A DNA stretch of 51,811 bases, counting the filler, from Jimgerdemannia flammicorona (taxonomy: Eukaryota): the NCBI GenBank assembly GCA_003990765.1. It is 2 parts of 2 records of this genome, joined end to end, with 100 filler letters (N's around TTAATTAATTAA, not from the genome) between each part and the next. Parts side by side here need not be neighbours in the genome. Positions count along the whole stretch, not along the records: positions 1 to 25,860 come from RBNJ01000782.1; 1 more part is not named here. One strand, written 5' to 3'. Position numbers and translations under genes: made by a program. This document shows, piece by piece, positions 1 through 51,811 of this stretch (position 1 is its first letter; each line of letters starts with the position of its first letter). Below the pieces are notes generated by a model. The model saw only the letters and a list, made by a program, of their open reading frames with translations. It did not search any database and had not been told where the DNA came from.

Positions 1-140
1 ACTCTAGTGTTTCTGACTAAACTCCAGAAGCCTAGCTAACTTCTGCCAGAACTGAGACCAGTATATAAATCCCCAAAGACTTAAGTAAACCCATTGAACC
101 TGAATTCCAAGGTGAATTCAGTCTGTGTACAGCAAAGAAC

Positions 141-224
141 AAGACCTTTGAAATAGAAGGCAAACCAGAACAAGACCTTTGAAATAGAAGGCAAACCAGA
201 GAAAGACCTTTGAAACAGAAGGCA
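141..224. repeat. 31-bp tandem repeat, about 2.7 copies (aagacctttgaaatagaaggcaaaccaga..)
   Basis: Units start at 141, 172 and 203, in CpG-depleted sequence. Confidence 0.85.
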
Positions 225-1271
225 CTGTCACTACAACTACTTATAAGTGAGTGCTTCCTCAACTGAAGGCTTCTTGGTACACATTGTGTACTAAGTCCCT
301 AAGTAATAGTCCACTTCCCTAATTATCCAAAGGATAAGAGAGGGGTAGAAGTGAGAGTTATTACACCCTATATATAATACCTATAATATTCTACTCTTCA
401 GAAGTTTTTCTTTTTTTCCTTAATTCTTGGGCAGTTTGTGGTAATTCTCACTTCTTATAATTTAATTCTTGTTGGCTTCATCCTGAAATATCTTCTTAGT
501 AAGATAGATTTATGTTTCTATTAGAACTGATATCTAATTGTTGGTAAATTTCATAGGTAATTCTCTCTGTATCCAAATATTCTTGAATAGCTTTGGTGTC
601 AGATACTTTGAAGACATAAGGAGCAATCTTTTCGCCTTGCTTACATTTCAAAATACTTCTGATTGTGCTGTAATTTTTGGGTTCCATAGTGGATTTAATG
701 TAAATTAGTTTCATATAGTAATTTTTATATAGGGATAGTCCTATGTACACAGTCTCATTACTAGGGGTCTTGCGGATTTTGGAGCGAGCTGGATGCATCC
801 AAAATTTTAGTATACTTATTTGAATATGAGATATAATGATGGAATCCAGGCAAAACCGAACCTTCACTGTGCAGCAAAATATTAATGCCTGATCTACGGG
901 GCTGTAGAAAATTTTGCGCACTGTCCCGTCTTGGGATGCGTAAGAGTGGAAGATTGTGTGCATTTTCTGCATAGATTTTTGGCACTGGCTGGGATGCATC
1001 CAGACGCTCCATTGTCACCGTGAGTACCTCTATTGCTTTTCTTAAACGTAGCGGCCTCTATAAGGAACTGCAGTTTATTACTACCTTTTCACTGCCATCT
1101 ACCGCGATGTGGCAAGTCGCACGAATTGTTTTGCACGTAATCATATATTTTATATTAATTCTCGTAACTCAGCTCGAGTAAGCGACAAAGACAATTTATA
1201 TTTACAGCTTCGCTCCCCGAACCAAACTCGGCAGCAAACCCAACAGAATGACCAATCTCTCTATCTTCCAA

Positions 1272-3511
1272 CTATTTGACCTTCTTCCTGACTGGCGTGT
1301 TGACGATATGGCCAAAAGAACCCCCGACCTTTCCACTCTCTGGCACCTCATCCTCCTCGCCATCTTCAGTCCGCCGTTTGCGATGCGCCCTAGAGTGAAA
1401 GAGCGCGACGTTGTTGGTGTGGTCACGGATTAACTTGAGAGTTTGCTGAGAGAAATGGAAAAAGTTAAGGTTAAGTAGCCAAACGTCGTAGTACAGTGCA
1501 TATAGATATTAAAGAGAAATACCTTGACATTCAACATGAGCACGTAGAAGGCTTCAAGAGTGGCAAGCATCCTGACCGTGGCTGGTAGCCTTGTTGTCGC
1601 AAGCCGGCCGAATCGACAGAGGTTCGCGGCCCGGCAGTCCATCCCGAACGTATAATAGACCCAACCTTACACCAAAAAAAAAATTGGGTATTATTTCCTT
1701 TTTTAAAAAGGGGACAACAAAAAATGTATTAACGACTGTTTTCTGCATACCCCACGATTGGACGCCGAGCACAAAGGTCCGATGCAGCTCGTCGTCTGGT
1801 GCATTATTGTTCGAAGCGAAAAACTCGTGAAGAATATCGCGCATAGTGATAGCCAAGTCGACATGATCTTCAAAGACCTTTTTCCGATGTGCCTCTGGAA
1901 GACCGCCTGATCTGAGACCAACAATTGCCTCGAGCTTGTCATTGCTGTGCTTGAGCGAGCCCCGAAAGTCACATTTTTGACCGACCCGCGCGCGGAGAAC
2001 GACAGAGCGGTCTTGTTTACGACGAGCCGCAGATGCCCAGCAACAGATTTCTCCACTAGAAAAGAGAAGAAAAGTATTTCAATTTGGTTAATCGGTGCAC
2101 TGTATTTTTATTTTATTTTTTTTTTTTTTCGCAAAGACATAAGTCAAACCCTAAAACTCACGTGTCCATCTTCAACTCGGATTTGTCGAGGAACCGTCTC
2201 ATCAGCATGTTAGGAAACGCGTTGTCAAATGCCGACTCTGACACCGGCAGATCCACGTCGCCGAGATTTTCCGCACTGGGTGGTGAATGCCATATATTAG
2301 GATATATGTTTAACAAAGGTAGATATATTGCTTCTACTCACTATGTTAGGACGGCGAGCATCAAGGTTTTGATTTCGCGTTTGTCGTCTGCGGTGAGTTC
2401 GATGCCGTGCTCTTTTGCAATGAACTCTGGCATGAGCTGATCAAACGCTATATCTAGATCATTGCTATCATTGACGATCTAGTAAAAACGGGAAGGAATA
2501 AACGAAGGCTCGTCCAAATCTCTTTCCGCATGAAATATTGCTCGAAGTTACCTTGTGAACTTTGTCAAAAAACCGACATACGGCGTCCGACACCTTCGTA
2601 TGCGACAGCTTGACATCCTGATGGAAGCTCTTTATCATCTCCGCCCAATCCTCAGTGGAAAACAGAGCTTTCGTCTCTGGATGGTCGCCGGTGAGATCCA
2701 GTATTCCCCAGTAAGCTGGGCTTCCAAACGCTTATGTGATTAATAGATTGGTATTGATATAATTGAAGAATCAGATCAGATCAAAATGACTTACTTTGAG
2801 CATTTCTGAGGTTCTGGGATCGTCTCGGCATAGTCCGCCAATACCTTTTGTACATTCGTTCCGCTCGAGAGAATCCAATATTTAGTATGATCTGGAGTGC
2901 ATTGATGCTCCAATCTTTCCACAAATGCATAGTCGACTTCATTTCCCGTCTCCATTGGGGCACCACGATTTTCTTCTGACGAAGCCGCGCAGTCCTCATT
3001 CTCAACCAATTCAATAACATCATCGCCTTTGCTGATACCTTCCTGACCTTCATCGAAGAGTTGATTGATAACATGCTTGTTCACATGAAATTCCTGATAT
3101 AAATATTAGTAAAGCTATTGTAAACAAAAAAGAAAATTTTAATATCCAAACTTTTGATATTACCTTTAAGTCTTCAATGGTACATGCTGAGGCTGCTTTC
3201 ATCCTTAGCGCAGTCTTGTGCTCCTCCTCTTCAGCTCTCCGTCGCAGTTTATTCTTGAATTGTGACAGTTCGGTGGATGAGAAACTTTTGTCATATGTGG
3301 TCAATATCTTTGTTGCCTTTTTTTTAGCGTTTTCGTTTACGTTCTCTTTTTTTATATAGCTCCGGAGCACGGCATAGATGTCGTCTTTAATATCGTTAAG
3401 CATATCAACAGACAGTTCCTGCTTTGACTCCAAGTATTGCAATATCGTAATAATTGACCAATCTTTATGTCTCGTCTCGTCAAGATAATCAAACACCAAA
3501 CGCTGAAACAT
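1272..3511 (-). CDS. Multi-exon gene for a putative PD-(D/E)XK/REase-like fold protein (Crinkler-associated-like family)
   Basis: GT-AG introns (e.g. donors at 3163 and 2794, acceptor at 3094). Exons join to MFQRLVFDYL...GEICCWASAARRKQDRSVVLRARVGQKCDFRG...LEAIVGLRSGGLP...DLAITMRDIL...FVLGVQSWG...TPVRKKVK*. The ATG at 3511 directly follows a tttag, so an upstream exon is possible. The fold call is from recalled motif similarity. Confidence 0.6.
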
Positions 3512-3603
3512 CTAAAAGAGAAAATGCGTGTGAATTTCTAGAAAGCCGTTTCAAAACTCAAACAGAATAAACACAGGGACAGTCAACTGTATGCTGGCAA
3601 ATA

Positions 3604-3848
3604 GCATGCAGGGGACTGGCCTTCAGCACGTATGCTCAAGGACGATCCTGGAGACTACTTCCAAGCATCTGATACAGGACATAATGGCCATATACCAGTA
3701 GGCATACGTAACACAACCTGGACACTGGCATGCAGGGGACTGGCCTTCAGCACGTATGTTCAAGGACGATCCTGGAGACCAGCGCCAAACATCTAACGCA
3801 GGACGTAATGGCCGTACGCCAGTAGGGCTGCGCGTGACTGATAGCATG
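3604..3848. repeat. Direct tandem repeat, period 124 bp, 2 copies
   Basis: gcatgcaggggactggccttcagcacgtatg.tcaaggacgatcctggagac starts at 3604 and at 3728. Confidence 0.9.
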
Positions 3849-4007
3849 TAAATAAATAAACCACGTACTTTCCTTGAAATTACGCACGTTGCTCAGGAAG
3901 TGACAGGCGCGGTGATGTGTGAGATGACCTATGACGTCACGATTTCACTTTGGTTTTGTTGCAGCACGCCCCATATGATTAGGGCCATCTTGTTGCTACG
4001 ATCGACC

Positions 4008-7000
4008 CCGGCGGTTGGCAGAGAGCGAAAGCAATGGGTTGAGAGATGGCTAACATGGGATGGTCGGGAGGTAGTTGCTTTGGACATTCTGGGGGGGGAC
4101 TTTAACATGGTGCGTGATTGTGTATTGGATAGGTCTGATGGTGGGGCAGGAGTTGCGGTATCCTCTGGACTTTCTCAGTGGCTTCAGGTGGAGCAGGACA
4201 TGGGTTTGGTGGATGGCGTTTGTCAATGACTGGGGGATGAGTTGGGATCTTTCACCCAGTGGCATCCAGTGGGAACAACATTGGTTAGAACGTGAATAGA
4301 TTGAATACTAGTGGCAGAGTGCTGGGACAATGTACTGGACACTGCAGAGATGTGCTGGTGCCCTTGGTCTGATCACTGGGGAGTGGAGGTATGTGGTAGA
4401 TTTCAAGAGGCAAGCAGTAGTGGAGGGCACTGGTGCCTCAATGTAGCCTTACTCAAGAGGAAGAAGGAGAGGGATGATTTTGTGATGGTTATAAGATAGG
4501 AAGTTTTGTAGTGGCAGAATGAAGAGTAGTTGATAGCAGAATGGTGGGGTAAATTCAAACATTTGGCTGGTGCTTACTGGTGGGATGTTGGCGAAGTAGC
4601 TGGGAAGGAGTAGAAGGACAAGGAAAGGAGAGTTGAAAAGGGGCTGAGATGGTGATTGAAGCTTATGGAAAAGGAGAACTTGTCTGAAGAGGTGAACCAC
4701 CAGTTGGCATTAGAGGTGGCAGAACTGCAGGCAGATTTAAGAGTATCTGAGACCAGGGTGGTGGATGGCCTGCTGGCCAGGCTGTGAGCTAGATAGTTGG
4801 AAGAAGGAGAGAGGCCGATGAGATATCTGTCTGATGTTTTGAAGGCTAGGCAAGTGCGACATAGTTAGGTCTCAGTATTGCATGAAGATGGAGTGGAGGT
4901 CTCTGGAATTGCTGACATACTAGGGGAGGTATCTGGTCAATGGCAAGCTCTTTGGTGGGATGGTGGGGAGCATGCTGAGGAGGCTGGGTTTGGGGAGGAT
5001 AATGACAATATGGTGACTAATTGACCAATGACAGTGATACCCAAGATAGGGGAGATAGTCATGAGGGAGGTATCTCTAGATGAAGTATTGGAAGTACTGA
5101 GGAAGACACAGTCTGGTTCATCTCTTGGGGAGGATGGGTTGCTCTGGGAATTCTGAAAGGAGTTCAAGGCCGAGTTTAGTAACTGGTTGGTGGAGATGGC
5201 CAATACTGTTCTGAAGGAGGGTCCTTGAGACTAGTCTCTCTTCTATATAAGGAAAAGGGAGATTGATGAGTGTGGTGCAATTGACAACCTATCATGCTGC
5301 TGAATGTGGATAGAAAGTTGGTGTCAAAGATTCTGGCAGAGAGGATGCAGTAATATGTTGGTGCGCTAGTTGGAGAAGAGCAGCAAGGCTTTGTTAAGGG
5401 AAGGCAGATCAGAGATAGTACTGCCTGGGTGCAGAATGTCTTGGAGGGCTGTAGGAGCTGGCAGATAGATAGCCAGATGGTCTTTCTGGATCAAGAGAAG
5501 GCCTATGACAGAGTGCAGTAGAGCTACCTGGAGGCTATTCTGAGGAGAGCAGAGTTTGGTATAGTAGAGGCAGGGTGTCTGATGGGCTTGGTATGGGGAT
5601 GCTGAGCTGTGGTGATGATGAATGAATGGTGTGGACCAGAGTTTGCCTTGGGGCAAGGGGTGCCACAGGGGGATCCTCTCTCCTCCCTTCTTTATATACT
5701 CTCTCTAGAGTCTTTGTTGGTGTGGCTGAAGGGGCAACTCTCTAGACTGCAGATGGGAGATGTGGTCTGGAAGTTGGGTGCCTTTGCGGATGACATAGTG
5801 GTAGGGTTGGGCAGTCAGGAGGATGTAGTAGTCCTACAAGAAGGGGTGGATCAGTATGAGAGGCTGGTAGAGGCAAAGTTGAACTAGGGCAAGTGTGAGA
5901 CAATAGAACTTGGTGCTGATCTGGGGGGGCATGGACAATTCGGACAATTGGTAGCCACAGGGAGTGCTGTTCGGTATCTGGGTATCTGGTTCTCGGTGTA
6001 TGGAACAGTCCTGCCAAGGGAGTGGTAGTGTAGATTGATTCAGAGACTGGAAGGTGCATTGACGGGTTGGTCAGAAAGAAGCTTCTCTTTGGTTGGCAGG
6101 ATAGTGGTCTTGAATGTATATTGGCTGCCCAAACTGTGGTATCTGGGTTATCATCTGGATTTTCCAGAAGGGTGGATATGGCATGGGAGGCATCCACAAA
6201 TTGGATGAGAGACTTTGGTGATGAGGACTTCTGATGGCAGCCTGGGGCTGGTAGATTTCAGGCGCCGACTGAAGGTACTTTGGGGTTGGTGGGGGCACCA
6301 ACTGATTGAACTTGGTAAGAAAGGTTGGGGCAGGCTGGCCATGGACAATTGGGAGGTCCGGTTCTGCCCTCATGGTGAGGTCTGGAAGGATATATGGGGC
6401 TTGCTTCAGGTTGGGAGTGTGGGTAGGCTGCGTTTCAAGGGGTTCTGGTGGGGTATTGTAGAGGTTTGGCTGGCCATGGAGTTGGTAGACCCAGAGATAG
6501 AGGTGGGGGTGGACCCTGAGCAGAGATGGTGGCAACTGGGTGACCTGTGTGTGGGTGGCCACAGTCTGAAGGAGTACTCCCTGATTGAGGCGATGGAGTG
6601 GAGCAGGTCTGGCCCTCTGGAGAGATGGCCACCAGGTTGGCAGAGAGCTGGTATTGGTGAGGACTTGGAGTAGGTTCAAATTTGGAAGTGGGGAACCTCA
6701 GTCCACAAGATGGTGCCCCTCAAATACTGGGTGGTTTGGTGGCAGTTTCTGAGACATATTGTGATGCTGAGCTATCAGACAGGCTGGATGGAGGTGGATG
6801 GCTGTCGAGACTATGAGTGGTGTAATGAGGTGGATAGAGGGGTTGTTCAGACTCCAGAACATGTTCTGGGGGCATGTCCAGGCATGGAAGGGTTTTGGAG
6901 GAGTCTGGAGGATTACTGGGGCCCAGAGAGACATAGGGCAGAGAATCCAGCCAGTCTGGTGGTCAAGTGCTGGCTGGTAGGAGAAATTGGTAATATGTGG

Positions 7001-7384
7001 GGGAGCTTAGGTCAAATTTTGGGGGTCTGGGTCTTGATAGCAGTGCATTGGTGGTGGATCTTTGAACAAGACCCATGGATAGGGATTGGAGAGATGGTAG
7101 AGTGGTGGAGGTGGCTGATACAGGAGGTGGTTTAGGGGTGGTAGTATCAGGGGAGGCAATGTCAGCCAGGGGCCTTAAAGAAGGTGCAGGACATTGTACT
7201 GCAGAGTCGAGGGTTTCTGGTATTAGATGATAGTGGGGTGAGATGGAAGGAAGGAGTTGGCTGAAGGACTCTACTTCTGTATATGTTATAGGATTAGTAG
7301 TGAATTGTGGCTCTTCATTATTGTATTAGATAGTTGTAATAAAGGAGTCTAAGAGACTATAAAAAAAAAAAAAAAAAAAAAAAA
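4008..7384 (+). mobile_element. 5'-truncated L1/Tx1-type LINE (decayed ORF2: AP endonuclease, RT, C-terminal Cys/His region), poly(A) tail, 16-bp TSD
   Basis: LGGDFN, WSDH, GVPQGDPLS, AFADD, RYLG and TPEHVLGACP motifs with many stops. Ends gagactat(A)n. TSD gttgctacgatcgacc at 3992-4007 and 7385-7400. Confidence 0.95.
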
Positions 7385-9029
7385 GTTGCTACGATCGACC
7401 TTTCCATTTTCGATTCTCAATTTCCACCCTTCGATACTTTTGAGAGCGACTTTCTTCCAGCTGGCTGCTTCAATTACTGTCCCCACTGTGGTTTCGCTCA
7501 TGGCTAGGTTTACGGTAACTAGGCAGTTCTGGCCTTGTCCGTTTCTTCCTCGGATTCGTCCGTCCCAGTAAAGGCCTTCCTTGTCTGGGTTGCCGTGGGC
7601 GAGCGACACCTGTCCCCATGGTCCTCCTGGGGTGGAACCTCGTAGTGCGATGTTCCTTGGTGTACTTGGTAGCGGTGGCGCAGCGCGTTGATAGCTTGCT
7701 GGTAGTTGGGTTTGTCTTGCTGACCCTTGGGCCTTCCTGCGGGTTGTTACCGGCTGAAGGTCCTGCTCTTGCTCCTCCTCTTCAAGCGGCTGGACTTCTA
7801 CTGGGATGTTCCAACATCCTTTGTCCTCGTCGCGTTCCCAATATTCACCAATTGGGTTGAGGGTGAGCTGACTCTCCAATCTTGAGTTGGGAGAGGTCCT
7901 GGTTCGTTGTTCATTTTCTCTGATTTCTCTGATGGCGGCTCGGTCTTCTGCGAAGCTTGCTGGGATTTCGATCCCCTTCCGCATAACCTTTCGTTCGCTG
8001 TATAGGATGTCCCATCCGTTTTCTTGTAGAAACTTGTTCCCTAGTAGGAACGAGGCACTGCCGGTTCCTTTTAGCACTGTCAGGTTTATCTGGTAGCTTT
8101 GTTCTCCTACCTTAAATTTTGCCTGATAGATTCTTCCTAGAACTCCGATCGGTGTTCCTCCGGCTCCTAGGAATCTTCGGTATTCCGGCTTAATCTGGTC
8201 TCTCATTTGTAGTTTCTCCAGTATTTCTTCGCTGATAACGTTTTCATCTGCTGCCGTATCGATTTTTGCTCGGTAGGTTTCCTGGTTGCGTTTGAGGGTC
8301 ACCCATACTTGTCCTATGGGGCCTGTTGCGGTACGCTTTCCTAGGATATTGGGTTCTGGTGCTTCTTCTAGTACGGCGATTTGTTCGTCCGATTGATATT
8401 CCCAATCTTCTTCTTCCGATTCTTCTTCGATGTTGTTAATTTCTTCGCCGAGTCGCTCTTCTTCTCCTTCTGAATCAATTTCGATTTCGTATGTTTTTCT
8501 TCCTACCCGACGAGTTCGTCCGGTTTTGAAAAATCTCCTTTTCTTTCCGAAGGTTACTCTTCGGCTCCCTTTCCGGTGAAATGGCTTATCTTCTTCCGGA
8601 TTGTCCACATCCATTGGTCTGCGTCCTCCGCGATCTCTTCTGAATGCTTCTAGGGGCATTTCTTCCCTGCATTCTTCTGCTGCTGGTCCGCTTCTTGGGT
8701 ACCGCGTTCTTGACCAGTAGTTTTTGTTGTAGTTTGTCTTGATCGTGCCTTCTTGGACGGCTGCGACAAACTTTCCTTTGAAGATGTTGAGGCATACATC
8801 TAGTACCTGTGCCGCCGTTGTTGCTGGTGCCGTAGTTAGCATCTGATTCTGTCGGTAATGGTATGGTAACCAGCCTGGCATTTTTCCTAGGATGAATTTC
8901 TCCTGAGTCGTGAACGTATCGTCCATCAGGCTTGCAATCCTCATTCGCAGTTCGAGTTGCGTGTTGTAATGCTGCATCTCGTGTATGCTCTGGGCATGCG
9001 ATCTGGGGAAATTGTATAGCTCTTCCCTT

Positions 9030-10223
9030 TTTTTTTTTTTTTTTTTTTTTAATGGACTCGATGTCTCGCGGATTTTTATTGGAAGGGAATCTAGACTATA
9101 TAGGTCAAAACCCTCTCTCACCACCCATCAAGCACTGCCCCCCCATTAACCTAGGCTAGCTATTGTCCAGCAGCTTGACCATGCTAGGCGCAGTAGGGCC
9201 TATAGTGGCCTGTACCTCATTTTGCACACCATGCTCTCTCTATCACCAGGGGAAACTCAGCCATATACCAATGACTGAAAGCACACACCCAAGAACCCAA
9301 CATATGTACAAGGTCACACTCGAGCTGAATAGAATAGCCCCTGCCACCCCAAAGAGAATGACAGGCAGAGAAAACCCCTCATCAAAGTACAACACAGTGG
9401 GTAGGGCCTGGTTCTCCCAGTTGAGATGAGTAAAGAACTTACATGTGAGGCAGAAGAAGACTTCTAATACTCCACTACTCAAGTCTGCAGGCCTAGATCA
9501 CATTGCCATATCAGCTCCTGGTTCCAGTTGAGTGCAGCCAAGATGTCTGAAATGAGTAGCCTTGGCCCCCCAATCCCCCCTGATGACTGGGACCCAATCT
9601 GCTAAATTATCAAAAGAAGCTGAGAGTGATACCTATTACCTAACCGCACTACACCAATCAAAAGGTCTCACCAAAGTAGCACCTGCCCCAGCCCCAATGA
9701 CTGCCCCCAGCCTGGCACCCTACTAGTTCACCATTATCACCCTTCCTCCTATCTATAATGGCCATCTCCCCTCCCATTCTGACAACACCTGAAAAGCAGT
9801 CATCTATATCAGAACTGCACTTGCTGGGAAGCTTGCCAAAGTCAGAAGGCCCCACTACAGATACCAAGAACCTGCAGGTAACCTATACTGAGCACTTGAT
9901 GCCCAAGGTCAGCTGACTCCCTATGTAGTCTGAGATACACCAAGATAGCACCTTGTTGGTAACAACAAAAGGAAGAAGGCACTGCACCAAAATGGATGCA
10001 CTCCAGATGCAGCTGAAGGCACCAGAAACTGTGAAAAAGTGGAGAAGATACTAATCTGACACTGATAAAGGGGCAACTCATCACCATTGCCTCCCTCCCA
10101 CTGCCCTGCAACAGGTACAGCAAACCAACCTGAGGTAGAGGGGGTAATAATTGTGGAAAGTGGACTCAGAAGGTTGCCTACCAAACCATTGTGACCAGTA
10201 AGGTAGCAGAGAAAGGGGCACTG
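9030..10223 (-). mobile_element. 5'-truncated non-LTR retrotransposon 3' fragment (second family), poly(A) tail, 13-bp TSD
   Basis: Poly(T) at 9028-9050 on the + strand. TSD tagctcttccctt at 9017-9029 and 10224-10236. CpG-depleted body. The 3' end (gagtccatt-An) differs from the gagactat-An family. Confidence 0.88.
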
Positions 10224-12990
10224 TAGCTCTTCCCTTATGATTGTGATTTGTTCTGCTCCAAAGAACTTCTCGTAGATCAGAAGTCTTAGGCCTTTCCTTG
10301 TTCCGACTGCGTCCGTGTAGGTCATCCATGATAGTGGCTTGTCGTGATCTGCCATATTTTTCGATAGGATGTCGTTCACCAACCATTCTTGCGCAAGTTC
10401 TTGAAATCTTGAACCTATGGCTGCTACGAGGCGGTAGCTGTAGCTTTTGGCTGGGTCGTCTGGTGATGATGCGTCTGCCCAGTATCCTGACAGGTATCCT
10501 GCGGATACATATGCCAAGTCGACTTGTCCCACAAATGCTGGGACTTCCATTGGGTTTCCGCTGAATGGTTTGATGTTATCGAATATTTTTATCGCTCCTG
10601 GGAGCGTCATGTTGACTGGTCCGGTTGACTTGACTGGTTCTTGGCCTCCTGGTGGATTGTGCGGTGGATGCTCCGGGTTTGTCTCGTGGTCATCCTGGTT
10701 CTCGAAGTATGCGAGGACTGCTCCTCCGATTGTCTTTTGATCTGCGTCTGAGAGGTCTCCCCAACTACTTTTAATGACATAGGTCATTATTGCTGAGTAG
10801 TAGAATATTACGAAACTTAGTGCGTCATGCTTGTAATCTTGGTGGAATATCAGGCTCGGGTTGTAGACCGGGGTTGGTCTTGATTTGCCTGTTCCTCTGG
10901 ATCCCGCACGCGATATCATATAGACTCCATCCGTATTCTTGAGCCCAATCGCTTCCTGCCAATCCTCCGGTTTTCCAATTTCCTGGAAAAGGGGGAATTC
11001 CTCCAACTCCGTGTTGTCCTTGGTATGCCATCATGGTTCTAAGGATGATGTCCAGAATCCTCTTGTAGATGTCATCTGTTGGGTAGTTAGTTCCTCCGTT
11101 TGGTTCGGTTTTGGAGTCTGATAGTACCCATGCATCTCCTGCAAAGTGGAATGCCGTTGCTTCGTCTGGCATATCTACTAGTTCCCAGGCCCATCCTAGG
11201 CGTCTCTTCTTGGCCTTGGTGATCGTGCCCTGGTATTCCTGTTATTTGGCGGCCTTGGTGGTTCTCCGCCTGCTCCAGCCGTGGGTCCTCTTGGCTGTGG
11301 TGGAGTTGCTCTGGTTAGCCGCGATAGGATCCTCTGGGTTTCACTTTGCGTATCTCTTGTCCCTTCTACTCTTCTAAGTAGTTCCTCGTTTTCGCGGCGT
11401 GCTCGTTCCCGACTTTCTTGTAGCTGTCGGTGGGCACTGTCATCCAATCTTTGTCGCACTCTTCCTGTTGGCAACGCGTTTCTTGCTGTTTCTTCCGGTA
11501 TCGGTGCGAAAGGATTTGGCTGGGTCCTCGACCTTTCTGGTGCCCTTGGTGTTGCGATTTCTTCGTCGTTTGTGGTCCACGGGCTTGGTTGGAAGCGAAG
11601 TTCCCTTACTTTCTGCTTTGCTTCTGTTGCGGCCGTGATTCGGGTCGCTGTTTGGGCAATAACCCCTGGGTTTGCTGCTCTTCTTTGGCCCAATCTTGCC
11701 GTGGCTGCGATGATATCGTCTGTGGTTGTTGGCCTTGTTTGTGCGATATCTTCCAATCTCCTCCTTTCTTCTTGAACATCTGGTGTTCTTGGGGTTGACA
11801 GGATGTTAATGGCCGTTCTTGTCGTCATGTGGCCTGGTGGCCTTGGTCCCATCGGTGCTGGTTGATTGAAGTAGCTTTCTCCTACTTCTTCTGCGCCGTG
11901 CCAGTTTCCGTCGTTTTCCTTTTTCAACCATGCCGTCAATCTCATTGTCTGATTGATTCTTTCCTCCGGCCAGTTGTGTTTCTCCAATAGGTACTTGAAG
12001 AATTTTTGTTGTACGGATAGAATTGATCTTCCTCCGTGTTCGTCGATACTCAACAGGACTTGTAGTTGAACGTCCTTGAAGTGACCTCCGAGTTGGTTGG
12101 CTACGAAGATTGCGCTTTCGTACCTTACTGGGGGTCGCTTTCTGATGATTATCTTCACCTTCTGGTATCCGTCTTCTAGGTAATCTGAGACGTTTCTTGG
12201 GATCTCCCTGAACTTCGGGTTTCTTCCGTCCGCTGTGTTCTGGAAGGATTTTCTCCAAAATGAGGTCCATTTTGAGATTCCTTCGACGTGTGTTGTGTCG
12301 ATGGTTCCTTCACTTGGGATTGTGTTGGCTGTCTCTCCGTCCGACTGGTGGCCTTCTTCAGGTTCTCCGTGGATGGTTTCTTCCATTTCGTCGATCCTTG
12401 TCCTGAGCTCTTGCTGCTCGATTGGGGCAGCTGGGTTCTGATCTCCTTGGATGCCTGAGAACCATTGCTCTGTGACCGTTGACGTAGGCCTTGGCTGTCT
12501 TTGTAGCGGCGCGCTTTCTTCTGATCTGCGGCTTGCTCGGCTCGCTCTGCGGCTTGCTACTTGTTCCTCGAGTTCAGCAATTCGTGCCTGTTGTCTGACG
12601 ATTTGCTCTTGGAGTCTTTTTTCCGACTCTGTTTCGGCTTCAATGCTATTGCTTCTGAAGCGGAATAGCGTTGTTCCGTAGGGGGCTGACGTTGCGCGTT
12701 CAGTTTCATTATGAACGTTGATGTTGTTGTTGGCTGCCATTTGTCTTGATCCTCCGGACTGATCCAAATCTCAGTATCTAGCGGCTAATATTGGACGGTC
12801 GGTTGGTTACGAATGTCGTTAAGGGCTTATACTTCCGCTGAGAGTGGCTTCTTCGTCTCGAGGCTAAGCTTTAAGATCACCGCAAAAAAAGTGAGTGCGA
12901 AGCTGCTGCTTTTTGAGAGTGATAGCGTAAAAGCTATTGTGGGTTTATTGGGGTTTTTTTGTGGTGAGGAATTCGAGTTCCAATACACCT

Positions 12991-13000
12991 GTATTTATAC
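12991..13000 (-). promoter_or_regulatory. Candidate TATA box upstream of the Gag-like ORF
   Basis: Minus strand reads gTATAAATAc, about 250 bp upstream of ATG 12740 in the intergenic spacer. Confidence 0.35.
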
Positions 13001-13138
13001 AGTTTTTAGAGCTTTCGCTTCTGCTAGTCCTATACTATTCGTAGCTCTCTCGGTGGTATCGCGGTGTCTTCTCTTTTCCCTTTTGGGAGTTATTTAGCAG
13101 TCCAGACTAGCAGTGCTAGTCTTCGACAGATCCTTTCC

Positions 13139-14708
13139 TTATAAGGATTCTCCGCTGTCCCACACGCTACTTCCCCATTCGTTTGCTTCATCCGCGAAGT
13201 CTGCCGGTGTTGCACCATTGATTATTTCCTGCAGTTCTTCTGCTGATAATTCCGTGCTTGTTCCTTCGCTTGATGCGGTCGTCAGTAGCCATAGCTCTTC
13301 TTGCCTTCTGATCAGCTTGTTGAGCGTCTTCATTTCGCTTACCTTGACCCGGGTGATCATGCTTGGGGTCAGGCCTTTGACTCTTCCATAGAACTCCTCC
13401 GTGGGTTCGTGAAAGAGCATTCGACAGCTCCTTATCTTGGTTTTTATGTAGTCCAGCTCAGTTTTTCCTAATGTTTTCCCATTAGCTGTCTGGACTTCTG
13501 CCTTGATGTTCTTCGTAATGGTCTTCATTGCCTGCTTTCTGGCTTCTTCGATTGGGAACCCTCTTTGCACCAGGGCTTGGCTTCTGTCTTCCCAGACCTT
13601 GCTAATTTCTAGGTAGCACTTGATTGCTGATACGTAGAATTGGTCCGCTCTTTTTTCGATTACCAGCGCCTTTGCCAGTAGGTGGGATTCCTTGAAGCCG
13701 AACTCCAGGTTTGCGACGTCTTCATCCGTCGGTTCATACCATCCGGCCAGGTGCCAGGCTCTGATTTCCTTGAATCTTTTCAAGACTCTTTTCGCCGCGG
13801 TTGATAGTCCTTCTTCGCTTGCTTCCGCGAGGACTTGCTGTACCGTTGGCAGTTCCGCCGTTATTGTTGGCCCTTGATTCATTCTTGGGGCTGCGATTCT
13901 TGCTCGCAGTTCTTCCTCGTTTTCCGCGAATCTTTCTTCCCTTGATGTCCGGGTGATTGCGGCTTCTTGAACTTCACTTCTCAGTTCTTCCTGGTCAGCG
14001 GCTGGTGTTTCTGGAACGATTTCTCCTTCGTCCTCTGTGAGTATTTGTTCTTCTCCAACCGGTTGTGCTAACCTTGAGATTCTTCTGGCTCGAGTCCGCC
14101 TAGCCCCTGTTGCTGTTCTGAACTCCCTGAGTTCTTGAACTTGTTGATGCAGTTGCTCCGTGAGTTCTGCATCTTCCTGGGCTTGCTGTACCATTTCCTG
14201 ATATCGGTCTTCGATTCCCATAGCGTGGTGCTCGAGCTTCTTTATCCTATCCTCCATATATGCCAGTGTTGCTTCTTTCGGGATTTCGATAATCCTTTCC
14301 CTGCAGTACAGGCATATTCCTCCGATGTTTTCCTCTACGTCCTTGATGGTTCCGTCTTCGAGGGTGGTTTCGCCGACCTTAATTCTCTTGTGGTTGGCGT
14401 ACACCAATCCCACGCATTTGAGGTGGATCGTCCGGTCGCATGCAGCGGGCTTGGTTCTCCCCGAATTCTTCTAAGCATCCGATGCATGCTGGTTCTTCCT
14501 CCCTTGGTCGTTTCAGAGATATTACCATCTCTACATATCCTTCTGCTTCTTCTCTGAAGTAGAGGGCCTTGTCGTGTCGGACTAGGATTGCTTCGTTTGG
14601 CTGAAGCTGCTCCATAGCTTCTCTGGCTCCGAACATCATTCTTTTTGGTAGAATGTCCGGCGGGATCCTCTGTCCTTCTTCTAGGATTGGTGCTCCTCCG
14701 GCTACCAT
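13139..14708 (-). pseudogene. Intronless PHD-like zinc finger + coiled-coil + helical C-terminal domain protein, one frameshift, 5' end possibly truncated
   Basis: ORF 14379..14708 gives CIGC...ARC. The frame of ORF 13139..14413, extended upstream, gives CDRTIHLKCV...ICLYC. Together this is C4HC3 spacing, followed by a heptad-like E/Q/L-rich stretch. Confidence 0.65.
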
Positions 14709-14715
14709 TGTCCAC

Positions 14716-17700
14716 TATGTCATCTGCAAAGGCTCCCACCTTCCACACCACACCATAGATTGAGAGCCCTGGATCCTATCCATCAAGGGTTCCAATGAAA
14801 GGGCATAGAGAATAGAAGACAGTGGATCCCCTTGAGGAACTCCCCTCCCCAAGGGGAATACCAAGCTCTGGTGACTATTACACATCAGTGCTGCCCTACT
14901 TCTCTTCAAAAGATTCAACATAGAGGCTTGGAATTGTAGTGGAACATCAATTCTGTCCAGTACTTTGCCCAGCCACATCTGCTGAATGTGGTCATAGGCC
15001 TTCTCCTGGTCCAAGAAGACCAATCTCCTATCCAACTCACTAGCCTGAGCCCCTTTAATGACTCCATAGACCCAAGCCATCTCATCTCTAATAAGTCTGC
15101 CTCCAACAAAGCCCTGCTGCTCCTCTTTTTTTTTTTTTTTTTTTTTTATAGTCTCCCCACTACTCCTCACCTAGTACCTATTGAGCAACCTTCTATAATC
15201 TAGCCATGATCATCTTAGTAACCATCTTCTTGTCTATATTTAGAAGCATAATCAGTCTCTAATTTTTCTAGTCCTCTCTTCTACTCTTGTTCTTATATAA
15301 CAGGGCCACCAGCCCTAGATTCTATCCTCTGACCTACTTACTATTCAGAAATACAAAGTCACAAAAGGTTGCCATCTCTCCTAATACTCCAGAGACCCTT
15401 GTCATCTTCTTTCAAAAGTCCCAAGGTAATCCATCCTCTCCTGATGCTGTCCCTAGCTTAGTTGCCACAAGGACTCTCTGGATCTCCTCCTCTTGAACTA
15501 ATAGGATCAAATCTCCCAGGTCCTCTATCTGTAGTAGCTCTCAATCCTCTAGAGTATCTCCAATTACTTCAACACTAGCTCCCCCTTTCTCCTCACTCTA
15601 CAGATCTCTCTATCTCTCCTTCAGCAATCTCAATATCTGTTGAGTACTATATACTAGTTCACTCTCTACATCAAAGACTCTATTTCAACAATATCACACC
15701 CTTCTTGTCTGGAAAAGTCTCAACAAATACTTAGTAGGCCTCTCACTCTCCTCAAGCCCCTGCCACCTCAGTCTAGCTGCTATACTTTTCATATATATCT
15801 CCTCCTCCTCTCTCAGTATCTGTTACAACTCCATTACTTCAAACTTAGCTTACATCAATCTCTAATCATTCATCTCTCCAGAATTTAACAAATCTGCCCA
15901 TTCTATCTACAGTCTGACCAACCTATTAGAAGCCCACTTCACCCTTCTCCTTCTCTGCCTCCCAGCCTCTCTATTAGCTCTACTCCAGTAATCTCTCATA
16001 GTCTCTTTCAGCTTCATCTACTAGATATCTACAGGTGAGCCCTCATATATCCAACCAGCAATCTTCACCTATATATCCTCCATCCAAGGGTCCCATAGCC
16101 TCTTCTCAGCCAGCAGGGAGAAGTTAAGGTATTAATATCTGGGTCCATCTCCACTCCCCCCAAACTGCCTCTGCCCTAATAGTCTCTAGTGATCAGATCA
16201 TGGATACCACTCAATCTCTAATGACTTTCAAACATCCATACTTCAGTATTTGGCTGTTAGTATCTAGTTAATTCTTGTATCTAGACCATTTATCTAATAT
16301 GTATAGATCCTCTTTTCTCCCCATAGTATCCTGCTCATATCTCTTAAGGAGCTAAGGTTTTTCACCTCTTTCTATAAGTCCAGGCCACCACTCCTTCCAC
16401 TGGTACTCCTTCCACCATTAGTTTGATCTATCTGAAGATTCTGTACTATATTAAAGTCACTCTCCAGAATATTCACTCCATTCTCCAAGAGGGCACCCTC
16501 CTTCAATAGACTCTTGATCCATGTAATTCTCTTACCCTGAGCCATAGGGCAATAGCAGGATCTTATCTTCACTGACTCTCAACCAGGGCAAATCCATTTC
16601 CCCTATACTAAATGATCTCTCCAGTTCCTGATACCCCCTAACTCTCCTCTACTACTCTATATCAGAATAGCCACTTTGTCCTCTCAAACAGCAGTGCCCC
16701 CCCATTCTCTAGTCTATTCCTCTTGATCTAGATCATTCTCACAATATACATCCTATAACAGAAAGAGATCAGCCTCTAATCTCTTAAGCTAAGTGAAAAT
16801 GTTTTTCATCTCCCAGAGCTCTGTAGTCCATTCATATTCAGCAAAAAAATATTAGTTATAGTGTTTATTAGAAATAATGTTTAAATAAAAGAACTCTTTA
16901 CAACTTAGCCCTCATCTCTCTCCTTACCAGATCTATTCTCTGTTCAGCAGAATTTTCCACATTCAGCATCTTATCTGTCTCCAGTCTAGCTAGAAGATTA
17001 GCTAGTTCTATATCTTTCTTCTCTTCCATTATATCTCTATACTCCTGACATACACTCTGCTAGAGTTGAAGGTTTCTTCTCTGCTTCTATCAAAAGGCAG
17101 TCTATTTTCCTACAACTGCTGCCAATTTCTTCTCTCTTGCCTCATTAATCTCATATCCCTCCTTCTTTATGAAGATGGCCAACACCTCCACCTTGAGTAT
17201 CTCTACTACTCCATCTCTATATAGTACCCTTTTCCAATGCTTCTCACTAATAACTCTCAAGTCCACATCCTCCAATTCCTCAGCTGTCAAGTTATGTATT
17301 ATATAGCATATCTACCACAAGTCTCCAATATCTTTCCCCTCAGGAGTGTTCAGCCATCTCATACCCAGCATTGATAAATTAATTCCAGTACTAGCAGATT
17401 CTTTCTACTTCTCATCTGAGACATCCACTAGCTCATCCTCCTTAGGTTCTGTGACCTGACCCCCCATCTCAGCCTTGAGAACTCCAAATTAGACTCTATA
17501 TATATCTCTCATCTCTACATCCTCTCCAACTATTTACCTTCTAGAGCTAGTTAGTGCTCTATCATTTTTATCATTCTCAAAGACCTCTAGTATACTATCA
17601 TCATACAGTATCTGATCTCTAGTTACCCTACTTACTTGATTATCTGCCACTTTTATCTCTACTCTACTACTGGCCCAAGTACTCACCTTTGTCCTCTCAG

Positions 17701-19010
17701 GACCTTCAGCTCTCCTCAACTCCTTGGCAGCATTCTCCTTCATACTAGCCAGCAGCTCTCTCTGTCTTTTCCTCCCTTGGGCTCATTCCCACTGCTTCTT
17801 ATTAATATAAATATGCTTCTCTTCTATTACCTCTAGATATATTGAATCTATAAAGAACTTCTAAGCCTTTGCTCTATACTCTACTGCTCCACTGAACTCC
17901 TCCAGTGTCTCCAGTAGATCCTCTTCCTCCTCCTCACTTCTCTTCACTCTCAAGATCTTATAGATAAAGGCTCTTCATCAATACTAATGGCCAGTCCCTA
18001 GTCTTCTCAGTCACCTCTCTCCCAGTTAGTCTAATTCTCACATCTACATTATTTATTCTGATAGTGGTCTCTTCCTATATCTGAAATTTAATATCCACTA
18101 TATTACTATACTCAGCCATCACCTCCTCTATTCTGTACCTTGTCTCAACCATCATCACTATTGGTACTCCTTTTATCAGGAACTATACTACTCTCAGATC
18201 TCATCTTAAGCATCTTGCCATAGATACTACTATCTCTCTAACTACCAGTCTAGTTTTCAGCATCTCCTCTATTGGCCCAGCCTCCTCAAAGTCCACCTCA
18301 ACTCCCTCCAGGCCTTTTAGAAACTTCACTGAAGCCATACTAGCCATTTTCTTTGAGATGAGCCCTAGGATTATTCTTGTTATTATAGCTAAGCTCTGGA
18401 AGCACAAAGTGACTGCAAACTCTAAAATCAACTTCTTGAGTAATAGTGCTACCACTAGCCCTATCACACCATCAGTCAGGTCCCTCATCCTCTTTGGTCC
18501 CATCAGCCCAGCCTCACCATCAACTATCACATGTGGATTTTTTTTCAGATTTCTAGTCATATTACCATCAGCAGTTCTGCTCTTTCTCTCAGCTATACCT
18601 ACACTGGCCCTCTCTCCCCCAGTCTGAGGCACTGCCCCTCTATCTGTCATCTCTCTCTGTTTCTCTTTCCTCCCTGTCTGACTACTATAAGATCTAACAG
18701 ATCACCCACCAGTCTTTACCAAATCTGCAAAACTTCTTCCCCTCTACCTTTTAGCTTCAGCTCCAGTGTAGCCACTATTGCCAGACCTACTCTGCCCACT
18801 CGGGCCACCAATAGACCCCATCTCCAGTCCATATCCTCTTCTGACATATTGCTAGTCAAAGGCCCCAGTCTATCTGACCTAGTATATGTGTCAGCTTGCT
18901 TATTGGTTGCTATACTCTTAGTATCTTTCTCTAATAAACACTTTGAAAGTATATTGTAAAAGTATGTGTAATATGAATAGTAGCTGAGAAAGGTGTGACA
19001 ATATGCACAT
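14716..19010 (-). mobile_element. Decayed L1/Tx1-type LINE: 5'UTR, ORF1, ORF2 EN and RT, cut off just after AFADDIV
   Basis: DQEKAYD, GVPQGDPLS, VGAFADD and ILESDFN motifs. ORF1 and 5'UTR are homologous to the plus-strand copy at 19725-25860. No 3' half or tail. Confidence 0.9.
15126..15154 (-). mobile_element. Minimal LINE insertion: last 7-8 nt plus poly(A)22, with diverged 14-bp TSD
   Basis: T22-atagtct(c) is the reverse complement of the gagactat(A)n end at 7353-7384. Flanks are ccctgctgctcctc (15112-15125) and ccccactactcctc (15155-15168). Confidence 0.8.
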
Positions 19011-19230
19011 AAGGTCCCTCTGCCTTTTATAGACACTCTATCTAGTCTCTCCATCAGCTATTATATCTCTTTTTTTTTTTTCTAGATCCACTATTACACT
19101 ACCATCAGCCCACAGTACTTTCAGCACCTACACTCACTCCTCCAGACTGAGGACCTCTCTCTCTTCCTATACTAGTCTTGTCCTTTCTCTCAGCCATACC
19201 AGCTATAGCTTCAACTGACTATCCACTCTC
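19011..19230 (-). mobile_element. Third fragment of the same LINE ORF1
   Basis: The reverse complement aligns by eye to 20020-20245 of the plus-strand LINE. Confidence 0.7.
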
Positions 19231-19320
19231 TTTTTTTTTTTTTTATAGTCTCTTAGACTCCTTTATTACCTAATCTAATATAATAACAAATCCCATGTTG
19301 TGGCTACTACAAAAATAATA
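19231..19320 (-). mobile_element. LINE 3' end with poly(A), gagactat family
   Basis: T14-atagtctcttagactcctttattac matches the reverse complement of 7336-7384. The distal boundary is approximate. Confidence 0.85.
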
Positions 19321-19724
19321 CATATACAAAGGCCTATAGGTATATTTTATCTTAAGAGGGATATATCTCCTTCAGTAATATATCTGGGATTGAATTTACT
19401 GAGATACTCCTCCTTCTCTTTGCTTTGGTCTTTGTATAGTTGGGTTTGCTTAGCATCAAAGTAAATAGTATCAGTTATATATCAGATTTCAGATGAGCTT
19501 AATTTAAAAGCTAGTTTGGATTCAGTATTAGTTTTGGTTTCAGATAGAGCTGTAGCTAGGCCTGTCTCAGGTTCAGGATCAGGTTGTTGATAAAGGATTT
19601 CTCTTACTTCTTTTTTAAGAATATGGTGGACCTTATAATTCTGGAAGCAGTAGTATAAGGTGGTCTTAATTCTGATATAGTAAAAGTTAGTAGGGTTGAA
19701 CCACTTGGCTATAAAGGCTTGGAC

Positions 19725-22700
19725 TTTATCATCAGTATCTTTCTCCAGTATAATTCACATTACACCAACTTCAAGCAATGGTTTTTGATACAACTTAGAG
19801 AAAAGGTACTATAAAAATATCATCAAGTAAGAGTTCTGACAGATATGCTGGATTGGGTGGACCTGAGGCATTTGGCTGGCAGAATGTGGGAAGAGGTTAT
19901 AGACTAGGGATGGGGGCCTTTGGAGGGTCAAAGGGTGGTAATAGCTCTGGAGCAGGACAGGTGTCAGGTGGAAATAGGGGATAGCCTGGCCCCCCAAGCT
20001 TTGTGGACAAGGTAAAGAAGAGTGAATGGTCAGCAGAAGCTAGGGCTGGTACTGCTGAGGGAAAGGGCAAGGTGAGCTTTGAGAGAGAGAGAGGTATTCA
20101 GACTAGAGTTGTGAGCATAGGGGCTGAAGGTGCTGTGGCTGGGGAAGAGACTGCTGATGGGAGTATGATGAAGAATCAGGAAAAAAAGAAGATGTAACAG
20201 CTGATGATAGAGTGGGGTAGGGGTTCCTGAAGCAGAAGGAGGACCTGGCTGATGATGTGATGGGGCTGATAGTGGTGCTGTTACTCAAGAAGTTGATCTT
20301 GGAGTTTGTAGTGACTCTGTACTTCTAGGGCTTAGTGGTGATAGCAAGAATAGTCCTGAGAATTATCTCAAAGCAGGTGGCTGAGGCTGCCTCAGTGAAG
20401 TTCCTGAAGGGCCTGGAGGGGATTGAGGTGAGCTTTGAAGAGGTAGGTCCACTGGATGAAGTATTGAAGACTGAAGTGGAAGTAGGTAAGATGATGGTCT
20501 CCATGGTACAGTGTTTGAGGTGGGACCCCAGAGTGGTCCAGTTGCTAGTAAAGGGGGTATCTACAGTGATGACAGCAGAGACTAGAAGGAGGGTAGAAGA
20601 GGTGATGGCAGAGTATGGAGATGTGGTCAATATTGGGTTCCAGATATAGAAGGGAACTACTTTCAGGACTGGAGATATTGATGTCAGGATTAGGCTAGCT
20701 GAGAGGGAGACCACAGGGAAGATGAGTGACTGGCTATCAGTGATGATGTGAAGAGCCTTCATTTGTAAGATATCAAGGGTAAAAGGGAGTGAGAAGGAGG
20801 AGGAGGATCTGTTGAAAGCTCTAGAGGAGATGAGTGGCACTGTGGAGTAGAGAATAAAGGCTTGGAGGATGTATGTAGAGTCAATGCATTTGGAGATTGT
20901 AGAGGAAAGACATATCCACACTGACAAGAGATAGTGGGAGAGGGCCCAGGGGCACAAGAGATAGTAAGAGCTGTTGGCTAGTATGAAAGAAGGAGCAAAG
21001 AAGAAGGTGGATGAGACTGAGGAGTCTGGGGGCACTGAAGCTAGTGTCTGGGCTAGTAAAGAAGGAGGGGATGTAGAGGAGGGCCTAGAGGGGGCTGGGA
21101 AGATGCCAAGCAAGAACCCCTATATAGATGGTATATTTGAAGTCTGGGAGGAGGATTTGGATGATACTCCCTCTCTTGTCAGGAGGGGCCCAGCTGTAAA
21201 GAGAAGGGCAGCAGAAGATGTGCTGATGCAGGGTGCCCAGTGAGTACACTTTGGAGTCCCTGATGTGATAAAAGGGGGACAGGTGGTGGTAGTTGGTGAG
21301 GACAAGCTGGTGGATATCCCAGAGAAAGAGTAGGATAAGTCTGCAAGTACTGAGGCTAATACCACAATACTGAATGCTGGAAGACCAGTGATGCCAGAAG
21401 GGAAAGAGGTGGGGAACCTACTGTGGATACACCAAATAATAAATGACTTAGTGGTTGAGGAGCTGAGAGAAGTAGACCTGAGTGTAATGAGCAAGAAGTA
21501 TTGAGTACAGATTCTATATAGTGATGAAGTAGTAGTAGCTCTGAAGGGGGAGGTGCTTGTAATTCTTCTGGAGGAAGAGGGGTATGAGGTTGACAAGGAA
21601 AGGGAGGCAGAGCTGACTGTTGTTGCCAGTGAGCAGGCTGCTTACTGTTGGGTGGAGCATCATAGTCTGAAACTCTGGCAGGAGATCTGCCTGGAATATC
21701 ATAAGAAATTTGAGGAGAAGGAGAATAGGGCAATAGCTGAACTCCTAGTGGGATTAGAGGTAAAGGAGACTGAAGAGGAGGAATTGACTGCAGAATATAT
21801 CTTAGACTTGATATAGGAGGAGATAAATGTGGATTTGTAGAGGATGTACTAGATCTTACTTCTAAATATTATTCTCAATAAACAGTACAACTAACATTTT
21901 TTCTCTGAATATGAATGGATTAAGAGGCTCTGGGCAGTGAAAGAACATTTTTACTTAGCTTAAGAGATTAGAGGCTAATCTCTTTTTGCTGCAGGATATA
22001 TATTATGAGGATGAGGAGGATCAAATAGAGTAGACTAGAGAATGGGGAAGGGCTAGTGCTCCCAAATAAGTTGAATCAATTTGAATTGAATCAAATTAAG
22101 AGTCTGATTCGAACCCTAATTTTCAAAATGCAATAACTCAGTGTAAACTCATCCAAATCTAACGTACCTTAGCTTGTTAGAATCACATTAATACGGTGAA
22201 TCTAACAAGCTAAAATATGTTAAATTTGGATGAGTTTTCGTCGAGTTATTATATTTTGAAAATTAAGGTTCAAATCAAACTTCAAATTGAATTGGACCTT
22301 TGATTCGATTTGAATCAAATCAAATTGGACCCTTGATTCAATTGAATTGAATCAAGTTTGGGCCAAATTCGATTCAATTCAATTCATTGGGAGCACTAGG
22401 AGGGGCTACAGCTTAGATTGATAAGGTAGTGATTTTGGTACAAGATGGTAAAGGAGATTTAGGTGGAATCAGGAACTGGGAAGACCATTTGGTATGGGGG
22501 GAATGACATCAATCTGGGTGGGAGTCAGTGAAAGTTAGCTCTTATTACTGCCTGGCAACTAGGGGTGAGCAGATTGCATAGATTAAGGGTTTGTTAGAAG
22601 AAGGTATACTCTTGAAGGAAGGGATAGATATTCTGGGAGGGGACTTTAATATGGTGTGGAATTCTCAATTAGATTGAACTGATGGAGGGAGGAATGTGGG

Positions 22701-25700
22701 TGAGAGGAGTGGTGGCCTAGATGCATGAGAGGAGGTAGAGACTCTCAGCTCCTTAGGAGATATGGGCAGAGCATAGTGGGAAGAGAAGAAGATCTATATA
22801 TACTGAGTAAATAGACTAGGTACAAGGATTGACTGGATCCTAATGTCCAAGTGCTGGGGCCTGGATATTTGGAAGTCACTGGAGGTAGAGTGGTGCCCAT
22901 GGTCTGATCACTGGAGTCTATTAGTGCAGGGGCAGTTTGGGGGGAGTGGAGATAGGCCTGGACATTGGTGCCTTAACTCCTCTTTTCTAGTAGAGAAGGT
23001 TTTGTAGGACCCTTGGGTAGAGGACATTCAGGTGAAGATTGCTGGCTGGACATACACAGGTTTGCCAGTGGGTGTCCAATGGTTAAAGTTGAAAGAGACT
23101 GTATAGATTTACTAGAGAGAGGCTGATAGAGAGGCAGGGAAGCAGAGAAGGAAAAGAGTGTGGTGTGCTTTCAACCAGTTGGTTAGATTGTAAATAGAAT
23201 AGGCAGATTTGTTAAATTCTGGCAAGATCAATGATTGGAGATTAGTATGTATAAAATTGGAGATGATGGAGGTACAACAGATGTTATGAGAAGAGGAGAA
23301 GATGCATATAAAAGGAATGGCAGTTAGGCTGAGGTGGCAGAGACTTGAGGAGGGGGAGTGGCCTACTAGGTACTTGTCATGGCTTCTCCAGGCCAAGAGG
23401 GTGCAGCATCAATGAGATGGGGTCCTAGATACTGATGGAGAAATGGTGTATGGTATACAACAGATCTTGGGAGTGCTGAAAGAGAGGTGGAGGGGGTTGT
23501 GGAGTAGAGAGGAAGGGGGTGTAGATGAGGAGACAATTGGAGATATACTTGAGAATTGGAAACCACTACAAGTAGTAGGCCTGGGTAATTTGATCCTTTC
23601 AGTCTAAGAGGAAGAGATTCAGAGAGTCCTTGCTGCAACTAAGCTTGGGATGGTACCGGGAGAGAATGGGTTATCTTGGAACTTCTGAAAGAAGATGGCA
23701 AAGGTTCCTGAAGTTTTAGGAGAGATGGCAGCTCTCTGTGACCATGTTCTTCTTAACAGTGAGTGGGTTGGTGAACAGGATTTGGGGTTGGTGGTCTTGT
23801 TATATAAAGACAAGGAGAGGAGGAAAGACTGGAAGAATTAGAGACTGATTATGCTTCTGGATATAGACAAAAAGATAGTGACCAAGGTGATTGTAGTAAG
23901 GCTACAGAAGGTTGCCCAACAGGTGCTGGGTGAGGAGCAGCAGATCTTTGTTAGAGACTGGCTTATTCAAGATAGAACAGCCTGGGTCCATGGTATCATT
24001 GAAAGAGCATAGGCTTGTGGATTGGATGGCAGACTGGTCTTTTTGGACCAAAAGAAGGTCTATGATCACATTTGGCAGATTTTGCTGGGCAGGGTGCTGG
24101 ATAGAATTAGTGTACTGCACATTTTTAGACTTCTATATTGAGTCTATTGGAGGGCAGTAGGGTAGTACTGATATGTAATAGATACTGAGGTCTGGCATTT
24201 CCCTTATAGAGAGGAGTTCCTCAGGAAGATCCACTGTCTTCTATTCTTTATACTCTTTTATTAAAACCTTTAATGGATAGAATAAGACAGAAGGTGGTAG
24301 GGCTCTCTATGTATAGTGTAGTGTAGAAGGTGGGGGCCTTTGCAGATGATATGGTAGTTGGTCTTGACTCAGTGATAGATGTTGAGATACTTCAAGAGAC
24401 AGTAGAATAGTATGAGGTATATTCTGAGGCAAAACTCAACTGGTATAAGTATGAGACAATGGTGCTAGGGAATGGACTCATAGGTGGGGACATTATTGGA
24501 ACAATTGTCTCTATGGGAGAGGCAGTGAGATATTTGGATATCTTCCTTTCTGTATATAGTTCTGTCCTACTACAGGTGTGGTGGGAAAGAAGGGTGGCCA
24601 TTTGGGGGGAGGCACTTAGAGGTTGGAGAGGTCACTATATCTCCCTAGCTGGCCAGATATTGATTCTGAATATCTACTGATTCCCTAAGCTATAGTATGT
24701 TGTTTATTATTTAGATTTCCCAGCTTGGGTGGTAAAGAGACTGATGAAGCTGGCTAGAGATTGGATTTGAGCTGGGAGGTGGGCCCAGGTTGGTTGGGAC
24801 ACTCTGGTAATACCAGTAGTTCAGAGAGGACTTGGTCTAGTGGACCTTTCTAAGAGGCTATACTGCCTGCAAGTATGGTGGTTGAAAAGAGCTGTTGATT
24901 TAGAGGGAAGAGGCTGAGTACTACTGATGTAGAAGGTGTGGGAGATAAGATTCTCCCCACAGAGATCCTTGGGAGATTTGCTGTCTCTGGTGGGTCTGGA
25001 TGGAAGCCACTAGCTATAGTATAAGGGCTTCTGGTGGGGAGTAGTGGATGGGACACACCAAATAGGACTGCACTGGCAAAGCAATGAGGGAGAGATACTG
25101 TAGAGACCAGCTATGTGACAGTAGGACAGACTACTTCTGGAGGATATTCTGCTTGCTGAGTTTGATATTGGTGATGGGGTAGAGTGTCAGCAGAGACTTG
25201 GTCAGGATCTTTGGCCAAGTGGTTGGTAGGCAGTTAGGATTGGAGAGGAGTGAGACTGGGCAAGAGTCTGGTCATAGAGTGCTGAGGTGCAGAGGTGACT
25301 TCCTCCCAAGTTCTGGGTGGTCTGGTGGCAGATGCTGTAGAGAAATGTCATGTTGAATTTTCATGCTAGATATTTGGTGAATGGTGGTCATTATAACTGT
25401 GAGGAGTACTATAATATTGGACAAGTTGGGAGTTATGTACAGATGTCAGAACATTGGCTGAGAGAGTGTGAGGTTCTGAGGGACTTTTGAATTGCAGTAG
25501 GAGACTGGCTAGGAGTGGAAAGGAGGCCAGATGGAGAGAGAGATTGCTGGAAGGATCTGAAGACTAGATTAGTAGGTGGTGTGGACAATGAGTGGCTCAC
25601 TATAGGGTGGGTTTTAGCAGTATGGGTAGGGCTGACTGGACATTAGCTCTTTGTTTTTGAGAAGAGGTGACAGATAGGTATACAAGAGAAATTGTCAAGA

Positions 25701-25860
25701 TGGGAGAGATTGTTGGGAGATTTGCTGACTGGGTGGTAGATTGGTTGGGGTCTCCAGAGTGAGCAATGTTGTCATCTAGTAGAAGGGATATGTGAACAGA
25801 GTAGTGGACAGATGGCAATAGTGAATGATAAAGTAGTCTTTTATTACAAGATGGGGGGAG
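19725..25860 (+). mobile_element. Near full-length decayed L1/Tx1-type LINE (ORF1 about 19885-21850, ORF2 about 21880-25860), cut by the contig end
   Basis: NMNGL, LGGDFN, WSDH, GVPQEDPLS, AFADD and RYLD motifs with dense stops. Nearly CpG-free. Confidence 0.92.
22054..22398. mobile_element. hAT-like MITE (345 bp) inside LINE ORF2
   Basis: TIRs tagtgctcccaa / ttgggagcacta. 8-bp TSD ggaagggc (22046-22053) / ggaggggc (22399-22406). Subterminal ttgaat/attcaa motifs. Confidence 0.9.
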
Positions 25861-25960
25861 NNNNNNNNNNNNNNNNNNNNNNNNNNNNNNNNNNNNNNNN
25901 NNNNTTAATTAATTAANNNNNNNNNNNNNNNNNNNNNNNNNNNNNNNNNNNNNNNNNNNN
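25861..25960. other. Artificial contig linker (N44-TTAATTAATTAA-N44)
   Basis: A palindromic 12-mer with stops in all six frames between equal N runs, 100 bp in total. Confidence 0.95.
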
Positions 25961-25991
25961 AAAAAAAAAAAAAAAAAACTCCTATACTCAC

Positions 25992-26279
25992 GAGTTCGGG
26001 ACTCAACCACCAGTCTTCAATGTAAATGTGATGCTTGGCGTCCTCGATGGCCTCAGAGATGGCCCAGAAGTAGTCTTTGCCGTCAACGTACCACTTGACC
26101 TCGGAGGCTTCGCGGAGAGGGGCGAAGGAGTGGAAGCGGTGCTTCTGGGCGATAAGAGCGGCTTCGCGCGCTTCCTCGTCCACATACCCGAAGTGGTTTT
26201 CAGCGAACTCCTGCGCCTTGAACACGGTCTCCTGGGTATTGGCACTTATCTTGTTGACGATATCACCGAGGAAGGACAT
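25992..26279 (-). CDS. Phospholipase D, first exon (rest of the gene is beyond the contig end)
   Basis: HRFHSFAP...VKWYVDGKDYFWAISEAIEDAKHHIYIEDWWLSPEL is the conserved eukaryotic PLD block, followed by a GTGAGT donor. Confidence 0.92.
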
Positions 26280-27410
26280 GATAGAGGTTTTTTTTTCGTT
26301 GAACTCGTAAGAGGTGAGGGGAATGATCCATGGATTCGAGGAAAGTTTTATAGGATAAGAGGGGGCTCAGACGTATGATACCTTTTCTGGACAGGACCAC
26401 TGTCACACATGCCTTTCACAATGTCGACACGGTGGCTTGGCTGCTACATCACGTGAAATTGCTCGTCCAATCCACACGTACACGTGTATATATGATGGAA
26501 TAATAGAATTCCTCGACCGCGACGACGACTGTCTTGCCCAGTTTATAGCTTGGGCCTTGGAAGCCTGTGATAATTATGTGGATGGTGGACTGTATAGTTA
26601 GAAGGTTTGGAAGGGTAAGACAAGGTGGAACAGGACAATAAACATTTGGACCGTTTCAGTTTCGGGTCCAACCCGCCGTACAAAATTTATATGCGTCCAT
26701 TCCAAAAAAGCGGTAACATGCACTAAAATCCCCTATACCGTTCCACATAGTCAAGATACGCGGATGCGGGGGTATGTCTAAACGCTCAACCGATTTTTGT
26801 TTTGGTTAGCTCTAGTTTTGGCGTTTTCACCATTCCGATCCGCAGCTAATTGAAGTCAGCGTTTGTCCTGGGCGCCCGGAATTCGGCCACCAGCAACCTC
26901 AATGTGCCCATTATTCGCAGCCAAGTGAAGCGGCGTCCTTCTGTCTTTTTCCTGTGCCTTTATGTCTGCCTCGAACTCAGCCGCGAACCCTCAATGTGCC
27001 CCGAGGTGAAGTGGCGTCTGGCGTCCGCCCCGAACTCAGCCTCAACCCAGTGAAGCAGTGTCAATCTTGTTGGCGTGGCCAAAATTAGGTGGCTTAAATA
27101 TTACGATTTATAAAAATCGGTTTTCTGTGGCTCCACGTGACATTCGGATGCTACCCGTGTGGAAGCCTCCGTTCGTTCTAAGTCGCGAGATAGACTTCAT
27201 AAATTGCTCGTCTATCTGTCCCATTATTGCGGTGCGAAGGCCGGCATCGCCGCGCCTGCTTCCACCTCCGCTTTTGGATTGTTCTCGTGAACGCACCTTT
27301 TCGCGAAAGGCCCAAATTCCAAACATACATACGCGACGATCGGACTTGTTCGTAGATGCCTGAGTGACAACACAAGTTTCGTTCTCTTTACATCTTCCCC
27401 ACCTTGTACC

Positions 27411-28330
27411 ATGACCGGGCAACACAAACGCGACGGCGGTCCAACTTGACAACGACCTCACGTGCCTCTTCACTGACCTAACCTTTCACAACATAACCAT
27501 TGTGTGCTCCGACGGCATCGTCCAACATGCTCCAGGCCATATTCTATGGGCGCCGCCTCCACCAAGGTTGTCCTGGGCGAGGTTGATTCAGTGGCAATGT
27601 GCATCGTTCTCACCTTCATTCACAGACACCATCGGGGCTGGCACGCTTCCACCCCAGGCTGCTGTCGCATCCTACTGTGCTGCAGGATTCTTCCTCCTTC
27701 CGAAGCTCGGGGACTTGGTTGTTGCCTCGCACTGCACATCCTTTTGTTGTGTGAGCAATATCTCACACTGTCAAAGGCCAAACAGGCAAAGTGCGAGTGC
27801 GTCTTGCGGGTGAGCAGTCACGCGCCTTGCTGAAAGCTGAAGAGGCTATCGACGTCATTGCGGAGAATTCCTCTCAACTCGTCGGTTTCTATAGCCACTC
27901 ACAGTGATTGGTGACGTCGTAGAGCTACCAAAAAATTCTTCTATCCCACGGCCAGAATGTCACGATCATTCACGGCGGCGAGCGTGAGTGGGATATTGTG
28001 ATCGAATCTGTGGGTTTATACCAAACCCAGTAATAGGAGCCGCGCTGGACTGATCGGAGAGGATTCGGACATTCGGAGCAGCGCGGATATGTTCGACGAG
28101 CTGTCGTTGTATTATTTCGAATCCTTTGGTCATAACCCTTACCTCTCCCTCCGCTTCCTCCTTCAAGAATCGGTTCACCAAGCGGGGAGGATATGCTATC
28201 GATCATCAGCCCGTATTTGTCCCTTATTATGGTTTCCCAGCAACCTACATCCGGCCGCGCCGTCAACCATGTCTTCCGTACCGGGGACTTTGTCACTTTC
28301 CACTTGAACATGAAAAATTCTATTGATGAA
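27411..28330 (+). pseudogene. BTB/POZ-domain pseudogene, possibly BTB-SPRY
   Basis: Fragments in different frames: LDNDLTCLFTDLTFHNITIVCSDG, MLQAIFYG, TKVVLGEVDSVAMCIVLTFIH, YCAAGFFLLPKL, and later GDFVTFHLNM. The 3' boundary is approximate. Confidence 0.65.
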
Positions 28331-29029
28331 ACCTGCCTAACACAGTGTATCCGGTTGTAACCCTGTTCACAAACAGCAAATATCGATATCGACCTCGTTA
28401 ATGATTGGACCCCTGCATAAATCATAATACTTTTATCTGTATTGATACTGATCAGGGAACACATTTCATCCCTTTCTTATTCTCTCCTTTGGAATACCAA
28501 CGCCATTTTGTGCCTTGCAATCAACAAGACAGATTTTACGACGGGTTTTGGCTTCATGTACCAACACGAATAAAAGATCTGTGCTTTAAATAGGAGACCC
28601 ATGTAGTCGAAACGTCATGGATCAAACATAAAAGCCGCAAACTAAAGCATTTCACTTGTGAAGGACCGAAGAGGTTCACTGATTTGAGGTGAATGAGCGC
28701 ATGCGTGCTTCCGTTCGAGGGGTCCATATGTGTTTGCGGAATCGCCTGTACTTTGTTGGTCACAACGCACAGCTTTTATCAAATCCGTATTGAGGAGGGT
28801 ATTTGGCTCCCAGAACGCTAGATACGCGTTCAAGCATGAGCCGTTGCCCGATTTATTCCTGTGAGGACTATAAGCCTTATGTTCATATTGGCATAATGGC
28901 TGGAGACCGAGAGAATATCACAACCCAATGTAATTACTTTTTTTTTTCTATCAAATGTCAACTAATATTTATTTGCAGATGCGAACTTTGAAAAGGCGTG
29001 AATCCATGGTGCAACAAAAAAAAAAAAAA

Positions 29030-29691
29030 TTAATCGTCGTCTCTGAGTGGAAACATGCACGCGATGGTGTAGATTGCAACGAGAACCGGAACAAGGCCGA
29101 GAGCAAAACTGGTCCAAAGAGTGGCGACGGCGAACCCGGCTGTGTCGTAGATAGGCGGGTATTCCGTTTGGCAGGATGATGCTTCGGATCGCCAGATGGT
29201 ACCTTGGGGTGGGGTGGTGGTCGAACCATGGGAACAAAAAACAAACAAATTTCATCCGACGAGTGAGTTCCAATGTCATGAAGGAGCATCACTGCCCCAG
29301 CTGCCATAAAAAATAAAAATAAAAACCCCCTCCTAACGACAAGACAAGAGAGCGCACCTAGAATAGCCCAAGCGACTTGAAAAAAGGACAGCAATCCATT
29401 GCACCCTGTCATTGCGACAAAGAGGCCTCCATGGAGATAATCCCTTGTAAGGAACCACACAAGCACGGTGAAGAGACAGGTGTTTGTTGCTCCCAACAGC
29501 GTCACGGCCGAGGAGACGATGCCGCCGATAACAAATATGCGTAGACGATTGCCGCTTGCGCACGGCTCCACGTCCGGGAAGACGGAGAGTAGTCTGGCGC
29601 TCAGAACTATGTTGGCGATGTTGGTCGCGCTTGCTGCCGTTGTCACCAGGACTAGAGCTATGATGACAGTGAGGGTGGAACCGAGTGTCAT
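29030..29691 (-). CDS. Small multi-pass (about 4 TM) membrane protein of unknown function, spliced
   Basis: Hydrophobic helices from MTLGSTLTVIIALVLV to QVAWAIL, a GTGCGC donor near 29357, and a last exon GFAVATLWTSFALGLVPVLVAIYTIACMFPLRDDD*. Confidence 0.5.
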
Positions 29692-30512
29692 GTTGGGATC
29701 GTTGGGTCGCAGAATCGATGTGAGTTGGAGTAGAAACGCAAAAGTCGATCTTTCCATGTCCCCCCCCATCTTTATGTTGAAAATGTGACAACACGCGAGT
29801 GGGTTTACCCTTTCAGTGCCAATAGAATCCACCCACTTTGTGAGAGCTGACACTGCAAAGAACGGACAATCGTATTGTAAGATATGAAACTCAGTCTTGA
29901 AGCCTTTTTTGGTCAGGCGTTGGTGCTTCATCTTTTCGATACAATGTCGTGCAACGGGACACGAAACTTTTGCAATGCATGCTGATCTCATCAGACATAA
30001 CGAGTTACAAAGATAAGAATTCACTGACATGAACTGCCCATAATATAACTCGCGAATGTGAGTCGCTTAGGACGCCTTTATGAAAATGCACGTATATATA
30101 TACATACAGTACAAACAATCTTGGCCATACCATAAGCGCCACATGCTGTGCCTGCATTTACACAAACTTGCTGGAATTCACCCCGAAACCCACTCACAAG
30201 CGTGAGCACGCCCTTTTTTATTTACCTCGAGAGGCCTGCCGAGTGTTTTTAGTGCTAATGAATACGAGTGAAGAAAACTGAAAGGATGAGTGTTATGAAG
30301 ATGAATGGCGTGACATGTCATGTCAGTGTTTGGATGACTGTTAAGGGGACTTGCTCAGCAAATCATCGTTTTGTAAGTACATGTGATTATGTAGGTTTAT
30401 GTATATGTGTAGGTATAATGTCGTTGAGCATCCGTTTGCGCGACCCTAATCCAATATCCAACTGTCACCTTCCTACGCCCAATCCCGGCACGCAAAACCA
30501 ATTCCTTTACTA

Positions 30513-33500
30513 CTACGATCCCGGTCCCTGCAACCCCTGCAACCCAAGCATCACAAAATCATACACCAGTACCGCAATCACCATCCCAGTCATCAACCCC
30601 GTTGCGATCCACCCATAGCACACGGAGTTAAACCACACCGTCTCAGGGAACGCACGAAACAGGCGGACCTCGTCGTCGGGGATCGGTGGCATGCCCGATA
30701 TGCGACCGTCTGCCAGATAAGCAGTATGGTTATCCGCAGTCATTGAGACGAGGATGCTCGGTGTGATGTACGAGTCCGACGACGATTTCCGCGAATGAAG
30801 TGACCGCATAGAGATGACAGAGAGACGCGGAGATGCGGACGACGAGTGGTCGGCTGTCAAGGTGGGGGAGGGTTGCGGGACGGTGAGGGTCGGGATGGCC
30901 AGGCTTGGTGTGGACGGGTCGTCGGTGGTGAGCTTGCAGCTTTCGACCGAGGAGCGTTTATAGGAGCAGCTAAAAGACGACTCGCGTCTCGGCGAGGAGC
31001 TCAATGACCCCGGCGAGTGGTCACGTTTGGGGGATGTTCCTGTTGAAAGTGGAGGCGCGAGGAAATGTTGCGGAATGATGATTTTTAGGCCGTGTGGTCG
31101 CAGCGGCCTGGGAGATCCCTTTTCGTCTTCGCTATTCACCAACGCTGAGTCGGCGGGGGAGTCCTTTACTGGCTCGACAATCGTAGGCAGGCTCGCGGAG
31201 AAGCTATGGTGCGAGGGGGAGGGGTGGATGACGTGCATGGGAGATGAAGGCCGCGGGTCCCACGGGTCGGTATCGGTGTCTTCCGGCGGGATGATGGTAA
31301 TGATGGGGGAGATGGGGGTGTCGGACGTGGACCCGTGGTGGCTGCGCGGCTCGAACATGGACCCGGAGCGGCTGAACATGGACCCGGGACGGCTGAGCAT
31401 GGACCCGGAGCGGCTGCATGAAGACCGCGCCAACGGGATCGCCGAGCCCATGTGGACACTATTGAGGGTGCGGCCGGAAGTGGTCGAGTCCATGAGGACG
31501 AGGTTGTACTCGTCGCCCGGGCCGTCTGGAACGACTTCCGCTCGCGCGGCGTACTTCTTGGACGCAAAATATAGGAGAAAGGGGATGATGAAGTTGGAGC
31601 TTGAAGTGAAGATCAGACTGACGTAGTTAATCAGCATGTTCAGCCACCAGCCTGTTTGAAACGGGATGACGAGTAGCCAGGGAAGAATGGACGACCAGAA
31701 AATGGCCCAGCCTGAGCGTACCATAAAAATTTCCAGAATCATGTCAGTATTCGTTCATCCCGTCACCACACTGAACTCCGGTAATAGCCCATTCTTGACT
31801 TACCCCTCCCACAAACTTGTCCTCTTATTAAATTCGCCCTAATAACAATCGTATACACCGGAATACTCGTGATCAGCACCGCGACGGGGAATAGATATGT
31901 CGTGACGATGGAGACAGTGGAGCTGCTGCTATCGACCTGTATGGCTGGCGTCAGGTAGCCGAGCCGAGAATAAATAAGCGAAGTGTGTGATCTCAACAAC
32001 CATGCAGAGAACGCTGTGCGACGTACCGGCAATCAGATTCGAATTAGGATCCATCTGGTACGCGAGGGCACCTGTGAATATGTAGTTGCTTAGTACGATG
32101 ATTAGACGTGTATCGGGCGAAAGAACCCGCTCCGCCTACCCAACCAGTTTGTGAATCTATACCGCCATTCGCTCCGCCCATAACTGTAATCCTTACCCAT
32201 TAGCCCGAGTGCGATGTACATAAATGTTGACACGCCCACAGACCACCACACGACGGCGCGTATACTAACTTTAGGGGCCTATTCGTCAGCGATAGTCAAG
32301 AAACAGAAATCAGCATTGAACGGTCTTGAAAACCCCCGTTTTCCGCCTCCCTTCCAAATATTGCGTCACCAACCAACTCACTAGGGAATTCACGAATGAT
32401 GGTATGGTCGTGATAAACGCGAAGTTGAACAACACCATACCGACAACTTGCGAGAAGTCCTCGCCGATTGCGGGTACGTTCGACGCCGTGAGTCCGTGCA
32501 TGGAAAACGTCACCATCCAGTCGATGAGGATGATGACAAGCACGAGCAGCGATACTGGAGTGGGGAGTGGGAAGCGGAGATGGGTGCGGCGTGAGATGAT
32601 TAGGGTTGTTTCTTTTCCAGGCTCCGTTTCCAATCCTGTCTCCCCCTCCCCCCCCCCCCCCCCCTCCTCCCTTTGTCAAATTCCATCTTCTCCTACGCCT
32701 CTAGTTTTCCACGCCATTCTGATCCGTCTCACGACCACAACCTCCCCTTCCTCTCTTTCCTCCTCCCCACCGTCGGCCCGACACCTACCTATCTGAACCT
32801 TCACGTTATCTGCCAGATTCAACAGCCCCAGCGGGAACACCAACATAAAGGTAATAAGCAAACCTCCGGTCACAAACATGTAGCTGTCCACGAACGGCGA
32901 CCCAATGCTGCTCTGTGCGTGGACACACACAATCCCGGGCGGGTACATGGCTGGATCAGCGCCAGCAGTAAGTGGACGAGACGTAAGTCCAATGGGCATG
33001 GATGATTGTTGCGGTAAAAACTCAAATGCTCATGGAAAGACAAAGAGAACATCTCTCCTCCCTTTATCATTATTTTGTTTCCCAGGCGCACGTACCTATA
33101 CCGCATGTGGTGCCGAAGAGGGTGATGAGGAGCGAGTCCATGCCCTGTTTGTTGATCAAATTGTGAGAGTCGTGCGCAAAGTTTCCATCCTTTACGGTGC
33201 GTGAGAAATCGCGAAAACAAAGACAATAGGAAGCACAAAGGAGAAACGCGCAATAGCGGTCGGATTGTCACCTGTGTCGATATTATCATAGATGCGACGT
33301 TAAGCGACTGCAAGGACAGAAAAAGGATGATCTGCAGGGCAATGTGGTAACGGTTGCCGAGGAAGAGCTCTGCTAGTGTCGTGAACTCCACTTTCACCTG
33401 AAAAATAAAATAAAAAAGAGCGTTTTTGTGAGCAAAGGAAGGCATTGTGGATTATCAACACTCGTTATTAAGGGTCAAGAATACCTGAAACTTATCGTTA

Positions 33501-33914
33501 CCCTCCACGGCCGACATGGCTTCACACACGAACAACGCTGCCGACCCGCTCAAGAACCCGACGATCAGGAAAATGATGGTCGGGCTGACAACGTGGAAAG
33601 ACGGCGTAAGTGAGCGGATAGGAATGAAGGCGAAGTCAGAGAATAACGTGTTGGGGGGGGGGGGGGGGGACAATTTGACACGTCGCTCTACGGTGGCAAA
33701 GGTGCGGTAAACTCACAATAGCCATCCTGCCTGTTGGAATACTATAGGGACTGCAAAGTAGAAGTGGTGGGAAGAGGTGAGTGGCAGCGCGTTTCGTGTG
33801 GCGCCAGTGGCTCTTGAGGCGTTTGGACATACTTGAAATGAGGCCAGGACCGGTTATGGAGGATATGAGCAGGGAAAAGCCACCCCAGAATAACATTGGG
33901 TTGGACCGTGACAT
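30513..33914 (-). CDS. Amino-acid/auxin permease (Aa_trans family) transporter, multi-exon, with a long Ser/Pro-rich loop before the last TM helix
   Basis: Exons: SLLISSITGPGL, FVCEAMSAVEGNDKFQ, VEFTTLAELFLG, PLGLLNLADNVKVQ, VLFNFAFITTIPSFVN, YLFPVAVLITSIPV, SSNFIIPFLLY. The start codon is uncertain. Confidence 0.85.
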
Positions 33915-34440
33915 TTGTTTCGTGGAAATGGAGGAAGGGGTTGCTGTTGTTGCCGAGGAGCGCCCCTTAAAGAGCCCACACCCGCAGGCTGACCCTTTCC
34001 GAGCGCGCACCGCCCAATCGGGCTACCTTTCGGATCGGCTGCTGATCGTCATCGCCGAGTCCCTGATTCTTAATGTCATTGTCTGAATCCAATTCTGTTT
34101 ACCCCACCCCAAAGAGCCCACCCCAAACGACATGTCATTCTTTGCAACTCTAGCATTCGCCCATTCAAAGCGGTGGGTCTGGTATGCAGCTCTGAGATTG
34201 CCTGCGCGGCAAATCAACACTCTAGGAGCCGCCATTTAAGGAATTCAACGACCCCGGTAGTTACACGCGGACCAAAAAAAATACGTCCCATTTCCCAGCT
34301 AACAAAGCCACACGTGGGTTTTTGTGCCCTGTCACGATGACCCTATTTATTATAAAAAATTTCGCGTCGTGTAAATCCACGTGAACAATGTGCCAATCGA
34401 GATGTCTATGAGACTCCTATGTATCAGAGGAAGCTCTAAG

Positions 34441-34603
34441 CCAACTTCCAAATCATCGCCCTTTGGCAAATCGTCGTCGTTTTGGCAAATCGTCGCTCTT
34501 TGACACCCTTTTGGCAAATCGACCTTTTATAAAGATCGTTATGACAATTTGCCAAAAGGGCCGATTTGCCAAAGGATAAATAAGCTCGATTTGGGAAAGT
34601 TGG
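34441..34603. mobile_element. Short MITE-like foldback element
   Basis: Imperfect TIRs ccaacttccaaatc / gatttgggaaagttgg, with three tttggcaaatcg motifs facing two atttgccaaa motifs. No clear TSD. Confidence 0.6.
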
Positions 34604-35082
34604 GAGTCGAGTTTGAATGAGAGATGTGGAAACATGAGCTGTGCTATTCTGCGGATGTTTAGAGACCAGAAAAACATCTACAGCATAAGAAATTGCGGCT
34701 TGAGAACACAAGAAATATCAAGACCGCCACTTGAGTGTGGCACCGAAAACTGTGGAAAGTATGCCATTGTATGAGAATGTCAACAACTGTGATGCTGGAG
34801 TAGATTAAGGACCGAGCAGCGCCAGAATACAGATATAAATTGCTCTACCTCTGCTTGATGGTAATTACCAGCATCAATGCCGATCGCATGGCGGCAAACC
34901 GTATGAATGTGGTGAGCAGGAATTTTGAGGCGATCGTAGATGGAGTGTGGGACAGTGCTCGGTCGAGCGTAGTGAGAAAACCGTAATACACGCCTGCCCC
35001 ACAAATATCAGCCTCACTTGGCCAGGTGAGTGGCCGTCCAGTGGAAATTACCTTGGTCATCTGCTTGAAAAAAAAAAAACAA

Positions 35083-35119
<37 letters not shown>

Positions 35120-35749
35120 GTGAATTTGACTAAACAGCACCACCAATACACGCATAATGTTGGCTCTGTATTTGGGGGTTTCATGATATCGTCAAAGAGA
35201 TCCTCCGCGAGACATTCGCTATGTCGATAACATTGGAGTCCATAACCGTTGCTGGGTTTATGACAGGAGGATTAAAGAAGTGCTGATAAAGCACCTATTA
35301 GTGATAATATTCCTATTTCCATCCATATCTATAACAATCCACAGACCTTCCCTCCGTACCCCGCCCATCTCCATCTCAATGCTTACCCCTCCTCGATGGA
35401 TAAATTTAGCTCAGCAACAGATGGTATTGAAATCCGCCTTGGACCTGGAGGTCTGGCTAGGGGCGATGCCTACTATCCAGAGTATTTGATGACGAGATTG
35501 TGAGATAAAGAGAATCTTTCACCTCGTAAATTATATGGAGAGGTCGAAATATGTTGATCGCAAATACAATAATCTTTGGATCTTCATTTAGTTGTAAGAA
35601 TCGATAAATATAGATTTTGCAACCAGAATAAGAGACACATACAGCACGCCTAGCTTCATGATCATAATAAATCAAAAACCGGTGGCGTTGACGTTGGCGT
35701 TCGGGCATATTCATTATTACCCTACTAAATCGGCCCCTTGACAGCTTGC

Positions 35750-37250
35750 GAAACACTGTCTAGAGCCGCGGAGGCGACGTAATGAACTTAAACCACCAAG
35801 TCGAATGATACTTGCGAAAGTAATACGTAATGAAGAAGCCGACAAACACCCACGATGAGAAGATGAAGGGATCGGCCGGAGGCATCATGGTAGTAGGACG
35901 GGTATATGGATGTGTTTCAGGGTACTTCTTGGCAAGGTAGTAGAAAGATATAGGCCGATGATTTAAGAGAGGATGCTGATAGATTAACGAGAGAAGATGG
36001 TTAAGGACGAGAAAGTTGACCGGAGAGAGGGAGCTTTATCCGTAGCAACACAGGGGTGATCCCCCCAAATAAATAAATAAATAAAATAAAATACGGAAAA
36101 CCAGAAAACGACGTTGTAGGGCTTTCACTGCCGAGCCACTTAGCTGGACCGATAACACCCCGAATTGCGGATACAGCGTAGAAGGTCTTAGCACCGTTGT
36201 AGGTGGTAGGACATAGGCAATTGGATAATTTCGGATAAATCAAACCAATGACTGGGTTGCTGGTTGGTCACTTAGTGATGCCAACGAGGAGCTCAAAAAA
36301 TCAGCAAATCGCAACAGCTAGGAGGAGCCCTAATATTCACCATAAAGATTAATATCACATACAAGCTATTATATGAATGTCCCACCAGGACAACCCGATC
36401 AGCGACACATAAATTGTGAGAGAGCGTCAAGGAGACCAACAGAATGGTATAGTACCGACTTCAGAATGCTGCCTCGTGAGCTTGGTGTGGATGTCGGGAT
36501 TTTCCTCACGGCTGAGTTTCCATTGTTCGAAGATTTGTTTTCTATTCCACAAGATGATGCGCGATAACGGCCAATCCGGGGAAGCCAATGCCGTAGGTGA
36601 TAGCGAAGAAAGATGAAAGGCGGAAGGACCGTAGTCTATGTATTCCGTCTCGTTGAGACTAGGTTGACGACTCTCCAAATATCGTGTTCTCACCGCCGAT
36701 AGTAAATAGGGCCGAGTTGCTGATTGGATAGGCTTGCGAGCTCCAGATATTGCTATAAGATATGGTTGAAACAACCTGTCGATGAATAAGGCATATGCTA
36801 AACACTGTCATGGAAGGCAATCCAGCTTATCGCGAAGACTTACGTATAGTAAAGAAGTAAGGTGAAACCGACGAGGTCGCTGGCGCGAACCCACCAGAAA
36901 ACAACCATGGGGGATGAAAGCCAGGAGGTCACGATATTCCAGTCGAATGTCAATGCAAACATGTCAAGGCCACAGCCATCGCCGGTCAGCTGTCTCAGAT
37001 ATCCAGCGCCATCCAGCAGGCCCCAAGGAAAGGCAGATAGAACACGTAGAGAGCATAATATCCCCGATCAATATGGTCATTCCGGAAAACTAGCTCTGAG
37101 TAATTTTTATGTTTGCGTTACGTCCCGCGTCGTCGAAAGTGATGGTGAAACTGGAGACAATGTGCATTCAGGAATTGCTCGGCCAAAACAAATAGCATAT
37201 GTATGACCGTGAGAGTTTCCCATTGTCATAGCTATGTAATCAAGTGGACT
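35750..37250 (-). pseudogene. OPT-family oligopeptide transporter pseudogene
   Basis: Ordered fragments: QLTGDGCGLDMFALTFDWNIVTSWLSSPMVVFWW, LNETEYIDYGP, ENPDIHTKL, TFYAVSAIRGVIGPAKW, MMPPA...SSWVFVGFFITYYFRKYHSTWWFK. Frameshifts and deletions are present. Boundaries are approximate. Confidence 0.8.
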
Positions 37251-39593
37251 TTCTCTTACGATCCACTCCTAACTGGTTCCGCATGCTTGTGGGAGGCGAG
37301 TGGTTTGTGTGGGCGTTGTGTTATAAGCTCGGTTAGTTATGCTTTTCGTCTCCTTTTTTAAACTCGTTTTCCGACCTGAGTATCTCAGCCGCTAGATAAA
37401 GCTCAAAGATTCATAGGGCAACTATATAAAGTTCGGTCCGGGTCGGCTGACTTCAAAAGAATATTGTATGTTATATTAAAAACCAGAAGGTGAAAATGCA
37501 AATTAACAGAACCATAGTGTTCCATAATTATATAAAGATAAATCACCAATTTGGAGATGCGCACTGGCACCATGGCGAAAGTGATTTGTTAGGCGCGTTC
37601 GTCTGAAAACCACTCGTTGTCACAGTATTATCATTGTAGACGTCGAAGCATAATCCTCAGTTATGCTTTGGCCCTCTAGTCACTCTTGAATATAAATTAA
37701 AACACCCATTAATGTGTGGATTATCTGAGGTATCCTCTACGTGTATCTTATCCTTCGACATGCATGCCCCTCATTAGGTCTGGAACAGATTTTTAGCCCC
37801 ATAAAAGTGGTGCTGCCCACCTTGGTCATAATTACATCGGGGGATCTGTCGACATTTTTTGGGAATTGCCCCAACGATTTAAGGTTCCGCCAGAACCAGA
37901 CTGGTCATCTTTCGTTAATTGATTCCCCACTGCTCTTCCTCTTCCCGTCATCTCTTCCCTTTCCTTCCTTTTGGTTTACCTTGCTCGCTGACTGATCGCT
38001 GACTACCAAATAGTCAAGACTCAGGCGGGAGTTTCACCCGCGTTAGTTGCACTTATACGTAGATGAACTTCGGATTTTGAAACAAGATCAACATCACTCG
38101 CCGATACTAAATAAGAGAGTGGGCGATTCCGTGAGCACCAGGTGTTTTTTCTTGACCATATGAACAGGCAGCTGTCGTGCGAGTCAGAGAGTAACATTGA
38201 TATCCACCCACCAATGAGTTGGGAAGTACGACATCGACGTACGGCGGGCAGAGCCCCTCCATCAACGGCCCACTTCAATGTACGCATTGGAGGAGCCGCG
38301 CAGCGAGAACTCTGCTTATTTCCGTTGAACTTGTGGTAGCGCTGTATCGACACCACGAACTGGAACTTGCGTTGCGCCGTCCATTCCATTTCGTCTTTCA
38401 GATTTGTGGTCAGAAAGAATTGTAGCAAGAGGAGCGATGCGGCCGAGTTACATACAGATGTTCAGGACTGCCTTGCGTTTTTTTTCTTACGCATTACTTT
38501 CTGGCGCGGAAGAGCTGCCCCGCCACCCCATTCGCAAAAAGGTAAGGGACAAACGAGTTCTCGGAGAAACGACTTTTATTTCGTTGGCAAGACGGGTAGC
38601 AAGTCCAAGATCAAAATAACAAACCTAGCGTATGCATGCCCGGGCGAACGCGCTTTCTCTTCTCTGTTTCCCCTATCAACAGGCCCGTGTATGCCTACCT
38701 TTCTTAACCGATGAAATCTCTTGGGTAAGTACAAGCCCCTTAGCTAGTACCCTTCCGCGTTGTTGAGTTATTGCACGAGCTTGGGGTTCTTGACTTAACT
38801 GCGACTGTGACGTGATGGCGGATGGCAGGTTCAAGTTCTGCGTTTATCTGCCCGGTTTCCTGATCCTGGGTAATGGCAAGTTGGATGACAAACATCATGC
38901 GTCCATATTCCACTGTGGCGAGTACCTGCAGATTGTGTCGACATCCTTGGTGAGCTTGAGGAAAATCTCCCGTCTGTCTTGTCGCATTCGCCAGCTGTGG
39001 AGAAGAGCAAGACTTGCCGGTAGCCACTGTCGGAGTGTCAGGCCATGTTGCTGTTGGGAAGAAACAGACATTTAGGACTATATTGCGACAAGCTGCGTGG
39101 ACTTCGGAATAACAGAAAAAAAGGTACAGTAAGAAATGAAACATCTCGGCCTAACGAAAACAAACGAAAGGAGGTCTTGTCATGAGAATGATGAAGTAAT
39201 GTCATAATACTCTCTTACAGGAGGGTGGGGAAGTTGCAGCATCCAGTGCACTAATTCATTTCGACTAGCCAGTACAGTGTGGAATATTAAATTCCCCGTA
39301 CATTATAGGTGTTTTTCGCGAAAAGAGAAGGGGCACTCAGAGTTGGTGGTTTGCTTGTCCACATGTAGGGTGGTTCATTTGAGGTCGAGGCGTATAACCA
39401 AGTCCCCATTTGTAATTGGTTTCACATCTCCGCTATCTCAAGATTGTGTTACCAAATGTGTATCGGACGATTATGTGATATAGCTCACATCTCAGTGCCT
39501 TCACTTGGTCGCGACGACTACTGACTGAAGTTATACTTCGCAACTCTATACTTTCCTCTTCACAACTTATCACCATACAATCCTCCTCCAAAG

Positions 39594-41160
39594 ATGCCTG
39601 AGCCTCCTGAGGTCGACGTGCTCATAATAGGAGCTGGTCCAGCAGGCTTATACGCAGCGGCGAACTTGAATCGATACGGGTTCTCGGTAAGAATCATCGG
39701 TAAGTGCACTTTGTAGTATTATCATCCTCGCATTACGAACTTTCAGTCGTTTGCTCACAAGTATGCGGTTGTGACTCGTACAGATAAATCCACGGAAGAG
39801 AGATATGGACGAGCTTCACTCTTCCATGCTAGATCGATCGAGCTCCTTCACCAGACTGGCTTCGGCGAGCGGTTCATGCAATTTGGAGTCCCTGTAACAG
39901 ACGTCTGGGCGTTCATTGACGGCGAGCCTGAGGGGAGAATTCTTTTCGATAAGTCTTCGTATAACGATACCACTTACCAATTCGCGCTTAGTATTAGACA
40001 ATTCAAAACCGAGCACCTGTTCGGTGAATTCCTGGAAGAGAATGGTGTGAAGGTGGAAAGACCAGTTGAAATTATTCATTTTGATGTGTTGGAAAACGGC
40101 GTGATATCGACATTAAGAGGTAAATTATTAATATTCGAATACTGTCATTTAATCGAATGAAACAAAATTAAAGTTATTTCAATTTTGACACTTAGACCTG
40201 ACGACAGAGACGACCTTTGGTATAGTATATCGTCGGATACCAGCTCTGTTGGTGGCTACAGTCATCTTCACGGAGAACTAAGCATTGTTACCTTTGTATG
40301 CTTACTCATGTGGTAATGAACATTGACCACTTCAGAGGTACGATCAAAATACCTCCTAGGATGTGACGGAGCTCATAGCTTCGTTCGAAAGCAGCTCGGG
40401 TTTATATGGGAGGGTGATAGCGACGACATGTTGTTTGCAAGACTGGATGGAATTATTGAAACCAACGTACCTCATTCGGATAAAGCACTGTTTGTAGAAA
40501 TATTTACTCTTACTGATTTTCTTTCGTGGTTTAATCGTACAACCACGTCAATGACGACTCACTACATCCAAATGGGTATCAGGCAAGTGCAAAACAAAAA
40601 ATATGGAACAAGTAAGCCTCTGGCTCCGATTTCTGTTTCTTGATATCTTTTGTCCCGTGCTCGCTTTAATTTATATAATTATGCACGAGTTGTTTTTTTT
40701 TTTTTTTTTACGATCGTCGTTATCGCACTTGGTACATATTCTAAAAGGTCATCACTACTCCTAGCCATGTATGTGCCCCTTGACGGCGGTGCTACTAGGA
40801 TTGGTTTCCCCATACGATTAGAGAAAGAAGGGGGTGTGGTCGACCGAAGCAATATTACCGCCGAAAGCCTCATCGAACACGCGAAACGTAGCTTTGCTCC
40901 ATACGAGTTGCATTTCAAAGAGTTGCAATGGTGGACTGCTTACGGAGGTGAGGATTTTGGATAAATCACCGTAAAAAATATATACAATCAGGCGACTACC
41001 TCGTACACATATGCCCTAGGGCCAATATATTGCACCAAAGGATCGGATTTTGTTAAGATTTTGTTATCCACATTCATACGTACCATCCAGTCGGCCACCG
41101 CATTGCTGAGCAGTTTTCCTTACAACGGAGGGTATTCCTGTGTGGCGATTCATGGTGAGC

Positions 41161-41193
<33 letters not shown>

Positions 41194-42286
41194 CATATCA
41201 CAGTTTAAGTAATGACGACTTCCTGCACCACAATCCAACCATTGTCAAAAGCCACACCCATTCGTCGACAGCTGCTCAAGGTAAATACATCACACTCTTC
41301 GTCCACAGTCACTGACATATTCATTCCTGCCGCCTAACATTACTGAATTCCTTCACAATGAATATCTAAAGGGATGAATCTTGGAATCATGGATTCTCAT
41401 AACCTTGCGTGGAAGATACTCTGGTATGAACGCAAGGGAGCCAAGGCGGATATCTTGGATACATATCAGCAGGAGCGCAAATGTGTAGCCGAAGAGGTCA
41501 TTGCCATTGATCGAAAACTGGCAAGCTTCACCGCAAATAAAACTCCCAAAAACTCCTCGACTGGTTTGAACTCAACCTTCGCAAAGGTCAGTCTAAGTAC
41601 ATTATAAATTATCCCGTTCCTCAATAGATAAAGTCGTCATTCTTCGAATATTTTTAACATCGTGATGGCGCCAATTTATTCTGATGTAGGAATTCAATCA
41701 CTCCTTTGTCAAGAACTGGGCTTTCACAATGGGCACCGGCGTCGAATATACCGAGAATTTTCTCAATTCATTTGATGATGGAATGCCACTCGGCGAGAAT
41801 TCGTGGCCTCGCCCAGGTCAAAGAGCCCCAGACGGATGGTTGCTGAAGTATCCCGAATTACAACGCATTCAGCTCTTCATGGAGATGCCTCAAACCGGAT
41901 GCTTCCACGTGCTCGTCTTCGCAGGCGACCTGGGCCGCAACATCAACAGCTTGCAGTCTTTTGCGGGACATCTACATTCCGATCAGGCGTTCTGGGAGCG
42001 TTATGGCAGAGACGAATCGTTCAAAATCCTTTTCATCACCCTTACAATGGCGAACCGCGTCGTCGACAAATCGCTCCCCATCGACACCTTTCTCGGGGCG
42101 CATGCTCTTTACGTTGACGCGCAGGGACCCGACGATGCCATCGGAGCCTGTCACAAGAGGTATGGTGTTGATGCTGAGGGGCAAGGTGAAATTGTTGTGG
42201 TGCGGCCAGATGGTTGGGTGGGTTATTGTGTTGATTTAGCTAACTATGGTAATATTGACAAATACTTTGAGACATTTATGTTGTAA
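39594..42286 (+). CDS. FAD-dependent aromatic (phenol 2-monooxygenase-like) monooxygenase, multi-exon
   Basis: DVLIIGAGPAGL, GCDGAHSFVRK, RVFLCGD, HTHSSTAAQG-MNLGIMDSHNLAWK, PGQRAPD and VVVRPDGWVG, with GT-AG introns. Confidence 0.93.
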
Positions 42287-42299
42287 TGAATTTGATTAG

Positions 42300-43130
42300 G
42301 TATGATTATGAACAATTTTCAATTTTCAATATTATTATTTTTTTTTTAAGGGGGTCTTTTGTTCCATCATGAGCTAAAGAAGAGAATATTCTTTCTTCAT
42401 GAGTTAAGAAAGTAATTCTAATTTCTTTACATAGGTGTGCAAAAACAAAAAACAAAAAACAAAAAACATATGAAAAACAGAAGAGGTTAAAAAGTATATA
42501 AGAGAGCTTATGAGAGGCTCTCAGATGAACTTGGGCAAATATGACTTAGATAAGTCTACCAGATAGAGAGCAAAAAAGAAAAAGATTAGAAGTACAACTA
42601 TTATTCATCTAGTTGATTATTTATTCTATTATCTATTATATATGTATTATAATTATAATAAACTCAAATTAAAATTACATTTTAGAGTATATACATATTT
42701 TAATATTTATATTTATATTAATAAATTAATATTATAATTAAAGAATTTTTAAATTACTAAGATTAAGTGTATTTTTAACTTTTTAGTAATATATTAAGAT
42801 TTTTAAGAATTATTAAAAACAATTACACTAATATTTTAATATATATTATAATATAGATAATGTTTAATCTGAAAAGTATATTAGATTATTTAACTCTTAG
42901 TCAATTACAGAGTGAGACTGAAAATATATTCTTGCAAATCTATTTCAAAACTATATTGCTAATAGTAATAATAATAATAATTAAGAATTATTACTATAAT
43001 TTAAATATATTCTAGAAAATAAGAAGACTGATCTAAAAAAAAAAAAAAGTAATTCGTAGTTATATTAGTTAAAGTTTTTTTTCACTAAATTATATTAACA
43101 CTGTGAGCTTTCAATTTGAAATATTGAAAG
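42300..43130. other. Very AT-rich, CpG-poor intergenic block (probable old repeat relic)
   Basis: Abrupt compositional change between two genes; no ORF. Confidence 0.45.
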
Positions 43131-43412
43131 AAGCCAACTTCTATTAAGATGTAAGCTTAAAGGCTTAGACCACTTGAAGGTGTTCAAGTTATTGTCTGGG
43201 AGGGAAGGAACGAGGATCGGCCACGCGTCATGTTCGCGTTTGTTGTTCAAGGCAGGCTGCCGAATGCGGCATTTGTGCCACGGATTTATGTGTTTCATCT
43301 CCGCCCATACTTGGATTTAACAACATTACTGGAGTACTTGGATCTAACAACGGTGTCGGGCAATAATCCACAGGAAAGCCCCTCCTGTCCACAAATAATA
43401 ATAAAGAAACTC

Positions 43413-46400
43413 ATGAACACGATCCAACACAACTCCACTAGCGCAATCCAACCCGACTCAACCCATCTCGACCTCAACGACACAAACACCACTTCCTTCG
43501 CCCGCCACCTGGCCGCATCCCCCATCCTCAACACCGATCAGAACATGGACTCCAACCACGTCTCCTCGCCCCCAGAGCCCTCTACCTCCGTCTTCGACAA
43601 AGAGTCGCCGGCCCCGCGCCGGGCAATCCTTGGCCCGCCGCAGCGCGTCGAGAGGACCCTGTCGTTGGTGGCGCAGGACTCGATGCGCGTTCCGAGCGTA
43701 ACATTAGACACGTCAAGGGCGAATGGGGAAGAGCCGGAGACCGAATTCAGTACAACAATGTCGCAGGATGCTAGTATGATGGTGTGTATTTGATTATTCA
43801 TTTTATTTTGGAGGGGAGGAAGGAGCTTCAGTATATATCTTTTTCGAGCCCGAAATACGTTTATAATTCCTTTGGGCAATCGACTCATTTTATTACTTCC
43901 GTCCCCCCCCATAGCTCGACAATAACATCAACGCCTCCGTAAGTACCACCCAACCTCATTCCTCCCGACCCTCGCCTGGCTTCCCTCATTCACTTCCACT
44001 TTTCCTTCCCCCTTAGAGCCCTGACGTTTCTCGCTCGGTGATCGATCTAACCTCGGGTTATCTGCAGTCGACGAACACGCGGCTGCAGCAGGAGAACGCG
44101 CGGCTGATGGACACGATCAAGACGCTGCGGGAAGACCTAGGGCGAGCGCACGCCGACCGCCGTGCATTCGAGGTGAAGATGCAGGTGGAAAACGACGACA
44201 AGATTGCAAGATTTGCGGGCGAGAAGATGGGTAGACTGCAGAGGGATTTAGCAGGGGCCGTGTCGTTGGCGAGGGTGAGTATTTTATTATATATATATTG
44301 TGCGAAGTGAACGGAGGACAATATGAAGGATAAAAAGATGAATATAGTTGTAACGTGATGGGTTGGGGTTTGTTCTGTCGCTTGAGTAAGTGTGTTGAGC
44401 GGAGAAACGGATACGAAGGATACGCGGGCTCTGACGATATGAATTTTAAGTTCGGGAAACATTCACAAAGACGTATACACGCAAATTCTTACCTCCCAAT
44501 ACCCTTCCTGTCCACCTCCACCAGGACATGACGCAAAAAGTCCAAACACTCGAACGCGAAGTCGAGAACCTCAAGATGGACAAGGAGCTCCTGGAAGAAG
44601 ACTTCGAGCACCGTTCCACGGAGCTCATGCGCCGCCTCCAAGAGGCCGAGAAGCCGAAACCCCCCCCACCACCACCTCCCCTCCCGTCGTCCACCACGGT
44701 TTTCACACAAACCGACGCCCCCGCCGGCGGCATCGGCTCGGAGACGGTGGAGGAACTTGAGGAGAGGATGGGCGACCTAATTAGCGAGACAGAGGACTTG
44801 CATAGGGAGGTGGAGGAGCTCACGTCTGGCAAGCAGGAGCTCGAGCGCGAGGTGGCGCAGCTGACCGCCGACTCCGAGTCGCTCGCAGAGCGACGTGCCG
44901 TGCTGGCGGTCAAGGTATCCGAAGCCCGAGAGGCTGTCTCGGCGCTGGCTCGGGAAGAGGAGACGCTCCGCGCGCAGCGGGAAGAGCTTTCGGCGGCGCG
45001 CGGGGAGGCGCAGCAGGCCGCGCGAGACGAGGAGGCTCTGTTACGGAAGGCGCAGGAGGAACATCGGAGGGTGGTGGACGAGAAGATGCAGCTCGAGAGG
45101 CATACTAAGCAGTTGCGGACCATGGTCGACGACCTGCTGGCGGATCGGAGGGTGTTACAGGGCCGGATGGATGCGTCCGTACGCGGGATGACCGATCTAG
45201 GGGTCGAGGATGATGACGAGGACGAGAATGGGTTCGAGGAAAGGATGTTTGAGGTCGTCGATGGAAATCACGAGGAGGCGGCAAGGGTGCGTGGCTTGCT
45301 GGAGCAAACACAAGAAGAGTGCGAACGGCTTGTAGAGGAGCGGGAGCGGGCGGAGGCGGCGGCGGGGAGGATGAGCCGGCGTGTCGAGGAAGGCGAGGTG
45401 GAGATTGCGGGGTTGAGGAGGCGGGTGAGAGAGATGGAGGACATCGTTGGCAGGACGAGGGCAGAGCTCGAGGGACGGAGTCGCGAGATTGCGAGGCTTC
45501 AGGAGGCGGTGCGGCGCGCGGCGGCTGAGGCTGGGGCGGATCGATCCATGGCGTCGGTTGGGGAGGCGGTGGAAACCGAGGCCGGGAGGTCGGTGCAGGT
45601 GAACACGAGCTCGTATGTCAGCCCGAGCGCGATGGCGGCCCATGCAGAGGCGAACGGGGACATGATGAAACAGATGCAGGCACAGCTGACCAAGATGACC
45701 AAGGTTATGACGACGGCGAAGCGCGAGCTTGCTGAGCAGCGCGACGAGGTGTCAAGGCTCAAGACCGAAAACATCCAGCTCCGCATCGCCGTGCAGAACG
45801 CTCAGAACAAGGCAAACGCGCCATCCCGAACCGGAACCGGGACGAAGACACCTCGACGGGCCGAGACCGGCATCACGAGGAAATCCACGGGCACCAACAC
45901 CACCGCCAACAGCAACGCCTCAATTCTCGCGGCAGAGGACGTGGATAACCCTGACGCCATCCGACTGCAGCTCGAGGAGCAGATGTTGCAGCTCCGACAA
46001 CGGCTCGATGAGTCGCTGGCCGAATGCGACCGGCTCCGATCGCAAGTTGCCCAGACGCGAAAGGAGCCCGTGACCAAGATCCCGAAGCGGTGGAGCGGTG
46101 GAAGCACCGGGAACGGCGGCAGCCAGGGTATAGGGAAGGCTACGTACCCGGCGGGCAAGATATTGACGTCGGGCGCGGCGATCGTAGCGTCCCTGCTGGA
46201 CGTCTCACCTCCGGACGTGCCGTTTGACGAGCGCGACGAGGCGGCGCTGCGCGTGTTGCAGTCGCAGGTCGTCGAGCTGCAGCACCTGCTTGACGAGGCC
46301 CAGACGGTTCATCGGATTGAACTCGATCGGGTTGGGCTGAGGTTACATGAGGCGCAGGGAGCGCAGAAGCGTGCGGAGGAACGGATCGCGGGGCTGGAGG

Positions 46401-49400
46401 GAGTGATTGGGGATATGGAGAAGACGGCGGCGGTGTTAAGGGAGGAGATGACGAGGAAGCAGCGCGAAGTGGATGAGCTAGGGGCGTGGAAGAGGGATGA
46501 GTTGAGGAGGAGGGAGAGTATTAGGATGGCGGTCAGGGATCGGAGCGGCGGCGCCAGTTTTGAGGATCATGTTGAGGATGCTTTGTTGAGGAATTTGGAG
46601 ACCGTGAGGACCATCGATGAGCTGTGTAAGATCCTTGCCAGCCAGACACCTAGGAAGAGGAGGGCCACACCCCAAGAGCCGAACCCGACGGCCAATAATA
46701 AACCTTCCGCGCAGGGCGAGGCCACCGCGCAGGGAACCCCCACGCCGGTTCCAGCGAACGCGATGGGCCAGCTCTTGCCGCCGCAGACTCCTAACCAGGC
46801 GCAAAGCCAGTATCAGACACCTGAACAGACACCGACGGGCGGGATGGAGGGGGCTGACGACAATGGGGAGAACAGGGGTCCGACGAACCCGCTGACGGAC
46901 CTGCACCTCGCACAGGTCATGCAGGGCCTTTTGGGCGCGCTGGGCCGGAGGATCGCAGAGATTGTCGCATTGGCGGAGACCGAATACGAGGCGAGGGCAC
47001 AGCGGGAGGCGGAAGCGAACGCGCAGGCGAACGCGGGGAGGAGACGAACGGTCGCAGGCAACCCAGAGACGCGGAAACCGGCGCGGGCCGAGTCACAACT
47101 AAACCTCATAACGTCCCAGAAGCAGGCTGAAAACCGGCGGCTGAATGCAGGACACACGCCCGGACCGCGTGTCGGGCCGGACATGACCGGATCTCCCGGG
47201 AGCGCGTCGCCCATGGGCGGAAGGGAGGAGAGGAAGGGTCGCGTCGGGGAGATTCTTGGGGTGTGCGAAAGGACGGTTGGGGAGTTGGGCAGGTTTGGGG
47301 ACGTGTTGAAGGAATATGTGGATGGGAATTTGGACGAGGCCATCGAGGCGGGCGAGGTGGCGCGCAGGAGGGCAAAGGAGGAGGGCGAGACGCAGGTGGG
47401 GGTTGTGAGAAGGGATATGCGGGATCCCGGAGGGAGGTCGTTCTTCTTGGATGGTGAAGGTGGGTAGGCGGGGTTTTGGGTGTTTGCGGTCGTTTGTTGG
47501 TATTTGACGTGCTGGAGATTGGGTGCATTCGTGTGATTTTTACATACCCTTTTCCCTCTCTCTCTCTTGTTAACTTGATCGTGTTGGTGAACAGATACTG
47601 CGCGTGATGAACTCAGGAGGGAGGTCGAGAAGCTGCGAGACGTGCTGCGTGAGTACAGAGCCGTAGTTATTTTCGTCACTCTACAATTACGGAGCAGACG
47701 TCTTCCCAAATGGCTTTTGCACGCTCACGCCCATCGATCGTTTCCCTGCCACCCCAGTGGCACAGAACCAGTCGATTCTCGACTACCAGGCGACCATTAC
47801 CTCGCTTCGGGAGACCAAAGACGACAACGAAAACGAGTTGAGGGTGAGATGCAGATGGATTGTATTTTTGCCATAGGGTCGCTGGTTAGCAATCATTAAC
47901 TTACGAATATGATTGTTGATATATGTGACGATGCGCACAGAAGCTGCGAGAGACCGTCACCAGGGTCGTCGAATCGTGGAAGCCCTCAGATGCGTCTGAC
48001 GCGGAGGCGAGGCCCGTCCTACAGGAACAATTACAGGAGTTGACGAACATTTGGAAGCACGAATGTACGTTCTATTCAATAGTGACCGGTCGCCTATTTT
48101 CGTCATTCTCATTCAATCTTACCTCCCACCACGTCCACAGCCGCCGCCAACACCTCCCTCCGCAACCACGTCAAAGAACTCAAAGTGACCACGACGACGC
48201 GCGAAGAAGAGACGCGGCAACAGATCGACACACTCCTAACCCAGGTGCGGCTGCTGAACGAGCACCTCCTCTCGACCAAGACGTTGACAGGCGAGTACGA
48301 GTCCAGGTGGCGCGAAGTGGAGGGGGCGCTAACGCGGGAGCGCCGGGAGCACGAAGCCCGCGTGGTAGGGTTTACGAAGCGTGAGGCCGAACTCCGGCGC
48401 GAGCTGGCACTCGTGTCCGGGAGACAGGTCGATGAGGCTGCCGGGGTTAGGGCGGAGCTGGCGAAGGAGCGTGAAAAGCATGTGAGGGAGGTGGCGGAGG
48501 CGAAGGAGAGGATGGAGGAGTTGGTGAGAGTGCATGCGGAGAAGATCGAGGAGATGAAGCAGACAAACACGGTGGAGAATAGAAGACTATTTACGGCGAA
48601 GAAGGGGGTCGAGGAGAAGCTGGCGGGGATGAAGCAGGTGAGTGTGGTTGAAGGACTGGGGAAGTGGGTAGAGATGTGAAGGCGATATCGGTACATTTTC
48701 TCACTAATTGTTCCATCTTTGCTCCTGTTCGTCTCAATTCGTACAAAATAGGAACTCAACAAGGCCAATGACCGGATTCTCGAGTTTGAAGCCGAGCTCC
48801 AGGCGGCACAGCAGCGTACACGGCAGCTCACGCTAGAGAAGGCGGCGTTAAGCAAAGACAAGCAGCGACTACAGTCGGAACTAAACGATGCGACCGAAGT
48901 GTGTACCATGTCATTTCGAATATGTTGGCGCCATCTGTTGTTTTATCTGCATGGACCAATGTCTTTTTTGAGATGCTCACTTTCCGGTCCTTCCTTCCCG
49001 CGAGTAGGAGTTGGACGCCCTGCGGCAGAACCACCCGGCCCTCGTAGATTTGGAGAACCGGCACACGCGGCTCAAGCATGGTGAGTAGTTGACACAATGG
49101 GTTTTGGAAAGCGGCATTGAATATCTGGAAACTAACGTAACGACACCACACCACAATGCCACAGAGAAACAACTGGTCGTGGAGCAGCACGCGCAGCGCA
49201 TCCAGGAGCTCGAAAAGGAAGCGCAAGCGTCGCTGGAGAAAATCATGACACTAACTAAAGAGAAAGGGAATGCGATGCGGGAAAGGTCCGAGATGAGCAG
49301 GAGGTGCGCGGGATTGAACGAGGTATAGTTGTGTCTTGTGTTAGTTCGTCTATAGATTAGTGGGGCCATGGTTGGCGGTGATAGATTTACGCGAGTGGTG

Positions 49401-51290
49401 AGTTCTCATTCAAACGACTATTGCGTGTTGTAGGAGAAAGAGCTAGCCGAGGCCGACGCAAAGGCCGAGCGGGAGGCCGTCCAAAGGCAACTGCAGGAGA
49501 TCAACTTGCTGAGAGATGGGCTTTCGACAGAACGGCGGAACCACCGGGCGACTTACGAACAGGTGGTCAAGTGAGTGTCGTCTTGTTTCTTTTGTGTGTT
49601 GGATTTCATCTTGATGCTAATATCATGATGTCCCGATGGACGTTCTTGTCCAGGCTCGAATCCGAGCTCAAAAATTTGCGCGAGGAGCGTCAGCGCGCAT
49701 CGGCGGACTTGGAGGAGACGAAGGAGGCGCTAGAGCTCAAGAAGGAGGAGTGCGAGGCTATTACGGAGGAATTTCGGAGCCTTCAGACGCTGGGCAAGAA
49801 CGTGAGTGTGAACGTCTTTTATCTAGAATAGAACCGCATGTACTATCCCCGAGTTTGGCACCCATTTCTAAATTACCCCATATAGATGTCCAAAGCAGGC
49901 GCGGAGCTGCAGGTGCAAACAAACAGGCTCCGCGGCGAACTTGTGGCGGCGCAGGCGCAGATTGCCACGCTCAAGGAGGAACTAAGGGCCGCGCGCGAGC
50001 AGGTCGCGCAGGGACGGGTCGAGATGTTGGGTGTGGTGGCCGCGAGGCACGAGGACGTGCTGAGGTGAGTCGTCGTTGTCGTGTTGCACATGTATTGTCG
50101 CTAAAAAAAATAACGCGGAACGATAAATTCTAGATCCAATACTTATCCGTTTTCATTTTGAACGCGACAAAACACCACAGGCAAGAGATCGCCCTCCTCC
50201 GCGACCAGCAGGCGGAGCTGAACGCATCGGTGCGCAAGGGCCAGCTGTCCGTCGAGGCGCACGCACGGCTGTATAAGGAGGTGCAACGCCAGCTAGAGGA
50301 CAAAGACCGCGTGCTCAGGGACGTGATGATGAATGGCGGTGCCCCTGCGGTGGCGGCGGAGAAGCCCAGGGGGGGAAGGAAAGAGGGTCTCGAGGTGGTG
50401 GGTAGCGGGGCGGCCGGAGAGGATGAGGTATGTGGATTATGTGGATGCCGCTTGCTCGTTTTCGTTGGTGGGCTTTGAAGGTACATGTGCTCAACCATCA
50501 TCGATTTGACGGATTCGCCAACGCAGATCGACGTCGCCAAGCTCAGGTCAGAGCTCACGCGCGAGAAGCGGAGACATACGGAGCAGGCCAAGGAGTTCGC
50601 GCGCGAGGCGAGGTACCTTCGCGCGAAATTCCACCGTGAGTGTGGATTCCGCGCCGACCTCGGATACCAAAAGAAGTACCTGCTGTTGCTCATTGGCGGA
50701 CTCGAGTCATGGTGAACCTTCGTTGTGATTCCAGCTTCATGCTTTGTTCCCTTGGCGTTCTTTTGGTTGCTGACCTCACTCTCTCCCTCATCTTCCAACA
50801 CGATCACATTCGAAAAGCGAGCAAGCGACGCTGATGCTGATCACCAACATGGGTATTGTTCCTGGTGGCATGCGAGGGGTGAACGCGGCGAAGAGGGTTG
50901 TGGGACCCGATCCGGGGGTTGGGGGACCCGATCCGGGGGTCGCGAGTGTGGTCAAGTTTAGGAGATCCGTGCTGGCCGTCGTGGCCGTCATGAGGATGAG
51001 GTAGGTTTAATAAGTGGTTCGGGGGGAGGTAGGGGGAACCTCTTTTTATTCTTGATTTGTTGGGTACCCGTGTATTTACTTCTCACGATCCGCATCCGCG
51101 ATGGCCGCGCATATCCATCATTCGTCTATAGGATGCTTAGGAACTCATGGGCAAAGAGCAAAGGTACGTTCGCTCACCACCCCGTTCCCTCCACTCACGT
51201 ATTCCGATCCAACTATCTAAATATATTAATCAACCCCTTTCCTCTTCCAACACCGCAGCACTCAAACCGACGCGGAGCGCTACCGCGTGA
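43413..51290 (+). CDS. PACT-domain long coiled-coil protein (Pcp1/pericentrin-like spindle pole body/centrosome scaffold), multi-exon
   Basis: Extensive coiled-coil exons, including 44528-47461. C-terminal LRAKFHRECGFRADLGYQKKYLLLLIGGLES...KFRRSVLAVVAVMRMR matches the PACT pattern. Start (43413 or 43545) and last exon are inferred. Confidence 0.85.
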
Positions 51291-51715
51291 CGTAGGGGCC
51301 TTGTGCGATATTTTTGGAAGGTGTATGTTGTGGGCGGATAATCTTCGTGTTTTTGTACACTCTGTCGTTTGCTTGTTTGCTCGTTTATACTATTTAATAT
51401 TGATGTTGCAGAGCTCGCAGTATATAATTACTTCATTTCCTTTCATTTACGTTTTATATTTCCTGTCGTTTGTCAGAATACGAACTCTAATTTTTCTACC
51501 ATTCGCCCATTGATACTACCAATTACTCGCGTGATATGTGTGGCATATGATGTCTCGGGAACACATGCATACATTATTACATACACGCAACTTGCATAAC
51601 CCCAGGAAGGGAATGGGTGATCGGGTATGAGATAGAAAGTTTTTTTTTTTTTGGGAAGGGGAGGGGTGATGACAACAGGTACAGAAAAGAAGAGACGATA
51701 ACGACAGATTAATCA

Positions 51716-51800
51716 AGCAAAGCAAAGCAAAGCAAAAGCAAAAACAAAAAACAAAAACTCAGATAACAAAACACAAAAACTCAGATAACAAAACACAAAC
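51716..51800. repeat. Simple repeats (agcaa)n and a 23-bp duplication aaaactcagataacaaaacaca..
   Basis: Directly visible at the window end. Confidence 0.7.
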
Positions 51801-51811
51801 AAAAAAAAAAG

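Follow-up and report, generated by a model that had tools for sequence, protein, structure and literature searches.

A probable Pol-less Gag-like/protease unit of restricted lineage, present as a dead copy in the fungus Jimgerdemannia flammicorona

Within a window of 51.8 kb (the whole stretch of DNA that was analysed), Jimgerdemannia flammicorona carries what is judged to be a Gag-like/protease unit that lacks Pol, is restricted to its lineage and is dead in this copy. The minus strand from 14711 to 3929 is on balance taken as a single A-rich, intron-less unit of retroelement type comprising two genes, ORF1 and ORF2, and the reading as a whole, namely a Pol-less two-gene unit, dead here, that is either a non-autonomous element or once was a gene of the host, is held with modest confidence. 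The features are given below in the direction of reading.

14712..19233, minus strand: LINE copy truncated at 14712, bounding the unit on its 5' side (comparison of LINE copies)
14382..14708, minus strand: N-terminal part of ORF1, 109 codons, ATG at 14708-14706 (sequence, ORF list)
13139..14470, minus strand: main part of ORF1, 443 codons plus stop (sequence, composition)
12741..13138, minus strand: inter-ORF spacer, TATAAATA box at 12992-12999
11199..12740, minus strand: ORF2 segment A, 514 codons, ATG at 12740 (translation)
11031..11241, minus strand: ORF2 segment B, coding signal in the -1 frame (main-frame stops, codon-usage log-odds)
10224..11030, minus strand: ORF2 segment C, 269 codons (translation)
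9030..10223, minus strand: insertion 2, poly(A) retroposon of 1.2 kb (AATAAA, A23 tail, TSD)
8729..9028, minus strand: first 100 codons of ORF2 segment D, the putative C-terminal capsid-like part (atlas neighbours)
8456..8617, minus strand: PMDVD, basic tract (GKKRRFF...) and acidic run (EIEIDSEGEEE) (translation)
8024..8296, minus strand: retropepsin domain (Pfam gag-asp_proteas, E 1.2e-8)
7385..7852, minus strand: conserved post-protease region with motifs IGEYWERD, GLYWDGRIR and IEGWKLR (identity to P0002)
4008..7384, plus strand: insertion 1, LINE copy of 3.4 kb (broken ORFs, A24 tail, TSD)
3929..3991, minus strand: ORF2 segment E, last 20 codons (KMALIIWGVLQQNQSEIVTS) and TAG stop (translation)

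ORF1 and ORF2 are treated as one unit because base composition is common to both, with A at 33-37% and T at 12-18% in ORF1 and in ORF2 segments A, C and D, unlike the LINEs, the downstream ORFs and one host ORF in the same composition count. The predicted product of ORF1 is ~520 aa, and that of ORF2 is ~1,400 aa in total, which would be arranged as an N-terminal part of ~720 aa, what is probably a capsid region of Ty3/gypsy type, a basic tract followed by an acidic linker, a retropepsin with the motif DTAA and a conserved region of ~160 aa. An intact copy would produce a polyprotein that its own protease could cleave, freeing the capsid-like protein. Since such a copy would be unable to copy or integrate itself, the unit would be either a non-autonomous retroelement that depends in trans on RT and integrase from elsewhere, or else a gene formerly kept by the host. 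It is surrounded by a nest of retroposons, as found by self-blastn and related comparisons of the window. For the unit as a whole no LTR, primer-binding site or TSD is known, nor is its copy number, so that any mobility is putative.

The copy is dead, ORF2 being broken by two retroposon insertions that are called recent because their TSDs are perfect and their A tails pure. Insertion 1 is a LINE, with RT, 3' poly(A) and TSD all present: the exact 16-bp TSD (GGTCGATCGTAGCAAC read on the minus strand) lies at 3992-4007 and 7385-7400, the A24 tail is on the plus strand, and an RT fragment at 5606-5884 matches Pfam RVT_1 at 29.0 bits, slightly below the 29.6 cut-off. It is tied to two other LINE copies by tblastx (E 1e-54), one family member reaching 41.3 bits against RVT_1. 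Insertion 2, with its A23 tail on the minus strand, is flanked by the TSD GGGAAGAGCTA at 9017-9029 and 10224-10236, of 11-13 bp (13 if two leading A are included). It moved by the same route as the LINE, since AATAAA, A23 tail and TSD are present; no RT or other Pfam family was found in the five ORFs tested, leaving no coding capacity found, and self-blastn gave no similarity to the other LINE copies of the window. The preliminary description had ORF2 interrupted by two LINEs, which is right for insertion 1, with its RT fragment and tblastx relatives, whereas insertion 2, in which no RT was found, is classed as a poly(A) retroposon. Its proposal that excising 4008-7384 and 9030-10223 restores the minus-strand frame was confirmed, with ...IIREEL joined to YNFPRSH and ...GKVDRSN joined to KMALII...

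ORF2 had further been described as one continuous frame of ~1,400 aa, which failed, for stops at 11196-98, 11178-80, 11175-77 and 11031-33 interrupt the main frame. Beyond the two excisions, ORF2 thus appears from its codon usage to need two frame changes. The log-odds place the coding signal in the -1 frame (frame B) from ~11258 to ~11050 and in the main frame again by ~10900; over 11258-11109, frame B scores +5 to +12 per 30 codons versus -8 to -10 for frame A. Frame B is open over 11241-10825, which by itself proves nothing, the minus strand being generally well supplied with alternative-frame ORFs of 100-170 codons (6 counted). The predicted entry shift (-1) must fall in 11241-11199 and the return (+1) in ~11030-10900, and inspection of the sequence around the -1 shift revealed no slippery heptamer. 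These two frame changes, and one in ORF1, are either real indels or assembly errors. The end of the frame was correctly placed, with the stop at 3929 (3929-3931), ~220 codons past the protease.

The interval 12770-13130, formerly taken as a plain upstream spacer, is instead inter-ORF, ORF1 at 14708-13139, of the same composition, having been overlooked. The N-terminal frame of ORF1, which bears CIGC at 14475-14486 and gave no Pfam match, closes at the stop 14379-14381, and reading carries on in the +1 frame. In the main part, which like ORF2 is rich in A and poor in T, a Cys/His motif (C..H..C at 14414-14446, CLYC at 14303-14314) is accompanied by coiled-coil-like stretches, and the C-terminal portion is helical; this main part had no Pfam match above cut-off and no PDB sequence match at E<=0.1. 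The spacer 12741..13138 with its TATAAATA box is a possible promoter or leader of ORF2. Upstream of ORF1, the LINE is cut immediately past its RT motif AFADDIV, and its 3' 1.6 kb is not in the window. On its 5' side the unit meets this truncated LINE at a breakpoint, so that a 5' LTR may have been lost at 14712. Comparison of 12741-14800 with 1-3928 by self-blastn and by blastn at word size 7 found no common repeat, as had been stated for the upstream and downstream spacers, the 5' side being a breakpoint and a lone 3' LTR being invisible to such a comparison. The earlier statement that there is no LTR is right in that no repeat pair was found around the unit within the 51.8-kb window, and unsafe as a conclusion with the 5' end lying at a breakpoint.

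The retropepsin claimed for ORF2 is secured by Pfam matches above the curated cut-offs, namely gag-asp_proteas PF13975 (35.9 bits, cut-off 28.2, E 1.2e-8) and PF13650, Asp_protease_2 (29.6 bits, cut-off 24.3). By tblastn, the PR-RT-RH-IN protein P0006 matches 8018-8275 at E 9e-10. A canonical catalytic D-T/S-G motif is ruled out, as the motif reads DTAA at 8249-8260, accompanied by the flap-side motif LLGNKF at 8030-8047. Asp and Thr are kept and Gly is changed to Ala both in ORF2 and in its relative P0002, in contrast to the five distant relatives P0003-P0007, which all carry DTG (DTGA/DTGC); with DTAA for DTG, the ORF2 protease may be inactive. The conserved region at 7385-7852 had no Pfam match at E<=10.

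The part ahead of the capsid-like region, put at about 700 aa before, indeed measures ~720 aa. Segment A has a coiled-coil-like N-terminus, a globular part without known match and a Pro/Arg-rich tail, and it returned no Pfam match over cut-off, no PDB match and no homologue of 282-900 aa. The putative capsid-like region begins at ~10571 (KPFSGNP...) in segment C, whose neighbours in a protein atlas built on a language model include DUF4939 (0.89), Retrotrans_gag (0.87) and Ty3_capsid clusters. Segment D gave zf-CCHC (0.90), Caulimovir_coat_dom (0.89), Retrotrans_gag (0.88) and Ty3_capsid (0.86), atlas similarity scores of 0.85-0.91 being leads only. The pieces on either side of insertion 2 were queried separately, and Gag-family clusters are among the nearest named neighbours of both. 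No Gag profile of Pfam matched ORF2 even at E<=10, PDB sequence searches with the capsid-like region returned no capsid, and segment C was without homologue match. The first 100 codons of segment D are helical in low-confidence models; the two AlphaFold models (mean pLDDT 33 and 51) are too poor for use, and fold searches with them returned no capsid. The capsid likeness asserted earlier is therefore backed by language-model neighbours and by no alignment or fold, so that of the Pol-less capsid/protease module then proposed, the Pol-less half stands, as in P0002, while the capsid half is a lead. On these neighbours, 10571-8729 is probably a capsid of Ty3/gypsy type, and a motif pattern also enters into the label Gag. 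A CCHC knuckle is absent, as had been noted, the translation reading a basic tract after PMDVD.

The protease and capsid results bear on a rival that denies ORF2 a retroelement origin and sees in it a cellular protein that evolves fast, has a retropepsin domain like that of Ddi1 and resembles a capsid only spuriously. In PDB sequence searches the protease matches Ddi1 proteins best (E 0.01), one of the five distant matches, P0005, is a ubiquitin-Ddi1 protein, and no Gag profile matches. However, gag-asp_proteas is the model that passes its Pfam cut-off best and the Ddi1-type model stays under its own (24.6 bits, cut-off 26), two separate pieces have Gag-family clusters among their nearest named neighbours, and the A-rich, intron-less composition suits a retroelement, which makes a cellular origin of this kind very improbable.

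Among 1.84 billion representative proteins, six matched at E<=0.001 and P0002 alone is close, no other relative being better than E 5.6e-7. P0002 is a partial J. flammicorona protein with 73-76% identity over 345-347 aligned residues and 318 residues past its protease, where it is RT-less; the known copies thus number two, one of them a partial gene model. Identity to P0002 is uneven, with 106/121 in the protease, 21/39 plus 8 gap columns in the next linker, 23/24 in the first post-protease motif and 51/75 in the last block. Only 4 of 3000 simulated sequences remained stop-free after unconstrained substitution to ~75% amino-acid identity, and since stop-free frames so rarely survive, the simulation and the identity pattern indicate that the ORF2 copy and P0002 diverged under purifying selection. 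As P0002 is also Pol-less, the Pol-less form is not private to the window copy, and with purifying selection between the two it would be old.

The absence of RT, RNase H and integrase past the protease, claimed at the outset, was upheld, with nothing matched in ORF2 or the 3.9 kb downstream: neither ORF2 nor the ORFs of 1-3929 gave a match to the Pfam RVT, RNase H or rve models, and P0006, used as a probe against the whole window by tblastn, matched at the protease only. An autonomous Ty3/gypsy LTR retrotransposon is thereby ruled out. The unit might instead be a deletion derivative of such an element, having lost RT-RH-IN and LTRs, with its parents in the genome but unsampled. Sequence loss at the locus is real, its 5' end being the breakpoint against the truncated LINE, and it lies within a retroposon nest; moreover, transposon ORFs are frequently left out of predicted proteomes and protein libraries, so a blank search and the dearth of Pol-bearing relatives are weak evidence. 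Against this, P0002 is equally Pol-less and has the same conserved region where RT would begin, the nearest RT-joined protease is only 33% identical (E 4.4e-4), and ORF2 closes with a stop beyond which 3.9 kb of sequence yielded no remnant of an RT, leaving a simple deletion derivative unlikely. A search for related loci found none, and no autonomous partner is known.

Purifying selection between the two copies could also fit domestication as in PEG10, where the host would keep Gag-PR for a cellular role and the locus would be a pseudogenised paralogue of such a gene, and a TATA box upstream of ORF2, repeat searches of the flanks that found no LTR, and the altered DTAA common to both copies agree with it. 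Nevertheless, two insertions break the ORF at this locus, as do two to three frameshifts, the locus is inside a transposon nest, the A-rich, intron-less coding is unlike the host ORF, and active transposon lineages show selection between copies too, so domestication is regarded as quite unlikely. An intact PEG10-type ORF at the window locus is ruled out by the two insertions and the two ORF2 frame changes. Apart from the favoured reading of this copy as a dead Pol-less two-gene unit, it may be speculated, as a long shot, that Endogonales keep under selection a Pol-less module (ORF1 plus a Gag-like polyprotein of 1,400 aa with a DTAA retropepsin and a conserved C-terminal domain), either as a fungal counterpart of PEG10-type genes or as a capsid-supplying satellite using foreign RTs. 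For the satellite, the very active LINEs of the genome are one candidate source of RT, given the fusion of unit and LINE at 14712.

With Ty3/gypsy elements (Metaviridae) the unit shares the order of capsid-like region, basic nucleic-acid-binding tract and retropepsin, an A-rich sense strand, and Retrotrans_gag and Ty3_capsid clusters among its atlas neighbours. It differs in having no RT, RNase H or integrase, no LTR pair found, no Pfam Gag match, a ~720-aa extension at the N-terminus and a further, separate ORF upstream. Ogre/Tat-lineage plant elements likewise have an extra ORF of unknown function 5' of the gag-protease ORF, and in Ogre elements RT-RH-IN follows after an intron and LTRs are present, unlike the unit, where no RT-RH-IN follows. 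PEG10 combines a CCHC knuckle and a DSG active site with a programmed -1 frameshift, whereas the unit has no knuckle, reads DTAA and is a dead copy, and its -1 shift lacks a slippery heptamer and is reversed 70-100 codons on. What it has in common with PEG10/RTL1-type mammalian genes is a Gag or Gag-like part with a retropepsin (Ty3/gypsy-derived in those genes), without RT or integrase and kept by selection (PMC10570562, PMC10604271).

In plants, according to two reports, TR-GAG, RLG_Quinta and RLG_Sabrina have an intact Gag ORF without RT and integrase, that of Quinta carrying an extra domain of unknown function, and such Gag-only elements endure for tens of millions of years alongside an autonomous partner (PMC4350172; PMC11302176). 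Their coding, like that of the unit, is limited to Gag with or without extra domains and lacks RT and integrase, the Gag identity of the unit being a lead. These plant elements share with their partner the LTRs, the primer-binding site and the polypurine tract, whereas the unit has no known LTR or partner, retains a protease, which is not reported there for them, has the extra ORF1 upstream, and is fungal. Plants are already known to have Pol-less Gag genes as non-autonomous partners, and mammals to have domesticated ones; a literature search found none described from early-diverging fungi. The locus, a dead copy with one known relative, is a lead for transposon annotation in Endogonales genomes; should the family prove to be intact and expressed in other Endogonales, it would add a new example of a capsid and protease kept in the absence of a replicase, one with an unusual variant of the active site and a very long extension at the N-terminus.

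On the best-supported reading, the minus-strand stretch 14711-3929 holds a dead copy of a unit of retroelement type that is Pol-less and restricted to one lineage, with an upstream ORF1 and a downstream ORF2, the latter broken by two insertions:

14708-13139, minus strand: ORF1, from ATG to stop, the frame changing once close to a G4 run (about 14455-14470)
12740-11199, minus strand: ORF2 segment A, 514 codons from the ATG
11030-10224, minus strand: ORF2 segment C, 269 codons
9030-10223: insertion 2, a poly(A) retroposon with its AATAAA and A23 end on the minus strand
9028-7385, minus strand: ORF2 segment D, 548 codons
4008-7384: insertion 1, a LINE copy with an RT fragment and its A24 end on the plus strand
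3991-3929, minus strand: ORF2 segment E, 20 codons and the TAG stop

In the preliminary description, ORF2 was recovered by excising two LINEs. The coordinates of both insertions proved exact, flanking duplications and A tails are present, and the frame is kept across each target-site copy (...IIREEL/YNFPRSH... and ...GKVDRSN/KMALII...TS-stop). Insertion 1, with an exact 16-bp duplication on either side (3992-4007 and 7385-7400), is a LINE by its RT fragment (5606-5884; RVT_1, 29.0 bits, slightly below the cut-off) and by its kinship with the two other LINE copies of the window (tblastx E 1e-54), the RT of one of which scores 41.3 bits. Insertion 2, flanked by GGGAAGAGCTA at 9017-9027 and 10224-10234, gave no Pfam match in the five ORFs tested and has no similarity to the window LINEs; it is therefore called a poly(A) retroposon, moved by a LINE-like route, rather than a second LINE. 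With their perfect duplications and pure A tails, both insertions appear to be recent events.

The recovered ORF of about 1,400 aa holds in length (about 1,403 codons with both frame changes) but not in continuity. Segments A and C share one frame, with four stops between them (11196-98, 11178-80, 11175-77 and 11031-33). The -1 frame is open there from 11241 to 10825, which carries little weight, as this strand of the unit has six further ORFs of 100-170 codons in alternative frames, and codon usage was scored instead after training on segments A, C and D together with ORF1. The A frame was favoured down to ~11290, the -1 frame clearly from ~11258 to ~11050 (+5 to +12 per 30 codons), and the A/C frame again from ~10900. 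An intron between A and C was ruled out, as 11320-11196 lacks any GT on the coding strand, and a programmed -1 frameshift out of segment A was rejected because the overlap 11241-11199 holds no slippery heptamer and the original frame resumes after 70-100 codons. An unbroken ORF2 thus requires a -1 change followed by a +1 change, which are either real compensating indels or assembly errors.

The protease is the most firmly assigned part of ORF2, as the retropepsin domain at ~8024-8296 matches gag-asp_proteas above the Pfam cut-off (E 1.2e-8) and a library PR-RT-RH-IN protein aligns to it with E 9e-10. It is preceded by PMDVD, a basic tract and an acidic run, the translation bearing out the earlier observation that the basic tract stands in place of a CCHC knuckle. 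It is followed, again as described, by about 220 codons with no RT; these include strongly conserved motifs and returned no match in a Pfam search. At 8249-8260 on the minus strand the catalytic motif is DTAA, as it is in P0002 ('DTAAD'), the only close relative found; in all five distant relatives it is DTG. As both known copies carry this Gly-to-Ala active-site change, it looks like a conserved variant and not a product of decay.

P0002 is a 457-aa partial hypothetical protein from Jimgerdemannia flammicorona (Endogonales). It was the one close match among six at E≤0.001 when segment D was compared with 1.84 billion representative proteins in a search without a word index; a homologue search with segment D among proteins of near lengths gave one match. 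Homologues were absent for segment C in the range of 147-471 aa and for segment A in the range of 282-900 aa, and two scans of metagenome contigs (with the A1 alignment and with segment C) revealed no relative. P0002 is 73-76% identical to ORF2 over 345-347 residues and shares its post-protease region, with 318 residues after the protease and no RT, while nothing in the window corresponds to its last ~105 residues. Identity between the two reaches 106/121 in the protease and 23/24 in the first post-protease motif, and 21/39 in the linker, where the alignment has 8 gap columns. Of 3000 sequences simulated under unconstrained substitution to ~75% amino-acid identity, only 4 remained stop-free, so that purifying selection acted on the two copies during most of the time since they diverged, and the Pol-less layout is older than the split of ORF2 and P0002.

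The capsid identity of ORF2 is a lead, not a finding. The candidate region consists of two halves (10571-10224 and 9028-8729) separated by insertion 2, and the rejoined stretch shows a helix pattern which we take to be like that of Ty3/gypsy capsids. In a language-model atlas, each half, searched separately, had Gag families among its closest named clusters (0.85-0.90 over both halves), including DUF4939, Retrotrans_gag, Ty3_capsid, Caulimovir_coat_dom and zf-CCHC proteins. These Gag-type neighbours speak for the capsid-like region of the preliminary description, but neither half matched a Gag profile at E≤10 in Pfam or, by sequence, a solved capsid in the PDB, and no fold match was obtained. 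The AlphaFold models of segment D with P0002 (mean pLDDT 33) and of its first 135 aa alone (mean pLDDT 51) are both poor owing to too few relatives. The latter, itself too poor for its fold to be judged, gave no Foldseek match in the PDB at E≤0.001 and in a wide VIA-align search a best Z of 5.4 to generic helical proteins, with no capsid listed.

The region upstream of ORF2 had been described as a spacer; beyond it lies another gene, ORF1, on the same strand and with the same composition. ORF1 features a Cys/His motif and coiled-coil-like stretches; no family above the cut-off matched it, nor did any solved structure at E≤0.1. In ORF1 and in segments A, C and D, A makes up 33-37% and T 12-18%, which sets them apart from a host ORF, from the LINEs and from the ORFs located downstream of 3929. 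On this A-rich, T-poor composition and the common strand, ORF1 and ORF2 were taken as one putative unit. The A-rich composition ends at the ORF2 stop, immediately 3' of which is a 124-nt tandem duplicate (3604-3702 and 3728-3826; 87% identity across 99 nt).

The 5' edge of the unit at 14711 abuts a minus-strand LINE copy, which is cut inside its RT at 14712, right after the motif AFADDIV; its remaining 3' 1.6 kb is absent from the window, including downstream of the unit. As 3' truncation is not normal for LINEs, 14712 is a breakpoint, at which whatever preceded ORF1, a possible LTR among it, may have been lost. No repeat is common to the two sides of the unit, but with a breakpoint at the 5' edge this is compatible with an LTR element whose 5' LTR was lost. 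The lack of RT and integrase was borne out, with none of Ty3 type anywhere in the 51.8 kb. Also considered was a chimeric LINE-mediated retrocopy with its end at the A14 run of 2116-2129; it was rejected, since no 9-mer is shared as a target-site duplication between 2070-2116 and 14000-27000 and the composition shifts at the ORF2 stop. Rfam and tRNA scans returned nothing.

Several neighbouring features were recorded. The LINE copies at 14712-19233 (minus) and 20014-25978 (plus) are ~72% identical and inverted head to head, and two N runs (25861-25904 and 25917-25960), read as assembly gaps, lie just before the A18 tail of the latter. A 38-nt LINE-tail piece (tail and A22) sits inside the RT of the minus-strand LINE at 15126-15163, and a 56-nt LINE tail, 93% identical to 7318-7374, with A14, occupies 19231-19286. 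Such very short insertions suggest a recently very active LINE family leaving extreme 5' truncations. The LINE sense strands at 4013-7360 (plus) and 14713-19230 (minus) contain 12-14% C and 30-36% G, a GC skew of ~+0.45. The minus strand of 1554-3511 carries ORFs in three frames (153, 104, 87 and 174 codons; first ATG 3511) of another composition with no Pfam match, which may be a multi-exon or frameshifted gene. Host-type genes on the plus strand are represented by an exon at 41690-42286, which encodes a phenol hydroxylase C-terminal dimerisation domain (E 2.9e-23), and, at 44450-47467, by a GC-rich, coiled-coil 1005-codon ORF without a family.

Overall, the preliminary observation was confirmed in part and its interpretation of a Pol-less capsid/protease module supported in part. 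An intact copy of the unit would produce a polyprotein that its own protease, provided DTAA is active, could cut to release a capsid-like protein, and alone would be unable to replicate; the unit is either a non-autonomous element or a former host gene. Literature searches, mostly at abstract level, turned up no account of such a family in Endogonales or other early-diverging fungi. As outlined in the respective reports, wheat RLG_Quinta and RLG_Sabrina are Gag-only non-autonomous retrotransposons that are long-lived and carry an extra unknown domain (PMC11302176), TR-GAG represents such elements in other plants (PMC4350172), and domesticated Gag-protease genes are known in mammals (PMC10570562, PMC10604271). 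Different from the plant Gag-only elements and the mammalian domesticated genes, the present unit, with no LTR or partner known, combines a retained protease with an ORF1 ahead of ORF2 and an extension of ~720 aa at the N-terminus.

Follow-up and report, generated by a model that had tools for sequence, protein, structure and literature searches.

Decayed young LINE insertions in an untouched older gene point to a LINE-specific C-to-T process in Jimgerdemannia flammicorona

Described systems of C-to-T decay in repeats

Pezizomycotina RIP kills repeats by C-to-T and G-to-A mutation, with stops arising at Trp and Gln codons and single-copy DNA spared; CpA is its main target, and its signature is a TpA/ApT ratio above 0.89 and a (CpA+TpG)/(ApC+GpT) ratio below 1.03. 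The RIP-like hypermutation of Basidiomycota is a CpG-biased C-to-T change of repeats that gives TGA and TAG stops, and in Rhizoctonia solani genes are also hit, as summarised in the AG8 paper (PMC4014442). In Zymoseptoria tritici, PMC8016269 describes a mitotic, Dim2-dependent rise in C-to-T mutation (more than tenfold) that is limited to methylated repeats, with more than 98% of the changes at CpA sites and with CpG sites spared. Decay of transposable elements through 5-methylcytosine, as in vertebrate L1 and Alu and with the CG methylation of Rhizophagus irregularis and Phycomyces, depletes CpG symmetrically on the two strands, with TpG and CpA in matching excess, stays within the element while the flanks are normal, and advances with age. 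The CG methylation of R. irregularis is confined to transposable elements and is higher in them than in their immediate flanks (PMC8647823), and the methyltransferases listed for Phycomyces include DNMT1 and Dim-2 (PMC7862722).

The locus described here lies in a window of 51,811 nucleotides (the whole stretch of DNA analysed, filler included) from Jimgerdemannia flammicorona (GCA_003990765.1), an early-diverging, repeat-rich fungus of the Endogonales, Mucoromycotina. Its genome is described as over 77% repeats (PMC10386755). RID is listed as restricted to Ascomycota in PMC13297926, a statement in PMC8647823, citing Venice et al. 2020, has RIP signatures undetected in Mucoromycotina, and the literature that we searched for Endogonales contained no report of such decay of transposable elements. 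The locus shares with Pezizomycotina RIP the transitions that kill repeats, the Trp and Gln stops and the sparing of single-copy DNA, but its main target is CpG rather than CpA, its LINE1 copy has neither AT enrichment nor a rise in TpA, and there is no leakage and there are no clear strand-coordinated tracts. It has the CpG bias and stop codons of the Basidiomycota process, although here gene CpG observed/expected is 1.0 and the phylum is outside Dikarya. The Z. tritici case, despite the dominance of CpG here, offers a parallel for mutation that is fast and limited to the element. The three features of 5-methylcytosine decay named above recur, but the loss is far more complete (2 of ~390 CpGs remain in 10 kb of older LINE), is apparently much faster than background with the host untouched, includes non-CpG C-to-T changes, and in this window is LINE-specific, with a MITE-like insert and a protease cassette keeping their CpGs. 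Decayed young LINEs inside an untouched older gene point to a LINE-specific C-to-T process, which may have acted after or before their insertion.

Two LINE insertions in an older open reading frame

LINE1 and LINE2 (Table 1) are insertions later than the open reading frame (ORF) that they interrupt, as the earlier note had proposed. Their target-site duplications are identical at 16 of 16 and 13 of 13 positions, both CpGs of the longer one being kept in each copy, and in silico excision of the two LINEs with one duplication copy each restores an unbroken 833-codon ORF running from 11030 to 3932 on the minus strand. A relative 77% identical to the host ORF (P0055) is uninterrupted at the LINE1 site. 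Target-primed insertion is evident for both LINEs from the exact duplications, the 5' truncations, and poly(A) runs of 26 and 23 nt, which lie directly before the second duplication copy in LINE1 and adjoin the duplication, as T, in LINE2. LINE1 belongs to the LINEs by its reverse transcriptase (RT) domain with an APE-type endonuclease ahead of it; RVT_1 matches are at 5354-5884 in LINE1 and 14718-15170 in LINE m, a GDFN endonuclease motif lies at ~4090 in the LINE1 translation, and the homologues carry PF03372 and PF00078 (plus PF13966). In a tblastn search of the window, residues 132-818 of the homologue P0001 cover LINE1 at 4086-6166, split between frame 3 (4086-5222) and frame 2 (5213-6166). 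The LINE starting at 14715 had also been counted as a younger insert, which it is not: the cassette breaks it off within its RT motif, and its 3' end is missing.

Table 1. Positions of the LINEs, their duplications and the interrupted cassette, counted from the first letter of the window
Feature	Position	Strand	Description
LINE1 target-site duplication, left copy	3992..4007	.	GTTGCTACGATCGACC; 2 CpGs intact
LINE1	4008..7384	+	L1/Tad-like LINE, 5'-truncated; APE-type endonuclease and reverse transcriptase; 26-nt poly(A)
LINE1 target-site duplication, right copy	7385..7400	.	Identical to 3992-4007
Host ORF, C-terminal part	7401..9029	-	Retroviral-type aspartic protease; CpG observed/expected 0.90
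LINE2 target-site duplication, left copy	9017..9029	.	TAGCTCTTCCCTT
LINE2	9030..10223	-	3' 1.2 kb of a LINE family other than that of LINE1; 23-nt poly(A), T on plus strand
LINE2 target-site duplication, right copy	10224..10236	.	Identical to left copy
Host cassette, upstream part	10237..14714	-	N-terminal 264 codons of 833-codon ORF and two intact ORFs; CpG observed/expected 0.84
Intact cassette ORF, 524 aa	12770-11199	-	Within upstream part
Intact cassette ORF, 443 aa	14470-13142	-	Within upstream part
LINE m	14715..19230	-	Older LINE, cut within RT FADD motif at 14715; without 3' end; CpG 1 of 158 expected
Nested LINE tail, 43 nt	15126-15168		Inside LINE m
LINE p	19900..25860	+	Older LINE, head-to-head with m, ~72% identical; CpG 1 of 231 expected outside MITE
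Foldback/MITE-like insert	22060..22400	.	Inside LINE p; CpG 7 of 8.1 expected

The protease assignment of the host is clear (PF13975, E = 1e-8; PF13650, E = 1e-6; DTAAD motif). The profile search of the cassette at E <= 5 gave no Retrotrans_gag, zinc-knuckle, RT or integrase match, the Pfam search gave no family beyond the protease, and self-BLAST of the window gave no long direct repeats of the kind expected of LTRs. Of the 'Gag cassette' named earlier the retroviral-type protease therefore stands, and 'Gag', for which these searches gave no capsid or nucleocapsid domain and no transposon feature, remains a label rather than a finding. The cassette family is rare: a search of 1.84 billion representatives gave one relative at E <= 1e-10. 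Near-identical contigs cover host positions 7752-9016 in the sequencing run X1, which looks like RNA, in that 7 of the 15 joints listed are 66-106-nt CT..AC introns in the gene at 1445-3163.

The existence of a 77%-identical relative, and of X1 contigs containing part of the cassette, would fit a reading in which everything is old, the LINEs age normally, and the cassette is kept young-looking by selection on its fragments or by gene conversion from intact paralogues. We regard this as very improbable: the ORF now lies in three pieces, yet is still in frame and stop-free over both junctions, both target-site duplications are perfect even though they are non-coding duplicates, and conversion tracts would be unlikely to end exactly at two LINE borders.

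A C-to-T load confined to the LINE copies

The earlier description of CpG-poor, stop-rich LINE bodies in an open, CpG-rich host is borne out. CpG observed/expected is 25/167.4 (0.15) in LINE1 and 6/68.0 (0.09) in LINE2, against 88/97.7 and 228/272.9 in the two host parts (316/371 in total) and 918/913.7 (1.00) in the genes at 26000-42000; the LINE1-host difference has p = 8e-57 (Fisher test). With reading frames set by homologues (4008-5216, then 5213-7132), LINE1 has 23 stops in 1043 codons (TGA 12, TAG 10, TAA 1) and one frameshift. At this load 14.1 stops are expected in the 833-codon host ORF and none is observed (P = 7.5e-7). The borders are equally sharp: within 100 bp of each of the four LINE1/LINE2 junctions the host shows no fall in CpG (observed/expected 0.79-1.12), and the duplication CpGs 5 and 9 bp from LINE1 are intact. 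At the LINE1 rate, the chance that the two copies of its duplication would between them keep all four CpGs is 0.15^4 = 5e-4. Ordinary ageing of the region is thereby excluded: the host ORF is stop-free despite the ~14 stops expected and the duplication CpGs are intact, so that the load is specific to the LINEs, in line with what was proposed earlier.

The LINE1 deficit of 142 CpGs is offset by an excess of 72 TpG and 54 CpA, similar numbers on both strands, as in methylation-type decay. At 50.2% GC, LINE1 shows no AT enrichment relative to the host (49.4%), and its TpA observed/expected of 0.74 is as in genes, the loss being overwhelmingly at CpG; CpA, put forward earlier as a further target, is not supported as a major one in LINE1. 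The CpG and TpA observed/expected values form a series of 0.84/0.69 in the host, 0.15/0.74 in LINE1, 0.09/0.91 in LINE2, 0.01/0.92 in LINE p (3' part) and 0.01/1.04 in LINE m. The proposal that many stops sit at Trp and Gln positions stood in part: LINE1 has stops at conserved Trp (4794, 5282, 6026, perhaps 5519), none of its assignable stops is clearly at Gln, and conserved Arg (CGA) is hit instead (4293, 4785); Gln is affected in the older LINEs, as given below.

A homology-triggered RIP-type defence tied to the sexual cycle, whose deaminase or methylase would hit long repeats and pass over a single-copy cassette and a MITE that is too short, would produce a repeat-selective load of transitions only, on both strands, with stops at Trp and Gln. 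The rarity of the cassette family agrees with it, as do a modest CpA preference outside CpG in m and p (0.24-0.27 vs 0.12-0.20) and their TGG outcomes (TAG 12, TGA 4; p = 0.08). However, LINE1 does not show the CpA-to-TpA shift of RIP, its windows (TpA/ApT 0.54-0.96, (CpA+TpG)/(ApC+GpT) 1.37-1.68) falling short of the thresholds, and although TpA/ApT reaches 1.27 in the older LINEs their composite index stays at or above 1.07. Leakage into single-copy flanks and AT enrichment of the target, both features of RIP, were not seen in the LINE1 and LINE2 flanks and in LINE1 GC, respectively. There are also no clear strand-coordinated runs (runs test on private transitions, with polarity assumed rather than measured: z = -2.7 in m, +0.7 in p), and the reported distributions of RID and of RIP signatures, and a mostly repetitive genome in which LINE insertion continues, speak against such a defence, which we consider improbable. 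Neurospora-type RIP is rejected: the two dated inserts show no rise in TpA, GC is ~50%, there is no leakage, and no clear strand-by-strand pattern of mutation is seen. What remains of the earlier interpretation, which is partly supported, is a LINE-specific C-to-T load; the RIP analogy in its strict sense, like the CpA emphasis for LINE1, is not retained, and the proposed dependence on homology stays conjectural.

Decay is uneven along both inserts. The first 300 bp of LINE1 keep 8/15.8 CpGs (0.51) against 17/151.6 elsewhere (p = 5e-4), and the 200 bp of LINE2 beside its tail keep 4/12.3 against 2/55.7 elsewhere (p = 7e-3), three of the six LINE2 CpGs lying within 20 nt of the tail. Such a 5' end, made last and least mutated in LINE1, could reflect editing during retrotransposition, in which a cytidine deaminase acts on LINE RNA and/or first-strand cDNA and the copy arrives hypermutated, with an exact border and a load limited to the insert. 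The gradient in LINE2 is the opposite, with no CpG across 572 bp at its 5' end, and both C-to-T and G-to-A changes are present on the sense strand. Moreover, the loss is ~85% at CpG versus ~11% elsewhere and is strand-symmetric, which points to methylated double-stranded DNA rather than to a single-strand deaminase; editing is largely refuted by these values, and we give it very little credence.

Decay in place of the older LINEs and the origin of the younger load

LINEs m and p differ by 646 transitions and 192 transversions over 2979 good columns, and these older LINEs, at 14715-25860, retain 2 CpGs of ~390 expected. Their 36 stops comprise 21 in m only, 11 in p only and 4 shared, fewer than the 5.0-8.7 shared stops that parallel mutation of Trp codons would give, so an already-dead common template, an outcome that would have undone the earlier interpretation, is not what this pair reflects. 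As their stops are mostly private, the alignment demonstrates that m and p descend from an intact ancestor and decayed where they now lie. Of the 32 private stops 17 are TGG-to-stop and ~8 are CAR (Gln)-to-stop. Per-copy loss is 0.46-0.50 at CpG, 0.24-0.27 at CpA/TpG, 0.20 at CpC and 0.12-0.16 at CpT. The MITE-like insert in p is missing at the corresponding place in m.

A LINE consensus that was itself CpG-poor would likewise have told against the earlier interpretation. In an alignment of 30 homologues, 14 Arg columns are conserved at 60% or more; in these LINE1 has six AGR, one CGA and four CpG-decay products (TGA, TGC, CAA, CAG), two TGN and two CAN, so that decay goes both ways. Judging from these columns, CpG was not avoided in the functional ancestor of LINE1. 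Of 86 LINE1 columns with conservation of 80% or more among homologues, 64 are unchanged, nine carry a single GC-to-AT transition with one more ambiguous, and one carries an AT-to-GC transition; there are six transversions and five double changes, several of which are also in m and p and are therefore family-level. Non-CpG G/C loss at conserved codons in LINE1 is ~11%.

Two accounts of the LINE1 and LINE2 load then have to be weighed. The one that we favor, with confidence somewhat short of even, is an element-confined, in-place C-to-T decay of LINE copies on double-stranded DNA, and that the two younger copies acquired their load after insertion rather than from pre-decayed sources is held just as tentatively. 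The other would have LINE1 and LINE2 born dead, copied in trans from RNAs of old, CpG-depleted, stop-bearing copies, with nothing unusual happening after insertion. On this account no special rate would be needed for the border to be exact, the duplication CpGs intact and the host untouched. Many high-depth X1 contigs are 80-95% similar to LINE2, and such decayed LINE2-like sequences are abundant in this RNA-like run (depth 180 to 3,300 vs ~250 for a neighbouring gene), these expressed relatives being themselves without CpGs at 9282/3, 9286/7 and 9317/8. The LINE1 load of ~0.11 per conserved column is near the 0.13 and 0.18 of the old copies, and the 3' end of LINE2, where its CpGs are kept, is the part that a trans-mobilised RNA would need.

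Nevertheless, we think that this account is somewhat less likely than the first. LINEs have a cis-preference, the m/p pair, the sole one testable, derives from an ancestor without an excess of shared stops, and the LINE1 family is nearly missing from X1 (depth 0-3.2). The less decayed first 300 bp of LINE1 are not predicted by a uniformly decayed, old source. Forty of the 402 differences between the window and X1 are listed, and 21 of these 40 lie in LINE2: at 17 all covering X1 contigs carry C/G and the window carries T/A, three are reversed, and one is a transversion (binomial p = 0.003). The three reversed differences are all within CA/TG pairs and so reflect independent decay of one CpG, and at all 20 listed transition sites the window's base is in no X1 contig.

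Under the in-place reading, decay would proceed on genomic double-stranded DNA with both strands affected about equally; CpG would be hit much the most, CpA/TpG would come next at a lower rate and other Cs would change more slowly still, along a path from CG to TG/CA to TA of which host, LINE1, LINE2, p and m may represent successive stages. The most likely cause would be dense cytosine methylation aimed at LINEs, chiefly at CG but in part outside it, with later deamination; targeting could be through small RNAs or heterochromatin, and the protease cassette and nested MITE would be unmarked and so keep their CpGs. By our estimate from codon counts, the host ORF could stay stop-free under simple 5-methyl-CpG decay only if methylated CpG mutated at least ~60 times as fast as G/C transitions arise in the background. 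Mammalian methylated CpG mutates roughly 10-20-fold faster than background, so this need counts, in our estimate, against simple 5-methyl-CpG decay, and the ~11% non-CpG G/C loss in LINE1 means that extra non-CG targeting must be assumed. For the base-pair-sharp border with intact duplication CpGs, mutation before insertion is the simpler account, and the three CpGs at the extreme 3' end of LINE2 may just as well have been kept by selection, because the reverse transcriptase has to recognise that end. LINEs are clearly still inserting, and active masters must therefore escape the decay.

Nesting order and the interrupted open reading frame

The genome of Jimgerdemannia flammicorona, a member of Endogonales (Mucoromycotina), is ~240 Mb with more than 77% repeats according to one review, in the part of it available (PMC10386755), and the stretch analyzed here contains a nest of elements whose order of arrival can be read from their borders. 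LINE1 is flanked by an exact 16-bp target-site duplication with two CpGs per copy, and LINE2 by an exact 13-bp duplication. Excision of both inserts, together with one duplication copy each, regains an 833-codon open frame (11030 to 3932, minus strand) encoding a retroviral-type aspartic protease (PF13975), which bears out the earlier note's claim that the LINEs arrived after the host ORF. The sole close relative of this ORF among 1.84 billion representatives searched is a protein (P0055, 77% identity) that reads straight through the LINE1 site without interruption. The host cassette had been described as Gag, an identity that is not established, as searches of it for capsid, RT, integrase and LTRs came up empty.

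Features of the nest and its surroundings
Feature	Position	Strand	Remarks
Nest of elements	~3977 to 25860		
LINE1	4008-7384	+	endonuclease domain (starts within), then RT; 3' end = 26 A
LINE2	9030-10223	-	3' 1.2 kb of a LINE family other than LINE1's; 23-nt tail
Intact ORFs, 524 aa and 443 aa	upstream of 833-codon ORF	-	same strand as that ORF
LINE m	14715 to ~19230-19300	-	broken in FADD motif, without 3' end
Nested short LINE tail	15126-15168		21 nt of 3' end + 22 A; LINE1 family
Nested short LINE tail	19231-19300		~55-70 nt + 16 T (+ strand); LINE1 family
LINE p	19900-25860	+	head to head with LINE m, ~72% identical
Foldback (MITE-like) insert, 341 bp	22060-22400		inside LINE p; absent from same place in LINE m
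Scaffold gap (N) with TTAATTAATTAA linker	25862-25960		
198-aa ORF	41690-42286		100% identity with a Jimgerdemannia flammicorona hypothetical protein

Both cassette ends are abrupt, at 14711-14715 on the right and ~3977-3981 on the left. The right end adjoins LINE m, itself cut mid-RT (junction 14714/14715). On the left, a contig of the sequencing run X1 agrees with the window through 3976 and diverges beyond, and its loose end has no match elsewhere within the window; P0055 extends ~100 aa past the end of the window's ORF. Rearrangement, not transposition, may have put this 6.1-kb cassette there as a fragment. The LINE starting at 14715 had been counted with the younger inserts; with its FADD motif interrupted and its 3' end missing, LINE m is not one of them. 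The MITE has terminal inverted repeats ~CTAGTGCTCCCAA / TTGGGAGCACTAG and an internal hairpin of 98 nt; it entered LINE p once m and p had diverged, and its CpG content is normal (7/8.1). Short LINE1-family tails are nested in the older LINEs, with a further 13-T run at 19070-19082.

A CpG-centred load confined to the LINEs

The LINE bodies had been described as nearly CpG-free and rich in stops within a CpG-rich, open host, and the counts agree: CpG observed/expected is 25/167.4 in LINE1, 6/68.0 in LINE2, 1/158.4 in LINE m and 1/231 in LINE p, and 88/97.7 and 228/272.9 in the host, with a ratio of 1.00 (918/913.7, 26000-42000) in the genes to the right. Host values stay at 0.79-1.12 in the first 100 bp outside LINE1 and LINE2, which means that the depletion does not spread from these inserts. 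Read in homologue-guided frames, which supersede a single-frame reading (41 stops) that was wrong over 4008-5216, LINE1 has stops at 23 of its 1043 codons, and one frameshift. At the LINE1 load, estimated as 85% of CpG and ~11% of other G/C, 14.1 stops are expected in the 833-codon host ORF and none is observed (P = 7.5e-7); this heavy load thus belongs to LINE sequence alone, and regional ageing is excluded. That the host is old and has been protected we consider highly improbable. CpG-free stretches (ratio 0.00) also occur at 1-500, which is covered by high-depth diverged X1 contigs, and at 42501-43000, where GC is 28%. Sensitive BLAST found no kinship between 1-700 and the window's LINEs, nor between LINE2 and the other LINEs of the window.

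The dinucleotide balance of LINE1 (CpG -142, TpG +72, CpA +54) was complemented by scoring columns that 60% or more of 30 homologues keep. The 14 conserved Arg columns comprise six AGR, one CGA, the CpG-decay products TGA/TGC/CAA/CAG and three others; Gly is kept at 12/20 (six G>A products) and Pro at 4/13 (four C>T products), while Asp (15/16) and Glu (6/6) are kept. At columns conserved in at least 80% (n=86), 64 are unchanged, nine show single GC>AT transitions, with one more ambiguous, and the remainder are one AT>GC transition, six transversions and five double changes. Several of these transversions and double changes recur in LINEs m and p, which makes them family-level. The columns show that the functional ancestor of LINE1 used CGN codons and that the load acquired after it is almost purely GC>AT, on both strands. 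A CpG-poor consensus with no C-to-T bias, named in the earlier note as a possible refutation, is at odds with those codons and with nine GC>AT changes against one AT>GC.

The TpA observed/expected series (host 0.69, LINE1 0.74, LINE2 0.91, p 0.92, m 1.04) is a two-step path, CG -> TG/CA -> TA. A true RIP-type process would also convert cytosines in repeats, but we regard it as improbable: LINE1 does not satisfy the classical indices that had been proposed as a check (TpA is not raised and GC is 50.2%), the mutations neither leak into the flanks nor enrich the target in AT and, with polarity assumed, form no clear strand tracts, and RID is listed as Ascomycota-only in the available part of one source (PMC13297926).

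On the sense strand of all four LINE bodies (4008-7358, 9052-10223, 14715-19230, 19900-25860) G greatly exceeds C, with G/C counts of 1222/459 in LINE1 and 1347/531 in LINE m (GC skew ~0.45) and G about as common at each of the three LINE1 codon positions (0.39, 0.35 and 0.37). The skew looks native to the LINE families, because it is present in the least-mutated 300 bp of LINE1 (C 42, G 113) and because, between m and p, G>A and C>T occur at equal rates per target (0.20 vs 0.23); strand-specific editing, which the skew had suggested, is rejected on the same grounds.

Decay in the older LINEs and the timing of the load

LINEs m and p differ by 646 transitions and 192 transversions over 2979 well-aligned columns, with per-copy losses, polarity being assumed, of 0.46-0.50 at CpG, 0.24-0.27 at CpA/TpG, 0.20 at CpC and 0.12-0.16 at CpT, and no clear strand-coordinated runs under the same assumption. 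Among 498 aligned codons, m alone has 21 stops, p alone has 11 and the two share four, and the partner codon at the 32 private stops is TGG in 17 and CAR in ~8. The claim that stops sit at Trp or Gln thus holds for m and p, whereas LINE1 offers no clear Gln case. Parallel hits at Trp codons alone would give 5.0-8.7 shared stops, and with only four observed the m/p ancestor need have had none; the copies of this one pair do not, then, carry the same stops, which a dead template would have left in both. In-place decay of m and p is demonstrated. There is also a weak excess of CA/TG double differences between them (23 vs 14.5 expected), compatible with an ancestor either rich or poor in CpG.

For LINE1 and LINE2 we tentatively favor decay in place, linked to methylation, because m and p demonstrably decayed that way, because CpG survival varies with distance to the insert borders, and because the listed X1 differences in LINE2 are mostly T or A in the window and C or G in the contigs. 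The first 300 bp of LINE1 (4008-4307) retain 8/15.8 CpGs vs 17/151.6 in the remainder (p = 5e-4) and its first 73 codons hold no stop; in LINE2 the tail-side 200 bp retain 4/12.3 vs 2/55.7 (p = 7e-3). Retention in LINE1 could reflect a chromatin-mark border effect or a chimeric template. These 300 bp adjoin a highly expressed spliced gene. Single-strand editing during retrotransposition, a very unlikely source of the load, fits neither its CpG specificity nor its strand symmetry, and the LINE2 gradient is opposite to that of LINE1.

X1 is one small run (word share 0.14, labelled 'RNA?') that behaves like RNA, since CT..AC introns of 66-106 nt within the gene at 1445-3163 are missing from its contigs; none of the listed runs that contain window sequence is recorded as RNA. 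Its depth is 0-3.2 over LINE1 and 0 over 10673-12673, blanks that we take as uninformative. Its 402 differences over 20 kb are symmetric (window AT/read GC 163, window GC/read AT 181, transversions 58). LINE2 accounts for 21 of the 40 differences listed, and among these 17 are T or A in the window against C or G in all covering contigs, three run in reverse, each inside a CA/TG pair, and one is a transversion. A metagenome scan for LINE1 relatives gave 13 loci at 32-41% identity, too distant for a family consensus.

It is also possible, if less likely, that LINE1 and LINE2 were mutated before insertion and inherited their load from decayed sources. The border exact to the base pair, the intact duplication CpGs, the plentiful decayed LINE2-like sequences in X1 and a LINE1 load almost as heavy as in the old copies are consistent with this, and decay in place needs a rate many times background; against it stand the demonstrated decay of m and p and the border-dependent CpG survival in LINE1. 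On one doubtful but possible reading of decay in place, a fast genome-defence process would recognize newly inserted LINE copies and turn their cytosines to thymines, CpG first and CpA next, finishing while adjacent unique DNA stayed essentially unchanged; it would aim at particular elements, leave their flanks untouched and might take its guidance from small RNAs.

Relation to known systems

Mutational defence of the RIP type is considered a trait of Dikarya, mainly Ascomycota. We file the LINE decay here under a kind of process already known. In their available parts, published sources report RIP signatures as undetected in Mucoromycotina and CG methylation confined to elements in Glomeromycotina (PMC8647823), list DNMT1 and Dim-2 in Phycomyces (PMC7862722), and describe CpG-biased RIP-like decay in Basidiomycota (PMC4014442). 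The methyltransferase-dependent C>T mutation of Zymoseptoria, as far as the available text goes (PMC8016269), is repeat-confined like the decay of these LINEs, but its target is CpA and not CpG. In the main-text literature covered, neither CpG depletion nor RIP-like decay is reported for Endogonales. That Endogonales, outside Dikarya, hold a fast LINE-recognizing C-to-T defence, which would arrive at a RIP-like outcome along another, CpG-centred route, is a doubtful but possible reading.

The stop-free host ORF, the perfect duplications and the known order of the nested inserts provide an unusually clean internal clock, against which the LINEs bear a heavy C>T load, centred on CpG and absent from their surroundings. 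If the load arose in place, this mycorrhizal fungus, early-diverging and 77% repeats, possesses a mutator specific to certain elements whose rate, targeting and enzymes are open to direct testing; if it was inherited from dead sources, decayed LINE RNAs are commonly trans-mobilized in this genome, which bears on the origin of its repeat richness. The clock makes this before- or after-insertion question testable on public assemblies, where either answer is obtainable; locus-tag prefixes BC938 and BC936 imply two isolates.

Beyond the scaffold gap, 19 A ending at 25979 directly adjoin a GTGAGT splice donor that comes after a motif, YIEDWWLSPEL (minus strand), read in the translation as phospholipase-D-like; a LINE tail may lie within the intron at this donor, adjacency across the gap not being assured. 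Within the cassette, X1 sequence skips 97 nt at 8179-8275, bounded by GT..AG in plus-strand orientation and thus antisense to the protease ORF; the skip, at depth ~6 and seen in one contig, suggests that an antisense transcript crossing the cassette is spliced.
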